From an uncultured Gemmatimonadota bacterium (lineage in GTDB: Bacteria > Blakebacterota > Blakebacteria > Blakebacterales > Blakebacteraceae): 64,000 nucleotides of DNA. The position numbers and the translations under genes are program-made. Below the pieces are notes generated by a model that did no database searches, had not been told where the DNA came from, and was given only the letters and a program-made list of their open reading frames with translations. The stretch lies in the NCBI GenBank assembly GCA_964576115.1, contig CAZNUA010000003.1, positions 15,116-79,115 of the forward strand. The letters run 5' to 3'. Shown piece by piece: positions 1-64,000 of the stretch (its first letter is position 1; each line of letters begins with the position of its first letter).

Positions 1-1
1 C

Positions 2-295
2 GCCACCCTGGTACTGGCCTCGCCGACGGTGCTGGTCGGCCCGCATCCCTCGGCCGCCTATGCCGCCCTGATCGCCAATGCGCTGAAACCCAAAACCCGC
101 TTCGGGGCCATCGTCGGTTCCTACGGCTGGGGGGGCAAGATGGTCGAACAGCTCACCGCCCTGACCGGGAATCTGAAACTGGAATGGCTCGACCCGGTCA
201 TGGTCAAGGGCAAGGCGCGGGCCGAGGATTTCGCCTCACTCGAGGCCCTGGCCGAGGCCGTGGCCGCCAGGCACCGGGAGGCGGGGATTCTGTAA
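2..295 (+). CDS. C-terminal flavodoxin-like domain of a flavodiiron-type (FprA-like) protein; 5-prime end lies outside the window
   Basis: The frame is open from position 2. Translation ATLVLASPTVLVGPHPSAAYAAL...GSYGWGG carries the flavodoxin-fold signature SYGWGG typical of the C-terminal FMN domain of type-A flavoproteins. Stop at 293-295. Confidence 0.5.
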   Translation, partial: ATLVLASPTVLVGPHPSAAYAALIANALKPKTRFGAIVGSYGWGGKMVEQLTALTGNLKLEWLDPVMVKGKARAEDFASLEALAEAVAARHREAGIL

Positions 296-371
296 CCGGC
301 ACGGTCCAGTACCGTCCGGCATAGCATGACACAGGCGCCCGTTCCGGTAATCCGGTGCGGGCGTTCGTGCA

Positions 372-902
372 TTGTGCCGGGAGGGGGAGTGTGGCATGCT
401 TGGCGGTGAACCTGGAGGAGGTCTGATTACCGTGACGCAGTTACTGAAGTCATTCGAGAAAGTCATCGTGCTGACCCTGCTTGGTCTCATGATGCTGGCC
501 ATCCTGGCCTCGACGGTCGAATTGGCGATCATCCTGGTCCAGCAGCTCATCAAACCGCCCCTGCTGTTGCTGAACATCGGTGAGATGCTCGAAGTCTTTG
601 GCTTTTTCCTCATGGTGGTGATCGGGCTGGAACTGCTCGAAACGATCAAGGCCTACCTCGAGCAGGACAAAGTCCACGTCGAGGTGGTCTTCCTGGTGGC
701 CATGGTGGCCGTGGCCCGCAAGGTCATCATTCTAGACTACGCCTATATGACCGCCGGAGAACTGCTGGGCATGTCGGCCATCATCATCGCCCTCTCGGCC
801 GGCTACTACCTGGTCAAGCGCGGCCTGCGGCGCAGCTCGGTGATCGGCCCCGATCAGGCCGGCGAACCGGAACAACCGGCACAACCGTTCACGCATTCCT
901 GA
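372..902 (+). CDS. PsiE-like small integral membrane protein; start could instead be M396
   Basis: 176-aa ORF with four hydrophobic helices. Residue pattern (ETIKAYLEQDKVHVEVVFLVAMVAVARKVIILD) resembles the phosphate-starvation-inducible PsiE family. Confidence 0.4.
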   Translation: MCREGECGMLGGEPGGGLITVTQLLKSFEKVIVLTLLGLMMLAILASTVELAIILVQQLIKPPLLLLNIGEMLEVFGFFLMVVIGLELLETIKAYLEQDKVHVEVVFLVAMVAVARKVIILDYAYMTAGELLGMSAIIIALSAGYYLVKRGLRRSSVIGPDQAGEPEQPAQPFTHS

Positions 903-1049
903 GGAATACAAGCGCCAGCCCAAACCTCACCATCGCCGGTTACTCCGACAGGCTCCTGGAGGCATTGCTCGAGGGTATCGCCACCCTCGCTCGCCTTTCC
1001 CGGCTATCGCCGGTGGAACTTTTCCTTGCACGGGCTCGTATTATCTCTT

Positions 1050-1074
1050 AGTATTATACTTAATGTATAATACT
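1050..1074. promoter_or_regulatory. Perfect 10-5-10 inverted repeat AGTATTATAC-TTAAT-GTATAATACT overlapping a TATAAT box; putative PadR operator/promoter
   Basis: Read directly: 1050-1059 is the reverse complement of 1065-1074. The repeat sits in an AT-rich island just upstream of the PadR gene and contains a TATAAT hexamer. Confidence 0.5.
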
Positions 1075-1089
1075 AACGAGGGGATACAA

Positions 1090-1485
1090 ATGGGCACATC
1101 GACCGTCGAATACCTGCTCGCCCGGTGGGAGGAGAGCTACAAGAAGGGACTTCTCAGCTTTTGGCTCCTCCTTCTGCTGGCCCAGCGCCGGGCCTATCCC
1201 TACGAGATGAAGGAAGCGGTTGCGGAGATCAGCCGGGGATCCATCGTCGCCGAGGAGAACAGTATCTACCGTGCCCTGCGACGCCTGGCTGAATCGGGGG
1301 TCGTGGGCAGCGAGGTGCTGCCATCCCAGACCGGGCCCGATCGTCGTTACTTCTTCTTGACCCCGAAGGGGCGGGAGCTGCTGGGTACGTTCACCGAGCG
1401 GAACATCCGCATCTTCCAGGATCCCGAGTTCGCGTTCCTGCTGGAACAGGTTACGAACCCGTCACAGATCAACGAGAAAGGCTGA
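1090..1485 (+). CDS. PadR-family transcriptional regulator
   Basis: Winged-helix signature SIYRALRRLAESGVV...RRYFFLTPKGRELL. Start moved to the ATG at 1090, which has a GAGGGG RBS, because the 1063 ATG lies inside the palindrome. Confidence 0.8.
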   Translation: MGTSTVEYLLARWEESYKKGLLSFWLLLLLAQRRAYPYEMKEAVAEISRGSIVAEENSIYRALRRLAESGVVGSEVLPSQTGPDRRYFFLTPKGRELLGTFTERNIRIFQDPEFAFLLEQVTNPSQINEKG

Positions 1486-1488
1486 GTC

Positions 1489-1830
1489 ATGACGCACGAT
1501 GCATCCGTGTCTGAGAACCCCCGGCACCCGGACGAGATCCGGGCCTCGGAGCGGGGGACGGTACCGATCGAGAAGAAGCTCGAAAACCTGCGCCGGATCC
1601 TGCTGATCGCTTTCTTCGGCGTCACTCTTCCCGTCGCCATCCTGATTGTGCTGGCCTCCTTCTTTCTGGGGAGCGTCGAGGTCGGCAGCGGTCTGATGGC
1701 CGGTCTCAGCGGACCGTTTCTGCTGGGGATGGCCCTGCTCGGCGCCGCGGTCGTCATCGCCGCGGTCTGCCTGGTGATCTATTACGTGGTCAGGGCGAAG
1801 CTCGAACGGGACGAGGAACTGTTCCTGTGA
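1489..1830 (+). CDS. Small membrane protein co-transcribed with PadR; likely the PadR-controlled partner
   Basis: 113-aa ORF 4 bp after the PadR stop, with two predicted TM helices (ILLIAFFGVTLPVAILIVLASFFLG and LLGMALLGAAVVIAAVCLVIYYVV). Confidence 0.6.
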   Translation: MTHDASVSENPRHPDEIRASERGTVPIEKKLENLRRILLIAFFGVTLPVAILIVLASFFLGSVEVGSGLMAGLSGPFLLGMALLGAAVVIAAVCLVIYYVVRAKLERDEELFL

Positions 1831-1877
1831 GGATTGGCGGGCGGCCTCGAGCCTCGAGGCCGCCGGGCAATCCGGTC

Positions 1878-2564
1878 TTACCAGGAGATCGTCGAGAGCA
1901 GGAACTGGTTGTCGGGATTGCGGTCCTCGCCGCCGCTGGTGACGATGATGGCGGCGGGATCGTTGACCGGGCACTTCGTTTCGCAGATGCCGCAGCCGAT
2001 GCAGAGTTCGGCATCCACATGGGGGCGGTGCAGCTCGACCCGCTCTCCGTCGCGGTTCACCACCTCGACATCCTCGAGCCAGATGGCCTTCTCGGGCAGG
2101 GGGCAGTGCTCCTCGCAGACCACGCAGTCGGTGTCGTAGACCCAGGGCAGGCAGCGGGAGCGGTCCACTGCAGCGGTGCCGATCCGCCGTTCCTGCTTAG
2201 TGGCCAGATCGAGTTCCTCAATCGCCCCGGTGGGACAGACCTGACCGCAAAGGGTGCAGTTGTACTCGCAGTAGCCGATGGCGGCGATCATGAAAGGAGT
2301 CCAGAGTCCGGCCAGACCAGCCTCGAGGAGGGTGGGATGCAGGGCGTTGGTGGGGCAGACCTTCATGCAGGCCCCGCAGCGCAGGCAGCGGTCGAGAAAC
2401 TCGTCCTCGGCCAACGATCCCGGCGGCCGGACCAACCGGGGGTTCCAGGTCCGGCCCTGTACCTCGGGGGTGACCTTGAGCAGCAGGGTGGCCGCTACAC
2501 CGGTCCCGGCCGCGGTGACGAAAGAGCGCCGGGAGATACCGGTGGCTTTCTCTTTCTCAGGCAT
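1878..2564 (-). CDS. NapG/MauM-like periplasmic ferredoxin; Tat signal, four 4Fe-4S motifs
   Basis: Twin-arginine motif ISRRSFVTAAGTGVAA. Cys motifs CLRCGACMKVCP, CTLCGQVCP, CVVCEEHCP and CIGCGICETKCP match NapG architecture. ATG at 2564 chosen; a GTG at 2588 is also possible. Confidence 0.75.
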   Translation of the reverse strand: MPEKEKATGISRRSFVTAAGTGVAATLLLKVTPEVQGRTWNPRLVRPPGSLAEDEFLDRCLRCGACMKVCPTNALHPTLLEAGLAGLWTPFMIAAIGYCEYNCTLCGQVCPTGAIEELDLATKQERRIGTAAVDRSRCLPWVYDTDCVVCEEHCPLPEKAIWLEDVEVVNRDGERVELHRPHVDAELCIGCGICETKCPVNDPAAIIVTSGGEDRNPDNQFLLSTISW

Positions 2565-3648
2565 CGGGAGGGCGCTCCTCTCCTTCACCGACAGCGGCTT
2601 TTTTGCCAGCCGGACTGCCGGCGGCGGTAACCTCCGACACCCGGGTATCGGCGGCCGGTTTCTCCCCCTTCGGGGGCCGCTCCGGCAGCGGTCCGAGCAG
2701 GGTTCTCACCCGGCCGAAAAGCCGCCACCGGAAGCTGATCGCCCCGACCGGGCAGCGATCGCGGCAGTTGAAACACACGAAACATTCCTCCCGTTTCCAC
2801 TCCCCCGGCAGGTGCGGATCGCAGGCGCCGTGGCAGTCGAGCACACAGGCGTTGCAGTTGATGCACAGCTCGGGATCGTTGTGGACCTCGATCCGCATGA
2901 CTTTGGCAACCACCCCCAGCAGGGCGCCGAGGGGACAGACGTAGCGGCACCAGAAACGGAAGCGCAGCAGGGCCAGCCCGATCAGGCCCGTGAAGAAGAG
3001 TCCGATGAGAACCCCGCCGCGGTAGACGATCGGATCATAGGGCAGGGCGTGGTCGCGCAGAAAGGCGTAGACCGGTTCGGTCAGCAGGGTGATCCGTACC
3101 GCGCCGACTCCCGGATCCCAGTTGTAGAACCAGGTGAAGAGGGTATCGGTGCCCCAGACGAAAGCCGGGTAGACGCTGGTGGTCATGGTGCGGTAAAAAA
3201 GCGGGATCGGATCGAGAATTCCCCCCAGATGCAGGCCGGTCAGCGCGGCGGCCAGCACGCCGATCAGCACCAGGTACTTGCTGCGCATCCACCGGTTCCA
3301 GACCCCGGTCCGCAGGCGCTCCCGGGCCGGCTCGCGCCGCAGCCAGCTCACCAGGTTGAAGGTCGTTCCCAGAGGACAGACCCAGGAGCAGAAGACACGC
3401 CCCAGGACCAACGTGAGGGCGACGGTCAGAAGCGCCAGGAGCATGCCCTTGAGAACCGTCCCCGAAGCCAGGAAGGTGGTCAGCAGAACCAGGGGATCGA
3501 GATCGAGGAAGAGCCGCCCGATCGAACGGACCTCGTTCTCGCCGATCAGGGTCGTGCGCAGGAAAAGCCAGATGAAGAGAAACAGAAAGAATCCCTGCGA
3601 AAAGCGCCGCAGGAGCGTGATCTTCGACCGGCGTTTACGAGACATCGA
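2557..3648 (-). CDS. NapH/MauN-like integral-membrane polyferredoxin (NapH/NosR/NosH family)
   Basis: Two CxxxCP membrane motifs (CSWVCPLG, CRYVCPLG), multiple TM helices and a C-terminal 2x4Fe-4S region (CINCNACVLDC, CFVCFNCRDRCP). Start set at MSRKRRSK, with a 14-bp overlap with the upstream gene. Confidence 0.75.
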   Translation of the reverse strand, partial: SMSRKRRSKITLLRRFSQGFFLFLFIWLFLRTTLIGENEVRSIGRLFLDLDPLVLLTTFLASGTVLKGMLLALLTVALTLVLGRVFCSWVCPLGTTFNLVSWLRREPARERLRTGVWNRWMRSKYLVLIGVLAAALTGLHLGGILDPIPLFYRTMTTSVYPAFVWGTDTLFTWFYNWDPGVGAVRITLLTEPVYAFLRDHALPYDPIVYRGGVLIGLFFTGLIGLALLRFRFWCRYVCPLGALLGVVAKVMRIEVHNDPELCINCNACVLDCHGACDPHLPGEWKREECFVCFNCRDRCPVGAISFRWRLFGRVRTLLGPLPERPPKGEKPAADTRVSEVTAAGSPAGKKAAVGEGEERPPDA

Positions 3649-4585
3649 GGCGGACGGGCGCCAGGCTCTCGAAATCGCTGGTGCCCAACCCCAGGGCCTC
3701 GCCGGCCCGGGTGGTGTCGATCGACCCGGGCTCGAGACCGAAGAGAGTGGTGGCATAAGCCTCGGCAGCGACCGGATCGGTGGCGGCGATGACCTGGTCG
3801 CGCCGCTCCACGTCGTCCAGGCTGCCCCCGGTGGGGCCGTTGGCGATCAGCACGCGCACGGCGTCGATCACGGTCAGATCGCTCGGGACAAATCTGGCCA
3901 CGTCGGCCATGGCCGGGCCCAGGTTCTGGTGGATCCGCTCCCGCGGGTCGTCAAGCACACCCATCAGGTTCTTGATAGCCAGGGTCAGACGGGTGAAGCC
4001 GTGATGTTTGGCGATCGGCACGTTGATCCGCTTGTCGGCTTCGACGTAGTCGACGTAGATCGGCCAGCGGGGCAGGTGCTCGCCGCCGGTATCCATCTGC
4101 CGGAACTTGCGCCGGTCCATGAAGAAGACCTCGGCCCCCTCGGCCTCGGCGGCGGGCTGAATACCGCTGCGCAGATAGGTGCGGCGCTGGTCGTTGCAGG
4201 GATAGTCGGCGACCCTGACGCGGCGTGCTCCGGCTTCGTAGCACAGACGCACCAGGGTAGCGACCACGTCGGGATTGGTGCAGGCGGCCTGGCGGGGATT
4301 CTTGTCCCAGCCGATATTGGGTTTGACGAAAACGGTCTCGCCGCTCCCCACGAACCGGTTCATGCCGCCCATGGCCTCGACCGCCTTCTCGGTCAGGCGG
4401 ATCGCTTCGGCTTTGATCGCCTCGTCATCTTCGGCGGGATCGGTCCACCGGGCGATTGCCAGGGCGGGTTCGGCCGGCGGTTGCAGACCGGAGGGCAGCA
4501 GAAGCCCGCCCGGCGCCAGGCCGGCGGCGGTTGCTCCCCGGGCGGTGGTTTCGAGGAACGATCGACGCGTGATCTGGTGCGACAT
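3635..4585 (-). CDS. Tat-exported DUF362-domain protein
   Basis: RRSFLETTARGATAAGLA twin-arginine leader. Core VFVKPNIGWDKNPRQAACTNPDVVATLVRLCYEAGARRVRVADYP matches the DUF362 pattern (V.KPN...TT.P.v..al...). First gene of the DUF362-napH-napG-like operon. Confidence 0.6.
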   Translation of the reverse strand: MSHQITRRSFLETTARGATAAGLAPGGLLLPSGLQPPAEPALAIARWTDPAEDDEAIKAEAIRLTEKAVEAMGGMNRFVGSGETVFVKPNIGWDKNPRQAACTNPDVVATLVRLCYEAGARRVRVADYPCNDQRRTYLRSGIQPAAEAEGAEVFFMDRRKFRQMDTGGEHLPRWPIYVDYVEADKRINVPIAKHHGFTRLTLAIKNLMGVLDDPRERIHQNLGPAMADVARFVPSDLTVIDAVRVLIANGPTGGSLDDVERRDQVIAATDPVAAEAYATTLFGLEPGSIDTTRAGEALGLGTSDFESLAPVRLDVS

Positions 4586-4820
4586 GACTGCCTCCCACCC
4601 GCACGGGCGCGGGTATCCCGGATGTTCTTTCGTACTCCTCAGGATATTGCCCTCTCCACAGTATATAATGATATTTCCCGGAATGACCTCATCAAAGGAT
4701 GAGCCCGGGATTACCTGCGGGCATCTGTGGCACCGGTGAAGGAGGGTATAGTATCATACTCCGCCGGCGAGCGCGGCATAGGGCTGCCCGACTTCGACCG
4801 GCAGGGGAGAAAACCGGTCC

Positions 4821-6854
4821 ATGAGCCAGACCCGACTCAGCAAACAGCTCGGCACCGGAGCGGTCTTTTCGCTCAGCCTGGGACCGATGCTGGCCTCGGG
4901 AATCTTCCTGCTTCCGGCCCTCGTCTATGCCCAGGTCGGCCCGGCGGCCATTGCGGCCTATGCTGCTGCCGGTTTGCTGCTCGTCCCGTCGCTTCTGAGC
5001 AAGACCGAGTTGTCCACCGCCATGCCCCGGGCGGGGGGCACCTACTACTTTCTGGACCGCAGTCTCGGCCCCGTGGTCGGGACCGTCGCCGGAGCCGGCA
5101 CCTGGCTGGCTCTGGCCTTCAAGAGCGCCTTCGACCTGATCGGACTGGGTTTCTACCTCGTTCTCTTCCTCAACCTGGACTTCCGCCCCGTGGCGCTGGC
5201 TCTGTGCGTCGTTTTCGCCGGCCTGAGTATCAGCGGGGTGAAGAACGTGGCCCGGATTCAGATCATCCTGGTCTCGACCGTGGTGGCTCTGCTCGTCTTT
5301 TTCATCGCCCGGAGCGTTCCTGCGCTAAACGGTGCGGCCTTTACGCCATTCTTCACCGCTCCCGCCGGAGCCTTCCTGGGTGCGATCGGGATTCTCTTCG
5401 TCGGTTTCACCGGCATAACCAAGGTCGCCAGCGTCTCGGAAGAAGTAACCGATGTCGAACGGACCCTGCCGCGGGCCATGTTCGCCGCCCTGGGGGCGGC
5501 GACCCTGCTCTATGTGCTCGGCATGATCGTTCTGATCGGACTCATCGGCGGTCCCGCGCTGACAGCCTCCAGAACGCCGATCGCCGATGCCGCCGACGCT
5601 CTGCTGGGTCGTACCGGCCTGGTGGTGATGTCGATCGTGGCGATTATCGCTTTTGTGGCTTCGGCCAATGCCGGGATCACAGCCGCCAGTCGCTATCCGC
5701 TGGCGATGGGGCGCGACAGTCTGGCCCCGGCTGTTTTCGCCCGCCTCGGGCGTTTCGGCACGCCGGTCAATGCCATCCTCGTCACGGCGGGCCTGATCAT
5801 ACTCTTTATCCTCGTTCTCAGCCCGACCGGGATCGCCAAGCTGGCCAGCGGTTTCCAGCTGATGGTCTTTGGACTGATCAATCTGGCCGTGATCGTAATG
5901 CGCGAGAGCGAAATCGCCTCCTACGATCCGGGCTTCCGCTCGCCCGGTTATCCGTGGGTGCAGATCGTCGGCATCATCACCTCCCTGATTCTGATCCCCC
6001 AGCTGGGACTGCTGCCGCTTGTGCTCACCGCGGGAGTGATCGCGCTCAGCTTCCTCTGGTACTACCTCTATGCCCACGAGCGGGTCCAGCGCCGGGGGGC
6101 CCTCTACCACGTCTTCGAGCGGATCGGCCGATCAGCCTCGTCTCATGTCGATCACGAATTGCGGCAGATCATGCGCGAAAAGGGATTGCGCCGGCAGGAT
6201 CTGTTCGAGAACAGCATTCAACGGGCCACGGTCCTGGAGTGCGGCGGGGAGGAGTGTTTCGACGATCTCCTGCATCATGCGGCCCGGACTTTCAGCGAGC
6301 GGCTCGACGTATCCGAGGGAAACATCTACGCCGCCCTGAACGCTTCGAACCAGCTGGGGGAAACTCCGATCGGAAACCATATCGCCCTGCCGCACGCCCG
6401 GGTCGAGGGGATACGCACGCACGAACTGGTGATCGTCCACGCTGCCCGGGGTCTGCATATCGAGGGCAGCGACGAAGAGATCTACGCCATCTTCGTGCTC
6501 GTCGGACCTGTCGACGATCCGGGACAGCACCTGCGTTTCTTGGCCGAACTGGCCAACCGGTCCGAGGGGATCGATTTCGCCGGCGAGTGGCGCCGGATAG
6601 ACGATCCCGTCGAGATCAGGGAGCTCTTCGTCCGCTCGGGTGCGGTGCGGGAGGTAACCGTGACCGCACCCGATATCGTCGGCCTGACGATCAGTGAGGT
6701 ACGCATGCACGAGGAGTGCCTGATCGCCTTCATTACGCGGGGCGAGCGCATGGTCATCCCGCACGGTTCGACCGTGCTCGAGGCCGGCGATCTGGTCACG
6801 CTGGTGGGTGAGGAGGACGTGGTGGCCGACATGGCAGACCGTTTCAGGGCATGA
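4821..6854 (+). CDS. APC-superfamily amino-acid permease fused to a C-terminal PTS EIIA (type-2/Ntr-like) domain and a TrkA_C domain
   Basis: N-terminal ~430 aa has 12 TM helices of APC type (GTGAVFSLSLGPMLASGIFLLP). This is followed by GNHIALPHARVEG, the phospho-His signature of EIIA-2/PtsN, and a terminal TrkA_C-like module (VIPHGSTVLEAGDLVTLVGEE). Confidence 0.7.
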   Translation: MSQTRLSKQLGTGAVFSLSLGPMLASGIFLLPALVYAQVGPAAIAAYAAAGLLLVPSLLSKTELSTAMPRAGGTYYFLDRSLGPVVGTVAGAGTWLALAFKSAFDLIGLGFYLVLFLNLDFRPVALALCVVFAGLSISGVKNVARIQIILVSTVVALLVFFIARSVPALNGAAFTPFFTAPAGAFLGAIGILFVGFTGITKVASVSEEVTDVERTLPRAMFAALGAATLLYVLGMIVLIGLIGGPALTASRTPIADAADALLGRTGLVVMSIVAIIAFVASANAGITAASRYPLAMGRDSLAPAVFARLGRFGTPVNAILVTAGLIILFILVLSPTGIAKLASGFQLMVFGLINLAVIVMRESEIASYDPGFRSPGYPWVQIVGIITSLILIPQLGLLPLVLTAGVIALSFLWYYLYAHERVQRRGALYHVFERIGRSASSHVDHELRQIMREKGLRRQDLFENSIQRATVLECGGEECFDDLLHHAARTFSERLDVSEGNIYAALNASNQLGETPIGNHIALPHARVEGIRTHELVIVHAARGLHIEGSDEEIYAIFVLVGPVDDPGQHLRFLAELANRSEGIDFAGEWRRIDDPVEIRELFVRSGAVREVTVTAPDIVGLTISEVRMHEECLIAFITRGERMVIPHGSTVLEAGDLVTLVGEEDVVADMADRFRA

Positions 6855-7599
6855 GCATACCGCCGTTGACGTGCAGGACCTGGCCGGTGAGATAGGCGGC
6901 ATCGTCGGAGATGAGCCACTTCACTGCCCGGGCCACATCCTCGACCGTCCCCGGCCGCCCCAGCGGAATCTGCTTCATGAAAGCTTCTTTGACCTGGTCG
7001 GAGAGCACGTCGGTCATCTCGGTCTTGATGAATCCGGGGGCCACGGCGTTGACGGTCACGTTACGGCCGGCCAGCTCGCGGGCCACGCTCTTGGTGAAGC
7101 CGATGATCCCGGCTTTCGAGGCGGCGTAGTTGGCCTGGCTCACGTTCCCCATCAGGCCGACTACCGAGGCCATGCTGACGATCCGCCCGTAGCGCTGTTT
7201 CATCATCGGCCGCATGGCGATGTGGGTACAGACGAAGACACTGCGCAGGTTGACCTGGATCACGGCGTCCCAGTCGGCTTCCTTCATGCGCATGAAGAGG
7301 GTGTCGCGGGTGATCCCGGCGTTGTTGATAAGGATGTCGAGCCGCCCCCACTTTTCCATGATGGTATCCACGAAACCCTGTACGGCCTCGTAATTGGAGG
7401 CGTCGAGCCGTTCGCAGAGCACCTCGTGCCCCCGTTCCTCGACGAACTGGATGGTCCCGTCGGCCGAGTCGTCCTCGGGGGGATCGAAGTGATTGAAAGC
7501 CACCTTCATACCCGGCTCGAGAATCTCGGCTATGATCGCCCGGCCGATGCCCTTCGAACCGCCTGTTACGAGCGCCACGCGTCCTTCGCTTTCTGCCAT
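6844..7599 (-). CDS. fabG: 3-oxoacyl-[ACP] reductase (SDR family, FabG)
   Basis: VALVTGGSKGIGRAI Rossmann motif, NNAG, the catalytic S...YAASKAG triad and PGFIKTEM. 251 aa, typical length. Confidence 0.85.
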   Translation of the reverse strand: MAESEGRVALVTGGSKGIGRAIIAEILEPGMKVAFNHFDPPEDDSADGTIQFVEERGHEVLCERLDASNYEAVQGFVDTIMEKWGRLDILINNAGITRDTLFMRMKEADWDAVIQVNLRSVFVCTHIAMRPMMKQRYGRIVSMASVVGLMGNVSQANYAASKAGIIGFTKSVARELAGRNVTVNAVAPGFIKTEMTDVLSDQVKEAFMKQIPLGRPGTVEDVARAVKWLISDDAAYLTGQVLHVNGGMLMP

Positions 7600-7758
7600 G
7601 TCCCGTCTCTCCTTCCGACCGGCTCGACCCGCTGTGAAGATGCCGTCCGGAGTTTCAGCTTTCGTTTCCCCGACAGCAAGTCAAAACCTGCCGGTTGACG
7701 CCGGGGCTGTGCCCCGGTATGACTTGACCGTGCTCATCGTCCGCACGGAGGTCACCTC

Positions 7759-9663
7759 ATGCACGACTTCACCGGTTTCGAGAAAATCCTCTTCATCGTT
7801 CTTCTCATCACGGCCGTGGCGGCCTTTCTCGTCAGCGCCGCCCGGCAATACCGGGTCATCAGGGCGGGGCGTCCCGATCCGGGGCGACTCGACGATATCG
7901 GCAGGAGACTGATCCGATTTCTGGCAGAAGTTCTCGGCCAGGCCCGGGTCATCGGGGGCCGACCCGTAGTCGGCACCCTGCACGCTCTGGTCTTCTTCGC
8001 CTTCATTTTCTTCATGCTCGAGACCACCAGTATGTTCGGCGAGCCTTTCGGACTGGCCTGGCTGCCGGCCCTGCTCGGCGGAACCGCCCTGGGTGTCCTG
8101 CGCTTTGTGGTCCACGTTTTTGCCGTACTCTGTGCGGTCGCGATGTTCGCCCTGACGGTCCGGCGCTTCCTGCTCGTGAAATACTCCCCCGATCCGAAGT
8201 CGTATGAGTCGGGCCTGGTGGCCCTGCTGATCATCCTGCTGATGTTGACCTATATCGATATCAATACCACCCATCTGGTGAGCGCGAAGGTGAACTGGTG
8301 GCTGCATGTCGTCATCATCCTGGGCTTCCCGCTCCTGATCCTGCATTCCAAGCACCGGCACATCTTCCTGGCCCCTTTTGCGGTTTTCCTGCGCCGCCCC
8401 CGGCTCTGGGATGTGCCGCCGCTCAACCTGGATTTCGAGTCGGTCGAGGACGAAGACGACATCGTTCTCGGGCTCGAAACGACGGCGGCCATGCCCTGGA
8501 AGCTCCGGCTCGATCTGCTGGCCTGTGTGGAGTGCAAGCGCTGCACCGACAACTGTCCCGCGGCCCAGGCCGGCCAGGACCTGCGCCCGGCAGATTTCAT
8601 CAAGGCGGGTCAGAAGGTTCTGCTTTCCGGTTCCGGGGATGAAGCCGTGATCGGCCCGATCATCACCGAAACCGCTCTCGGTCAGTGCACCAGCTGTATG
8701 GCGTGCGAGAACATCTGTCCGGTCGGAATCGAACACTCCCAGCTTCTGGCCGGGGCCAAGTACGCCCAGACCCTGGCGATCGGCACCGGTGGAGTGGCGA
8801 CCGAGTTCCTCAAAGCCATGAACAACACCGGCAATCCCTTCTCGGCCGCACCCGACGAACGGACCGACCTCATCACCGAACTCGAGATCCCGATGTATGA
8901 AGCGGGCCGAACCGAATACCTGCTCTGGCTCGGGTGTGTCTGGTCCTACAATCCCGATTTCCGCGGCACCGTCGAAGCGACGGTCACACTGCTGAAACGG
9001 GCCGGGATCTCCTTCGGGGTATTTCGCCGGGAGGCCTGCAGCGGACATCACTCCCGCCGGCAGGGAGAGGAGATGCAGTTCCAGATGCTGGCCGAAGAGA
9101 ACTGCGGGCAATTCATCGAGCAGGGGGTCGGGAAGATCGTGACCGGCTGTCCCCACTGCGTAAACACCTTCCGGCACGAGTATGCTCCCTGGCTGGGAGA
9201 GCATGCTATCGAGGTCCTCCACCACTCCGAGCTCTTCGCCCGGCTCGTGGCCGAGGGTTCGCTGAGCCTGAAGCGGGGGGGTGGCAACGGCGGCTCAGCC
9301 GGGAGCGGAGGGTCCGGGGCAGACGGTTCGGCCGGCCGCCGCCTGACCTATCACGATCCCTGCTACCTGGGCCGGTACGAGGGGGTCTTCGCCGAACCGC
9401 GCGCTCTGATCCGCGCCGCCGGGCATGACCTCGTCGAGACCGGGCAGAACCGGGCCCGTTCCTACTGCTGCGGGGGCGGGGCGGCCGGCTTCATGCTCGA
9501 GGCCGAAGGGGAGAACCGGGTCGACCAGGAACGCAAACGGCACCTCGAAGCCACCGGTGCCGATGCCCTGATCACCGCCTGCCCCGAGTGTCGCATGATG
9601 CTGGCCGGCACCCTCGACGAGACTTTCGATATCGCCGAGATCGTACTCGCGGCAGTGGAATAA
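7759..9663 (+). CDS. Membrane-anchored HdrD/DsrK-like (Fe-S)-binding CCG-domain oxidoreductase
   Basis: N-terminal ~220 aa has 5-6 TM helices with conserved His residues (possible heme b). It is followed by two 4Fe-4S motifs (CVECKRCTDNCP, CTSCMACENICP) and two CCG domains (CSGHH; PCYLG...YCCGGG), joined by a Gly/Ser linker. Confidence 0.7.
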   Translation: MHDFTGFEKILFIVLLITAVAAFLVSAARQYRVIRAGRPDPGRLDDIGRRLIRFLAEVLGQARVIGGRPVVGTLHALVFFAFIFFMLETTSMFGEPFGLAWLPALLGGTALGVLRFVVHVFAVLCAVAMFALTVRRFLLVKYSPDPKSYESGLVALLIILLMLTYIDINTTHLVSAKVNWWLHVVIILGFPLLILHSKHRHIFLAPFAVFLRRPRLWDVPPLNLDFESVEDEDDIVLGLETTAAMPWKLRLDLLACVECKRCTDNCPAAQAGQDLRPADFIKAGQKVLLSGSGDEAVIGPIITETALGQCTSCMACENICPVGIEHSQLLAGAKYAQTLAIGTGGVATEFLKAMNNTGNPFSAAPDERTDLITELEIPMYEAGRTEYLLWLGCVWSYNPDFRGTVEATVTLLKRAGISFGVFRREACSGHHSRRQGEEMQFQMLAEENCGQFIEQGVGKIVTGCPHCVNTFRHEYAPWLGEHAIEVLHHSELFARLVAEGSLSLKRGGGNGGSAGSGGSGADGSAGRRLTYHDPCYLGRYEGVFAEPRALIRAAGHDLVETGQNRARSYCCGGGAAGFMLEAEGENRVDQERKRHLEATGADALITACPECRMMLAGTLDETFDIAEIVLAAVE

Positions 9664-9702
9664 ACCCGCCGCCGCCCTTGACAAATCAAGCGTACCCTGT
9701 AA

Positions 9703-9722
9703 CTTACTTAACGTTAAGTAAG
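9703..9722. promoter_or_regulatory. 20-bp perfect palindrome CTTACTTAAC-GTTAAGTAAG ~20 bp downstream of a TTGACA hexamer (9678-9683); putative TetR operator
   Basis: Read directly; the sequence is self-complementary. It lies 170 bp upstream of the TetR-family gene start. Confidence 0.5.
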
Positions 9723-9894
9723 CACATGTCTCACAGGCCCCGGCCGGCTCCGGACCGCTCCCGGCCGGCTCCGGATTGCTCCCGCCCGCTCCCGCCCAAT
9801 GCAAGCCGGTGGACCGAGAAACAACCGGGAAAGGGAAGAGCCCGGAAATGGAGAGCCGGATCGGCAGACCGGACTCAGAGGAAGGACCGACCGC

Positions 9895-10530
9895 ATGGAT
9901 ACGAAACAGACTCTTGTCCGCGAGGCCCTGCTGCTCTTTCTGCAACGGGGTTACGACACCGTCACTCTGACCGAAATTGCCGCCCGGGTGGGTATCACCA
10001 AACCGGCTATCTATTACCATTTCAGGAACAAGGAGGAACTGGCCGAGGGGGTTCTGGACCATTTCACTCAGGTCATGACCGCCTGGAGCCGGGCCCGTTT
10101 CGGGGGATGTACAACCGCCCGGGAACTGGTCGAGGCATTTATCACTTCGTGGCAGGATTTCGCCCGGGTCGAACGGATTCTGACCAGCGATGAGACGGGT
10201 GTTGATGAACCGGGGGGGGATGAGATCGGGGCCGATGATGCGGGCGGGAGCTTTATCGATTTCGTTACCAGCGCGGCCCGAAGCCAGCCGCGTTTTCGGC
10301 AACGGCTGGGGGAAATCTTCGCCGCCACCCGGCACAACCTGGCCGAGAGCTTCCGGGCCGGTCAGGAGGCGGGTGAGATCAGAACCGATCTCGATCCCGA
10401 CCTGGCGGCGCTACACCTTCACGCCCTGATCGAGGGAATGAGTTTTCTCGACGGCTTCGGAGCGGTCCCCACGGGACCAGAGACGGCTGCCGCTCTCTTT
10501 ACCCGGGTGTGGGAGGGATTACAGGCATGA
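9895..10530 (+). CDS. TetR/AcrR-family transcriptional regulator
   Basis: HTH signature TVTLTEIAARVGITKPAIYYHFRNKEEL. Start set at MDTKQ. Confidence 0.8.
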   Translation: MDTKQTLVREALLLFLQRGYDTVTLTEIAARVGITKPAIYYHFRNKEELAEGVLDHFTQVMTAWSRARFGGCTTARELVEAFITSWQDFARVERILTSDETGVDEPGGDEIGADDAGGSFIDFVTSAARSQPRFRQRLGEIFAATRHNLAESFRAGQEAGEIRTDLDPDLAALHLHALIEGMSFLDGFGAVPTGPETAAALFTRVWEGLQA

Positions 10531-11348
10531 ACGACATACTCGATACCGGTTTGCTTTCGAACGAAAATGGGGCCAGCGCTCGGTCTGATACAAGCGGTGC
10601 CACCGCCGGACGCTCGCGGCCGGTTGTGGCTCTGGTAGCAACTGTCGTCGTCTATACCCTTGCGGTCTTCGTCATCCCCGACCTGTCCCCGCTCAGAGCC
10701 CTCACGAGGGCTCTGCCATGGCTGACCGGGGGGATCATCACCCAGACGGTGCTTCTGCTCTCGGCTCTGCTGCTGATGCGCCTGCTCGGCCGCCGGCCGT
10801 GGCACATGTACGGCTTTCGCTCAGTTCGTCCGGGCTTGCTTCTGGCTCCGCTCGCGGGTGCGGTCGGGGTCGCCCTGGCCGGCCTGGTCGTGGCCGCGAT
10901 CCTGACCCGGTTCCTGCCCGGCCCCGGCCCGGGGACCGGGCAGGAGGGCGGTCTGCACCCGGCTGCGCGGCAGGGCATGGTGCATATCGTCCTCGCCGTC
11001 TGGCTCTACGCCAGCCTGTGCGAAGAGGTGCTCTATCGCGGCTGGCTGCAGAGCGAGCTGGATGTCTGGAAGCGGGGTGAGAGACACCCCGCCTTTTCGA
11101 TCCCGGTCCTCGTCCCCGCCCTCCTGTTCAGTCTGGGCCACCTCTGCCTGATTTCCTCCTTCGGTCCGGGCATGCTCCTGACGGTTCTGCTCACCACCTT
11201 CGGGATCGGCTGGCTGGCCGGGTATCACCGGCAGAAGACGCAGAGTCTGCTGCCGGCTTACCTGGTGCACCTGACGGCCAATGTGGTCGGTTCGGGGCTA
11301 CCCCTGTTGATGGGCCGTCTGATGGGGGGGGGGCCCGGCTCACCCTGA
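10527..11348 (+). CDS. CPBP-family intramembrane glutamic endopeptidase (CAAX protease-like)
   Basis: Motifs EEVLYRG, FSLGH and HLTAN on a multi-TM scaffold. ATGA start/stop overlap with the TetR gene. Confidence 0.75.
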   Translation: MNDILDTGLLSNENGASARSDTSGATAGRSRPVVALVATVVVYTLAVFVIPDLSPLRALTRALPWLTGGIITQTVLLLSALLLMRLLGRRPWHMYGFRSVRPGLLLAPLAGAVGVALAGLVVAAILTRFLPGPGPGTGQEGGLHPAARQGMVHIVLAVWLYASLCEEVLYRGWLQSELDVWKRGERHPAFSIPVLVPALLFSLGHLCLISSFGPGMLLTVLLTTFGIGWLAGYHRQKTQSLLPAYLVHLTANVVGSGLPLLMGRLMGGGPGSP

Positions 11349-11356
11349 ATAAAGAA

Positions 11357-11380
11357 AGGGGCGCCCCAAGGGGCGCCCCT
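11357..11380. terminator. GC-rich hairpin AGGGGCGCCCC-AA-GGGGCGCCCCT; rho-independent terminator for the minus-strand lipoprotein gene and a stem-loop after the CPBP gene
   Basis: 11-bp perfect stem. On the minus-strand transcript it is followed by a UUUCUUUAUU tract. Sits between convergent genes. Confidence 0.6.
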
Positions 11381-11403
11381 GCGCTTGAGGACCTCCAGAG
11401 ACC

Positions 11404-13383
11404 TCAGCGGCTTGGTGGAACCAGGGTGATGCTCAGAGTAGCGCACTCATCTTCATTGTCTTCGTTGAAGTCGTGGCTGTCGTCGTTGCTGAAGAGCGAG
11501 AAGGTGCCGGTGCCGAGGGTGTATTGGAAGGCTGACTTCCAGCCGTCGGCGTTGTCGGTGATGATGACCATATCGCCGAAGATCTCGACCGTGCCGGTGC
11601 CGTTGTCGACCGATTCGCCGGGGAAGGCTATCGAGAACGACATGGTACCGTCGCTGGCGATGTCGATCGAGAAAGAGCCGCCCTCACCGACCATGTCGTA
11701 GATGTCGGCCGGATTGTCGATGCTGGTCAAGAGGAACTGGCTGGCCATCCAGGTGCCGGTGAAATCGCCGATGGTGGCGGGGGTGGTGCTCGAGAAGACG
11801 ATCTCGAGCACGGCGCCCTCATCGTCATAGCCCATCTGACTGAAATCCCAGTGATCGGGCTTGCGGATGGTCCAGGTGCTCCCGCTCACATCGCTCCACA
11901 TGTACTGCGTCCCCGGCTCGCCGACAATGGTGACCATGAGCAGGTCGCCGAAGAGAGCGGTGGTGCCGCTCTGGATCTCAAACGAGTCGCAGGGCCCGGC
12001 CATGAGCATCTGGAAGCTGCCGTCGCTTTCGGCCACCATGGTCGCCATGGCGTGGTTGGCGACCATGTCGAAGGTTTCCCCGACTCCATCGCCGGTGTAG
12101 GTCCAGGCGGTAGCCGTCCAGGAGCCGGCGTAGTCGCTCACCACGCCTGGGGTGATCATTTCAATCGTGATTTCTACATAGGCGGGGTCGTCGACATTGT
12201 CATTATCCCAGTCGTACGATTCGCCCATGCCCCGAAGGTTGACGGTGGAACCGTCGACGGTGGCCTGAAGGACGGTGTCTTCATCTTCGTCGGTGAAGTC
12301 CAGGATCAGAATGTTCCCGACGACGCTCATGGCGGCCGTTTCGGTCTCGACGCCGGTGGTGTCGTCCTCATCGGGTCTGGAGAGGTGGATAATGGTGAAG
12401 GAACCACCGGCTCCGATCTCGATGGTGGAGGCGATATCGGGGGTTTCGCTGAAGCTCTGAGCCGCATTGTCAGGGTTTTTGAGAACGAACGACGTCAGGC
12501 TGTAGTACCCCGCCAGCGAGGTCAGGCTCAGTTCGGTGATCGGCACCAGGTTGATGGTCACCACGGCGGGCAGCTCGGTGTCGCCCCCGAAATTATAGGT
12601 CACGTCGCTGCGGGTCAGGGTGATGTCGGTCCCGACGACCTGCAGGGCGCTGGTACCGTCGCCTTCAGTGCCGGGGAAGTCGACGAAAAGGCTGTCACCG
12701 CCACTGACCAGGGTGCTGGTTCCGGTCTGTACCTGGGCTCCTCCCTCATCGCCGGGGAATCCCATGACGACGGTGGTATTGCCGGCGACATCCAGTTTCA
12801 GGGTGAAGAATCCGCCCATGGCGATCAGGTCCTCGCTGCCGTGCACGCCGCTGGGATCGCTCCAGACGAAGTGAGTGGCCTTGAAGGAACCGGCCAGGTC
12901 GGAGAGATCGAGATCACCGCTGTCCTCGGGGTGCTGGAAGACCATCACTTCGGTGGCTGTTTCATCGGTACCGTCGTCGTTGAAGTCGAAAGATGAGTTG
13001 GTGTAGGTGATGGTCAGGATCTCACCCACCATCAGGTAGGACATCGTCATGGTTTCCGTGTTGGTCGTCAGGGTCAGGGTCGTGTCATCGGCCTCGACCG
13101 TCCCCGAATCCGACCACGATCCGCTCGAATCGACGAAGGCAACCGAAAAATCGCCGTCGGCCTCGATCACGAGGGTGGTCCGTCCCCCGGCGGCATAGAG
13201 ATCGACCTGCTGCGAGGTATTGGCGTTGTTGGTGATGACGTGCTGTGTCGTCACCCAGGTGCCGACCAGAGCGTCGAGATTGCCTGTGTCTTCTTCATCC
13301 TGCGGGAGAAGTTCATCGCACGCGCCTGCGAAGACAACTACGAGCAGGAGAGCCAGGATGAGGGAAAGGCGCCGGGAAAGCAT
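11404..13383 (-). CDS. Large acidic lipoprotein built from five tandem ~115-130-aa modules, each opening with a GxW/GxF/GxY (lipocalin-like) motif
   Basis: Signal plus lipobox LLLVVVFAGAC. Internal repeats start at GTWVTTQH, GSFKATHF, GYYSLTSF, GSWTATAW and GTWMASQF, and each ends in an acidic D(F/W)N(D/E)D-type tail. Start set at MLSRRLSL. Confidence 0.6.
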   Translation of the reverse strand: MLSRRLSLILALLLVVVFAGACDELLPQDEEDTGNLDALVGTWVTTQHVITNNANTSQQVDLYAAGGRTTLVIEADGDFSVAFVDSSGSWSDSGTVEADDTTLTLTTNTETMTMSYLMVGEILTITYTNSSFDFNDDGTDETATEVMVFQHPEDSGDLDLSDLAGSFKATHFVWSDPSGVHGSEDLIAMGGFFTLKLDVAGNTTVVMGFPGDEGGAQVQTGTSTLVSGGDSLFVDFPGTEGDGTSALQVVGTDITLTRSDVTYNFGGDTELPAVVTINLVPITELSLTSLAGYYSLTSFVLKNPDNAAQSFSETPDIASTIEIGAGGSFTIIHLSRPDEDDTTGVETETAAMSVVGNILILDFTDEDEDTVLQATVDGSTVNLRGMGESYDWDNDNVDDPAYVEITIEMITPGVVSDYAGSWTATAWTYTGDGVGETFDMVANHAMATMVAESDGSFQMLMAGPCDSFEIQSGTTALFGDLLMVTIVGEPGTQYMWSDVSGSTWTIRKPDHWDFSQMGYDDEGAVLEIVFSSTTPATIGDFTGTWMASQFLLTSIDNPADIYDMVGEGGSFSIDIASDGTMSFSIAFPGESVDNGTGTVEIFGDMVIITDNADGWKSAFQYTLGTGTFSLFSNDDSHDFNEDNEDECATLSITLVPPSR

Positions 13384-13569
13384 GAGTTCCTCCTCAAGGA
13401 ATCTGCGTCTGCTAGTAAAAGGAGCGCGCACGCGCACCTTCCGGGACCGACAGGTCAAAGGCTGGCTGGCTGTTCCCGTACGGGCCCCGGGAACTGAGGA
13501 CTACCCTCAAAGAGTCGTCATTGTCGGGCTCTGTGTCAAGAACGCCTTCAGTGGTTTTCTGAGTCACAG

Positions 13570-14756
13570 TCAGTCGTTATTAGAGCGATAGATCGCCACC
13601 AGCTCGAGCAGTACTTCCCGGGCGATTTGGCCCAGGTTGGTGGCTCCGGAATTGTAGTTGCGCATCAGGACCACGCTGAGTCCACTCTCGGGCTCGAAGA
13701 GCAGATGCGCGGTATACCCGGACACAGAGCCCCCGTGCCCGGCCAGCAGAATTCCGTCGGGAGTGCGGTAGAGAGAGAAGCCCAGTCCATACCCGGTTAC
13801 CGCGCTCCCGGCGTCTGCTCCGACTTCACGCTCGGGGGTCTGAAAGCTCAGCATTTCGGCCCGGGCCTCCTCGCTCAGGATGGCCCGGCGGCTGAATCCG
13901 CTCACGGCGGCCGCAAATCGAGCCAGGTCGCCGACGGTGGAGTAAATACCGCCGTTGGGAACTTTGTAGCCCCGACCGGCATGCTCGCGGGCGGGCCGTT
14001 CGCTGTCCACCTCGCCGCGCCGGTTGTTGGCGTAACCGACTGCGAGCCGTTCGGCGAGTTCGGGGGTGATGATGAATGTGCTGCCGGTCATGTTCAGGGG
14101 ATCGAAGATATTTGCCTCCACGAGCTGCATGAACCCGATTCCGGCCGCCCGGGAGATGGTCAGCCCCAGGATCCCGAAACCGATATTGGAGTACGAGTAT
14201 TCCTCACCGGGAGCCGAGCGGAAGGCCGTGGTCGGGATCGAGGCCAGAATCTTCTCCTCCCAGCCGGAGATCGGTCCGGCGGCCGCTCCCTCCAGACGGG
14301 GCTCGCGGATCAGGCCGGCGGTATGGCTGGCCAGTTGACGAAAGGTAATCGGCGCCGTGCCGGGAGGGCGTTCGGCCAGATCGGCCAGGGCGGGCAGATG
14401 CTCTACGGCGGTTCTGTCGAGATCGATGACACCGGCGTCCACGAGCTGCATCAGGGCTACGGCCGTGAAGGATTTCGAGATCGAACCGGTTCGGTAAATC
14501 ATGTCGGGCCGGGCGGGGATCCCGTGTCCGGCATCAGCCAGACCGAACCCGCGCTCCCAGATCGCCCGTTCGCCCCGGCTCACCGCGGCGACGATACTGC
14601 CGATCGAATCAGCCGCAACATCGGCGGCCAGGCGTTCACCGAAGCGTTGCAGAACGGGTTCGAACTCGGGCCAGCTGCGGCTGCAGCCGGCCAGGGCAAC
14701 CAACAGCAGGCCGAGACACCAGGCTCTCGTTGCCCCAAACGCGGCTCGGGGCACAA
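13570..14756 (-). CDS. Serine hydrolase of the beta-lactamase/PBP (class C-like) family, probable lipoprotein; start uncertain (no ATG near the signal peptide)
   Basis: Active-site SISKSF (S-x-x-K) and a later YSN motif. Signal plus lipobox LGLLLVALAGC. A GTG start near 14754 is inferred; the longer ORF to 15048 is Arg-rich and unlikely to be translated. Confidence 0.65.
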
Positions 14757-15034
14757 GGTGTCCCCGTCCTCGTCCGTGAGGAAAGATGCGAATTTCCGGT
14801 TGCACTGCGGACTCCTTGCTCCGGTGGGCTCGTCTTGACCGCTGTCGATCGGGAACCCTACCATCGGGTGCCGTCAGACGCGGGCCTGTTTGTATCGAGC
14901 CTATGATGGTCGCCCGGCGATGTCCAGTAATCGGACCGGTCCGGTTCGGTCCGGTTCGATCAAAAGCACGGGCACGGGCGACACCTGTTGCGGGACCGGT
15001 CGTTGGTTCGCAGTACGGTCGCCGGAGAAGGCTG

Positions 15035-15943
15035 ATGAACCCAGACAACGACGCTGTTATTACGGCCGTGTTCGGCGAGCTGGTCGAGCTCGATTTCTCC
15101 GACGGGCGGCGTGCCGCCGCCTTCCGGGCACGGAGTGCGGGCGAAGTCGTGGTCGGCGACCGGGTCAGGGTCCAGCGGGTGGGACCTGAGGGAGCGGATT
15201 CGGACGAGATCGGCTGGCGGGTGATGGAGAGCCGCGAACGGGAGCACTGTCTCTGGCGCTCGTCGCGCCGTCATGCCGCCCAGCTCGTGGTGGCCAATGT
15301 CGACCGGATCGCTGTCGTCACAGCCTGCGATCGCGAACCGCGACGGGGCCTGATTGACCGTTATCTGGTCACCGCCGAGTTCGCGGCGATCAGCGCCGTT
15401 TTGATCCTGAACAAGACCGATCTGCCCGAGGCCGACGACATCGCTGGCAGGCTCGAGATCTACCGCCGGCTGGGCTACGAACTGTTCGCGACCAGCGCGC
15501 TGACCGGGGAGGGAATCGAGGTTCTCGGTACCCATCTGGGATCGGGAATCAGCGTTCTGGTCGGCCATTCCGGAGTCGGCAAGAGCACCCTGCTCAACCT
15601 TCTGGTTCCCGGGGCCGATCTGCGCACCCGCGAGATGAGTACGGCCACCGGCAAGGGCCGACACACCACCAGCGTGGTCACCGCCCACCGCTACGGTAGC
15701 GGTCTGCTGGTGGATACGCCGGGAATCCGGGAGTTCGGACTGGTGGGTGTCGAACCGGAGACGCTCGTCGACGGCTTCCGTGAATTCGCTGCGGTGACCG
15801 GTACCTGCCGCTTTACGGACTGTGCTCACCGGACCGAACCGGGGTGTGCGATCAGGGAAGCAGTCGAAGACGGCCGGATAGATCGGGAGCGCTACGACTC
15901 CTACCTGCGGATCAGGACCAGTCTGGAGGCCGGCGAACGGTAA
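15035..15943 (+). CDS. rsgA: Ribosome small-subunit-dependent GTPase A (RsgA/YjeQ)
   Basis: Circularly permuted GTPase motifs NKTDL...VGHSGVGKSTLLN...DTPG, an OB-fold N-terminus and a C-terminal zinc site CRFTDCAHRTEPGC. Start at the ATG at 15035. Confidence 0.85.
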   Translation: MNPDNDAVITAVFGELVELDFSDGRRAAAFRARSAGEVVVGDRVRVQRVGPEGADSDEIGWRVMESREREHCLWRSSRRHAAQLVVANVDRIAVVTACDREPRRGLIDRYLVTAEFAAISAVLILNKTDLPEADDIAGRLEIYRRLGYELFATSALTGEGIEVLGTHLGSGISVLVGHSGVGKSTLLNLLVPGADLRTREMSTATGKGRHTTSVVTAHRYGSGLLVDTPGIREFGLVGVEPETLVDGFREFAAVTGTCRFTDCAHRTEPGCAIREAVEDGRIDRERYDSYLRIRTSLEAGER

Positions 15944-15976
15944 GAGGCACAGATCGGCTCGCAGGACAGGTGCCGG

Positions 15977-16587
15977 CTACACTCCCGCTTCGGCGTGGGT
16001 GATGTGATTGGCACAATCGGTGCACAGCCCGGGCAGCTCGATGCGCTCGTCCCGCAACCGGCAGTGAAAGATTCTCTCCTCCCACGAAACGGGTTCGAAA
16101 AACGCACACGAGACGCACATGCATTCGGCCGGATTGTGACCGTCCTCGATCTGCTTGTAGAGCAGATGGGTCAGGGTGGCGAGCAGATTGAGTTGCTCCT
16201 TGTCGTCGAGGGAGGCGATGACTTCCTCGATCGGATCGGCCCACGCCATGAGTTTTTCAGCGGTGCGTTTGCCCTTCGGGGTGAGCCGGAAGTACGCCAC
16301 CCGGCCGTCCTCTTCACTCTTGCGCCGGGTGAGGTAACCCTTGCGTACCAGCGCTTTCAGGCTGTCGCTGATCGTCGGCGGAGTGAGCTGCAGGGTATCC
16401 GCCAGAGCGCCCACCGTTCCCCCGTTACCCTCGGTGCCGTGCAGCTGGATCAGCAGCGACGCCTGCAGAGTCGGCAAATCGTGTTTGCGGGCCAGGTGGG
16501 TGCGGCTGTTCAGGGCCGCCCGTCCGCTTTCGATGAAGGTCAGCGCGATGCGGGCCGAGAGGCTTTCAGCCCGGTGATCGGCATCAA
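15977..16587 (-). CDS. MarR-family regulator with a C-terminal Cys-rich extension
   Basis: wHTH core LQLTPPTISDSLKALVRKGYLTRRKSEEDGRVAYFRLTPKG, followed by ECMCVSCAFF...HCRLRDERIELPGLCTDCANH (7 Cys, 2 His). Confidence 0.7.
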
Positions 16588-16596
16588 AAACAGCCA

Positions 16597-18366
16597 TTAT
16601 CCCTGCCCTCCCTGACGGATTTCGGGGCCCCAGGCACCCGCGGCGCGATCCCAGACGATCCGACCGCCCGTGATGGTATAGTCGACGCGTGCCTCGAGGA
16701 TCTCGGCGGGGGGGATCGTGAAGAGATCGCGATCCATGATCACGATATCGGCCAGTCGCCCCGGTGCCAGTGAACCCTTGACGTTCTCCAGATGGTCGGC
16801 ATAGGCGCTTCCCCGGGTGTAGTAGTAGACGCTTTCCCAGACGGTCAGCTTCTGCTCGGGAAACCACCCCGTTTCCGGTTCCATGCGCTGGATGTTGGTC
16901 CGCGTCACGCTCGAGAACACTCCCCGCATCGGATCGAGTGGTTCGACCGACCAGTCGGTTCCGAAACCCAGCACGGCCCCGGCATCGAGCAGGCTGCGCC
17001 AGGCATAGGCGGTCTTGCATCGGTCGTATCCAACCCGCTCCTCGGCAAAGCGCATGTCGGTCGTACAGTGGGTCGGCTGCATGCTTGGGACCACCCCCAG
17101 CTGACCGAAGCGACGGATATCATCGGGGATCAGCAGTTGGGCGTGCTCGATGCGGTGGCGCATGTCGCGTTTGCCGTTTTCGTTGAGGGCCTGCTCGACG
17201 GCATTGAGGACCATGTGCGAACCCCGGTCACCGATGGCGTGAGTGCCGGTCTGCCAGCCGTGCCGGTCGGCGTAGACGATCAGTCCGGTCAACTCCTCCT
17301 GGGTCATGGTGGGCAGACCGTCGAAATCGGGACGGTCGGTGAAGGGCTCGAACATCGCCGCCGAGCCGTCGCCGAGGGTGCCGTCGATGAAAATCTTGGC
17401 CATCCCGATCCGGATCCAGTAATCGCCGTCTCCGGTGCGCAGGCCCTGCTCGACGTAGCGCCTGATACCGCCGATTCCGAGCCAGCCGGTCCAGCGCAGC
17501 GTCTGCAGCCCTTCGGCCTGCAACTCGCGGATGATCTCCATCTCCGCCAGGCTCGAACTGGTCTGCACGCTGGTCAATCCAAGTTCGGCCGCATGCCGGA
17601 AGCCGGCTACGAGATCGTCCTTCTGCCTCTGCTTGAGTTCCGCGGCGCTCAGACGCTCCCCGCCGCCGGTGCGCAGCAGCCCCTGGGCCGATTCGATCAG
17701 GATGCCGGTCGGTTCGCCGGTGCGTGGGTCGCGCTGGATCTCGCCGGCATGCGGGTTAGGGGTCTCTTTCGTGATTCCGGACATTTCGAGGGCCAGTGAA
17801 TTGACCCAACAAGAGTGGCCGCTGGCCCGGGAGAGGCGAACCGGATTGTCGGGAGCGACCCGGTCGAGATCCTCCCGCGTCGGCCAGTCGTCGCTCGAGG
17901 TCCAGAGAGTGTGATCGTAGCGCGATCCGGTGATCCACACTCCCGGCTCGGCCGCGGCCACCTTTTCGGCAACCAGTTCGAGCACCCTTTCGAGGCTGTC
18001 CACCCCATAGAGATTCAGCCGCCGCAGACCCGATGAGCCGCTGCCGAAGTGGCAGTGGGTGTCGTTGAAACCGGGGATCACCAGCCGGCCGGCGGCATCG
18101 ATGACCTGCGTATCGGGGCCGATGAAGGACTCGATTTCATCGGTGGTGCCCACCGCCACGATCCATTCCCCGCGGACCGCCAGGGCTTCGCCCCGCGGCA
18201 GGCGGCTGTCCATGGTGATTATTGTACCGTTGGTGATCACCAGGGTGGCGGGCTCGGGATCGGCGGCCCCGCCGCGTTGGGCCGCGAGGGTGGCCGGCAG
18301 GGCGAGAAACAGAAGGAAAATACCGGCCAGGGATAGACTGCGACGCACCGCACCCAAACGGGTCAT
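16597..18366 (-). CDS. Secreted metal-dependent amidohydrolase (amidohydrolase-3 family)
   Basis: Signal peptide MTRLGAVRRSLSLAGIFLLFLALPATLAAQ. Motifs PGFNDTHCHFG and GTDW typical of the amidohydrolase superfamily. About 590 aa. Confidence 0.7.
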   Translation of the reverse strand: MTRLGAVRRSLSLAGIFLLFLALPATLAAQRGGAADPEPATLVITNGTIITMDSRLPRGEALAVRGEWIVAVGTTDEIESFIGPDTQVIDAAGRLVIPGFNDTHCHFGSGSSGLRRLNLYGVDSLERVLELVAEKVAAAEPGVWITGSRYDHTLWTSSDDWPTREDLDRVAPDNPVRLSRASGHSCWVNSLALEMSGITKETPNPHAGEIQRDPRTGEPTGILIESAQGLLRTGGGERLSAAELKQRQKDDLVAGFRHAAELGLTSVQTSSSLAEMEIIRELQAEGLQTLRWTGWLGIGGIRRYVEQGLRTGDGDYWIRIGMAKIFIDGTLGDGSAAMFEPFTDRPDFDGLPTMTQEELTGLIVYADRHGWQTGTHAIGDRGSHMVLNAVEQALNENGKRDMRHRIEHAQLLIPDDIRRFGQLGVVPSMQPTHCTTDMRFAEERVGYDRCKTAYAWRSLLDAGAVLGFGTDWSVEPLDPMRGVFSSVTRTNIQRMEPETGWFPEQKLTVWESVYYYTRGSAYADHLENVKGSLAPGRLADIVIMDRDLFTIPPAEILEARVDYTITGGRIVWDRAAGAWGPEIRQGGQG

Positions 18367-18468
18367 AACTGACCTCCGGAACATCATCGGGGTGGGCACA
18401 GATGGTCGGCAGCGATCAGAATCTCTCTGTAGGGAAGTAGCAAACCGGCACGAAAAAGTCAAGGAGTG

Positions 18469-19662
18469 CTAATTAATTCCCGACATTACTCGCACCCATC
18501 CGGAGTATCCGGATGGGCACGAACAGTCTACCTGCTGCCTGCCGTCCAGGGGAGGCTCCGGGCGTCCCATCTCGAACAGGTAGCGCTCCAGACGTTCGAT
18601 CATGGTCTCCTCGCGGTAGTGCTCCTCGATACATCGTCTGCCCACGCGGGCGAACCGGCGGCGCAGTTCGGGTTCGACCGCCAACCGGTGGAGTTCGGAC
18701 GCCAGGCCGTCGACCTCGCCGGGGTCGACGAGCAAACCGTTCTGGCCGTGTTTGATGATCTCGGGTATCCCACCGATCCGGGATCCGATGACCGGTACAT
18801 GGAAAGCCATGGCTTCGATCAGAACCTGCCCGAAAGTCTCATACGGCGTGGTCGAAGGCAGGACCAGAACATCGAAGGCGGGCATGACGGCATCGGGATC
18901 GTCAAGGTGACCGGTGAAAACGATCTGCAGGTTACCCCGGGCGACCGCCTCGGCGCGAGTCCTGAGTTCGCTCTCCATCGAGCCCGAGCCCACCAGCACC
19001 AGGGCGGTCAGGGGACGGGTGTGCGCCAGCTGTACGGCCGCCTCGAGCAAGTCCTGGAAGCCCTTGTGCGGTTCCAGACGACCGACGCCGCCGATGACGA
19101 AATGGTCGGGGGTGAAACCGAAGGCGGTGCGGGTGGGACCCCGACCGCCGTAACGGGCGCGAGCCCGATCGACCCGGGCCAGTTCGATCCCGTTGGGGAT
19201 ATTCTGTACCCGCACTCCCTGCATCCAGGGATATGCTTCGATCGTCCGGCGCACCTCCCGGCTGGGGGTGATGATGCCGTCGAGGTGGCGGCGGTAGAGT
19301 CGCTGATGACGGACCGACGTGTCGAGCATCGGCAATACGCTGCGCATGACGAGATGGCGCAGGGGACTGCGGCGCCGGGCTCGTGCGGCCTGGATCAGAT
19401 CCTTGTTGTAGTTGACGATCGCGATGGTGGCTCCGTTGCGGCGGGCGGCCCGGGCCAGGGCGGCCGAACGCAGCGGATCATAGTCGGCTCCTCCGGCCCC
19501 GGCGACGATGGCGAGATCGGCGCCGGCCGAACGCTCTGCCAGCATGCTCCGGGGCCGGGCGCAGATCCCCACGGTGTGACCGCGCGAACTGAGCCCGCGG
19601 GCGGCGCGTACCATCCACTGCTCCACCCCCCCGAATACGTCGGCAGGCGTCGAGTTGAGCAT
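18469..19662 (-). CDS. Glycosyltransferase family 1 (GT4-like)
   Basis: N-terminal GGVEQWMV and the C-terminal GT1 signature EPHKGF...VLPSTTPYETFGQVLIEAMAFHVPVIGSRIGGIPEII. The last ~25 codons overlap the palindromic repeat element at 18495-18517. Confidence 0.75.
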   Translation of the reverse strand: MLNSTPADVFGGVEQWMVRAARGLSSRGHTVGICARPRSMLAERSAGADLAIVAGAGGADYDPLRSAALARAARRNGATIAIVNYNKDLIQAARARRRSPLRHLVMRSVLPMLDTSVRHQRLYRRHLDGIITPSREVRRTIEAYPWMQGVRVQNIPNGIELARVDRARARYGGRGPTRTAFGFTPDHFVIGGVGRLEPHKGFQDLLEAAVQLAHTRPLTALVLVGSGSMESELRTRAEAVARGNLQIVFTGHLDDPDAVMPAFDVLVLPSTTPYETFGQVLIEAMAFHVPVIGSRIGGIPEIIKHGQNGLLVDPGEVDGLASELHRLAVEPELRRRFARVGRRCIEEHYREETMIERLERYLFEMGRPEPPLDGRQQVDCSCPSGYSGWVRVMSGIN

Positions 19663-19747
19663 CAGAAGGCTCAAGCTGTTCCGGGCTCCCTCACCCCCGG
19701 GTGTATCGGGGCGGGCTTCGAGAAGGTTCCCGGTCAGGGGGAAATGA

Positions 19748-20335
19748 TCACGTTGCAGGGTCGGGATTCCCTTCCAGACCGATCTCGGCGGCAATCCCCT
19801 GCATGGCTTCGAGTACGACTCCGACGTGTTCGGCGACCTCGAGTCCCAGTTCTGCCGCACCGGTGGCGATGTCCTCGCGGTTCACCATGGCGGCAAAGGA
19901 ACGGTCCTTGAATTTCTTTGTGACCGATTTCACCTTCACGTCGTGAATCGATTTGCTCGGTCGCACCAACGCCACCGCCACGATGAAGCCGGTGAGTTCG
20001 TCCACAGCGAAAAGAGCTTTGGACATGAGGGTTTCCCGGGGCACGCCGGTGTAGGGAGCGTGAGCCAGCACGGCGTCTATCACATCCTTCGGGTACCCCT
20101 CTTCTTCGAGAACCCGGGCCCCCACTCGTGGGTGCTCTTCAGCCGTCGGGTGCTTCTCGTAATCCAGGTCGTGGACGAGCCCTGTCACGGCCCATCTTTC
20201 CTCGTCTTCATCGAAACGGCGGGCGTAGGCGCGCATTGCGGCTTCGACCGCCAGGGCGTGGTGGAGCAGGTTCTCCTTCTGCGTCCAGGCTGTCAGCAGT
20301 TGCCAGGCTGCCTCTCGGTTCGGTTCCATATCCAT
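19748..20335 (-). CDS. HD-domain (HDIG-type) phosphohydrolase
   Basis: HHALAVEAAM...GLVHDLDYEK His-Asp metal-binding pattern. 195 aa. Confidence 0.65.
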   Translation of the reverse strand: MDMEPNREAAWQLLTAWTQKENLLHHALAVEAAMRAYARRFDEDEERWAVTGLVHDLDYEKHPTAEEHPRVGARVLEEEGYPKDVIDAVLAHAPYTGVPRETLMSKALFAVDELTGFIVAVALVRPSKSIHDVKVKSVTKKFKDRSFAAMVNREDIATGAAELGLEVAEHVGVVLEAMQGIAAEIGLEGNPDPAT

Positions 20336-20379
20336 ACCTCGTTCCCGTCCAGCGAGGGCTCTTCGGGGAGCGTCTGCTT

Positions 20380-20640
20380 CGGGAACACCGCTCGTGCCCG
20401 TCCGGAGTCTCCGGATGAAGACAAGCGCATGTGGCCTCCGTCAGGCGCAGTATAGGCGGTGAGTCCCGAAAGGGTCAACGGAGGCGGAGGCGAAACTGCT
20501 TTACCGGATGAAGCCGGTGTTCGGATTCGCTACACTAGTTCCCGTCCGGAAACGGCTCGTTTCCGCCTCGGGAACCACGCTCGTGTCCATCCGGAGTTTC
20601 CGGATGGACGCTACACTAGGCTCCTGTCCCAAGTGGAGGT
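20380..20640. repeat. Cluster of related short hairpin-forming repeats: two copies of a ~40-bp unit with the palindrome core TCCGGAGT(C/T)TCCGGA, two copies of CGCTACACTAG and an 8-3-8 inverted repeat CGGAAACG-GCT-CGTTTCCG
   Basis: Read directly. 20381-20420 and 20566-20609 align at ~85% identity (gggaacNacgctcgtgYccRtccggagtYtccggatgRa). No credible ORF spans the 400-bp gap 20336-20743. Confidence 0.6.
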
Positions 20641-20743
20641 TTGCGGGCGAACGGCTCCCGAAAAAGCAGGACGCTTCCTGCGTATCAATACCGGTCGGGG
20701 GCATCGGGCTCCGCAATCCGGTCGAAGATGTCAGGAGAAGAAG

Positions 20744-21301
20744 ATGGAAATCGTCCTCATAGTGATCGGTGCGATCGCGGTTCTGATCATTCTCTGGGTG
20801 ATCGGCGTGTACAACGCTCTCGTCGCCCTGCGCAACCGGGTTCGCAACGCCTGGTCGCAGATCGACGTTCAGCTCAAGCGCCGCTACGATCTGATCCCCA
20901 ATCTCGTCGAAGCCGTGAAGGACTACATGGAGTACGAGCAGGAAACCCTGCAGCGGGTGATCGAGGCGCGCAACCAGGCCATCGACGCCGAAGGCGTCAA
21001 AGCCCAGGGCGAGGCCGAGAACATGCTCACCGGGGCACTGCGCCAGCTCTTCGCCCTGGTTGAAAACTACCCCGATCTAAAGGCCAACCAGAATGTGATG
21101 TCGCTGCAGGAGGAACTGACCAGCACCGAGAACAAGATTTCCTTCTCGCGCCAGCACTACAACGACATGGTCATGACCTTCAACACCCGGATCGAACAGT
21201 TTCCGGCCAATATCGTGGCCGGGATGTTTACCTTCGGCCAGGAAGACTTCTTCGAGATCGGCGAGGCCGAGCGCGAGGTCCCCCGGGTCGATCTGCGCTG
21301 A
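20744..21301 (+). CDS. LemA-family membrane protein
   Basis: N-terminal TM helix, then the LemA core (ALVALRNRVRNAWSQIDVQLKRRYDLIPNLVE...ENYPDLKANQNV...SFSRQHYNDMVMTFNTRIEQFPANIVAGMF). RBS AGGAGAAG precedes the ATG. Confidence 0.85.
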   Translation: MEIVLIVIGAIAVLIILWVIGVYNALVALRNRVRNAWSQIDVQLKRRYDLIPNLVEAVKDYMEYEQETLQRVIEARNQAIDAEGVKAQGEAENMLTGALRQLFALVENYPDLKANQNVMSLQEELTSTENKISFSRQHYNDMVMTFNTRIEQFPANIVAGMFTFGQEDFFEIGEAEREVPRVDLR

Positions 21302-21342
21302 CACCGGCCGCAGGGGGCCCGGTGTAAGCCGGGGAGAGGACC

Positions 21343-22278
21343 ATGACACAGGACGACGGTCAGAGAACCATGGGCAGCTTCTACGCCCATATCAGCGCCA
21401 ACAAGCGCAAGTCAACTTTTCTGGTATTCGCTTTCATCGTGTTGGTGGCGGCCCTCGGATACCTGATCGGTGAGGCCTGGATGGGCGAGGGCCCCGGCTT
21501 TCTCGGCATCTTCGGAATCGTCGCCATCGTCTGGAGCCTGGTGGCCTATTTCGCCGGCGACCGGATGGTCCTGGCGGTCTCCCGCGCCCGGCAGATTCAC
21601 AAACCGGACGATCCCGAACTGTGGAACGTCATCGAGGAGCTCTGCCTGGCCGGAGGGCTGCCGATGCCGCGTATCTACCTCATCGACGACACCGCCCCCA
21701 ACGCCTTTGCGACCGGCCGCGACCCCGAACACGGGGTGGTGGCCATCACCACCGGCCTGCGCTCCAAGCTCACCCGCGACGAACTGCAGGGGGTGATGGC
21801 GCACGAACTTTCCCACATCCGCTTTTACGATATCCGCCTGCAGACGCTGATCGGGGTGCTGGTGGGTCTGACCGCCCTGGTGAGCGACATGTTCCTGCGC
21901 GGCCTGTTCTGGGGGGGACGGGGGGGAGCGCGCCGGCGCCGCTCCGGTTCGGGGGGAGGCGAGGGGCTCCTGCTCATCCTGGCCATCCTGGCGGCCGTCC
22001 TGGCCCCGCTCTTCGCCCGCCTGCTGCAGCTTTCGATCAGCCGCAAGCGTGAGTATCTGGCCGATGCCGGGGCGGTCCAGCTGACCCGCTACCCGGCCGG
22101 GCTGGCCGGGGCGCTGCAGAAGATCTCGGGTGATGCCGAGGTGCTCGAGGTGGCCAACCGGGCCACCCAGCATCTCTATATCGTCAATCCGATCAAATCG
22201 TTCGAGAAACGGGCCAAGAACCTCTTCAGTACTCATCCCCCCACCTCGGAACGTATCGCCCGTCTCAAGGCGATGTAA
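21343..22278 (+). CDS. htpX: HtpX-like M48 zinc metalloprotease
   Basis: HELSH zinc motif, downstream EYLAD, and TM helices. Classic LemA-HtpX pairing. Confidence 0.8.
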   Translation: MTQDDGQRTMGSFYAHISANKRKSTFLVFAFIVLVAALGYLIGEAWMGEGPGFLGIFGIVAIVWSLVAYFAGDRMVLAVSRARQIHKPDDPELWNVIEELCLAGGLPMPRIYLIDDTAPNAFATGRDPEHGVVAITTGLRSKLTRDELQGVMAHELSHIRFYDIRLQTLIGVLVGLTALVSDMFLRGLFWGGRGGARRRRSGSGGGEGLLLILAILAAVLAPLFARLLQLSISRKREYLADAGAVQLTRYPAGLAGALQKISGDAEVLEVANRATQHLYIVNPIKSFEKRAKNLFSTHPPTSERIARLKAM

Positions 22279-22280
22279 CG

Positions 22281-23101
22281 TGAATCTCTTTCCGGTCGAT
22301 TTCCGCCCTGCGATCCCGATCCGAATGGTCCTGGTCGGGCTGGTGCTCGTCGGTTTGGCGGCCTTCCCACCGGCCGCGAGGGCCCAGATCGTCAATATCG
22401 AGAGCATCCTGACCGGTCAGCCCCGTTCCGGTGTGCAGGGTGCCCTGCAGCTGGGTTTCAACCTGCAGCGGGGCAACACCGAATACCGCGAACTGGAAGG
22501 CAACGGGATCGTCCGCTGGCGGACCGGAGCCCACCTGCTGCAGCTGGTGGCGGGTGGATCGTACCGGACCGCCCGTTCCCGGAAAGTCTCCGACAATGCC
22601 ATGGGACATCTGCGCTACGGTCTGTTCCTGTCGGACCATCTCCGGTTCGAAGCCTTTGCCCAGCTCCAGCGGGACGCCTTCGTACGGCTGCGTCGGCGCC
22701 TGCTGGTCGGCGCCGGCCTGCGGACCGCTCTTTTCTCACGGCCTGTCACCGATCCGGAGGGGGCCGAACTGGAGCGGCGTTTTGACCTCGGCCTGATCGT
22801 CATGCACGAGGCCGAAGAACTGCAGGGCGGGCTTTCGACCGACGGCTGGCGGGGCTCGATCCTGCTCAGTATCGGCTGGGGCGTGACCGCCGATATCTTT
22901 TTCGGTACCCAGATTTACCTGCAACCGCTCCTGGGCCGCCGGGGCGACTACCGTATGCTCGGCGACGGTTCGGTGCAGATCCGGCTCCTGGGACCGCTCT
23001 CGCTGCAGACCGGTTTCCGGGTCGTTCACGACAGCCGGCCGCCGGCCGGGGTCAAGAACACCGATCTGGCCCTCCGCAACACTCTGGCGATAGTCTTCTG
23101 A
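22281..23101 (+). CDS. DUF481-like outer-membrane beta-barrel protein
   Basis: Signal peptide LVGLVLVGLAAFPPAARAQ, alternating amphipathic beta-strands and a C-terminal aromatic residue (F). GTG start at 22281 or ATG at 22325. Confidence 0.5.
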
Positions 23102-23262
23102 ACTCCCTACTTTCTAGGTACACCGCTTCGTACGTGCGGTAACGTATCGAATGCGAGCGCCATTGCGAAACGGTGTACGAAGGTGAGACCGCGTCGAACC
23201 GGGTGGTGACCGGAGCGTCTCCAGACCTGTGCCCCGCCCCCCCATTCCCGAGGAGTCCCCCG

Positions 23263-24825
23263 GTGGTGACATACCGTATCCCCGCTGTAACCGGCCTCTT
23301 TCTGACGGTTGTTCTGTGCCTGTTCCCCCTCTCCGTCCGGGCCCAGCAGCCCGTCGGGGCTCCCGCTCCGGCGGTTCAGCGCAATCTGATCGTCCTCGAT
23401 CTCGATCAGGCCCTGCGCTTCGCCCTCGACCAGTCATGGCGCATGGAGCGTCTCAGGCTCGATCTGGAGCGGGATACCTACAACCTGGAGGCTTCGCGGG
23501 CAGGTCTGCGCTCGAATGCGAGCATGAGCCTGACCCTGCCCAATTTCGATCAGTCAATCAAGGAAATCATCGATCCCGATACCGGCGATCCGATCGTGCT
23601 CTCCACCCGGGGCGCCCGCTATTCCGGCTCGGTCTCGATCCGCCAGCCCCTGCCCAGCAACGGGGTCATCTCCCTGAACGGGGTGCTGAACCGCACCACC
23701 GACGATCTCTTCAGCTACACCCCCGGCAAGAAGACGTACTACGGCCGGGTTTACCTGCGCTACGAACAGCCGATCCTGCAGCCCAACCGCATCCAGCTGG
23801 CCATCCGCCGGGCCGAGCTGCAGCTCGAGAATACCGAGATCAGCTTCCTGCAGGAGCAGATCGACATCATCAACGACACCTCGAACGATTATTTCGAACT
23901 CTTCGAGCGGACCTACTACGACATCCTCGCCCGCGAGGAGCGCGACCGGCTCGATCAGCTCTATGCCGCCGGGCGCCGGCTTTTTCAGCGGGGGGTCATC
24001 CCCGAACTCGACCTGCTGGCGCTGGAGATCGAAATGACCAGCCGGCGCGACCGGGCCTCGAGCACCGCCGGTCGGCTCACCCGCGAGAAGGCCAACTTCA
24101 AGCTGCAGATCGGGATCCCCCAGGAACGCGATATCGACGTGCGGCCGTTGCTGACCTATACCCCGGTGGCCATCGACGTGGACCTGGCCACCGAGCGGGC
24201 TCTGGAACACCGCCCCGACATGCGCCGCAACGAGATCTCGATGGAATACCAGGTCATGGACCTCGAGGAGCGCCGTTCGTGGGGCTCGATCAAGGGGACG
24301 GTCAGCCTGACCATGGGTCTCGAAGGACGGGATGAAACCATGGCTGATTTCTATCAGGCCATCACCGATCCCGACCAGGCCCGGGGAGCGGCGGTCAACT
24401 TCACCGTACCCCTCTGGGACTGGGGCAAGAACCGGGCTCAGATCAACGCCCGGCTGGCCGAGATGGAAAAGGTGCGTCGTCAGCGGGAACAGACCGAGAT
24501 CAGCATCAGACGGACCATCCGGAACGTGGTCGATTCGGTCATCGAGGCCCAGGACCGGCTGTCGCTGCTGGTCCGCAGCGTCGACGCCTCTGAACGCGCC
24601 TACCGGCAGAGCGTGCAGCAGTTCGAAGCCGGCACTCTCAACGTGCAGGACCTGCTGCTGACCCAGGGGCGGCTGGCCGAGGCCAAGCGTTCCTACCTGG
24701 AAGCGTACCTTTCCTACCGGCGTTCGCTGATCTCCCTGACCCGCAATACCTACTGGGACTGGGAGGAAAACCAGCCTCTGACCCGCACTCTGGCGGCGTA
24801 TATCGTCGAGAATGGAGAGCATTGA
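23263..24825 (+). CDS. TolC-family outer-membrane efflux protein
   Basis: Signal peptide, then two TolC-type repeats of helical and beta segments (LDLDQALRFALDQS...; QNVQDLLLTQGRLAEAKRSYLEAYLSY). GTG start with a GGAG RBS. Confidence 0.7.
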   Translation: MVTYRIPAVTGLFLTVVLCLFPLSVRAQQPVGAPAPAVQRNLIVLDLDQALRFALDQSWRMERLRLDLERDTYNLEASRAGLRSNASMSLTLPNFDQSIKEIIDPDTGDPIVLSTRGARYSGSVSIRQPLPSNGVISLNGVLNRTTDDLFSYTPGKKTYYGRVYLRYEQPILQPNRIQLAIRRAELQLENTEISFLQEQIDIINDTSNDYFELFERTYYDILAREERDRLDQLYAAGRRLFQRGVIPELDLLALEIEMTSRRDRASSTAGRLTREKANFKLQIGIPQERDIDVRPLLTYTPVAIDVDLATERALEHRPDMRRNEISMEYQVMDLEERRSWGSIKGTVSLTMGLEGRDETMADFYQAITDPDQARGAAVNFTVPLWDWGKNRAQINARLAEMEKVRRQREQTEISIRRTIRNVVDSVIEAQDRLSLLVRSVDASERAYRQSVQQFEAGTLNVQDLLLTQGRLAEAKRSYLEAYLSYRRSLISLTRNTYWDWEENQPLTRTLAAYIVENGEH

Positions 24826-24965
24826 GAGGCTCCTGCACCGGAGGTATCACACCCGGGGCAGGAAAGAGCATGGCGGCCGCAAGGCGGTCGGACATACTGT
24901 GGAGTACGGGGGCTCGACGAGAGCCCCTGTTTTTTCTGTGCAACATTCGCAGGGGCCAGGACGCC

Positions 24966-25586
24966 ATGAAGAGTGAACCCGGACAGCGGAGCGATGACCG
25001 GATGGCCCAGGCGGATGCCCAGCTCGTAGAACAGACCCTGGCCGGCGACCTGAATGGGTACGGCGAACTTCACCGGCGGTACTACGACCGGATCGTGAAC
25101 CTCGTGACCGGCATTGCCGGAGATCGAACCCGGGCCGAAGACGTCGTGCAAAACGCCTGGCTGGCGGCACTCGAGGCCCTGCCGCGGCTGACCGACCGCG
25201 ACCGTTTTTATCCTTGGCTGCGCCGGATCGCCGTAAACCGGGCTATCGAGGAGAAGCGGCGCTGCTCCAGCCGGCAGCGCCTGCACACGGCCTGGCACGA
25301 GGACAGAGGCGGGGGGAGAACGGGAACTCCGGGGGCGGTTCTGAATCAGCTCGCGGGCCGGGAACGGGCCGATGAGGTGCAGCGGGCACTGCGAACCCTC
25401 CCGGAGGGGATGCGGGCCGCGGTCGTGCTCCGCTACTTCGACGAACTCTCGATGCGCGAGATCGCCGGAGTGCTGGGATGCGAGGAAGTCACGGCTCGAA
25501 CCCAGGTTTTCCGGGGCCTGCGCAAACTCGGCGCGGTTCTCGGACCTGCCCGCGGAGAAGCCGAAGGATCAGGTGATAATCCATGA
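24966..25586 (+). CDS. ECF (sigma-70 family group 4) RNA polymerase sigma factor
   Basis: Region 2 (RIVNLVTGIAGDRTRAEDVVQNAW) and region 4 HTH (LSMREIAGVLGCEEVTARTQVFRGLRKL). Confidence 0.8.
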   Translation: MKSEPGQRSDDRMAQADAQLVEQTLAGDLNGYGELHRRYYDRIVNLVTGIAGDRTRAEDVVQNAWLAALEALPRLTDRDRFYPWLRRIAVNRAIEEKRRCSSRQRLHTAWHEDRGGGRTGTPGAVLNQLAGRERADEVQRALRTLPEGMRAAVVLRYFDELSMREIAGVLGCEEVTARTQVFRGLRKLGAVLGPARGEAEGSGDNP

Positions 25587-26410
25587 GTGACAGTCATTCA
25601 CACGTCTGCCCGGATCGGGAACCGGATCTGGAGAGATACCTCTTCGGTGAATTGGATCCCGTCGGCCGGGTCGAACTCGAACGGCATCTGCAGGAATGCG
25701 CCGGGTGTCGGACCGCCCTTGGCGAAGCCCGGACCGGTCTCGGGGCCCTGCACGATCTGGCTGTGGCACCGCTTCCTTTCCTCACCGAGAGTCCGACGGG
25801 GCCGCGGCCCTTCAAACGCTACCTGCAGCCGCTGGCCGCAGCGGCCCTCCTGCTGGTCGGACTCGGACTGGGGCGCTGGCTCTTTCCCGCTCCCGACGTT
25901 CGGGGGCGGCAGGGTGAGGTGGGACCGGCAGCCGGGCAGCCGGCGTTCAGCGTCGAAGCCGAGGCGGTCGATGCTCTGGCCCGCGCCGAGCTGCTGGCCG
26001 ATCTGGGTACCACCTGGGTCGAGGGCGTGCTCGAACTGATGGGGACGGTCATGGAGCTGGAACCGGGCTCGACCCGGGAGGCCGAACTGGAGCGGTTGCG
26101 CGGCGCTGCCCGCCGACTCATTCAGGATGGCCGCCTGCTCACCAGGCGGCTCGATCCCGGGCGGGACGCGGTCTTCCTGTCAGCGATCGGCCGGGCCGAA
26201 TTCATCCTCGAAGATGTAGCCGGGATCGGCGGAGGCGAGGAAACCGACTGGAGCCTGGGCCAGATCCGGCACACCCTGGCGATGACCGGCCTCGATGACC
26301 GGCTCATCGCCCTCGATATGGATGCCGCCGTGACCGAGGCCCTCGAGGCGTCGGGTTGGATCGGCGAGGAATACCGGACTGAAATACTGTCACGGGAGGT
26401 GCAGAGATGA
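25583..26410 (+). CDS. Zinc-finger (zf-HC2) membrane anti-sigma factor
   Basis: HLQECAGC H-x3-C-x2-C motif and a central TM helix. ATGA overlap with the sigma gene. Confidence 0.7.
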   Translation: MSDSHSHVCPDREPDLERYLFGELDPVGRVELERHLQECAGCRTALGEARTGLGALHDLAVAPLPFLTESPTGPRPFKRYLQPLAAAALLLVGLGLGRWLFPAPDVRGRQGEVGPAAGQPAFSVEAEAVDALARAELLADLGTTWVEGVLELMGTVMELEPGSTREAELERLRGAARRLIQDGRLLTRRLDPGRDAVFLSAIGRAEFILEDVAGIGGGEETDWSLGQIRHTLAMTGLDDRLIALDMDAAVTEALEASGWIGEEYRTEILSREVQR

Positions 26411-28401
26411 TCTGTCGGACCGAACGGATTACAGGTGTGCTCACGGTTCTGCTCTCAGTCGCCCTGGTGCTCGCCGCCGGCGTACGGGCCGGAGCCCAGG
26501 AGCAGGCCGACGAACTTTACCTGCAGGCCCGTGAAGAACTCATCGAGGAGCGATTGGAGCAGGCCCTGACACTCTTCCGGCAGGTCGTCCGTGATCACGA
26601 GCGCTCGCGGCGGGCGGACGATGCTCAGTACTACATCGGATACACCCTCGAGCGTCTGGGCCGCACAGCCGAAGCAATCACGGCCTACGAGTACCTGATC
26701 GACCGCTGGCCCGATTCCTCACGCGGTGACTCGGCTCGCGACCATCTGCTCGACCTCGCCGCAGAGCGGGCCGGCCGGGGTGAAGGGACCAATCTCTCGG
26801 CTCTCTTCGATGCCCGCACCTCGTGGGAGTTCCGGCGGGATGTGGCCATGACCATGGCCCGTCAGGGCGATCTAAGCGCCGCCGATGTGCTCGAGGATGT
26901 CATGCGGCGGGAATCGTCAAGCCGCCAGCAGGAACTGATTCGGAGTCTGGCGAACCACCTTGGCTCACCCCTCGCCCGGCGGATCGTCGGTCTGGGCTGC
27001 GAGCCGGCCCGTTCTTCGAGTATCCAGCTGCTCGCCCTGCGCACCCTGCGGCCGGTGGCGACCGAGGCGGACGTGCTCACCGCGATCAACGAGGCGATCG
27101 CCCGCGGCAACTCTTCGAGCGTGCAGATCGAGGCCATCCAGACCCTGGCGCCGCACGTTGCCCGTCCCGAGGTGCAGCGGGTCATGGTCCGGGCCCTGGT
27201 CTCGGGCACATCGTCGAGCGTACAGATCGCCGCTCTGCGGGCTCTGCGGGGCCAGCTGCTGGCGCCGGAGGTACGGCCCTCGGTGGTGGCCCTGCTCCGG
27301 CGCTCCGAATCATCGAGTGTGCAGCTCGAAGCCCTGAACGCGCTCGAGGAGGACCTCGACCGGGCCGAGGCGGCCGAGGTCCTGGCTGCGGCTGCAGCCT
27401 CAACCAGTTCTTCGAGCGTACAGCAGCAAGCCCTGCGTCTTGCAGGCCGGTCCTCGCTAGAGGCTGTACAAAGTGTGGCTCGGGTCGGTCTGGCCCGCGG
27501 CAATTCCTCGAGCGTGCAGCTCGAAGCAGTGCGTTCGTTCGCCGGAACCCGTAACGACGAGAATGCCGCCGAAGCCCTGGAGGAGTTGCTCAACTCGGGC
27601 GGTATCACCTCGAGCGTGCAGCTCGAGGCTCTGCGTACCCTGCGTAATCACGCCGAAACCCGGGCCGCTCCCCGGGCGGTGGCCGCCGCCCTGAGCAACC
27701 GCAATTCAAGCTCGGTCCAGCTCGAAGCCCTCGACGTGGGGGCTCTGATGCTGCCAGCCGAACCGATCCTCGCGGCTCTCGATCGACTGCTTTCAACCTC
27801 GGGAACGTCGAGTTCGGTCCAGCTCAAGGCGATCGCCGTTCTGGAAGCCCATGTCGATCGCGATGTCGCCGCCCGATTGATCGGGCAGTCGATTCACCGT
27901 TCCAACAGCTCCAGTGTCAAACTGGCCGCGATCGAGGCTATCGAGCCGGTCTGCAGTCGGCCGGCGGTGCGGACCATCGTCCTCCAGGGACTGGAGCGGG
28001 GCCATTCTTCCTCGGTCGGTCTGGCAGCGGTGCGTGCTCTCGAGGCCTACGTCGGAACCGATGAAGACGTGGAAGGGACCTTCACTGACGCCATGCGCGA
28101 CCGCAATCTCTCGACCACGGTGCGGGTGCGCTGTGCCGATGCCCTGCTGCCAGGCGCCGGGGCGGCCCTGAAGGAACAGATTGCCGACGCCATGGAGGAT
28201 GTGATCGAACGTCGCTGGCAAAATCTGCGTCGCAACCGTTTCCGCTATGACGACAGTGTCCTCGAGGACGCCTTCGATATCGTTCGGGTCATAGATTCCG
28301 AGCGTGCCCGCGAGCTCGAACGACGCTACGGGCCGCCGCCCACCCTGCTGGAGCGGATCTTCGGGGCGGGGAACCGGAGGGTCGAACCGCCGGGGAGCTG
28401 A
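26407..28401 (+). CDS. Secreted TPR plus ~11x HEAT-like (PBS-lyase type) repeat protein; third gene of the ECF operon
   Basis: Signal peptide, then a TPR-like region (AQYYIGYTLERLGRTAEAITAYEYLIDRWPDS). About 11 tandem ~31-aa repeats with the signature (S/T)SSVQ(L/I)(E/A)A(L/I), with a ~93-bp DNA periodicity. ATGA overlap with the anti-sigma gene. Confidence 0.7.
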   Translation: MICRTERITGVLTVLLSVALVLAAGVRAGAQEQADELYLQAREELIEERLEQALTLFRQVVRDHERSRRADDAQYYIGYTLERLGRTAEAITAYEYLIDRWPDSSRGDSARDHLLDLAAERAGRGEGTNLSALFDARTSWEFRRDVAMTMARQGDLSAADVLEDVMRRESSSRQQELIRSLANHLGSPLARRIVGLGCEPARSSSIQLLALRTLRPVATEADVLTAINEAIARGNSSSVQIEAIQTLAPHVARPEVQRVMVRALVSGTSSSVQIAALRALRGQLLAPEVRPSVVALLRRSESSSVQLEALNALEEDLDRAEAAEVLAAAAASTSSSSVQQQALRLAGRSSLEAVQSVARVGLARGNSSSVQLEAVRSFAGTRNDENAAEALEELLNSGGITSSVQLEALRTLRNHAETRAAPRAVAAALSNRNSSSVQLEALDVGALMLPAEPILAALDRLLSTSGTSSSVQLKAIAVLEAHVDRDVAARLIGQSIHRSNSSSVKLAAIEAIEPVCSRPAVRTIVLQGLERGHSSSVGLAAVRALEAYVGTDEDVEGTFTDAMRDRNLSTTVRVRCADALLPGAGAALKEQIADAMEDVIERRWQNLRRNRFRYDDSVLEDAFDIVRVIDSERARELERRYGPPPTLLERIFGAGNRRVEPPGS

Positions 28402-28421
28402 AGCCGCCCGGTTGGAGGCGT

Positions 28422-30785
28422 TCAGCGGTTGAGGAGGGTACGGACCCGGTTACAGAGATCGAAGGTGGAGAACGGCTTGCTGACGATCTCCCGTTTCTGC
28501 TCGTTGAGACCGCGCCGGGCCAGAGCATCATCGGTGTATCCGCTCATGAACAGGACGGGCATCGGGCCGATGAGTTCTTCGATCGTCTCGACCATTTCGA
28601 TCCCGCTCATACCGGGCATGACCACATCGGATATGAGCAGGTCGGGGCGGTCTGCCTCCGGCAGGGTCTGAAGGGCGGCGATCGCTCCGGCCGGATCGGC
28701 ATGGGCCGTGACCGAATATCCCATCTGGGTCAGGATCTCCACGACCAGTTCGCGGACGGCGGTCTCGTCTTCGACGACCATGATTCGTTCCGATCCGCCG
28801 GTCACGCTCGACGAAGTCTCCGAAACCGGTTCGGGTAGGACCTCGGCCGATACGATGGGCAGGAACACCATGATGGTCGTGCCGGCTCCGGGATTGCTCT
28901 CGACCTCGATCAGACCCCTGTTCTGGATCACGATCCCATACACGGTCGCCATTCCCAACCCGGTTCCCTGGCCGGGCTCCTTGGTTGTGAAGAACGGGTC
29001 GAAGAGCCGGGCCTGGTGTTCTTCGCTCATGCCGGTCCCGGAGTCGGACACCGTCAGACGCGCATACGATCCGGGCTCGAGATCCTCGCGGGCCGCCAGA
29101 CGATCGGCCTCGAGCTCGACCGGGGCGGTTGTGATGGTCAGTTTTCCCCCCGCCGGCATGGCGTCGCGGGCGTTGAGGATGAGATTCATGAGGATCTGGC
29201 TCAGGTGAGCCGGGTCGATCATGACCGGCAGTTGGGATGGATCGTGCTCGACAATGAGCGAAATATCCTCGCCGAGGGTGCGTTCGAGAATCTTCAGCGA
29301 ATCGTCGACGGCCCGACCCAGCCGGGTCAGTTCTGGTCGGGCCGTCTGGCGGCTGCTGAAAGTCAGAAGCTGTGAGGTCAGATCGGAAGCGGCTTTGGCG
29401 GCCTTGCCGATGGCGTCGATGCGAGCTTGCAGGGTCGCCAGATCCTGCTCGCGGCGGGCCATCTCGACACTGCCGGAGATCACCGTCAGCAGGTTGTTGA
29501 AATCATGCGCGATCCCGCCGGCCAGGCGGCCGATCGCCTCCATTTTCTGCGCCTGCTGCAGCTGCTGTTCCAGGTCGCGCCGCTCGGTGATATCGGTGCC
29601 CGACGAGATCACCCGCAGAACCCGGCCCTCTTCGTCGTAGAGAACGCTGTTCCGCCAGGCGATCAGTCGTTCGGCTCCGCTCGCGGTCAGGACCGGGTTC
29701 TCGTGTTCTCTGGCGAGTTCGATCTCCCCGGCGATGAGTCGGGAGAAGATCGACGACACCTCCTCCCGGATATCGGCGGGGAGGAAGTGCTCGAACCAGT
29801 TGCGGTCGACGATCTCCTCTTCATCACACTCCAGGATTTCGCACCCCTGCCGGTTGATGACCCCGACCGTTCCATCCCGTTCGAGAACCAGGACGATATC
29901 CCCCACCAGATCGAGGATGGTTCGGATCCGATCCCGTTCGACCCGCAGCGCCTCGGCGATGCGGCGCTGCTCCTCCTCGGCGGCCCGGTGCCGGGAAATA
30001 TCCACGATCACGCCGAGCAGACCGGTCGAACCGTCGGTCGCCGCAAAAGGGATGGAGTGGATCAGAACCGGCAGTTGCTCTCCGGCTTTGGTGTACAGGG
30101 TGTACTCGCTCGGCCCGATATCCTCACCCTGCAGGATCCGCCCGATATTGGCTCGGGCCCGCTCGTGATCGCCGGGGTCGAGCATGTCGATCACGTTGAT
30201 GCCGCGGGCCAGATCCTCGGCCGAATACCCGGTGATCCGATATCCCGCCTCGTTGACGAAGAGCAGGTTGGCGGCCGCGTCGGTTTCGAAGACGATTTCC
30301 GAAATCGAAGCCAGGATCCGGCTCAGACGCTGTTCGGCCCGCCGGCGGTCGGTCAGGTCGAGAGCGTAGGCCAGCAGGGCCACCGGCTCGCCGTCGGGAT
30401 CGGTGATGACCGAGCTGCTCGCCTCGGCCTGAAAGAGGCTCCCGTCATCGCGCTGCATGGTGTACTCGACCGGTTCGAGCATCCCGCCTGCATGGATCGT
30501 GGTCTCGATCCGCTCCCGCAGCCGGGCCCGCTCCCTTTCGGGAAAAAACTCGCCGACATTGCGTCCGACCAGGTCGTCCGGTTCGCCGGAAAGGCCGTGA
30601 AGGTGCATGAAGCGGCGGTTGACGGCCCGGATGGTACCGTCGAGATCGGTATACACGGTGGCGATGGCCGAGAGCTCGAAGAGAATACGGAATTTCTCCT
30701 TGCTCGTCGGGCTCGCCTGTCCGGGCCCGGGAGGGTTGTCGGTCCGGGATTGTTCGCCGGTCTTATTCGGACCAGTATTCGCCAT
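28422..30785 (-). CDS. Hybrid sensor histidine kinase: 3x PAS, HisKA, HATPase_c and a C-terminal receiver
   Basis: H-box GGIAHDFNNLL, N/G boxes (LILNARDAM, DSGTGMS, GQGTGLGMATVYG) and a receiver (RIMVVEDE...DLLISDVVMPGMSG...KPF). Confidence 0.85.
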   Translation of the reverse strand: MANTGPNKTGEQSRTDNPPGPGQASPTSKEKFRILFELSAIATVYTDLDGTIRAVNRRFMHLHGLSGEPDDLVGRNVGEFFPERERARLRERIETTIHAGGMLEPVEYTMQRDDGSLFQAEASSSVITDPDGEPVALLAYALDLTDRRRAEQRLSRILASISEIVFETDAAANLLFVNEAGYRITGYSAEDLARGINVIDMLDPGDHERARANIGRILQGEDIGPSEYTLYTKAGEQLPVLIHSIPFAATDGSTGLLGVIVDISRHRAAEEEQRRIAEALRVERDRIRTILDLVGDIVLVLERDGTVGVINRQGCEILECDEEEIVDRNWFEHFLPADIREEVSSIFSRLIAGEIELAREHENPVLTASGAERLIAWRNSVLYDEEGRVLRVISSGTDITERRDLEQQLQQAQKMEAIGRLAGGIAHDFNNLLTVISGSVEMARREQDLATLQARIDAIGKAAKAASDLTSQLLTFSSRQTARPELTRLGRAVDDSLKILERTLGEDISLIVEHDPSQLPVMIDPAHLSQILMNLILNARDAMPAGGKLTITTAPVELEADRLAAREDLEPGSYARLTVSDSGTGMSEEHQARLFDPFFTTKEPGQGTGLGMATVYGIVIQNRGLIEVESNPGAGTTIMVFLPIVSAEVLPEPVSETSSSVTGGSERIMVVEDETAVRELVVEILTQMGYSVTAHADPAGAIAALQTLPEADRPDLLISDVVMPGMSGIEMVETIEELIGPMPVLFMSGYTDDALARRGLNEQKREIVSKPFSTFDLCNRVRTLLNR

Positions 30786-31830
30786 CGACCTGCTGCCGGC
30801 CGTCGGGATTGTGGATGGTGTAGGAATATCCCCGCCGGACGCTGAACGAGCCGTACTCACCCCGGGCGTTGATGGCCACGGCGTTGTCCGAAAACGAGGC
30901 TTCGCCGTCGTTGGTTTCCTCCACCATGCGCCGGATCGATTCGCGACAGGCTTCAGTCGGGCTCAGTCCCCGCCGCATGTGCTCGCAGACGGTGAACGAG
31001 CCGCAGACCCGGATCACCTCCTCTCCTCGGCCTGTAAAACCGGCCGCACCCACGTCGCGCAGCACATAGAGGCCGGCGCCGATGATGGGTGAATCTCCAC
31101 ACCGTCCCGGGATCTTGCCCGAGAGCCCCGATGTGGTCGTGCAGCCGGCTACCTGCCCCTGCTCATCGACGGCCAGGATATTGATGGTGCCGTAATTGCG
31201 CTCAACTTCCCGCTGGCGCCGCCGGCGCTCGCTGGGGGGCAGGGGCCGCTTCATCTTCTCGGCCCTCTCATCGGCGCTGAGCCAGTCATCCACATCGCTC
31301 CGCTCCCCGATCCAGCGCCGGTACCAGCTCCGACTCCTCTCACTGCTGATGTCGGTGACCTGGTGGCCCATCTTGATCGCGAACTCGGTGGCGTACCGGC
31401 CGACGATCATGCAGTGGTCGGTCCACTCCATGACCGCCCGGGCTACGCTCGATGGGTGTTCGATATCCTCGATGCAGCCGACCGCGCCGCACTGCATCGA
31501 GCGACCATCCATGATCGAGCAGTCGAGCTGGAGCATTCCCGATTCGTTGGGCAGGCCGCCCACTCCGACGCTCGAATCGCGGGGGTAGACCTCGGCCGCC
31601 ATCGCCCCGGCGTGTACCGCATCGAGGGCCTCTCCACCATCGGCGAGCACCTCCCAGGCGGCATCGCTGGCCCAGGTCTTGCCGCCTGAAACCAGCACCA
31701 GGGGCAGGCCGGCGGGAGAACCGGTAGCGTAGGTCAGGTTCAGGTTCGGCATGCCCTTGATCACGGCCGCTCCGGCGGTCGCTCCGGCGGCTTTCTCCAG
31801 GAAATCGCGCCGGCTCACGTTTCTGCTCAT
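30763..31830 (-). CDS. Tat-exported Ntn-hydrolase of the asparaginase-2 / isoaspartyl peptidase family
   Basis: Tat leader SRRDFLEKAAGATAGAAV and the autoproteolytic GTIN...D...GT-type core (TINILAVDEQGQVAGCTTTSGLSGKIPGRCGDSPIIGAG). Confidence 0.7.
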   Translation of the reverse strand: MSRNVSRRDFLEKAAGATAGAAVIKGMPNLNLTYATGSPAGLPLVLVSGGKTWASDAAWEVLADGGEALDAVHAGAMAAEVYPRDSSVGVGGLPNESGMLQLDCSIMDGRSMQCGAVGCIEDIEHPSSVARAVMEWTDHCMIVGRYATEFAIKMGHQVTDISSERSRSWYRRWIGERSDVDDWLSADERAEKMKRPLPPSERRRRQREVERNYGTINILAVDEQGQVAGCTTTSGLSGKIPGRCGDSPIIGAGLYVLRDVGAAGFTGRGEEVIRVCGSFTVCEHMRRGLSPTEACRESIRRMVEETNDGEASFSDNAVAINARGEYGSFSVRRGYSYTIHNPDGRQQVDGEYWSE

Positions 31831-31868
31831 GACGGTTATCCTTCCACTCTGGCTCCAGACCGATCGGT

Positions 31869-33134
31869 TCAGCTTCCGGGGGGACAAAGCCCTTTCTCCC
31901 GGCAGACGTCGGTCAGGATATCGATCGGTATCGACCGGCTTGTGTTCCCGTCACGACCGGTAACGGTCGTGGCCTGCAGAAGGCTGTTCAGAATCGCCTC
32001 TTCGGTGGCATCGATGACGGCTGTGAATAGGGGGCTCATGCCGGTATTGCCCAGCCGGGGACCTTCCTGCAGGAAACTCTCCGCTGAGATCCGCGCGCTC
32101 TCGGCCGTAGAGAAAGCGATCACGAAATCGCCGCTTCCGTTGGTGAAACCCGACCCGGCCCGGGCCATGCCTCCCAGGGCCCGGAAGGCCAGGCGTTCGA
32201 GATTGCGGGCCGACAGGGGGGCGTCGGTGCCGACGATGATCATGCACGAACCCTCCTCGCGATCGGGTTCGTCATCGCCCGCCATCGCAGGGTCGCGTTC
32301 CCGCCAGCGGCGGCGGATCTCGGCCCCGACCGGGGTGCCGTTGATCCGCAGTTCGCCGCCGAAATTGGTCTGCACCAGAACTCCGACGGTATACTCGCCC
32401 GCCTGGTAGACGTTCACCACCCGGCTGCTGGTGCCGATCCCTCCCTTGAAGCCGAGCGCCCGCGTGCCCACACCGGCCCCGACCGAACCCTCAGCGACCG
32501 GACCGCCGGAAGCTGAGCGGAGGGCTTCGAAAACCTCCGGCTCGCCGACGTGCCGGCCCCGGATATCGTTCAGGGAACCATCGTTGGTCTCCCCCACCAC
32601 CGGATTGATCGAACGCACGTTCTCCATGCCCTCGAGCCCCATCATCCAGCTCAGCAGCGCATCGGCCACCCGCGGCACGTTCAGGGTGCCGCAGAGCAGG
32701 ATCGGCGTCTCGATCTGGCCCAGTTCGACGATCTGGGTCGAACCGACCAGTTTGCCGAAAGCGTTCCCGACATAGACCGCTCCGGGAACCTTCTCGCGGA
32801 AGAGGTTCCCGCCGTGCGGCAGGACGGCCGTTACTCCGGTCCGGATATCATCGCCCCGGATGAGCGAGACCTGGCCCACCAGCACCCCGGGCACGTCGGT
32901 GATGGCGTTGTGCGGTCCGGTCGGGTAGCGTCCGATAACGATTCCCAGATCGCGGGCCCGGGGCCGGGTTGCCGGATCGGCTGTCTGAGCTCCGGCGGCG
33001 GGAGCGATGAGCAGCAGCATGAGCAGGCCTCGCAGAAGGAGTCGGAATCCGGGGTGTGACCCGGACCGAACAGCGGGCGATGCGGTGGCTGCAGAAAGAG
33101 TTGCGGCGGTCACCACGGCCACGGCCACCGCCAT
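31869..33134 (-). CDS. P1/S58 (DmpA/BapA-like) self-processing aminopeptidase, secreted; start uncertain (33134 or 33020)
   Basis: Hydrophobic leader. Motifs GTDAPLSARNLERLAFRALGGMARAGSGFTNGSGDFVIAFSTA typical of the DmpA/ArgJ-fold family. Confidence 0.6.
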   Translation of the reverse strand: MAVAVAVVTAATLSAATASPAVRSGSHPGFRLLLRGLLMLLLIAPAAGAQTADPATRPRARDLGIVIGRYPTGPHNAITDVPGVLVGQVSLIRGDDIRTGVTAVLPHGGNLFREKVPGAVYVGNAFGKLVGSTQIVELGQIETPILLCGTLNVPRVADALLSWMMGLEGMENVRSINPVVGETNDGSLNDIRGRHVGEPEVFEALRSASGGPVAEGSVGAGVGTRALGFKGGIGTSSRVVNVYQAGEYTVGVLVQTNFGGELRINGTPVGAEIRRRWRERDPAMAGDDEPDREEGSCMIIVGTDAPLSARNLERLAFRALGGMARAGSGFTNGSGDFVIAFSTAESARISAESFLQEGPRLGNTGMSPLFTAVIDATEEAILNSLLQATTVTGRDGNTSRSIPIDILTDVCREKGLCPPGS

Positions 33135-33350
33135 GGCATCGTCGCCGCGCCTGGCCGGTGCGGCGCAGCGGAACCCTCGGTCATTCAACGAACTCATGAC
33201 TCAGAACACTAGCAAAGCCAGAGGAGAAGGGGCAACAGGCAAGCGCTACCCTTTTCCGGTGGCCCCGACCGAACCCGATGTGGTATTGTGGCTTGTCCGT
33301 ATCTTCCTGCAAGCGCGACCCGGAGGCCCTGAGCAGTTCCCGTTCGACCG

Positions 33351-34658
33351 ATGATAGGTAAAGAGATAGAGGGTCTGAAGGATTTCCTGCAGGCTCTCGA
33401 AGACACAGAGAATCCCGACGCGGCTCTGCAGTGTGTCGTGACGAGTGCCGCCCGACTGCTCGCGGCCGACAAGGTTTCGGTCGTCGCCAAGTCGGAGCAG
33501 GGTCTGCTCCAGGTCCGTGCAATGCACTGGCCGGGCCGGGATCCCATGGCCGGGGTCGCCGGTCAGGTTCTCGCTTCGGGTGAGTCGCTCCTGGTGACCG
33601 ATGTCGCCGGTGATCCCCGTCTGGCGGCTGTCCGTTCCCAGCACTACCGCACCCCCTCCTTTTTGAGCGTGCCGATCATCTCCGCCGGACAGCCGGTCGC
33701 GGTGTTGAATATCACTGACCGGCTGGACAGTGAGCCCTTCACGGCCGAGCACCTGAAACTGGCCGAACTGATCGCCCGGGTGGCCGGTTTCTCGCTCGAG
33801 CGGCACCGCTTCCTCGACTCGATCAAAAAGCTTCAGCGGGAATCTGTGACCGACGCTCTGACCGGCCTGGGGAACCGGCGTCACTTTGAGCAGCGGCTGT
33901 CGAGCGAACTCTCGCGGGCCCGCCGGTTCGGACATCCCTTGAGCCTCATCATTCTCGATATCGACGATTTCAAGACCTACAACGATACCCACGGACATCC
34001 CGCCGGCGACCAGGCCCTGCGGGCCCTGGCGACGGTTCTGCAGGAGAACGTACGTACGATCGACGATGTGGTCCGCTACGGCGGCGAGGAATTCGCCATC
34101 CTCCTGCCCCAGACCCCGATCGATCTGGCGACCGTCGTGGCCGAGCGTGTCCGCGCCGCCACCAGCCACATTCAGATCGAGAGCGTGCCCGGTCCGGGAA
34201 GCGGCAGTCTCACCGTTTCTCTGGGCGTCGCCTCCTATCCGCGCGATGCCCGCGATGATGCCGAACTCCTCAATCATGCCGATATCGCTCTCTATCTGGC
34301 CAAAGCCGACGGAAAAGACAGGATCGTCGTTTTCGAACCGCTGACCGAAGACGAACGTCGCAACAGCCGCCGGATCCCCATCCGGCTCAATACCCTCCTC
34401 AAGGGCAAGGACAACGCGGGAACATTCGAAGAACAGACCATCCTTCGAAACATTTCGGCTACGGGAGCGTTCTTCCCTCACCGCCGGGTGCTGCAGCCCT
34501 CCACCTGGCTGAGTCTGAGCATCCACAATCCCTTCACCGAACCGGACGGGAGCCCGGTGATCCTGGAAGTGGACGGCCAGCTCATCCGCCAGGAAGAGAA
34601 CGAAGAGGGACTTTTCGCGGCGGTAGTCTTCAACCGGGAATTGGCCCGCTTCTCCTGA
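33351..34658 (+). CDS. GAF-GGDEF-PilZ diguanylate cyclase
   Basis: GAF N-terminus. An intact GGEEF with an RxxD I-site (RTIDD) five residues upstream. C-terminal PilZ motifs RRNSRR and NISATGAF. Confidence 0.8.
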   Translation: MIGKEIEGLKDFLQALEDTENPDAALQCVVTSAARLLAADKVSVVAKSEQGLLQVRAMHWPGRDPMAGVAGQVLASGESLLVTDVAGDPRLAAVRSQHYRTPSFLSVPIISAGQPVAVLNITDRLDSEPFTAEHLKLAELIARVAGFSLERHRFLDSIKKLQRESVTDALTGLGNRRHFEQRLSSELSRARRFGHPLSLIILDIDDFKTYNDTHGHPAGDQALRALATVLQENVRTIDDVVRYGGEEFAILLPQTPIDLATVVAERVRAATSHIQIESVPGPGSGSLTVSLGVASYPRDARDDAELLNHADIALYLAKADGKDRIVVFEPLTEDERRNSRRIPIRLNTLLKGKDNAGTFEEQTILRNISATGAFFPHRRVLQPSTWLSLSIHNPFTEPDGSPVILEVDGQLIRQEENEEGLFAAVVFNRELARFS

Positions 34659-34685
34659 TCGCGTCCGGAGCACTCAGGAAAGACC

Positions 34686-35882
34686 ATGACGGCAGCTGAG
34701 GCAGAGAATGGGTATCGGAGCGTCCGTCTGAAAAGCGGCCACGATCGTCGCGTGCGGCGCGGTCATCCGTGGATTTTCTCCAACGAACTCGAGGATGGTC
34801 CGGCCGGATACGCCGTCGGCGAGCTGGTGCAGGTCCATTCCGGCAAGGGCCAATTCCTCGGGATCGGTTATATCAACCCTCATTCGCTCATCGCGGTCCG
34901 GCTCCTGCGCCGGGATCCGGGACCGATCGATACCGCCTTTCTCGACGCCCGTCTTGAGCGAGCCATTGTCCTGCGCGATCGACTCTACCCGGCTGCCGAT
35001 GCGGTCCGGCTCGTCAACTCCGAAGGCGACGGTCTGCCCGGTCTCATCCTCGATCGCTACGGTCCGGCCCTGGTCCTGCAGGTTACCACCGCGGGCATGC
35101 AGGCTCTCCTGCCCCTGCTGATTCCCCGGCTCGAGAGCCGGCTCGAGCCGGCCTGCATCGTAGCGCGCAACGATCTTCCGGTCCGCCGCCTCGAAGGGTT
35201 GACAGAAGAGATCGCGGTGCTGGCCGGCGAGCCCGATCCCGACCTGGAGGTGACCTACGAGGGGCTCCGTCTCGCGGTGGATCTGACCGGGGGGCAGAAG
35301 ACCGGTCTGTATCTCGATCAGCGCGACAACCAGCGGCATTTTCTGACCCCTCCCCTCGGCGATGTCCTCGACTGTTACTGCTATCAGGGGACCTGGGCGC
35401 TGCTGGCCTTGCGGGCCGGAGCGGATCGGGCGGTGGGACTGGACACGTCGGCCGAGGGGATTGCCGCCGCGGCCCGGCATGCCGATCGGAACGGGCTCGC
35501 CGACCGGGTCGACTTCGAACGCCGCGATACGATCGAGGCTCTCAAGGCTTTCCGGAGTGCCGGCCGGAGCTTCGATACCGTCATTCTCGATCCGCCCGCT
35601 TTCGTCAAGAACCGCAAGCACCTCCGGGCGGGTCTGCGCGGCTATCTCGATCTGAACCGGAAGGGCTTCGATATCCTTCGGTCGGGCGGCACCCTCATCA
35701 CCTGTTCATGCTCCCACCATGTTTCTCCCGAGACCTTTACCGATACCGTCTCGCATGCCGCCTCACTGGCCGGACGGCACGTCCGCATCACGGGCCGCGG
35801 CGCCCAGAGTGCCGACCATGCGCCCCTGCTCACCGCCCCGGAAACGGCCTATCTGAAATGCCTCGCCCTGCAGGTGGAGTGA
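34686..35882 (+). CDS. rlmI: 23S rRNA m5C methyltransferase of the RlmI/RlmK type (PUA plus class I SAM MTase)
   Basis: PUA-like N-terminus (RRGHPWIFSNEL) and the SAM-MTase motif VLDCYCYQGTW...DPPAF. Confidence 0.75.
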   Translation: MTAAEAENGYRSVRLKSGHDRRVRRGHPWIFSNELEDGPAGYAVGELVQVHSGKGQFLGIGYINPHSLIAVRLLRRDPGPIDTAFLDARLERAIVLRDRLYPAADAVRLVNSEGDGLPGLILDRYGPALVLQVTTAGMQALLPLLIPRLESRLEPACIVARNDLPVRRLEGLTEEIAVLAGEPDPDLEVTYEGLRLAVDLTGGQKTGLYLDQRDNQRHFLTPPLGDVLDCYCYQGTWALLALRAGADRAVGLDTSAEGIAAAARHADRNGLADRVDFERRDTIEALKAFRSAGRSFDTVILDPPAFVKNRKHLRAGLRGYLDLNRKGFDILRSGGTLITCSCSHHVSPETFTDTVSHAASLAGRHVRITGRGAQSADHAPLLTAPETAYLKCLALQVE

Positions 35883-35887
35883 ATCGG

Positions 35888-36742
35888 ATGGCGGGTCTGG
35901 CCCTGGGCAGTCATGTATCGGTGGCCGGCGGTGTGTCCCGGTCTTTCGAGCGGGCCGAGTACTACGGGTGCGAGGTGATGCAGATCTTCGTCAAGAACAA
36001 CAACCGCTGGCGGAGCCCGCCTTTGCGCGATGAAGAGGTCGAACGCTTCGCCGCCGAACGCAAACGCACCGGTATATGGCCTGTCCTGGCCCATAATACA
36101 TATCTGGTGAATCTGGCCAGCGCCGATTCCGCCATCCGGGAACGCTCGGTTGCCTGCACGGTAGATGAACTCGAGCGCTGCCATCGGCTCGGTCTGCCCT
36201 GGCTCGTCCTCCACCCCGGAGCCCACGGGGGGGCCGGGCCGGCCAGGGGGATCGAGCGGATCGCCGCCGCCGTCGGCCGTGTCCTCGACCGCACGCCACA
36301 CATCACGACCCGCCTCCTCTTTGAAACCACCGCCGGAGCGGGAACTCTGCTCGGCGCCACCGCGGCCGAGCTGGCTGCCATTCTCGCGGCCGTCGATGCC
36401 GATGAACGTACCGGTGTCTGCCTGGACACCTGCCATATTTTTGCGGCCGGTTACGAGCTGCGTTCGGCCGACGGGTACGAAGCGACCTGGACGGAGTTCG
36501 ACACCCGGATCGGTCTGGAGCGGATCCCGGCCCTGCATCTCAATGACAGTCTCAAGCCCCGCGGTTCGCGGCGGGATCGCCATGCGCATATCGGCGAAGG
36601 GGAGATCGGCGAGGCGGGATTTGAGCGGCTCATGACCGATCCGCGCCTGCGGACGATCCCCAAGATACTCGAGACTCCGAAAGAGGGTGACGCAGATCTG
36701 CGCAATCTGGCTCGACTACGGCGCCTGGCCGGAATCGAATGA
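35888..36742 (+). CDS. nfo: Endonuclease IV (AP endonuclease family 2)
   Basis: HVSVAGG...HNTYLVNLAS...LVLHPGAH...CLDTCHIFAAGY, the Nfo TIM-barrel zinc-site pattern. Start at the ATG at 35888. Confidence 0.85.
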   Translation: MAGLALGSHVSVAGGVSRSFERAEYYGCEVMQIFVKNNNRWRSPPLRDEEVERFAAERKRTGIWPVLAHNTYLVNLASADSAIRERSVACTVDELERCHRLGLPWLVLHPGAHGGAGPARGIERIAAAVGRVLDRTPHITTRLLFETTAGAGTLLGATAAELAAILAAVDADERTGVCLDTCHIFAAGYELRSADGYEATWTEFDTRIGLERIPALHLNDSLKPRGSRRDRHAHIGEGEIGEAGFERLMTDPRLRTIPKILETPKEGDADLRNLARLRRLAGIE

Positions 36743-36935
36743 AGAGGGCGGGGTGAAACTGCCGCGTGTTTCGAATGGTCACGGAATCTGTGTAACCTCC
36801 TGCAGAGAAATACCGTACTTTCCGTATGTCCGCTTTCGGGACGCCTTTATGCGCAGGCGGACATGACCGATTGCGCCGGGAGAGGGTGGTGGTAGCGGTC
36901 GGCCCGGCCGCTCCGGCAAAGTGAGCCGGATACGG

Positions 36936-36953
36936 GCTTGGCACGGTTTCTGC
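36936..36953 (+). promoter_or_regulatory. Candidate sigma-54 promoter CTTGGCACGGTTTCTGCT (GG-N10-GC) ~110 bp upstream of the efflux operon
   Basis: One mismatch (CTGCT vs TTGCW) to the sigma-54 consensus TGGCACG-N4-TTGCW (-24/-12), oriented toward the HlyD-family gene. A sigma-54 activator is encoded at the end of the same gene block. Confidence 0.45.
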
Positions 36954-37061
36954 TCTTTCTCATCATCACCAGGGTAGTACATGACGACAGGGATCTTTCC
37001 GATCGTGTGAAGGATCTCGAGGCTGAGAAAGAGACACGCAACGTGGGGGAGGTCGGGTTCA

Positions 37062-38312
37062 GTGGATATTCCGCGAGAGCCGAAGAGTAAAAAATCGAAA
37101 TACATCTGGATAACGCTGGCCGTTATTGCGGTGGTGGCGATCACAATCGGTCTGCGCAGTCTCGAACCGGCGGCTCCGACAGTCGATGGAGCCCTGATCT
37201 GGACCGATATCGTCAAGCGGGGGCCGATGCTGCGCCAGGTACGGGGCAGCGGGAACCTGCGCCCGAAGAACATTCTCCATGTGTCCGCCGTTACCGGCGG
37301 GAAGGTCGAGGATGTTCTGGTCGAACCGGGGGCCGAAGTCGAGCCCGATGACGTTCTGCTCATCATGAGCAATCCCGATGTGGAACTGAACGCGCTGGAA
37401 GCCAACCAGCAGCTGGTGGCCGCCGAGGCCAACCTGGCCAATCTGCGCGGCACCCTGGAGACCAACCGGCTGAACCAGGAAGCCAGCGTCGAACGCACCC
37501 GCAACCAGCTCCGTGACGCCCAGCGCACGCTCGAATCCTACAATGCCGCCCGTGAAGAGGTGGCCCGCAACGACCTGGAGCGCACCCAGGACGAGGTCAA
37601 TTTCCTCACCACCCAGCTCGAGATCGAGCAGCGCGCCCTCGATATCATGAATGAGGGCAATCAGCGCACCATTGCGGCCGAGGAATCTCGGGTGGCCAGG
37701 CTGCGCGAGCTGGCCGAGTTCCAGCAGAGCCGGGTCGAGGCCCTGCACGTGCGGGCCGGATCGGAGGGGATCGTACGCGAACTCAATCCCGAAAAGGGCG
37801 AGTGGGTCGGAACGGGACAGGAGCTGGGTATCATCATCCAGCCCGGCGAGCTCGAAGCGGTGGTCAACATCCCCGAAGTACAGGCCAAAGACGTCATTAT
37901 CGGGCAGGAAGCCACGGTGGACACCCGCACCCAGGGGGGACGTGAAATCCCCGGGCGGGTGACCCGTATCGATCCGGCCGCCACAGGCGGACTGGTACCG
38001 GTCGACATCGAGATCCTGGGTGAACTGCCCGATGGCGTGCGGGCCGACATCAGCATCGAGGGTATCATCACCATCGAGCGGCTCGACAACGTCCTCTACA
38101 TGAGCCGACCCACGGTGGGCCAGGCCAACAGCCGGGTGGGGATGTTCAAGCTGGTGGACGACGGGCAGTACGCCGTGCGCATCACGGTTGAAATCGGACA
38201 GACGTCAGTAAACAGTATCGAGATCCGCGGCGGGCTCGAGGAGGACGACGAAGTCATCCTCTCCGATATGGCCCGCTGGGACGAGTACGATCGTGTGAGG
38301 ATCAGACGATAG
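37062..38312 (+). CDS. Efflux periplasmic adaptor protein (HlyD/MacA-like membrane fusion protein)
   Basis: N-terminal TM anchor, a biotinyl/lipoyl-like hairpin (VEPDDVLLIMSNPDVE), a long coiled coil and a beta-barrel C-terminus. Confidence 0.8.
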   Translation: MDIPREPKSKKSKYIWITLAVIAVVAITIGLRSLEPAAPTVDGALIWTDIVKRGPMLRQVRGSGNLRPKNILHVSAVTGGKVEDVLVEPGAEVEPDDVLLIMSNPDVELNALEANQQLVAAEANLANLRGTLETNRLNQEASVERTRNQLRDAQRTLESYNAAREEVARNDLERTQDEVNFLTTQLEIEQRALDIMNEGNQRTIAAEESRVARLRELAEFQQSRVEALHVRAGSEGIVRELNPEKGEWVGTGQELGIIIQPGELEAVVNIPEVQAKDVIIGQEATVDTRTQGGREIPGRVTRIDPAATGGLVPVDIEILGELPDGVRADISIEGIITIERLDNVLYMSRPTVGQANSRVGMFKLVDDGQYAVRITVEIGQTSVNSIEIRGGLEEDDEVILSDMARWDEYDRVRIRR

Positions 38313-38347
38313 ATCCTTGGTAAAGAGGAAAACGGGAAAGGAACATC

Positions 38348-39085
38348 ATGGACAACGTTTCGAAACAGCCTCTGATCCGACTGGAGGGCGTCAGCAAGGT
38401 CTTCTACACCGAAGAAGTGGAGACCCACGCCCTGAACAACATCAACCTGGAAATTCAGTCGGGTGAGTACGTCGCCGTGGCGGGCCCCTCGGGGTGCGGC
38501 AAGACGACCATGCTCTCCATTCTCGGACTGCTCGACACGCCGACCGAGGGAACCTACCTTCTCGACGGCGATCCGGTGCAGAACCTGACCCTGGCCCAGC
38601 GGGCGCGAATCCGCAACCAGGCCATCGGCTTCATCTTCCAGGCCTACAACCTGATCGGCGACCTGACCGTCTTCGAGAACGTCGAGCTGCCGCTGACCTA
38701 CCGCGGCATGCCCTCGGCCGAGCGCAAGAAGCGGGTCCAGGAATCGCTCGAGCGGGTCGGCATGGCTCATCGCATGAAGCACTACCCCTCGCAGCTCTCC
38801 GGAGGTCAGCAGCAGCGGGTCGCGGTAGCCCGGGCGATCGCCGGCCGGCCGCTGATTCTGCTCGCCGACGAGCCGACCGGTAACCTCGACTCGACCAACG
38901 GTGAGGCCGTCATGGATCTGCTCGACGAGCTGCACCGTGAGGGCGCCACCATCTGCATGGTGACGCACGACCCGCGCTACGCGCACCACGCCAAGCGTTC
39001 GGTCAACCTCTTCGACGGTCAGATCGTGGAAGAGAAGAACGGGGAAAAGGTCACGCAGCTCGAAGAGAGCGGCTTCGACATCTGA
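38348..39085 (+). CDS. ABC transporter ATP-binding protein (MacB/LolD-type), paralog 1
   Basis: Walker [10 protein letters not shown], signature [14 protein letters not shown], Walker [13 protein letters not shown] and H-loop VTHD. Confidence 0.85.
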
Positions 39086-39244
39086 GCCACGCTTTCCTCT
39101 TCCCGTACCTGCCTCCGTTGGGGATATTTCCTCCCGACCGGAGTGAGCAGGTCGCCTGATCCGTTGCCGGCTGGAGCGGTGCGGTGGGTGTCCCGCCGCA
39201 CCGTTTCTTTCACCGGCATATAACCACCGGCAAGGCTGTCAGCC

Positions 39245-39919
39245 ATGATTACCGTCAGAGACCTCGAGAAGTACTACCAGACCGGTCCGACCAAGACGTT
39301 CGTCCTGCGCCGGATCAACCTCGATGTGGGCGAGGGCGATTTCATCACGGTGATGGGACCGTCGGGATCGGGGAAGACGACCCTGTTGAGTATCCTCGGT
39401 ATGCTCGACGGAGAATGGAACGGAGAGTACTACTTCGTGGGGCACGAAGTTCACCGCATGAAACCGAAGGACCGCGCGGCTCTGAACAAACAGTACATCG
39501 GTTTCGTGTTCCAGCAATACCACCTGCTCGACAGTCTGACCGTCTACGAAAACCTCGAGATTCCGCTCTCCTACAGGAACATCAAGCACGCCAAGCGGGC
39601 GGGGATGGTGGCCGATATCCTCGATCGCTTCCAGATCGTCGGCAAGAAGGACCTCTATCCCAGCCAGCTCTCCGGCGGCCAGCAGCAGCTGGTAGCCGTG
39701 GCCCGGGCCGTGATCGCCTCGCCGAAGCTGATCCTGGCCGACGAACCGACCGGGAACCTGCATTCGCGGCAGGGTAAAGAAGTCATGGACCTCCTGAAGC
39801 GGCTCAACGAAGACGGCACGACGATCATACAGGTGACCCACAACGAGAAGTGGGCCGCATACGGGAACCGGATCATCAACCTCTTCGATGGCTGGATCGT
39901 CGACGAGCCGCGTGGCTGA
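39245..39919 (+). CDS. ABC transporter ATP-binding protein (MacB/LolD-type), paralog 2
   Basis: Walker [36 protein letters not shown] and VTHN. Roughly 45% identical to paralog 1 by eye. Confidence 0.85.
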   Translation: MITVRDLEKYYQTGPTKTFVLRRINLDVGEGDFITVMGPSGSGKTTLLSILGMLDGEWNGEYYFVGHEVHRMKPKDRAALNKQYIGFVFQQYHLLDSLTVYENLEIPLSYRNIKHAKRAGMVADILDRFQIVGKKDLYPSQLSGGQQQLVAVARAVIASPKLILADEPTGNLHSRQGKEVMDLLKRLNEDGTTIIQVTHNEKWAAYGNRIINLFDGWIVDEPRG

Positions 39920-40302
39920 TCCCGACTGTTTCTGATTGCCTCCTTCCGGGCGGAGCTGCCTCGTTCCGTCCGTCACCGGGACGCCCCGTCCCGACAGCGG
40001 ACACTTCCAGCCTCCCGGGGATCGCGATCCTTTCCGTTCGGATGTCGTCCCCGGTGCATCCGCGGGGCGTGAGCCCGTTGGCATGCCCTTTGCGTTATCT
40101 CCGGTTCAGCTGTCGTGCTGCAGATTGACACGCACGAACCGGAAATCCCCACTGGCCGGCGAGTTCGAGGCCGGCGCGCGAACCCTCACGGGGTGAGGTT
40201 TCGTATTAGAGAAGAGCGATATGGCCCATTGCCGCATCGCGTTACAGACATCACATGCAGTGGGGGGAATTCCTCATGATCGGTGCAGTTGGTTATCAAG
40301 AA

Positions 40303-41949
40303 ATGATGAAGACGATGGCTGAAAAAATCAGACTCCTGCTTCTGGGAACGCTGCTCCTGGTGGCATTACCGGTCGGGCAGGAGCGGGCCGGGGCCCAGCA
40401 GGTCGGGGGTGACACAATGGCGCCAAGCCAGGGGATCTTCACCCGCGATCAGGCCGACCTGGTGCTGACTCTCGACCAGGCTGTCGACCTGTCACTCGAG
40501 AGATCGTTCACAGTGTATAACCTCGGGCAGCAGTACCTGCAGACAAACTACCTGGTCGAGAATGCACGCCGCCAGCTGCGGACCAGGATCAATTTCGATT
40601 CCACCCTGCCCGGGATCACCCAGATGATCACCCCCGACCTGATCAGCGACGGGATGGGAGGTCAGGAACTGATCTTCCTGCGTGACAGCCAGAGCTGGGT
40701 CTATTCCGAAATAAACATCGTCCAGCCGTTGATCACCAACGGCTGGCTGCAGCTCTCGACCGGCCTGGTCGGCTTCGATGTCTTCCGTGAACTGCCCAAC
40801 ATGAATGTCGAGTCCCGTTCAGTCCAGCCCTCGGTCGGGGTGCAGTTCAACCAGCCCCTTTTCCAGTACAACCAGGTCCGGGGAACCCTGCGGAGCGCCT
40901 CGCTGTCCTTCGAGAGCCTCGACCTGCGCTACACCGAGGACGAGCTGCGCACCATCAACGATGTCAGCCAGCAGTACTACAACCTCTATGCCCAGCAGGA
41001 GGCGGTCCGGCTGGCCGATGAGCGCTACCGGCAGAGCGAACGCAACTACCAGTCCGGGCAGCGGCGTCTGGAAGCCGGCCTTTTAGCCGAAACCGACGTG
41101 ATGCAGCTCAGCGTGACCCGCATGAACGACCTTGATGCACTCGAGACGGCCATGAACCAGCTCGAGCAGGCCCAGTTCGCTTTCAACCGGATGGTCGGAC
41201 TGCCCCTCGACCAGCAGGTCTGGGCCGAAGCCCGCCAGGAGTACGAACCGATCGCGGTGGATCTCGAGCGCGCCCTCGAGCTGGCCTTCCAGAACCGGAG
41301 CGACCTGCGGCGCTCCGAGATCAGCCGCGAACAGCTCGACCTGACCCTGCGCCAGACCCGGAGCGACGGGCGACCCGACCTGCAGCTCAACATCGGCTAC
41401 GATCTGACCGGAAACTCCTCTCTGACCGCTCTGCCGACCCAGAGCTGGTACACCCACCTGCAGGAATCGCTCGATCCCGAGAACCGCAGTCCCAACACCA
41501 ATATCTCGATGACTCTCTCGATCCCCCTCTTCGACTGGGGACGCAACCGCTCCATGGTCGAGCGCATCCGCTCCCAGATCCAGGTTGCCGAGCGGCAGAT
41601 CGAGGAGACCGAACAGGAACTGATCCGGACCGTGACCGACCGGGTGCGGGCGGTCGAAACCGCCATGCGCCGGCTCCAGATCCAGGAGGAGAACGTCCAG
41701 GTCGCGCAGACCTCTTTCGATTTCGCGGTGCGGCGGTTCGACCGGGGTGAGATGACCACCACCGAGCTGGCCCGGGCCCAGGACCAGCTCTCCCAGACCC
41801 TGAACAACCGTCTCAATGCCTGGATCTCATTCGAAATGGCCAAGGCCGACCTGAAAGAGATCACCCTCTGGGATTGGGAGACCAACACCTCGGCCCAGCG
41901 CCGGACCGCGCCGCCCGAGCCCTTCGGCTGGCGGCGCAACGGAGGATAG
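40303..41949 (+). CDS. TolC-family outer-membrane channel
   Basis: Signal peptide KIRLLLLGTLLLVALPVGQERAGAQ and duplicated TolC repeats. Confidence 0.75.
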   Translation: MMKTMAEKIRLLLLGTLLLVALPVGQERAGAQQVGGDTMAPSQGIFTRDQADLVLTLDQAVDLSLERSFTVYNLGQQYLQTNYLVENARRQLRTRINFDSTLPGITQMITPDLISDGMGGQELIFLRDSQSWVYSEINIVQPLITNGWLQLSTGLVGFDVFRELPNMNVESRSVQPSVGVQFNQPLFQYNQVRGTLRSASLSFESLDLRYTEDELRTINDVSQQYYNLYAQQEAVRLADERYRQSERNYQSGQRRLEAGLLAETDVMQLSVTRMNDLDALETAMNQLEQAQFAFNRMVGLPLDQQVWAEARQEYEPIAVDLERALELAFQNRSDLRRSEISREQLDLTLRQTRSDGRPDLQLNIGYDLTGNSSLTALPTQSWYTHLQESLDPENRSPNTNISMTLSIPLFDWGRNRSMVERIRSQIQVAERQIEETEQELIRTVTDRVRAVETAMRRLQIQEENVQVAQTSFDFAVRRFDRGEMTTTELARAQDQLSQTLNNRLNAWISFEMAKADLKEITLWDWETNTSAQRRTAPPEPFGWRRNGG

Positions 41950-41959
41950 GAGACAGAAC

Positions 41960-44398
41960 ATGGATGCCATCCGCCAGGACGTGCGCTTCGGTCTTCGCTC
42001 GCTCATCCGCCGACCCGATGTCACTCTTCTCGCCGTCCTGGCGCTCGGCCTGGGGATCGGGGCCTCGACCTCGATCTTCAGCGTCGTCAACAGCGTCCTG
42101 CTGCGCCCCCTGCCGTACGATTCGCCCGAGCGTCTGGTGACCGTATCCGAGCCCGGCGATGGTCAGGACCAGGCCGCGACTTCACCTCTCAATTATCTCG
42201 ACTGGCGCGACCAATCCACCACCCTGGAGTACCTGGCGGGCCACCGCGACCACCATTTCAACATCCTCACCGGAAACGAGCCGGAGCGGATCCGGGGTAC
42301 CAGCGTCTCGCCCTGTTTTTTCGATGTCTTCGGGATCGAGGCGGCCCGGGGACGGGTCTTCCATGAGGGGGAAGGCGAGGCCGAGGCCGTGGCGGTTCTG
42401 CGGCACCGCTTCTGGGTCACCCGTTTCGGGGCCGATCCCGACATCATCGGCTCCGAGATCATCCTCAACGACCGTACCCACACCATCATCGGGGTCATGC
42501 CGGAATCCTTCACCTATCCGGCCCGCACCAATCTCTGGGTCCGCTCCTATTCCTACGGCGTGCCCGAACCCCCCTTCAATTTCGGCGTGGAGCTGAACGA
42601 GGTGCGGGGTCTGGGGTACTTCGATACCGTGGGGCGCCTGCGCCCGGGCGTCACCGTGGCCGAGGCCGATGCCGAAATGCGGGCCATCGGGGAACGGCTT
42701 TTTACCGAATATGCCGAAAATACCTGTAATAACTCTGCCGGGATCACCCCCCTGCGGGAAATCCTGGTGGGAGATGTGCGCAGCCCCCTGATCGTGCTGG
42801 CCGTGGCGGTCGGTCTGGTCCTGCTCATTGCCTGCGCCAATATCGCCAATCTCCTGCTGGCCAAGGCGGTCGGGCGGGGCCGGGAAATGGCTTTACGCAG
42901 CGCCCTGGGCGCCGGACGGCGCCGACTGCTCCAGCACCTGCTCGTCGAGAGTCTGGTTCTGGCCCTGCTGGGCGGGGGCACCGGTCTGCTGATCGCCCTG
43001 TGGGGAGTCGATCTGCTGACCGGTCTGGGATCCGCTGTCATGGTGCAGCTCACAGGAGTTCAGATCGATAATGCCACCCTTCTCTTCAGCGTGGCTGTCT
43101 CGGTCGGTACCGGAGTGCTCTTCGGGATTCTGCCTGCCCTGACCGCGTCACGGGTCGATCTGCAGTCGGCTCTGCGGGAAGGAGCCATGCAGTTCAGCGA
43201 GGGGCGGAAAAGCCGCCGGCTGCGTCAGGGTCTGGTGGCGGTCGAGGTGGCGCTCGCCCTGATGCTCCTGCTCGGTTCGGCGCTGATGCTCAAGAGCCTG
43301 ATGCGGCTGCAGGCTGTCGATGCCGGTTTCGATCCCGAGGGAGTGGCGGTGGCCCGGGCGCAGCTGCCGACCAGCCGTTACCCGGAAGAGGAGCAGATCA
43401 ATCGTTTCTACGCCGATCTTCTGGAGCGGGCCCGGAACCTGCCGGGAGTCGATCGGGCCGGTCTGGTCATGAGTCTGCCCCTGACCGGTTCGGCGGCATC
43501 GCTCACCTTCACGATCGAAGGTCAACCTCTTCCCGAACCGGGGTACGAACCCGTTTCGCTCTATCAGTGCATCAGCGACGGGTACTTCGAGACAATGCGG
43601 ATTCCCCTGCTGCAGGGGCGGTCCTTTTCCGAACAGGACAACAGAACCGATGCGCCACCGGTGGTTATCATCAACCAGGCCTTCGCCGACGAATTCTACC
43701 CCGAGACCGATCCGCTCGGCCGCCGGCTCTCCTGGGGCGATCCCGCCGACGAGACCAGCTGGCACACGATCGTGGGGATCGTGACCGACACCCATCATTT
43801 CCGACTCGATAGAGGCCCCGAGCCCGAGGCCTTTATTCCCTTCGCGCAGGATCCCTGGAACAGCGCTGCGGTCGTCGCCCGTACCTCGGGCGATCCCCAC
43901 GCCCTGCTGCCCCTGCTGCGGGGAGCGGTGCGCGAGATTGACAGCGACCAGCCGGTCTACGGTCTGATGACGATGCCGGAACGGCTCGGCTCGACCCTGG
44001 CCGACCGACGCTTCGTCATCCTCCTGCTCGGTCTCTTCGCCTCTGTTGCGGCACTGCTTGCAGCGGTGGGCATCTACGGTGTTATCTCGTATACGATCGG
44101 CCAGCGGGTGCGCGAGCTGGGCATCAGGATTACTCTGGGTGCCGGCCGGGGCGAGTTGATTGGAATGGTCCTGAGCCAGGGTATGAGACCGGTCGGGTGG
44201 GGCATCGGAACCGGACTGGTTCTGGCGGCCCTGCTGACAGGACAGCTCAGGAGTCTGCTCTTCAATGTCCGTCCGCTCGACATCACCAGCTTCGCCGGGA
44301 TAACGCTGCTCGTGGCCTTCATAGCGCTGCTGGCGACCGCGGTGCCGGCCTGGCGGACCACGCAGATCGCTCCGACCGAGGCGCTGCGGCACGAATAG
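41960..44398 (+). CDS. MacB-like ABC permease with duplicated MacB-PCD plus FtsX domains (ADOP-type, 812 aa)
   Basis: N-terminal TM segment, then a periplasmic domain. The first FtsX is at ~270-400 and the second at the C-terminus (ISYTIGQRVRELGIRITLGAG...). Confidence 0.8.
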   Translation: MDAIRQDVRFGLRSLIRRPDVTLLAVLALGLGIGASTSIFSVVNSVLLRPLPYDSPERLVTVSEPGDGQDQAATSPLNYLDWRDQSTTLEYLAGHRDHHFNILTGNEPERIRGTSVSPCFFDVFGIEAARGRVFHEGEGEAEAVAVLRHRFWVTRFGADPDIIGSEIILNDRTHTIIGVMPESFTYPARTNLWVRSYSYGVPEPPFNFGVELNEVRGLGYFDTVGRLRPGVTVAEADAEMRAIGERLFTEYAENTCNNSAGITPLREILVGDVRSPLIVLAVAVGLVLLIACANIANLLLAKAVGRGREMALRSALGAGRRRLLQHLLVESLVLALLGGGTGLLIALWGVDLLTGLGSAVMVQLTGVQIDNATLLFSVAVSVGTGVLFGILPALTASRVDLQSALREGAMQFSEGRKSRRLRQGLVAVEVALALMLLLGSALMLKSLMRLQAVDAGFDPEGVAVARAQLPTSRYPEEEQINRFYADLLERARNLPGVDRAGLVMSLPLTGSAASLTFTIEGQPLPEPGYEPVSLYQCISDGYFETMRIPLLQGRSFSEQDNRTDAPPVVIINQAFADEFYPETDPLGRRLSWGDPADETSWHTIVGIVTDTHHFRLDRGPEPEAFIPFAQDPWNSAAVVARTSGDPHALLPLLRGAVREIDSDQPVYGLMTMPERLGSTLADRRFVILLLGLFASVAALLAAVGIYGVISYTIGQRVRELGIRITLGAGRGELIGMVLSQGMRPVGWGIGTGLVLAALLTGQLRSLLFNVRPLDITSFAGITLLVAFIALLATAVPAWRTTQIAPTEALRHE

Positions 44399-44410
44399 GA
44401 AGAGGTCCGC

Positions 44411-45790
44411 GTGGAGAGCGGAAGAGATACTCCCCAGGTACTGATAGCGGACGATCAGCCCGACGTTCTGGAAGCTCTCAAGCTCCTGCTCAAAGCCGAA
44501 GGTTTCTCGACCGAGACGGCGATGTCCCCCGGCGACGTTCTCGCCCGGGCGGGGGAAAGAGCTTTCGACGTGGTTCTGATGGATCTCAATTACACCCGCG
44601 ACACGACGTCGGGACATGAGGGATTCGATCTGCTGACCCGGCTCCACGACGACGATCCCACCCTGCCGGTGATCGTCATGACCGCCTGGAGCAGTGTCGA
44701 GGGAGCGGTCGAGGCGATGCGCCGGGGCGCCCGCGATTACGTCGAGAAACCCTGGGAGAACGCCCGCCTGCTGGCAACCCTGAAGACCCAGATCGAACTG
44801 GGCCGGGCCCTGCGCCGGTCCCGGCGACTGGAGGATGAGAACCGGCTTCTGCGCCGCGAGGGCATCCCCGCCCTGGTCAGCGAATCGCGGCCGATGCAGG
44901 AGGTCGTTCAACTGGCGGCGCGTATCGCGCCTTCCGATGCCAATATCCTGGTAACGGGCGAGCACGGGACCGGCAAGGAAGTCATGGCCCGATGGATCCA
45001 CGCCGCCAGCAACCGGGCCGACCGGCCGCTGATCACCCTCAACGCCGGGGCCCTGCCCGAAGGGCTGGTCGAGTCCGAACTCTTCGGTCACGTCAAAGGT
45101 GCTTTCACCGACGCCCGCACCGACCGGGCCGGCTGCTTCGAACTGGCCGATACCGGTACTCTCTTCCTCGATGAAATCGCCACTGTCCCCCTTGCTCAGC
45201 AGGCCAAACTGCTGCGGGTACTCGAAACCGGAGAAATCAGGCGGGTGGGATCGGAGAAGATGCGGCTGGTCGACGTGCGGGTGATCTCGGCCACCAACGT
45301 CGATCCGGGTGAAGCGATCACCGCCGGCACTTTTCGGGAAGATCTTCTTTATCGACTCAATACCGTCGAACTGCACCTGCCTCCCCTGCGGGAACGACGC
45401 GAAGACATCGGGATTCTGGCCGAAGGCTTCCTGGCTGAACTGAGCGGGCACTACCAGCGGTCGATTACCGGATTCTCCCCCGGGGCGCTCGACCTGATGC
45501 TCGGGCATTGGTGGCCGGGCAACGTGCGCGAACTCCGCCACGCCGTGGAGCGGGCCGTGCTCATGGCCCGGACCGACCGCATCGAAGCCGAGGATCTGAG
45601 CCTCAGCAGATATGGCGAGGGCACTCCCGAACTCGAACGCATGACCCTGGATGAAGTCGAAGAGTTTCTCATTACCCGCGCCCTCGAACGGACCGGGGAG
45701 AACGTGAGCCGGGCGGCTGAAGAGCTGGGTTTGAGCCGCAGCGCTCTCTACCGCAGGCTTCAGCGCTTCGGTCTGCAGGAACCGGAGTGA
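44411..45790 (+). CDS. Sigma-54-dependent response regulator (NtrC family: REC, AAA+ and Fis-type HTH)
   Basis: Receiver DVVLMDLNYTRD. AAA+ Walker A GEHGTGKE, the GAFTDA motif, ESELFGH and the sigma-54 interaction region. C-terminal HTH. GTG start. Confidence 0.85.
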   Translation: MESGRDTPQVLIADDQPDVLEALKLLLKAEGFSTETAMSPGDVLARAGERAFDVVLMDLNYTRDTTSGHEGFDLLTRLHDDDPTLPVIVMTAWSSVEGAVEAMRRGARDYVEKPWENARLLATLKTQIELGRALRRSRRLEDENRLLRREGIPALVSESRPMQEVVQLAARIAPSDANILVTGEHGTGKEVMARWIHAASNRADRPLITLNAGALPEGLVESELFGHVKGAFTDARTDRAGCFELADTGTLFLDEIATVPLAQQAKLLRVLETGEIRRVGSEKMRLVDVRVISATNVDPGEAITAGTFREDLLYRLNTVELHLPPLRERREDIGILAEGFLAELSGHYQRSITGFSPGALDLMLGHWWPGNVRELRHAVERAVLMARTDRIEAEDLSLSRYGEGTPELERMTLDEVEEFLITRALERTGENVSRAAEELGLSRSALYRRLQRFGLQEPE

Positions 45791-45815
45791 ATCCGCCCCC
45801 CGTCGGAATCGGCCC

Positions 45816-47123
45816 GTGACGCACGAGCAGCGGGCCATGGGCCTGGCTCTTCTGGCCGGGTTGCCGGCTGTGGCGACGGCTCTGGTCCTGCTCTGGAGCG
45901 GCGGCTACGCCGCCAAACTGCAATGGACCCTGACGGTCGTCATTCTCACCTTCTGGCTCGGTATCGCCGCTCTGCTGCGTGAGTATGTCGTCCGCCCCCT
46001 GCAGATGCTTTCGAATCTGCTCGGGGCCTTGCGCGAAGGCGATTACTCGATCCGGGCGCGGGGCGCCGGGACCGACGAAGCCCTCGAACTGGCTCTACAC
46101 GAAGCCAACACCCTGGCCGGAACCCTGCGCGAGCAGCGGCTCGGCGCGGTCGAGGCCACCGCTCTGCTCGACGAAGTCATGGCCGAGATCGATGTGGCGG
46201 TGTTCGCCTTCGATGACGAAAACCGGCTGCAGTTCGTCAACCGGGCCGGCGAGCGGTTGCTGGCGGCGCCGGCCGGAGGCCTGATCGGCGCCACGGCGGC
46301 CGAGACCGGTCTCGACTTCCTGCTCGAAGGTCCTTCCCATCGGCTGGTCGACGCCGCTTTCGGGATCGGGCCGGGACGCTGGGAGGTACACCGGAGCAGT
46401 TTCCGACAGGAGGGTTTCCGGCATTCCCTGCTAGTGATCTCCGATCTGAGCCGGACTCTGCGGGAGGAGGAACGCCAGGCCTGGAAGCGCCTGGTCGGGG
46501 TTCTGCGCCACGAGATCAACAATTCTCTGGCTCCGATCAAGTCGCTGGCCGCCAGCCTGACCGATCTGCTCGCCCGCCGGCCGCCGCCGGTCGACCGTGA
46601 AGCGGATCTCTCGACCGGACTCGACATCATCGGCGAGCGAGCCGAGGCTCTGAGCCGCTTCATGGCCTCCTACACCCGACTCACCCAGCTTCCTGAACCG
46701 GAGCTACAACCGGTCGAGGTGACCGAGCTGGTGCGCCGGGCGGTCGAGCTGGAGACGCGCCGGGAGGTCGGGATCGAGTCGGGACCGGCGATCACCATTT
46801 CAGCCGACTCCGATCAGCTCTCCCAGCTTCTCATCAATCTGCTGCGCAATGCCGTGGACGCGGTTGGCGAAACCGGCGGCCGGGTGTGGGTCACCTGGCA
46901 GACGACTGACGCCTACCTCAACCTGCGGGTTGTGGATGAGGGGCTGGGGGTGAGCGGAACGGCCAATCTCTTCGTGCCGTTTTACACCACCAAACCCGAC
47001 GGTTCGGGCATCGGCCTGGCCCTGAGCCGGCAGATCGCCGAAGCCCACGGCGGCACCCTGGTGTTGCAGAACCGAACCGGTGCGCCGGGCTGTGAGGCGA
47101 TCCTGAGGCTGCCGCTCACCTGA
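45816..47123 (+). CDS. Sensor histidine kinase (NtrB-like; two TM helices, PAS-like, HisKA, HATPase_c)
   Basis: H-box LRHEINNSLAPI, N-box LLINLLRNAVDA, and G-boxes DEGLGVS and GSGIGLALSRQIAEAHGG. Confidence 0.8.
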   Translation: MTHEQRAMGLALLAGLPAVATALVLLWSGGYAAKLQWTLTVVILTFWLGIAALLREYVVRPLQMLSNLLGALREGDYSIRARGAGTDEALELALHEANTLAGTLREQRLGAVEATALLDEVMAEIDVAVFAFDDENRLQFVNRAGERLLAAPAGGLIGATAAETGLDFLLEGPSHRLVDAAFGIGPGRWEVHRSSFRQEGFRHSLLVISDLSRTLREEERQAWKRLVGVLRHEINNSLAPIKSLAASLTDLLARRPPPVDREADLSTGLDIIGERAEALSRFMASYTRLTQLPEPELQPVEVTELVRRAVELETRREVGIESGPAITISADSDQLSQLLINLLRNAVDAVGETGGRVWVTWQTTDAYLNLRVVDEGLGVSGTANLFVPFYTTKPDGSGIGLALSRQIAEAHGGTLVLQNRTGAPGCEAILRLPLT

Positions 47124-47179
47124 AGAGCGCTCCCGATAGCGATGTTGCCCGTCGAGGTCCCGGTGACTACCATCTCGAT

Positions 47180-47581
47180 ATGTCCGGAACAGGTGACAGA
47201 CGCAAGGGGGGACGTCGCCGGAAAGAGCCGGAGCCCCACGGGCGGGTTGAAGAGACCCTCGCAACGGCTCACACCTGGCTGCGCGAGAACCGCTTTCCGG
47301 GGCCGGCGCGCTGTGTCGGACGGGTGCGCCTGGCGGTCACGATCGTGGGTGACTACCTCAGCGGACGGTATCGACGGATACCGGCACTGACGATCTGGAT
47401 GCTCGTTTTCGCGATCGTGTATATCGTCGGCCCCTTCGACCTGATCCCCGAAGCCATACCCGGTCTGGGCTGGCTTGACGACGCTTTCGTGGTGGGTCTG
47501 GTGTTCCGGGCGTTCGCACGCGACCTGCGCCGTTACTGCGAAGACCGGAACATCGATCCTCACCCGTACGGTCTGGCATGA
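47180..47581 (+). CDS. DUF1232 (YkvA-like) membrane protein
   Basis: Signature IVGPFDLIPEAIPGLGWLDDAFVV. Confidence 0.7.
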   Translation: MSGTGDRRKGGRRRKEPEPHGRVEETLATAHTWLRENRFPGPARCVGRVRLAVTIVGDYLSGRYRRIPALTIWMLVFAIVYIVGPFDLIPEAIPGLGWLDDAFVVGLVFRAFARDLRRYCEDRNIDPHPYGLA

Positions 47582-47856
47582 TCGCCGACGCCGACACAGA
47601 ACTGAACCTCCGGGGGTGCACCGTGGCCGAAGCCCGATCCTTGCTGCGGAATTTCCTGGCCGAGGCCGTTCGGTCGGGTCGTCGGCGAGTCAAGGTCGTT
47701 CACGGCAAGGGGATCAGAAGCCCGGGAGGTGTGTCGGTCGTCCGTACGGCGGTTCAGCGTGATCTCGAGACGGCCCTGCAGCAGGGAACCATCCGGGATT
47801 TCCGGCTGGGGAATCCTGGTGAGGGTTCGGCCGGGGTGACAATCATATGGTTGTGA
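47578..47856 (+). CDS. Smr-domain protein
   Basis: LNLRGCTVAEA...VKVVHGKGIRSPG, the Smr motif. ATGA overlap with the upstream gene. Confidence 0.65.
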   Translation: MIADADTELNLRGCTVAEARSLLRNFLAEAVRSGRRRVKVVHGKGIRSPGGVSVVRTAVQRDLETALQQGTIRDFRLGNPGEGSAGVTIIWL

Positions 47857-47904
47857 AAACAATCCATCCCCGGGACGTATCACTCCATGCAGTGAAGGGT
47901 CGGC

Positions 47905-48471
47905 ATGGCGGTACAGGTTGAACGCGAACTCCTGCTCAAGTGTCGGGCGGGTGACGCCGAGGCTTACGAACCGATCGTGCGGGCGTACGAGGGGCGTCTC
48001 TACGGCCTGGCGATCGGTCTGGTACGCAATACCGAAGATGCCCGCGATCTGGTACAGGACTCCTTCGTGCGGGCCTTCCGCTCGCTCGATCTCTACGATC
48101 TCGAGCGGCCCTTCGTGACATGGATCATGAGCGTGTGCCGCAACCTCTGTATCGATTTTCTACGGCGGCGGCGGTATCCGCTGAGCCTTGACGGGGATGA
48201 TGACGAGAATCCTCCTCAGATCGCGGATCCGGGGGCGGCAACCGACCGGGCGACCCTGTCGGCCGAAACCCGGGATCTGATCTGGAGGGCCCTGGCCCGG
48301 CTCGATGAGGATCACCGGGAGGTGCTCATCCTGAAAGACATACAGGAGCTGGAATATGGCGAGATCGCACAGATCCTGAATATCCCGCAGGGAACGGTTG
48401 CCAGCCGTGTGTATTACGCCCGACGCTCTCTGCGTGATGAACTGGAACAGATGGGGGTCGAGTACCCATGA
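47905..48471 (+). CDS. ECF RNA polymerase sigma factor (second copy in the window)
   Basis: Region 2 (DARDLVQDSFVRAF) and region 4 (LEYGEIAQILNIPQGTVASRVYYARRSL). Confidence 0.8.
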   Translation: MAVQVERELLLKCRAGDAEAYEPIVRAYEGRLYGLAIGLVRNTEDARDLVQDSFVRAFRSLDLYDLERPFVTWIMSVCRNLCIDFLRRRRYPLSLDGDDDENPPQIADPGAATDRATLSAETRDLIWRALARLDEDHREVLILKDIQELEYGEIAQILNIPQGTVASRVYYARRSLRDELEQMGVEYP

Positions 48472-48944
48472 ACAGGACATCGGGAGAAACACCGGCTGCC
48501 CCCCCGGGGGGGGAGGGCGGATGTGAGGACTACCGGGAAGATCTGGTGCGATATGTCGACGGCGAGCTTCACGGTGCGGACCTGCTCCGCTTCGAGGAGC
48601 ACCTGGCCCGGTGTACCGAGTGCACCCGTGAGGTTGCCGTCTTCAGATCTCTGAAAGGAGAGCTGCGAGAGATGGGTCTGCAGGAACCGGACATCCCGGG
48701 CGGAAGTGTCTGGGAAAACGTCAACAAACGTGTCGCCCGCCCGACCGGGTGGCTCTTTCTGGTCATCGGTGCCGTGCTCTACCTGGCCTATGCCGCGTAC
48801 ATCTTCATTACCTCACCGATGGATTTGCTGGAGAAGCTGGCCGTCGGTTTCATCGTGATCGGTTTCGTGGTCCTCCTGGCGACGGTAGCCTACGAGCGGA
48901 TCGTCGACTACCGTACCGATCCCTATAAGGGAGTAGAGAAATGA
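48468..48944 (+). CDS. zf-HC2 membrane anti-sigma factor
   Basis: HLARCTEC motif and two C-terminal TM helices. ATGA overlap with the sigma gene. Confidence 0.7.
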   Translation: MNRTSGETPAAPPGGEGGCEDYREDLVRYVDGELHGADLLRFEEHLARCTECTREVAVFRSLKGELREMGLQEPDIPGGSVWENVNKRVARPTGWLFLVIGAVLYLAYAAYIFITSPMDLLEKLAVGFIVIGFVVLLATVAYERIVDYRTDPYKGVEK

Positions 48945-49261
48945 TCGTTTCCACCTCCGAAACCATCGCCGGCAAGACAATCACCCGCACTCTGGGGCTG
49001 GTGCGCGGCAACACCATCCGGGCTCGTCATCTGGGCCGCGACATCCTGGCCGGCCTACGCGGCATGGTCGGGGGCGAGATCAGCGAATATACAAAGATGA
49101 TGGCCGAATCGCGGGAGCAGGCCATCGACCGCATGCTCGAAGAGGCCCGCACCCTCGGCGCCAACGCCGTGGTGAGCGTGAAGTTCATGACCAGTATGGT
49201 CATGTCGGGGGCGGCCGAGATCCTCTGCTACGGTACGGCCGTCATCCTGGAAGACGAATAA
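48941..49261 (+). CDS. YbjQ/UPF0145-family protein
   Basis: Whole-length pattern match (ITRTLGLVRGNTIRARHLGRDILAGLRGMVGGEI...). ATGA overlap with the anti-sigma gene. Confidence 0.7.
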   Translation: MIVSTSETIAGKTITRTLGLVRGNTIRARHLGRDILAGLRGMVGGEISEYTKMMAESREQAIDRMLEEARTLGANAVVSVKFMTSMVMSGAAEILCYGTAVILEDE

Positions 49262-49334
49262 AACCGAGCCAGGAGTCTGTTGGAGTAACCGGCGCCAGCG
49301 CAGACCGCAGCCGGTGAATTGCTCCGACAGGCTC

Positions 49335-50615
49335 CTAAGGAATCAGATACTCTTCGCTCTCCCGGGCCAGGAACGGTCCCACTTCCCTCTCGACGACGAA
49401 TCGTCCCAGCTCGAGCTGTTGGGCCAGGAAAGCCCGAACGGTGAGTGTCCCCGCCTCGGCGTCCAGATGGACACTCAGACCGGGGTCGGCCGCCCAGTGT
49501 TCGAAGGCATCGGAGGTGTTCGGCGGGGGAATCCGTCGAGCCAGTTTCCGGATCAGGTTTTCCACCTGTTCCCGTTCGTTCGGGCGCAAGCGTCGACGGG
49601 TATCGGGGACGAGCTTCAGGTGCCACCCCGGCCCGATCGGCTGGGGCGGTAATTCCTCGGCCTCGATCAGTTCGGCCAGCGCCTCGAGGGCTTGATTGTG
49701 GGCCAGCGGATCGATGAGATCGAAGAAAGGACTGGTGTCGAGATGGGATTCGACCGCCACGCTGTCCGATACCATGTAGCGGATTTCGCCGCCATCGGCC
49801 ACCATCGGCTGGTTCCCGACGCCAGGTTCCTCCTCCATCGGCAGAAGGGCCTCCAGTGCGACGCGCAGGAGCAGATCGCCGCGGGCCCGATACTGCCTGA
49901 TCATCATTTCGGCTGCGACCGGCCCCTCGAGATCGGTTGGAAAGGTGGTCGAGAGGATGCGATAGGAGGCATCCAGATTGCTGCCATCGGGCAGCATGGG
50001 GATGACCAGCGGCCGGTGAGTCGGATAGGCGACGTTGCCCAGGCGTACGAAGCGGCCGACGACCATATCGGTCACAGCGGTGTCGGGGGGGAGAAAGATC
50101 CGGGGAACGTGCAGCGAGATTTTTTCGAGCGGGGCCAGTTTGAGCCGGACACACCCCGGTCCGTCTTTGGGTAAGGGAGATGCAATCTCGTAAATCCCCT
50201 CATGGCTGCGAAGCATCGCGCGCAGGGTCTGACGGCTGCCGGGGAACACTTCGTCATCCGCGAGGCGCTCGCGGAGCAGCTCGGGGATGGGTTTGCGTCC
50301 TTCGAGGGTGAAACCGTCCAGGATCACACCTTCGAGCCAGAGGAAGGACGCCCACTCGTCCCACTCGTCATAGGCCTGCGCCATGTGGCCCTGTTCTTCA
50401 TCCCGGTACTGTTCCTCCCAGAGCAAATCGCTGTAGGCCTGAAAAACCTGGGCATAGCCGTCGAGGTCCCGGAATTCCTCGAGCGAGGCCGCGACGGAGT
50501 TGAGCCGTTCCAGACGCGGTTCGCAGCAGGCTTCGAAGGTGCGGCCGCTGCCGCAGATACAGGCGGCCTCCGAAGCGATGTCGGGCAGGGGTATGTACGG
50601 TTCAGGAATTCTCAT
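49335..50615 (-). CDS. Hypothetical protein with an N-terminal SEC-C metal-binding motif
   Basis: CICGSGRTFEACC matches the SEC-C motif CxCGSGxxxxxCC. The remaining ~400 aa has no family I recognise. Confidence 0.55.
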   Translation of the reverse strand: MRIPEPYIPLPDIASEAACICGSGRTFEACCEPRLERLNSVAASLEEFRDLDGYAQVFQAYSDLLWEEQYRDEEQGHMAQAYDEWDEWASFLWLEGVILDGFTLEGRKPIPELLRERLADDEVFPGSRQTLRAMLRSHEGIYEIASPLPKDGPGCVRLKLAPLEKISLHVPRIFLPPDTAVTDMVVGRFVRLGNVAYPTHRPLVIPMLPDGSNLDASYRILSTTFPTDLEGPVAAEMMIRQYRARGDLLLRVALEALLPMEEEPGVGNQPMVADGGEIRYMVSDSVAVESHLDTSPFFDLIDPLAHNQALEALAELIEAEELPPQPIGPGWHLKLVPDTRRRLRPNEREQVENLIRKLARRIPPPNTSDAFEHWAADPGLSVHLDAEAGTLTVRAFLAQQLELGRFVVEREVGPFLARESEEYLIP

Positions 50616-50682
50616 CGCGCCCGGTAATATGCAGAAGCAGGTGGTGGAGGTAAACCGTCAGAGAGCAGGTGGAGCGAAAAAA

Positions 50683-51189
50683 TCATGGCGGTGGGATTTT
50701 CGAGGTCAGTCCTTTCGGAATGAGAACCTCCCCCTCGCGGAAGCCGTCGAGAAAGAGATGACGGGGCTCGGCAAGCCCCTCCCACCGCAGGGCGTAGACA
50801 TTGAGCACTCCTCGATCGAGGGGGGCGCCGTAGTGGGTGAAGGGGCAGCAGGTGCCGACATATTCGTAAAAAATGATCTGACCTTCCGGCCCCCAGAGGG
50901 AATTCAGATAGCGGATCTGCCGCTCGATGATCGTTTCCCCGCCGGGAGGGGCAGCGAATCCGCCCGTTGCGACGGGATTGCGGTGGCTCCAGCCGTACCC
51001 GGCTTTGCGGGCTGTTTTCGGCAGATGGCGTACCCTCCCTCGGCCGCTCTCGCCGTACGGCCAGCCCATCCGGCTTTCGGTTTCGTCCACGATCAGGGGT
51101 TGGAGGGCGCCTCCGCGCGACCCGGCACAGCCGGCGGCGATGACAAGGAGCAGGATGAAGCCGGCAAAGGTAACGGGCAAGGTTCTCAT
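50683..51189 (-). CDS. Hypothetical lipoprotein
   Basis: Lipobox LLLVIAAGC; 168 aa. Confidence 0.5.
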   Translation of the reverse strand: MRTLPVTFAGFILLLVIAAGCAGSRGGALQPLIVDETESRMGWPYGESGRGRVRHLPKTARKAGYGWSHRNPVATGGFAAPPGGETIIERQIRYLNSLWGPEGQIIFYEYVGTCCPFTHYGAPLDRGVLNVYALRWEGLAEPRHLFLDGFREGEVLIPKGLTSKIPPP

Positions 51190-51211
51190 CCCTGATTCCT
51201 CCCGGTCGCGA

Positions 51212-52033
51212 TTACCACCACGGTTCCAGGCCTTCGACGAAATTCCGGATGACGGCGTTGACCCGATCGGGCGCTTCGAGGGCGGTGAGATGACCTGCGT
51301 CGGGTATCGTTTCGATGACCGCCGCAGGCAGCTGCGGCGCCCAGGTCCGGGCCTGGGAGGGAGGAGTCAGCAGGTCTTCGGCGCCCGCCAGGACCAGGAC
51401 CGGGACGGTGATCTCGGACAGCAGGGAAGTGGAGTCGCTACGGCCGGCCATGGCCTCCAGAGCGCCGATAACGCCGCCAGCGGGGGCCCGGAGCATCATG
51501 GCGCGGACCTCGGCGACGACTTCGGGCCGCAACAGCCTGGTCTGGTGCCCGAGGACTTTGTCGAGCAGGCTGTCCACGATTGCAGCGACTCCCTCTCGAG
51601 CCACCAGCTGCTGGGACGCGCGCCGGTTGGCCACCGTTTCGGGAGTGTCGGCGAAAGGATGGGTATCCATCAGGATCAGAGCGCCCAGGCGGTCGCTGTG
51701 CCGGCGGGCGAACTCCAGCGCGGTATAACCGCCCATGCTCAAGCCGACCACGACGGCTCGCGTGACGTTGCGGTCGTCGAGCCAGGCCCGGGTGTCATCG
51801 GCCCAGACGGCCAGAGAGTAGCGGGCGGGATCGACCGGCCCCTCGCTTCGGCCCAGACCGCGCAGATCGGGAGCGATCATCCGGGCCGGTTGGGGAAGCG
51901 ACTCGAGCTGAGGGAGCCACTGCGATGAATCGAACGGGAAACCGTGCAGAAAGATGATCGGGATGCCGGAGGTGCCGACAATCCGTGCCTGAAGACGGAA
52001 TCCGTCGGTAGAGATGATGTGGCGTGTCTGCAT
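51212..52033 (-). CDS. Alpha/beta-fold hydrolase
   Basis: HGFPFD oxyanion region, nucleophile elbow GLSMGG and C-terminal DAGHL. Confidence 0.75.
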   Translation of the reverse strand: MQTRHIISTDGFRLQARIVGTSGIPIIFLHGFPFDSSQWLPQLESLPQPARMIAPDLRGLGRSEGPVDPARYSLAVWADDTRAWLDDRNVTRAVVVGLSMGGYTALEFARRHSDRLGALILMDTHPFADTPETVANRRASQQLVAREGVAAIVDSLLDKVLGHQTRLLRPEVVAEVRAMMLRAPAGGVIGALEAMAGRSDSTSLLSEITVPVLVLAGAEDLLTPPSQARTWAPQLPAAVIETIPDAGHLTALEAPDRVNAVIRNFVEGLEPWW

Positions 52034-52121
52034 GTTTGTACCTTTTTCTTGCATCCGCGTCGGTAGATCATGCTATCCTGAAGTGTCTCTGGAAACCTCT
52101 CCTTTTTCAGGAGTACAGGCG

Positions 52122-52526
52122 ATGAGCCAACCGGCTTCCTCTTCGTACGGCAGTTCCGGCCATGCCCCCGACAAGCATCTGGACGGGCTTCCGATCTCTG
52201 GAGCCCTCCGGATTGCGATGGGGATCGGCTTCCTGGCGGTCGGTCTCTATCAGGGGGTGGGAATCATGACCGCCGGCGATCTGGCCGGAGCTGAAGCCGT
52301 TATCGATGGTATCGGCTTTTTCCTGCTCGCTGGTACCGGCGCGACGATGCTGATGGACCGGTTCTACTCCCTCTGGCTCCTGCTTCTCTGGGGCGTTCTG
52401 GGTGTGGTGGGATCGTTCTTCGGGGAAGCGAATGTGGCTTTGCCCGCCCTCTTCGCGAAAATCATGGTCGGCCTGGTGGCCCTGGTCGCTATCCTGCAGC
52501 GAGGGGCAGTGAAAAGAGGACCATAG
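52122..52526 (+). CDS. Small hypothetical membrane protein
   Basis: RBS CAGGAG, then ATG at 52122. Three to four TM helices. Confidence 0.5.
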   Translation: MSQPASSSYGSSGHAPDKHLDGLPISGALRIAMGIGFLAVGLYQGVGIMTAGDLAGAEAVIDGIGFFLLAGTGATMLMDRFYSLWLLLLWGVLGVVGSFFGEANVALPALFAKIMVGLVALVAILQRGAVKRGP

Positions 52527-52627
52527 TCCTATCCGCTTATCGGGTACGGTCGATCGGTGCCGCTTTCTGTTCGACAAAGCGAGCAGGAAGTGCTAAGAAG
52601 AAAGTGGTGCCGGACCTGTAGAGAGAG

Positions 52628-52656
52628 AAGGCCGGTCTGAACCGGCCTTTTCGTCT
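52628..52656 (+). terminator. Rho-independent terminator AAGGCCGGT-CTGA-ACCGGCCTT followed by TTCGTCT
   Basis: 9-bp perfect stem with a 4-nt loop and a T-rich tail, ~100 bp after the 52122-52526 gene. Confidence 0.6.
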
Positions 52657-52937
52657 GATGCTCAAGACGGGTCGGGCTCGCCGCAGGGCTTACGTTCCCG
52701 CGGCGACCGTCGGAGCGCACATACCCGTCCGGCACCCTTTTTCCCCGACGGGCCCCGGTTTCTTCAACCGGGGCCCGTTACATAAGGTATGCAGGCGGGG
52801 TTTCGGAAATCTTCAGACACACCGGGTGTTCTTGAACCCGATTCCTGTCCCTCCGGAGTTCCCGGAGAAGTGCCATTTCGTGACCATCAGGCAGACTGAC
52901 ACCCGGATCGCGGGAAAGAGCCGTTTCTGGACGGGCA

Positions 52938-54101
52938 CTATTTCAGGGTCGCGTCCTGCAGCAGTGAGTTGGCGCTGCCGGTTGCACCGGTGGCGAAGAT
53001 GACATGGGGTACATCCAGACCGTCGACCACGATGGCGAAAACCATCAATCGGTTGCGGTAGCTCTGCCAGGCGGCGTCTTCGAGGACCGGCAGGGCTGTC
53101 GCCCAGTTCGTTCCCGGGTCGTCTGCGGCGCGGGTCAGCAGGTAGAGGTTATAGCGACTGGCGCCCTGGTACTTGCCGACGACCACATAGGGTTTATCCG
53201 CGGCCGTCGTTGTGGCGGCGGAGTGCGAGAGGAAAGGCTCATCGACCGGTACCACCTCGGCGATATTCAGGGTGAGTTCTTCCTGCCAGTACACGACCTG
53301 GCTCACGGGATCGAGTCCTCCGACCAGGCGCACCCGGCCGTCGGACGTGGCGAACATATGTGCGTCCTCTACGGTGTAGATGTCGGGGGGGAAACTCCGA
53401 GTGACGTTGCTGTCAGGACCGGATTTGTTGAAATACATCTTCCCGCTCAGGGAATTCCGGAAAAGCGTGTACCCCATGCCGCTCGCATCGATGTCGAAGT
53501 CATAGGCTTCGGCGTTCGACGTCGAACCGGTGATCTGGGCGAGCCCCCAGCCGGTGTCGGCCAGGGTGGCGCGATACAGAGGCCCGCCCCGTGCGTTGAG
53601 GGCCGCCACCGGACGTCCCGTCGCATCGGCTCCCAGTGCCGAGCCTGTGCTGTCCCACACCGTCTCGCCGAACGGGGGAATGCTCAGGGTGGAATCGGCC
53701 AGCCCTCCGAGCCGGTACAGCCTGACCCCGTCGGTTTCATGGCCGGCCAGTACCCACCAGCCGCCGCCGGCCTGGGGAGCGATATCCACGACCGTCGTCT
53801 GCAGGCCGCTCTCGTCCAGGGTGGCCACCTCGACCCAGGAGCCCGACGTGTTCTCGACTACCGTGATTTCATCCAGGCCGATCCCGATGGCCAATCCCAT
53901 GCGGCCGTCGTCGGTACTGACACCCTTGACACACCAGATTGCTGCAGGGTCGATAACCGGCGTAAAGGTGAAGTCGGCGGTGTTCAGCCGGGCGGATCGG
54001 TCCTCATTGTAGGGATCGCGCGTACAGGCGGATGCCGTCAGAATGAGTCCGATGAAGAGTATCCCGAACACGGTCCCTGTCTGGAATTTTCGCGTCGTCA
54101 T
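52938..54101 (-). CDS. Hypothetical lipoprotein, probably beta-propeller-like
   Basis: Lipobox GLILTASAC. Repeated Gly/Trp/Asp-rich beta-strand segments. Confidence 0.5.
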   Translation of the reverse strand: MTTRKFQTGTVFGILFIGLILTASACTRDPYNEDRSARLNTADFTFTPVIDPAAIWCVKGVSTDDGRMGLAIGIGLDEITVVENTSGSWVEVATLDESGLQTTVVDIAPQAGGGWWVLAGHETDGVRLYRLGGLADSTLSIPPFGETVWDSTGSALGADATGRPVAALNARGGPLYRATLADTGWGLAQITGSTSNAEAYDFDIDASGMGYTLFRNSLSGKMYFNKSGPDSNVTRSFPPDIYTVEDAHMFATSDGRVRLVGGLDPVSQVVYWQEELTLNIAEVVPVDEPFLSHSAATTTAADKPYVVVGKYQGASRYNLYLLTRAADDPGTNWATALPVLEDAAWQSYRNRLMVFAIVVDGLDVPHVIFATGATGSANSLLQDATLK

Positions 54102-54120
54102 GCCGACCTCCGGACCTGCC

Positions 54121-55350
54121 TCACAGCAGGGGCGATTCGTCGCTGGAGAGGTGCAGTAGCCGGGGCAACTGCGGATCCTGTTCCGTATCAGATGCATCGA
54201 CTCCTCCGGTGATCAATAGTATGTGTATCCGTCCCTCCGGGTCACGCACCATTCTGACGTTGAAGGGGTTGAAGGCGTTCTGGAGATCGAGGTCGGTCGC
54301 TACCTGGGCCCGGCCCCACTCACCGTCACCCACCAGCCAGGAATACCAGAGTTCGAAGTAACGATCCCGATAGGGACCAAGCAGGTGCATGACGCCCGGC
54401 CAACCGCGATCGTCGAGGACCAGATCGATCGTCCTCCAATACAGATCCTCGTGTTCCACTACTTCGAAGAGGAACCAGCGGGGTATGCCTTCCTCGATGC
54501 TCAGGCGTTCCTCGGCCAGGTAGATTTTATTCAGACGTCGAGTGGCCAACACACTTGTGCCGTCAGCCCGCATCCGGATCAGGTACGGTGTCGAATGGGG
54601 AATGTCGAGCCGCTGGGTCCAGCCGGTGCTCTCGCTCCAGCGGTAGTACACTCCCCCTCCCGTCGCCTGGAAGACGAGATCCACGTCGTCATAGGCCGAC
54701 ATAACCATATCGATCTGGCTCTGTATCCCCTCGCTGGCTTCTACGGGATGCAGGATCCAGCCGTCGAGGCGCTCGAGAAAGAGCCACAGACGATCGTTCT
54801 CTGCCTCCCGGACCACGGCTCTGAGCAGGCCGTCGCTCGTGAAGGCCAGGGCCGCCGAACTCGGATCCCAGGCGCTCGGTCGTTCTCCTCCGTACGTCTC
54901 GACCTCGAGCGTCAGCAGGGCGAGGTGGCGTTCGCCGCCCGTGCCCCAGGTCGCGATTTCCATGTCACTGCCGTTCCAGAACAGGGCGGCGATGGTCCCG
55001 TCACTGTCAACCGCCAGGTGGGTCGCGGCTTCGGCGCTTGAAACCGTTACAGACGGACCTTCGTACTCCTTCCAGCCCGCCCCCGATTGCTGGCTGATCC
55101 GCAACCGGGTTCCATCCTGAATCCAGGACGCGATGACATCCCCGGTGGAACCGATGACGGCATCGAGCCCGCTGATCTCACCGGAGGCGATGATTTCGTT
55201 GAACCAGCTGATGTCGCTCACCCGGTCTGAGGTCGGCGCCGGTCCCAGTAGCAGACCGCAACCGCTCAGCGACAGGACCACGAACAGCGGGACTGCAATC
55301 CACCCTCGGAGACCGGTCGATCGCAACCCTTTCCTCCACAATTTCGGCAC
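54121..55350 (-). CDS. Hypothetical lipoprotein
   Basis: Lipobox VVLSLSGC; 409 aa, beta-rich. Tandem with the preceding lipoprotein gene. Confidence 0.5.
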   Translation of the reverse strand: MPKLWRKGLRSTGLRGWIAVPLFVVLSLSGCGLLLGPAPTSDRVSDISWFNEIIASGEISGLDAVIGSTGDVIASWIQDGTRLRISQQSGAGWKEYEGPSVTVSSAEAATHLAVDSDGTIAALFWNGSDMEIATWGTGGERHLALLTLEVETYGGERPSAWDPSSAALAFTSDGLLRAVVREAENDRLWLFLERLDGWILHPVEASEGIQSQIDMVMSAYDDVDLVFQATGGGVYYRWSESTGWTQRLDIPHSTPYLIRMRADGTSVLATRRLNKIYLAEERLSIEEGIPRWFLFEVVEHEDLYWRTIDLVLDDRGWPGVMHLLGPYRDRYFELWYSWLVGDGEWGRAQVATDLDLQNAFNPFNVRMVRDPEGRIHILLITGGVDASDTEQDPQLPRLLHLSSDESPLL

Positions 55351-55526
55351 TCATTCCCCTCCCGCTGTGAACTGATACCGGAAGACGCGTCCGGTCCGGA
55401 AACCGTCTACACCGCCGGTGTCCTTCCCGTCACGGATGTTTCCTTCATCCCCGGGGGCGACTTGCGGGGGGTGGGTGGAGGTCGTACGATAATCTCCCCA
55501 TGCCCGCTGTCTGACATCGGAGGCTT

Positions 55527-57419
55527 GTGATGAAATCCGTCAGTACCCTTCCCCACCGTCTGATCAGTTGCCTTTTGCTGCTGCTCCTTCCCCTGCTCCT
55601 GCCCGTCACGGGCCGGGCTCAGGGTGCTGCGGTTGAGCCCGCAGAACGCGGTCGCCCGCCTGTCACCCTTCAGTATACGACGACTGTCCAGGATGGTTCA
55701 TGGGACCAGTATACGGTCTCTATTCTGGTCCGGCATCTGCCTGCTGAGAGAGCGCGCTTCGAATTGCCGCGCTGGGCACCGGGGGCCTACCGGATCGTTC
55801 CCTGGCACAGCGGGGTCGGGAATGTATCCGCCCGTACAGTCGATGGTCGTGCCCTTGACATCAGACCGGACGGGGAGTCGGCGTGGGACGTTGACACCGC
55901 CGGGGCCGGGGAGTTCACCTTTGTGTATACGGTCGCAGCCGGAGTCGGCGAGCGCAACGGCAAGCCGATCCTGAACAACCGTCACTACCTGCATTCCCTG
56001 GGTGGTCTCATAGACGGTCCGCGGAGCTGGATGTATCTCGACGGCGCCACCGACGGACGGATCATTGCTCATTTCGACCTGCCTTCCGGGTGGGACGTCG
56101 CGACGGGTCTGAATCCGACTCCCGATCCGCTCGTTTTCTGGGCCGAGAATTACGACTGGTTGATCGATTGTCCCACCATGGTCGGTGCCGAGGAGAACCT
56201 GCACCGCTGGCATTTCACCTCGTGGGGCGTGCCTTTCGAGATCGCCTGGGATGCGGCGGGCGAAGAGATCGCCTTCGATACCGATGCCTTCGTGGAATCG
56301 ATCAGGCGGGTCGTGGACTGCGAAGCCGCCATTTTCGGCGGATTCCCCTTCGAGCACTACACATTCCTTTACGATAACGGCGGCGGCGGCGGGCTGGAGC
56401 ACCTGCGCTCGACCACGATCGGGGGAGCTCAGGAACGGCTCGTGCGCGATCCCGAATCGCTCTGGAATATCACCGCCCACGAGTTCTATCACGTCTGGAA
56501 CGTCAAGCGTATCCGCCCCAAAGTGCTCGGTCCCTTCGATTATCAGCGTCCCAACCGCACCCAGAGCCTCTGGATCAGCGAGGGCATGACCGAGACCTAC
56601 ACCGCCTTCACCGGGGTGCGGGCGGGTTTCCTGACACCCGAGGAGTATTACGGGACGTTCGCTGCTTCGATCGCTTCATGGATGGGCGACCCCGCCCAAC
56701 CGTGGGCGCCTCCGGCCCGGATGTCGTGGACGACCTGGGATCGCGGCGAGCGCAACCCCCACGGCTTCATCTCGTACTACACCCAGGGCGAGGTGCTCGG
56801 CATGGCCCTGGACCTGATCATCCGTGAGGCGACCGACAACCGGCGCAGCCTCGACGATGTCATGCGCATCCTGATGAACGAACACGGGGGGGCGAACCTC
56901 GAACACCCCGGCTTCGGTACCGAGGAGATGATCTACATCTGTAGCGATGTGGCGGGGCTCGAGCTCTACGATTTTTTCGAAAATCACGTTCTGGGAACGG
57001 TCCCGCCCGACTGGGATCTGTATCTGGGCTACGCCGGTCTGGAGTACGCCGAAGAACAGGAGGTACGCCCCGAACCAGGATTCCGCTTTATCTCTTCACC
57101 CGAGGGGATTGTGGTCAGGTCGGTCACGCCCGACAGCCCGGTCGCTGAAGCTGGCCTCCGCGCCGGGGATCGGATAGTATCAATAGGACGGACGGAAGCA
57201 CAGAACACCGTTGACGTGTTCGGGGCTCTGGGCGACATCGGAGTCGGAGAGCGGGTCAGCGTGACCGTGGCCCGGGAGGGCGCCACCCGTACCCTGACAT
57301 GGCGCATGCCCTCCCGGACCATTCTGAGAGTCCGGATCACCGAGGCGCCTTCAGCCACGGCCCGGCAGCTTCGCATCAGGAACGGCTTTCTGACCGGAGC
57401 CCTCGCGCCGGAAAGGTAA
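55527..57419 (+). CDS. M61-family glycyl aminopeptidase with a C-terminal PDZ domain, secreted
   Basis: Signal peptide. Zinc motif HEFYHVWN with a downstream E. PDZ domain GIVVRSVTPDSPVAEAGLRAGDRIVSIG. Confidence 0.75.
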   Translation: MMKSVSTLPHRLISCLLLLLLPLLLPVTGRAQGAAVEPAERGRPPVTLQYTTTVQDGSWDQYTVSILVRHLPAERARFELPRWAPGAYRIVPWHSGVGNVSARTVDGRALDIRPDGESAWDVDTAGAGEFTFVYTVAAGVGERNGKPILNNRHYLHSLGGLIDGPRSWMYLDGATDGRIIAHFDLPSGWDVATGLNPTPDPLVFWAENYDWLIDCPTMVGAEENLHRWHFTSWGVPFEIAWDAAGEEIAFDTDAFVESIRRVVDCEAAIFGGFPFEHYTFLYDNGGGGGLEHLRSTTIGGAQERLVRDPESLWNITAHEFYHVWNVKRIRPKVLGPFDYQRPNRTQSLWISEGMTETYTAFTGVRAGFLTPEEYYGTFAASIASWMGDPAQPWAPPARMSWTTWDRGERNPHGFISYYTQGEVLGMALDLIIREATDNRRSLDDVMRILMNEHGGANLEHPGFGTEEMIYICSDVAGLELYDFFENHVLGTVPPDWDLYLGYAGLEYAEEQEVRPEPGFRFISSPEGIVVRSVTPDSPVAEAGLRAGDRIVSIGRTEAQNTVDVFGALGDIGVGERVSVTVAREGATRTLTWRMPSRTILRVRITEAPSATARQLRIRNGFLTGALAPER

Positions 57420-57440
57420 TGAGAACGTAAAGGACGGGGC

Positions 57441-59078
57441 ATGAACGAGAACCAGCCGCCCGAACCGCTGACCACTGATGTGAAGAAGGCTGTCGGTGTG
57501 CCGAGTGCTCTCGAAGCACTCGAGCCGGTCATCACCCGCCTGCTCTCGACCATACGGGGTGCGGCTGCGGCGGCGGAAGTGCTGCTTCTTTTCGGAGATC
57601 CCGCCGACGGCGAGGAAGTACGCACCCTCTTCGAGGCTACCGCCCTGAACGGAGACATTACTCCCGTCCCAACCGGCGTACCGACCTGGGACGCCCTCCG
57701 GGAGGATTTCCCCGATATCGGCCCGACTCTGGTCACTCTGACCGACGCCTACACCGCTATCTGGGATGCGGCGGGTTTCGGATCCAGGACCGAAGCCCTC
57801 TGGGTGCCGCTCGTTCTCGACGAGCACTTCCTGGGCGGGCTGCTGCTGACGGGGGGAGGTACGGCCCAGCCGCTTTCGGCGACCGCCGCGATCGAAGTAC
57901 GTACCGCGGCCGAACACCTGACCGGACTGTTGAACCAGGTCATCCGCCTCGAACGCGAGAACGAGAAACTGGTGCAGCTGATCCGCATGCTGCAGGTCAC
58001 GCGGACGCTGATGCGCGAGTCCGAGGCGGGACATCTGGTCAACATGATCCTCAATACGCTCTCCCGGATTGTGGGAAACAGCCGGCTGGCGCTCTTTCCC
58101 ACAACCGTCCTGGGTGAGCCGCGGACCTTCATCCGGCACGTCGAACCCGCCGATGCCGCCGGACTGCACGAGTTCGTCCTCAACCACCTCAATCCACGGC
58201 TCGAAGACCGGGTGCTGGGGCGACAGGTATGCCGTGAAACGAGCCAGGCGTTCCCCGAAAAGACCTTTGCCTCCTTCACCCGGTTCACTCCCTGGATCCT
58301 TCGTGACGCCGGGCGGACCTACCTGGGAACCCTCTATCTGTACGACAACGATCCCGCCCAGGAAGATACTCTCGGGCACGCCGTCATACGCACCATCGTG
58401 GTAGAACTCGAGCGCACCCTGCGGCGCTACCTGATCGAAGACGAAGCGGCTCACGCCATCACCGAACTCCCCTACCGGATCTGGTCGCGGGAGTACTGGT
58501 TGCGCCGTTTCGAAGAGGAAATCGGCCTGACCGGCCGACGCGGCACCCGGGTGACCTGCGGGATCGTGGAACTGCTCGATTACGACAGCCTCCAGGCCGA
58601 GATGGATGAGCTCATTCTCAAGGAGAGCATTCTGACCATGATCCAGGTCATCAAATCCTCGGTCAGGGAGACCGACCTGATCTGCCGTCTGGATCGCAAC
58701 CACTTCGGGATTCTCTTCCTCGATGCGGCCAAGATGAAGGTCATGCCGGCTCTTGAGCGGATCGCGTCGCAGATTCAGCGGGTCGTGGGCGGAGTTGCGA
58801 TGGCTCCGCGCATCAGCTTCACAGCCGGGCTCTCGGAATTTCCCTGGGATGGCGAAGGTGTGCCGGCCCTGATGCGTCGGGCCTGGACGGCCACCGCCAT
58901 GGCTCGCAACCAGGGCCCCTTCACGGTCGCCGTCTACGAGCACGAAGAGGCTCGGGTTTTTCTCGACGCCCACCAGGAGATCAGGGAAGAGATCACGGTT
59001 CACATGGAATTGCTCGGCACTCTCGATCTGCCCTCGACCACGGGCGAACCCTCCGGGGAAGGGGCCGCCGAGCGATAG
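57441..59078 (+). CDS. GAF-domain protein with a C-terminal degenerate GGDEF-like domain (RNHFG instead of GGDEF)
   Basis: C-terminal fold pattern CRLDRNHFGILFLD...A..RA parallels the GGDEF fold but lacks the catalytic motif. Confidence 0.5.
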   Translation: MNENQPPEPLTTDVKKAVGVPSALEALEPVITRLLSTIRGAAAAAEVLLLFGDPADGEEVRTLFEATALNGDITPVPTGVPTWDALREDFPDIGPTLVTLTDAYTAIWDAAGFGSRTEALWVPLVLDEHFLGGLLLTGGGTAQPLSATAAIEVRTAAEHLTGLLNQVIRLERENEKLVQLIRMLQVTRTLMRESEAGHLVNMILNTLSRIVGNSRLALFPTTVLGEPRTFIRHVEPADAAGLHEFVLNHLNPRLEDRVLGRQVCRETSQAFPEKTFASFTRFTPWILRDAGRTYLGTLYLYDNDPAQEDTLGHAVIRTIVVELERTLRRYLIEDEAAHAITELPYRIWSREYWLRRFEEEIGLTGRRGTRVTCGIVELLDYDSLQAEMDELILKESILTMIQVIKSSVRETDLICRLDRNHFGILFLDAAKMKVMPALERIASQIQRVVGGVAMAPRISFTAGLSEFPWDGEGVPALMRRAWTATAMARNQGPFTVAVYEHEEARVFLDAHQEIREEITVHMELLGTLDLPSTTGEPSGEGAAER

Positions 59079-59162
59079 TCCGTTATCCCCGCTCTCCCGT
59101 CCCGGAGATCGGATCGGATGTGACAGCCGGCTTAAACAGGATTAAATTGGTCGGAGTTTAAG

Positions 59163-59195
59163 CGGTACCGGTCCGGAGTGTCCGGACCGGTACCG
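59163..59195. repeat. 33-bp perfect palindrome CGGTACCGGTCCGGA-GTG-TCCGGACCGGTACCG in the sufS 5-prime region; carries the same TCCGGAGTNTCCGGA core as the repeats at 18499, 20401 and 20590
   Basis: Read directly. The arms are exact reverse complements. Confidence 0.6.
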
Positions 59196-59261
59196 GTACG
59201 AACGGATTCCGGCGCCGGCGGACGCCGGCCGGGATCTCGATTCCCCGCTGAGGAGCGACGA

Positions 59262-60512
59262 GTGGCTCGAGAGAGCGTTGCGGCGCCTGCAACACCCCTG
59301 GATATCGAACAGATCCGGAGCGATTTTCCGATACTGAGCCGCGAGATTGACGGACGTCCGCTGGTGTACTTCGACAATGCCGCCACAGCGCAGAAACCGG
59401 CGACGGTGATCGACACCCTGGCCGACTTCTACCGCCACAGCAATGCCAACGTACACCGGGCCATCCACCGGCTGGGGGAGGAGGCCACCGCGGCCTACGA
59501 GGCCGCCCGTGAAACGCTGGCCCGGCTGATCAACGCTTCCGATCCCCACTGCTGTATCTTCGTACGCAATACCACCGAGGGGCTGAACCTGGTCGCCAAT
59601 GCCTGGGGGCGGATCGGGCTTTCGGCCGGTGACGAGATCGTTCTGACCGAGATGGAGCACCACTCCAACATCGTTCCCTGGCAGCTGGTGGCCGAAACCA
59701 CCGGCGCCAGAGTCCGCTACGCACCCCTGACCCCGGAGGGGCGGCTCGATCTGGAGGCTTTCGCCGGTCTGCTCTCCGAGCGCACCCGGGTGGTGAGCCT
59801 GACTCACGCTTCAAATGTGCTGGGAACCATCAACCCGGTACCGGAAATCGCCGCCCTGGCCCGTGAGGCCGGAGCTGTCGTCGTTCTCGATGCGGCCCAG
59901 AGCGTGCCGCATTTCCCGGTCGACGTCGAGACTCTCGAAGTGGACTTCATGACCTTCTCGTCGCACAAGATGTACGGTCCGACCGGATCGGGGATCCTCT
60001 GGGGCCGTCGCGAACTGCTCGAGGCAATGCCCCCATTCCTCGGCGGGGGGGACATGATCGAACGGGTCACGAAGGAGGGCACGACCTTCGCCCCGCTGCC
60101 CTACAAGTTCGAGGCCGGCACCCCCGACATCGGCGAGGCGATCGCCATGGGGGCCGCGGCCGAGTACATGATGGCCCTGGGCACCGAACGGATCGCGGCC
60201 CGCGAAGCCGGACTGGCGGCCCGTCTGCTCGAGCGACTCGGGGATATCGATGGCATCACTATCCACGGCCCGCCTCCACCGCGCACCTCGATGGCCGCCT
60301 TCAGTCTCGAGAGAATCCACCCCCACGACGTCTCGACCTTTCTCGATGCCGACGGCATTGCCGTACGGGCGGGCCACCACTGCACCCATATCCTGCATGA
60401 TGTGCTTGGGGTCGGGGCCACCACCCGGGCCTCGCTGGCTTTTTACAACACCGAAGCGGAGATCGAGCGGCTGGTCGAATCACTGCAGAAAATCGTGGAA
60501 TTCTTCCGGTAG
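59262..60512 (+). CDS. sufS: Cysteine desulfurase SufS (class V aminotransferase, group II)
   Basis: FDNAATAQKP, the PLP-lysine SSHKMYGPTGSGILWG and the active-site loop RAGHHCT. GTG start with a GAGGAG RBS. Confidence 0.85.
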   Translation: MARESVAAPATPLDIEQIRSDFPILSREIDGRPLVYFDNAATAQKPATVIDTLADFYRHSNANVHRAIHRLGEEATAAYEAARETLARLINASDPHCCIFVRNTTEGLNLVANAWGRIGLSAGDEIVLTEMEHHSNIVPWQLVAETTGARVRYAPLTPEGRLDLEAFAGLLSERTRVVSLTHASNVLGTINPVPEIAALAREAGAVVVLDAAQSVPHFPVDVETLEVDFMTFSSHKMYGPTGSGILWGRRELLEAMPPFLGGGDMIERVTKEGTTFAPLPYKFEAGTPDIGEAIAMGAAAEYMMALGTERIAAREAGLAARLLERLGDIDGITIHGPPPPRTSMAAFSLERIHPHDVSTFLDADGIAVRAGHHCTHILHDVLGVGATTRASLAFYNTEAEIERLVESLQKIVEFFR

Positions 60513-60575
60513 GAAACGGCATTTTTCGCGCTGCCGGCGCGGGATCATTTCAGCGCAGAACAGGGGGGCAAAGAC

Positions 60576-61034
60576 CTATTCGGTCGAGATCACCTTTTCG
60601 TCTTCACTGAGAGCCGCTTGCAGGGTGTGCCAGGCCAGGGTGGCGCACTTGACCCGCACCGGGAACTCCCGTACACCGGCCATCACACTCAACTTGCCGA
60701 GTTCGGTGGGCGCCTCCACCTTCTCGGAGGGATCGCCGGTGACCATGTCGTGAAAGGTCTCGAAGAGGGATTCGACCTCGGCGGGCGTCTTTCCCTTCAC
60801 CACCTCGGTCATCAGTGAAGCCGACGCGGTCGAAATAGCGCAGCCCGAACCCTCGAAGGTGATGGCGGTAATGACCCCGTTCTCGGTTCTGACATGCAGG
60901 GTGATCTCGTCCCCGCACAGGGGGTTGTTGCCTTGAGCCTCGTGGTTGGCCCCGGGCAGGGGGCCCGTGTTGCGAGGGTTACGGCTGTGGTCGAGGATGA
61001 CCTCCTGGTACAGTGCTCGCAGATCGGACATCAC
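60576..61034 (-). CDS. sufU: SufU-type Fe-S cluster assembly sulfur-acceptor/scaffold
   Basis: NPLCGDEITLHV and GSGCAISTASASLMTE motifs, plus a C-terminal Cys (KCATLAW). Confidence 0.8.
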   Translation of the reverse strand: MMSDLRALYQEVILDHSRNPRNTGPLPGANHEAQGNNPLCGDEITLHVRTENGVITAITFEGSGCAISTASASLMTEVVKGKTPAEVESLFETFHDMVTGDPSEKVEAPTELGKLSVMAGVREFPVRVKCATLAWHTLQAALSEDEKVISTE

Positions 61035-62383
61035 GATACTCCCTGCCGGACGATCTCACCCTGGGGCAGGCGGTTGACGATGAACCGCTCCAGGGTCTTG
61101 CGCACCGGCCTGAAGGCGATACGGTCGATGAACTCGCCGGCAAAGGCGTAGATGAGCAGGCTCATAGCGGCCTCGACGCCGATGCCACGCGAGCGCAGAT
61201 AGAAAAGAGCATCCTCGTCGAGTTCGCCCACGGTCGAGCCGTGGGTGCATCTGACGTCATCGGCGAAGATCTCGAGCTGGGGCATCGAGAGGGCGGTGGC
61301 CTCGGGCGAGAGGAGAAGGTTGCGGTTCTCCTGCGCGGCGTCGGTCTGCTGGGCGCCGGGATGGACGTGGATGAGACCGCCGAAAACCGAGCGGGCCGAA
61401 CCCTCGAGAATGCCCTTGTAAAGCTGGTAACTGCTGCAGCCGGCCCGGGTGTGATCGACCGTGAGATGGTTGTCGAGGAACTGGCTGTCGTTGAGCACGT
61501 AAAGACCGTTCAGTTCGGCCTCGGCGCCTTCCCCGAGCAGGACCGCCCCGACCTCATTGCGCACGAACGCCCCCCCGAAGGACATCGACTGGCTCGATAC
61601 CCGGCTGGAACCCGAACAGTAGAACTGCGAGGTGGAGAGGTGGCTGGCGACCGGGCTCTCGTGCTGGATGCGGTAGTGCTCGATGTGCGCCCCCTCGCCG
61701 GCCACGATCTCTGTTACCGGCGCGGTCAGGTAGGCGGACTCCGAAGTGCCGGCGTAACTCTCGACCAGCACTACCTCGCTGTTCTCCCCGGCGATGAGGA
61801 GGGTGCGGGGGTAACTCAAGGTGGGTTCGTCGGCGCCGGTGGAGAGGTAGAGGACGTGCAGCGGCTCGCGGATAACCGTGTCCCGGGGTACATAGATGAA
61901 GGCGCCGTCGCGCAGATAGGCGGTGTTCAGGGCGGCAAACGCGTTGGTTTCGAAAGCGGCATAGCGACCCAGGTGGGATTGGACCTTCTCGGGATGAGTG
62001 GTCAGAGCGTCGGCGAGGTTGCCCACCGCGGCCCCCTCGGGCAATTCGCAGCGCGAGCTGAAGGTAGGAGCGAAGTGGCCGTTGATGAAGACCAGCTCGT
62101 TGCATTCGACGTAAGAGAAGGGCACCACGTCGACCGGGCTCAATTCGCTCTCGGCCCGCGTGGCGCGCCGATACGCGGTAGCGGCGATCGGGGTGATGTC
62201 GGAAAAGCGCCACTCTTCGCGATCGGGGGAGGGGAAACCGCTTTCGGTAAAGGCGGCGATGGCCCGGTGCCGCAGCTGGGCCACAGCCGAGGGTTCGTTG
62301 GCCGGCAGCCGGGCGGCGAAGGCGGCGTACTCTTCGAGCCAGGGGCCGAACTGGGCCGAGGTGCGGAGGTCGGTGACAGGCAT
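61031..62383 (-). CDS. sufD: Fe-S cluster assembly protein SufD
   Basis: 450 aa with a SufB/D beta-helix C-terminal pattern (FYLRSRGI). ATGA overlap with sufU. Position between sufC and sufU. Confidence 0.8.
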   Translation of the reverse strand: MPVTDLRTSAQFGPWLEEYAAFAARLPANEPSAVAQLRHRAIAAFTESGFPSPDREEWRFSDITPIAATAYRRATRAESELSPVDVVPFSYVECNELVFINGHFAPTFSSRCELPEGAAVGNLADALTTHPEKVQSHLGRYAAFETNAFAALNTAYLRDGAFIYVPRDTVIREPLHVLYLSTGADEPTLSYPRTLLIAGENSEVVLVESYAGTSESAYLTAPVTEIVAGEGAHIEHYRIQHESPVASHLSTSQFYCSGSSRVSSQSMSFGGAFVRNEVGAVLLGEGAEAELNGLYVLNDSQFLDNHLTVDHTRAGCSSYQLYKGILEGSARSVFGGLIHVHPGAQQTDAAQENRNLLLSPEATALSMPQLEIFADDVRCTHGSTVGELDEDALFYLRSRGIGVEAAMSLLIYAFAGEFIDRIAFRPVRKTLERFIVNRLPQGEIVRQGVS

Positions 62384-62394
62384 CGGAGCCGGCC

Positions 62395-63237
62395 TCAGCT
62401 TTCGGGTGCCGGGGCTGCGGGCGCGGCCGGCTCTTCGGTCCCGGCTGCTCCTTCGTCCGCAGTCGGCTCGCCGCTCTCATTCTCGAGGTCCTCAGGATGC
62501 TTCTCGAGCCAGGTGTAGCCTTTCTCTTCGAGCTCGAGGGCGAGTTCCTTGCCTCCCGACTGCACGATCCGGCCTTCCACCAGAACGTGGACGAAATCGG
62601 GCACGATGTAGTTGAGCAGGCGCTGGTAGTGGGTGATGACGATAAACGCCCGATCGGGACTGCGCATGGCGTTGACCCCGTCGGCCACCGTCTTCAGGGC
62701 GTCGATGTCCAGTCCGCTGTCGGTTTCGTCCAGAATGGCCAGCTTCGGTTCGAGTACGGCCAGGTGGAAGATCTCGTTCCGTTTCTTCTCACCGCCCGAA
62801 AAACCCTCGTTGACCGGCCGGCTCAGCAGCGAGTCGTCGATCTTGACCAGGGCCATCTTGTCCTGGATCAGCTCGCGGAAGTCGAAGGCATCCATCTCGG
62901 GCTCCCCCCGGCTCTTCCGGATGGCGTTCAGGGCCGCCTTGAGGAAGTAGGCGTTGGTCACGCCGGGGATCTCGACCGGGTACTGGAAGGCCAGAAAGAT
63001 ACCTTCGCGGGCTCTGTCCTCGGGGCTCTTCTCGAACAGGTCGGCGCCCTTGTACAACACTTCCCCGTCGGTCACCTGGTACCCCTCGCGACCGGCCAGA
63101 ACGGCCGAGAAGGTACTCTTTCCGCTGCCGTTGGGGCCCATGATGGCGTGAACCTCGCCCGGTCTCACCGTCAGGCTCAGGCCCCGGATGATCTCGCGTC
63201 CTTCGACCCGGATATGCAGGTTTATCACGTCCAGCAT
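62395..63237 (-). CDS. sufC: Fe-S cluster assembly ATPase SufC
   Basis: Walker A GPNGSGKST, signature FSGGEKKR, Walker B LAILDETDSGLD and H-loop ITHY. Confidence 0.9.
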   Translation of the reverse strand: MLDVINLHIRVEGREIIRGLSLTVRPGEVHAIMGPNGSGKSTFSAVLAGREGYQVTDGEVLYKGADLFEKSPEDRAREGIFLAFQYPVEIPGVTNAYFLKAALNAIRKSRGEPEMDAFDFRELIQDKMALVKIDDSLLSRPVNEGFSGGEKKRNEIFHLAVLEPKLAILDETDSGLDIDALKTVADGVNAMRSPDRAFIVITHYQRLLNYIVPDFVHVLVEGRIVQSGGKELALELEEKGYTWLEKHPEDLENESGEPTADEGAAGTEEPAAPAAPAPES

Positions 63238-63290
63238 AGGCTGTCATTCTCCCTGTCGTACTACTATCCCGCCTCAACAGGCCGGGGCGG

Positions 63291-64000
<710 letters not shown>

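Follow-up and report, generated by a model that had tools for sequence, protein, structure and literature searches.

A predicted tripartite type VII ABC exporter of the ADOP class with two deeply conserved ATPase genes and an adjoining sigma-54 two-component system

In the window, meaning the whole 64-kb stretch of DNA that was analysed, a cluster of plus-strand genes begins with a periplasmic adaptor (membrane fusion protein) of 416 aa with an N-terminal membrane anchor (positions 37062-38312; Pfam HlyD_3 and HlyD_D23). The anchor is visible in the translation as the hydrophobic segment KYIWITLAVIAVVAITIG, and the protein scored 90 bits against TIGR01730, slightly below the cutoff of 94.9. 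Two ABC ATPase genes follow (both ABC_tran): ATP1, a canonical MacB/LolD-type ATPase of 245 aa (38348-39085), and ATP2, of 224 aa, with a non-canonical D-loop His and signature-tail Leu (39245-39919). Downstream lie a TolC-like outer-membrane channel (40255-41949), matched by Pfam OEP in two stretches and by TIGR01844 at 123 bits, below the cutoff of 225, and an 812-aa permease encoded as one chain (41960-44398). The channel contains a signal-peptide-like segment, LLLLGTLLLVALPVG, and its true start is probably at 40276-40306, ahead of the signal peptide. The original prediction had placed these five genes correctly and read them as a fully split type VII (MacB-like) system with adaptor, TolC-like channel and pseudo-dimeric permease, which domain and fold assignments supported. 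It ended the system too early, at 44398: directly downstream, and in our reading part of the system, are an NtrC-type sigma-54-dependent response regulator (44411-45790; Response_reg, Sigma54_activat and HTH_8) and a histidine kinase with two transmembrane (TM) helices (45816-47123; HATPase_c).

The permease matched TIGR03434 (ADOP) with 925 bits against a cutoff of 622. Pfam placed two MacB_PCD and two FtsX domains along the chain, and an AlphaFold2 model (pLDDT 85, pTM 0.78) comprised 8 TM helices, two periplasmic domains and two coupling helices (residues 307-315 and 717-725). Both analyses confirmed the internal duplication that had been claimed, with two MacB-PCD plus FtsX halves and not a single FtsX domain. 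The top full-length fold match in the PDB was Escherichia coli YbbP (9GE6_A, E 4.5e-18), with MacB halves next. In the model, one polypeptide with 8 TM helices stands in for the two chains of a MacB dimer. Two different coupling helices are conserved in 168/168 ADOPs, with the motifs R..E.A[IV]R.ALGA in the N-half and RT.EIGIRMALGA in the C-half.

The best NCBIfam matches of both ATP1 and ATP2 were MacB/LolD/DarD-type ATPases, none over its curated cutoff. Pairwise alignment bore out the view of two separate, divergent genes, giving 47% identity across 224 aa without a gap. The Walker A Lys, Q-loop Gln, LSGGQ, Walker B Asp-Glu and H-loop His are kept in both proteins. The earlier description of the motifs as intact therefore holds for the catalytic motifs but not for two positions of ATP2, where His replaces Asp in the D-loop (TGNLH) and Leu replaces Arg after the signature (LSGGQQQL); unlike ATP2, MacB and Spr0694 have Asp and Arg there. 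The signature-tail Arg and D-loop Asp are invariant among ATP1 orthologues (45/45), and the D-loop His is found in 85/85 ATP2 orthologues, with Leu (81) or Met (4) at the Arg position. In all, 23 alignment columns are conserved inside each family and differ between the two; they are concentrated in the stretch following the Q-loop (the coupling-helix groove), in that preceding the signature, and at the D- and H-loops. Compared with three relatives, at dS of at least 1, dN/dS was 0.05 for ATP1 and 0.04-0.09 for ATP2. Both ATPases are under strong purifying selection, and neither is a pseudogene. ATP1 orthologues are 66-91% identical across phyla, with other ATPases dropping sharply to 55% or less, and ATP2 orthologues are 69-98% identical. 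Judged by these sequences, ATP1 and ATP2 are two separate ancient lineages.

Conservation of the ATPase pair beside ADOP permeases, which the original prediction had marked for survey, extended across phyla. Gemmatimonadota and Acidobacteriota yielded 65 ATP2 loci that were informative, about 63 of them independent; in 52, ATP1 lay upstream of ATP2 on the same strand, either adjacent (36) or with 1-3 ADOP genes between (16). A metagenome scan centred on ATP1 returned the same clusters, and a 39%-GC organism of a low-GC lineage had the same gene set and layout at an ATPase identity of only 55%. An adaptor orthologue was found upstream of ATP1 in nearly all loci, and in 35 loci a regulator orthologue was the gene directly after ATP2, while in 20 it came after ADOP genes. 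We conclude that the conserved core is adaptor-ATP1 / ATP2-regulator-kinase in Gemmatimonadota, Acidobacteriota and the low-GC lineage. Only the clade to which the window belongs has the channel gene within the cluster. ADOP genes are slotted into the core in numbers from 0 to 8 or more, and ATP2 is found once per cluster regardless of permease number; six Bryobacterales loci carry a second ATP1-like copy. ADOP paralogues share a median identity of about 38%. Conservation is hub-like: the ATPases (66-91%) are more conserved than the ADOPs (29-54%) and the adaptor (35-71%).

Departures from this core were found. The close relatives L001 and L002 consist of adaptor-ATP1-ATP2-channel without ADOP, regulator or kinase, both ATPases being kept after loss of the permease in cis; another, L165, has the ADOP but no regulators. 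Its absence from close relatives shows that the permease, although present here as first described, is not a fixed component of the module. ADOP operons occurred with an ATP1-like gene alone (L174) or an ATP2-like gene alone (L171/L172), adaptor-ATP2-regulator loci without ATP1 (L042, L061, L075), and ATP2 as a stand-alone gene (L003, L008); where a locus holds one ATPase type, the partner gene may sit elsewhere in the genome. Alternating ATPase-ADOP-ATPase-ADOP orders were seen in L116, L118 and L119. In L109, L118 and L168 it is the adaptor that follows regulator and kinase, and ATP2 closes the permease operon at its far end, so the ATP2-regulator linkage is not universal, whereas the co-occurrence of ATP1 and ATP2 is.

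The 319-nt gap before the adaptor gene contains a sigma-54-type -24/-12 promoter-like site, TGGCACGGTTTCTGCT (36939-36954, plus strand; 11/12 consensus positions), preceded by a candidate enhancer (activator-binding) patch with the motifs CTTTCCGT, TGTCCGCT and CGGGACGCC (36818-36863, plus strand). A second promoter-like site, TGGCATGCCCTTTGCG (40079-40094, plus strand; 10/12 positions), lies in the 335-nt gap upstream of the channel-permease-regulator genes, and a second candidate patch (39977-40037, plus strand) holds a CGGGACG-N3-CGTCCCG palindrome, AGCGGACA and CTTTCCGT. The three motifs of the first patch are common to both, each patch lying about 80-110 nt upstream of its own -24/-12 site. 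The few shared 8-9-mers are near chance, and it is their clustering that faintly suggests activator-binding enhancers. The first promoter-like site was absent in relatives L001, L005 and L006, and the second in L001, L006 and L165, in which the same gap is about 35-65 nt. The regulator pair is missing in L001 and L165 and was not seen in L005; the contig of L006 ends too early to judge. Perfect sigma-54 sites were found upstream of the stand-alone ATP2 genes, and cross-locus support for such promoters is moderate.

The 159-bp gap between ATP1 and ATP2 folds at -74 kcal/mol (z = -4.0), and a terminator scan matched its hairpin, a terminator- or attenuator-like structure with a 16-bp stem, a 3-nt loop and then a T-rich run (39173-39207, plus strand). 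A possible regulatory element had been proposed in this gap, and similar hairpins recur in other lineages: GC-rich perfect hairpins occupied 22/39 ATP1-ATP2 junctions against 10-15% at most other junctions (up to 28%), their sequence not being conserved. This junction is also the longest gap in the cluster, with a median of 193 nt, compared with 50 nt for adaptor-ATP1, 30 nt for ATP2-regulator and 28 nt for regulator-kinase. The sigma-54-like promoters at 36939 and 40079 and the terminator-like hairpin argue against the single operon first described and for two, possibly three, transcription units as the probable arrangement. The response regulator carries a GAFTDA variant in place of the GAFTGA loop. 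Hydropathy of the kinase peaks only at residues ~6-30 and 35-60; its TM helices are joined by a loop of ~5-7 residues, and it therefore has no periplasmic sensor domain. The distant kinase of L168 has the same two-TM topology.

Taken together, gene content and predicted domains indicate that the cluster encodes a real envelope-spanning ABC export pump, with a one-piece duplicated permease and two deeply conserved ATPase genes. We tentatively propose, as one joint reading, that it specifies an ADOP-class tripartite exporter of type VII (MacB-like), controlled by a sigma-54 two-component system of its own and driven by an ATP1-ATP2 heterodimer on one ADOP. A heterodimer is favoured because every ADOP has two distinct conserved coupling helices; most probably, one ATP1 and one ATP2 would each engage one of these non-equivalent helices. 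Such a motor would have one fully canonical ATP site and one lined by the His D-loop and Leu signature tail of ATP2. It would work by mechanotransmission, as MacB does: on ATP binding and hydrolysis the two periplasmic domains would move and so push periplasmic or outer-leaflet substrates through adaptor and channel. ATP1 and ATP2 could serve as a shared motor for many interchangeable ADOPs, including 'orphan' ones encoded elsewhere. The kinase may read the state of the transporter and, through the regulator, switch on the sigma-54 promoters before the adaptor-ATP1(-ATP2) and channel-permease-regulator units.

Several observations count against the heterodimer. To our knowledge, every solved type VII system (MacB, LolCDE, YbbAP, BceAB, FtsEX, HrtBA) has two copies of one ATPase. 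The single-ATPase ADOP operons, adaptor-ATP2 loci without ATP1 and stand-alone ATP2 genes weigh in the same direction, as do the absence from ATP1 of Walker B or H-loop degeneration complementary to ATP2 and a search for a natural ATP1-ATP2 fusion that found none. A long ATP1-ATP2 gap, often with a terminator-like hairpin, is unusual for 1:1 subunits. The GAFTDA variant and the moderate promoter support count against sigma-54 control.

Some of these points lend plausibility to two separate homodimeric motors, either able to dock on any ADOP, an alternative we consider possible but rather doubtful. The efflux pump would be powered by ATP1 pairs, whose gene shares a transcript with that of the adaptor. 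ATP2 pairs, transcribed together with regulator and kinase, would power a sensing or basal transporter complex that reports to the kinase, as in BceAB-BceS, or alternatively be active under other conditions. Homodimers are the rule in known type VII systems, both YbbAP (PMC12646458) and LolCDE (PMC8277102) using two copies of a single ATPase. The tight gaps on either side of the loose ATP1-ATP2 junction, the ADOP operons of both single-ATPase kinds, the adaptor-ATP2 loci lacking ATP1 and the alternating orders fit this alternative, as do the complete catalytic residues of ATP2, its linkage to the regulator-kinase pair even where its identity falls to 51% (L173) and a kinase without periplasmic sensor domain. 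Yet no ADOP column, cytoplasmic elements included, separated ATP1-following from ATP2-following permeases (the highest mutual information with the neighbouring ATPase, 0.54, equalled the 95th percentile of the permutation null), although the ATPases differ around the coupling-helix groove. Moreover, ATP2 is not universally linked to the regulator but is to ATP1, and in an ATP2 homodimer neither ATP site would escape the effect of its two non-canonical residues.

It is improbable that these genes are neighbours without forming a single system, with adaptor and ATPases serving a permease elsewhere and ADOP-regulator-kinase an unrelated insertion. That block is separable, as the gene content of L001/L002 and L165 indicates, but dozens of loci in distant lineages combine the five gene families, in several different orders, the 64-kb window holds no FtsX-type permease besides the ADOP, and sigma-54-like promoters precede both units in the activator-bearing window and are absent in the relatives examined. 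Most improbable of all is an ordinary split MacB-type pump with a single working ATPase, the other gene being a duplicate that is redundant or in decay, in principle the simplest reading of two similar genes side by side, which is already contradicted by their 47% identity, orthologues of each at 66-98% identity across phyla, dN/dS of 0.04-0.09, intact catalytic motifs and invariant family-specific residues.

The predicted exporter resembles E. coli MacAB-TolC in its adaptor, TolC-family channel, MacB-type periplasmic core with 4-TM FtsX unit and MacB/LolD-type ATPase. Sequence alignment with MacB covers the N-terminal half of the permease and fold alignment each half-sized unit of ~400 residues, both ATPases align to the MacB NBD, and by analogy mechanotransmission is likely shared. 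MacB, however, is an ATPase-permease fusion working as a homodimer, whereas the window cluster encodes two kinds of ATPase in separate genes, joins the permease halves in one 8-TM chain and includes a sigma-54 two-component system of its own. E. coli YbbAP(-TesA) (PDB 9GE6-9GE8; PMC12646458) likewise pairs a separate ATPase with a pseudo-dimeric type VII permease that is made as one chain and bears two periplasmic domains. Among full-length fold matches to the ADOP model YbbP ranks first, at 13% sequence identity, but it has 10 TM helices with TM5-6 as a linking pair and binds two copies of YbbA (PMC12646458), whereas the 8 TM helices of the ADOP are joined directly and two ATPase genes are present. 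YbbAP lacks adaptor and channel, and the window cluster lacks TesA. LolCDE, also of type VII, likewise has a split ATPase, and its permease halves, LolC and LolE, differ from each other. These halves are separate proteins, LolD is present in two copies (PMC8277102), and the system has no adaptor or channel, passing lipoproteins to LolA.

BceAB-BceRS modules of Firmicutes, which sense and detoxify antimicrobial peptides, share the genetic tie between a type VII transporter and a two-component system and a kinase with 2 TM helices and no extracellular sensor, and BceA is among the closest solved ATPases to those of the window. By this analogy, transporter-to-kinase signalling may be conjectured here. 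BceB differs in its 10 TM helices and one extracellular domain, the modules have one ATPase gene and no adaptor or channel, and their regulator is of the OmpR type, not a sigma-54 activator. OppD/OppF, EcfA/EcfA', TM287/288 and TmrAB are likewise paralogous NBD pairs kept together, one member with non-consensus dimer-interface residues. They belong to other ABC fold types, and the heterodimer is only proposed for the window; degeneracy in these pairs usually affects one subunit at its Walker B Glu or H-loop His, both of which ATP1 and ATP2 keep.

The ADOP family (TIGR03434), of which the window permease is a full-length member, is named for the absence of adjacent ATPase genes. Its name stands for 'acidobacterial duplicated orphan permease' (PMC3914696). 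Here and in most surveyed loci, by contrast, ADOPs share a cluster with an adaptor, two specific ATPases and a two-component system, and the recurrence of this gene set across at least two phyla suggests which motors drive this large 'orphan' family.

Gene and domain assignments placed five transporter genes on the + strand exactly where the original prediction had put a split, asymmetric MacB-like pump (37062-44398), and because they match there, that observation is confirmed. The genes encode a membrane-anchored HlyD-type adaptor (37062-38312; HlyD_3 and HlyD_D23), two separate ABC ATPases, ATP1 (38348-39085; 245 aa) and ATP2 (39245-39919; 224 aa), an OEP/TolC-family channel (40255-41949) and an 812-aa permease (41960-44398). 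The adaptor scored 90 bits against TIGR01730, slightly under the cutoff of 94.9. The channel, whose N-terminus is signal-peptide-like, matched Pfam OEP in two stretches (156 bits), and its scores for NCBIfam TolC subfamilies were below cutoffs. The predicted gene set was correct for these five genes, but left out an NtrC-type sigma-54 response regulator carrying a Sigma54_activat domain (44411-45790) and a histidine kinase with two TM helices (45816-47123); every gene from 37062 to 47123 lies on the + strand. Within the 64-kb window, no further FtsX-type permease and no close ATPase paralogue were found. Elsewhere in the window, another TolC-family (OEP) gene (23173-24825), which shares 26% identity with the cluster channel, adjoins, together with 24822-26410, an ECF sigma/zf-HC2 anti-sigma pair; it has no transporter gene as a neighbour.

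The permease matched the duplicated-permease family ADOP (TIGR03434) at 925.1 bits (cutoff 622.3) over profile positions 1-803 of 803. Its two MacB periplasmic core domain (MacB_PCD) and two FtsX stretches bear out the proposed internal duplication. An AlphaFold2 model built with 83 homologues (pLDDT 85, pTM 0.78) predicted for the N-terminal half an amphipathic helix, TM1, periplasmic domain 1 (59-264), TM2, a coupling helix (307-315), TM3 and TM4 and, beyond a short disordered linker joining the halves, TM5, periplasmic domain 2 (462-671), TM6, a second coupling helix (717-725), TM7, TM8 and a C-terminal helix. The ADOP permease is thus modelled as a direct 4+4 fusion with 8 TM helices. Each half has the make-up of a type VII ABC permease unit, in which 4 TM helices carry a large periplasmic domain inserted between TM1 and TM2. 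The best full-length match by Foldseek to a solved structure was E. coli YbbP (9GE6_A; E 4.5e-18; 13% identity), with half-length alignments to MacB, Spr0695, LolC/E and BceB ranking next; PDB sequence matches (MacB, Spr0695) covered only the N-terminal half. Neither the sequence nor the fold comparison with solved structures brought up an ADOP-type protein.

Acidobacteriota and Gemmatimonadota, two phyla abundant in soil, carry very large paralogous families of ADOP permeases. The family was originally described as orphan, with no adjacent ABC ATPase gene, and its members have been annotated as such since the late 2000s, with no known ATPase or function. Here, the permease has two ATPase genes on its own strand, 2-3.6 kb upstream of it, and in many other loci ATP1 or ATP2 is flanked directly by ADOP genes. 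The permease is an ADOP member by score, yet contradicts the feature behind the family name.

The original prediction held the two ATPase genes to be divergent, and a gapless pairwise alignment gave 47% identity. More than 120 database clusters matched ATP2 at 75-98% identity, and a scan of one genome per species recovered 80 ATP2 loci (69-86% identity). Among these, 60 were labelled Gemmatimonadota or Acidobacteriota MAGs, and the others carried lower-rank or unclassified labels, including one Limnocylindrales; the nearest named relatives were uncultured Gemmatimonadota and a MAG labelled Zixiibacteriota. In the ATP2 loci, the ATP1 orthologues had 73-91% identity. A separate metagenome scan centred on ATP1 gave orthologues with identities of 66% or more; identity then fell sharply, other MacB-like ATPases not exceeding 55%. 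Sequence comparison thus indicates that ATP1 and ATP2 are two old lineages, each conserved separately. Against three close relatives, dN/dS was 0.05 for ATP1 and 0.04-0.09 for ATP2 (adaptor and channel, 0.13-0.29), synonymous sites being nearly saturated. Given these low values and the conserved orthologues, neither ATPase is a pseudogene, as the original prediction required.

To the level of single residues, the two lineages differ in a fixed manner. An alignment of 45 ATP1 and 85 ATP2 sequences contained 72 columns conserved and identical in both families, and 23 conserved within each family but different between them. ATP1 invariably carries LSGGQQQR and TGNLD (Arg and Asp in 45/45), and MacB and Spr0694 also have Arg and Asp at these signature-tail and D-loop positions; together with the MacB NBD, MJ0796, BceA and LolD, Spr0694 is among the closest solved relatives of both ATPases. 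ATP2 invariably carries LSGGQQQ[L/M] (81 L, 4 M) and TGxLH, with the D-loop His in 85/85, and more distant ATP2-like proteins (51-55% identity) retain Leu/Met and His. Both ATPases retain an intact Walker B Glu and H-loop His. Further family-specific columns lie after the Q-loop (NLIGD vs HLLD), before the signature, and around Walker A and the H-loop. The two lineages can be told apart by simple sequence signatures, that of ATP2 being LSGGQQQ[LM]/TGxLH. An apparent exception, the ATP1 of comparison locus L034 with ATP2 motifs, was rejected as an extraction artefact: the two genes (9032-10663) share one reading frame, and a single stop codon separates them in an otherwise open spacer. ATP1 and ATP2 of the window are also in frame with each other, with a second stop in the spacer, and the shared frame is probably due to chance. 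ATP1-like ATPases with 46-52% identity to ATP2 were also observed alone among unrelated genes (L175 8342-9016; L177 10001-10954). The L177 gene neighbours SusD and a sulfatase, suggesting Bacteroidota, so that an "orphan ATPase" counterpart of the orphan permeases may extend to that phylum. Bacteroidota, too, are reported to have ADOP clusters (PMC3914696).

The arrangement of the cluster was surveyed by tblastn mapping of the window proteins onto 84 ATP2 loci (∼82 independent ones, since L001/L002 and L003/L004 are apparently the same contigs from two sources). ATP1 was immediately upstream of ATP2 in 36 loci and upstream with 1-3 ADOP genes in between in 16. Nineteen loci were uninformative, because of a contig end or an ADOP array reaching the edge; in 3 the adaptor immediately preceded ATP2 without ATP1, and in 10 the available upstream sequence lacked ATP1. 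The ATPase pair thus recurs with ADOP permeases, ATP1 lying upstream of ATP2 in 52/65 informative loci. Downstream of ATP2, the sigma-54 regulator was the next gene in 35 loci; in 20, ADOP genes came first. Clusters contained from 0 to 8 or more ADOP genes (e.g., L073, L025, L054), a single ATP2 and mostly a single ATP1. The ATP1-centred scan recovered the same clusters in several gene orders, including adaptor-ATP1-ADOPn and adaptor-ATP1-ATP2, also L118, and adaptor-ATP2-ADOP-ATP1-ADOP (L119). The same gene set was found at only 55% ATPase identity in a distant 39%-GC organism (L168), where kinase and regulator are divergent from an adaptor, an ATP1-like gene (Arg/Asp), two ADOP-like genes and an ATP2-like gene (Leu/His); its kinase has two TM helices and a very short loop. 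These results provide good support for a conserved two-ATPase module. Two paralogous NBD genes are kept together with one permease family, with exceptions: ADOP operons with an ATP1-like gene only (L174; complete genome CP031763.1) or an ATP2-like gene only (L171/L172).

Additional components were observed in some clusters. In six Bryobacterales-type loci (L027, L030, L041, L045, L049 and L077), a third ATPase, ATP1-like (∼63-74% to ATP1), lies just after the kinase gene; in L027 (13503-14213) the next gene encodes an anti-sigma-like zf-HC2 protein instead of a permease. A response regulator with receiver and SpoIIE (PP2C phosphatase) domains lies between ATP2 and the downstream ADOP array in a Candidatus Acidiferrales locus (L048 10837-12126), an extra signalling component that the window does not have. 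Short receiver-domain matches occupy comparable positions in the acidobacterial loci L025, L035, L039, L044, L047, L054, L066, L076, L082 and L084.

Identity across loci was 66-91% for the ATPases, 53-69% for the regulator, 45-61% for the kinase, 35-71% for the adaptor and 29-54% for ADOPs (median ∼38% among paralogues). That the ATPases are best conserved and the ADOPs least fits ATPases having to serve many permeases. Comparison with close relatives showed the permease to be a separable part of the cluster. The cluster is flanked upstream by GGDEF, methyltransferase and AP-endonuclease-like genes and downstream by DUF1232, Smr, ECF sigma, anti-sigma and YbjQ genes, and these flanks are syntenic with relatives in three different states. 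L001/L002 have adaptor-ATP1-ATP2-channel followed by DUF1232, with neither ADOP nor regulators; L165 has ATP2-channel-ADOP followed by DUF1232, without regulators; the window and the independent assemblies L166/L167 have the full gene set. Both ATPases are under strong constraint in the permease-less relatives, so that their partners there are presumably permeases encoded at other sites. Only within the window's own clade did the cluster include the channel gene. Of the flanking genes, the one at 33351-34658 (three genes upstream of the cluster and syntenic in L001 and L002) encodes a GAF-GGDEF-PilZ protein, a diguanylate cyclase that also contains a c-di-GMP-binding domain. The PUA-methyltransferase (34686-35882) and AP_endonuc_2 (xylose-isomerase-like; 35708-36742) genes overlap by 175 nt as mechanical ORFs; the latter protein has 298 aa in relatives, so that translation here probably begins downstream of 35708.

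Two sigma-54-type -24/-12 matches on the + strand suggested how the cluster may be controlled: TGGCACGGTTTCTGCT (36939-36954) in the large gap before the adaptor, and TGGCATGCCCTTTGCG (40079-40094) in that before the channel. No such sites were found in the relatives L001, L005, L006 and L165. The regulator pair is absent in L001 and L165 and from the 10 kb examined in L005, and the L006 contig ends too soon to judge; the ATP2-channel gap is ∼35-65 nt in L001, L006 and L165 vs 335 nt in the window. Gain or loss of the sigma-54 promoters seems to have gone along with that of the activator. Across all loci, 34% of adaptor upstream regions scored at least 9 of 12 vs 6% of controls, a moderate enrichment that is supportive rather than decisive, and perfect sites were located 220 nt upstream of stand-alone ATP2 genes. 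Patches of common short motifs 80-110 nt upstream of both window promoters could conceivably be activator sites. GAFTGA is the canonical sigma-54 contact loop, and the GAFTDA of the regulator (residues ∼229-234) is a caveat to sigma-54 activation. GAFTDA is also present in the L034 orthologue (10691-12076), the only other one read. In the kinase, hydropathy and sequence placed the two TM helices ∼5-7 residues apart, followed by cytoplasmic domains, with no extracytoplasmic sensor domain; by analogy with Bce systems, such a kinase might read transporter activity.

The ATP1-ATP2 gap contains a 16-bp hairpin (39173-39207) followed by TTTCTTTC, 38 nt before the ATP2 start codon. GC-rich perfect hairpins of at least 7 bp (often 10-16 bp) were found at 22/39 ATP1-ATP2 junctions; most other junctions had them in 10-15% of cases, and ATP1-ADOP junctions in up to 28%. 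Among close relatives, the spacer showed no sequence conservation and only hairpin presence recurred. We read the hairpin as a putative partial terminator or processing/stability element that would set the ATP1:ATP2 ratio.

Do ATP1 and ATP2 form one motor or two? Fixed asymmetry of their ATP-site and dimer-interface motifs, their conserved pairing and the two different coupling helices in every ADOP all favour an ATP1-ATP2 heterodimer, which we put forward tentatively, rating it somewhat below an even chance. The predicted coupling helices at 307-315 and 717-725 bear an R..E...R...GA motif, and two distinct, highly conserved helices of this kind were present in 168/168 ADOPs (N-half consensus R..E.A[IV]R.ALGA; C-half, RT.EIGIRMALGA). 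At position E+2, the N-half has Ala in 138/168 ADOPs and the C-half Gly in all 168; use of this residue to assign an ATPase to each half was dropped, as it is reversed in the ATP1-only system L174. A division of ADOPs into ATP1-class and ATP2-class permeases was likewise rejected: whole-sequence clustering revealed no deep split between them, and no column separated ATP1-following from ATP2-following permeases by mutual information against a permutation null (top value 0.54, the 95th percentile of the null, with top columns outside cytoplasmic elements). Since all ADOPs have the same two helices and no ATPase-linked column, all would offer the same two non-equivalent docking sites. In ABC NBD structures, the post-Q-loop region lines the groove receiving the coupling helix, and each subunit turns its signature tail and D-loop towards the Walker A side of its partner. 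Because the docking sites are non-equivalent and the ATPases differ at the docking groove, a one-to-one match, in which ATP1 and ATP2 would each dock on one of the two coupling helices, is the simplest reading. Both ATP2 peculiarities would then fall in one ATP site of the mixed dimer.

Alternatively, ATP1 and ATP2 could each homodimerize, giving two separate motors, which we consider less probable than the heterodimer. To our knowledge, every characterized or solved type VII ABC system uses an ATPase homodimer; YbbAP contains two copies of one ATPase (PMC12646458), and LolCDE an ATPase homodimer (PMC8277102). Operons with a single ATPase type also speak against the heterodimer, as do stand-alone ATP2 genes and the three adaptor-ATP2 loci lacking ATP1, which continue with regulator and kinase. 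Nowhere in the cluster is the median gap longer than between ATP1 and ATP2 (193 nt), where a hairpin is frequent, and a Rosetta-stone search of 1.84 billion representatives found no natural ATP1-ATP2 or ATPase-ADOP fusion. Against separate motors, no position distinguishes ADOPs after ATP1 from those after ATP2. Two candidate fusions were discarded in the search: P0121, a database protein joining an ATP2-like ATPase to an ADOP N-terminus, looks like a frameshift artefact, and tandem-NBD proteins have two canonical (Arg/Asp) halves. The latter are proteins of 480-600 aa within the MacB-like ATPase clade (P0122, P0125, P0127, P0131, P0133, P0138).

Should the heterodimer be real, it would represent a new subunit arrangement in the type VII class, the first with a heterodimeric ATPase, its second ATP site lined by an invariant His D-loop, and a natural case of asymmetric ATP sites in mechanotransmission pumps. 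A broader and, in our estimation, unlikely proposal is that one heterodimer, one adaptor and one sigma-54 two-component system serve as a chassis for dozens of interchangeable ADOPs, encoded in-cluster or as "orphans". If true, this would be an export system of one motor and many permeases. The searchable literature contained almost nothing on ADOP, and nothing on ADOP ATPase partners or heterodimeric type VII ATPases. The locus and its relatives point to two ATPase lineages as candidate ADOP motors, and to a dedicated adaptor and sigma-54 two-component regulator, making an old annotation puzzle directly testable.

With an HlyD/MFP adaptor and a TolC-family outer-membrane factor encoded with the transporter, the cluster probably works like MacAB-TolC. 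In MacAB-TolC, however, the NBD is fused to the permease, which homodimerizes, whereas here the system is fully split, the permease is a one-chain pseudo-dimer without NBD, the separate ATPases are of two lineages, and a sigma-54 two-component system is encoded alongside. YbbP is also a one-chain pseudo-dimer, but has ten TM helices including a linking pair (PMC12646458), which the modelled ADOP permease with its 8 TM helices lacks. YbbAP uses a single kind of ATPase, in contrast to the two genes present here. Like Bce modules, the cluster links a type VII transporter to a kinase that has two TM helices but lacks an extracytoplasmic sensor domain. Bce-type kinases depend on their transporter for sensing. 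Bce modules differ in having a BceB-type 10-TM permease and an OmpR-type regulator, instead of an 8-TM ADOP and an NtrC-type regulator. Finally, paralogous NBD genes with fixed motif asymmetry, as in ATP1 and ATP2, are shared with heterodimeric ABC ATPase pairs.
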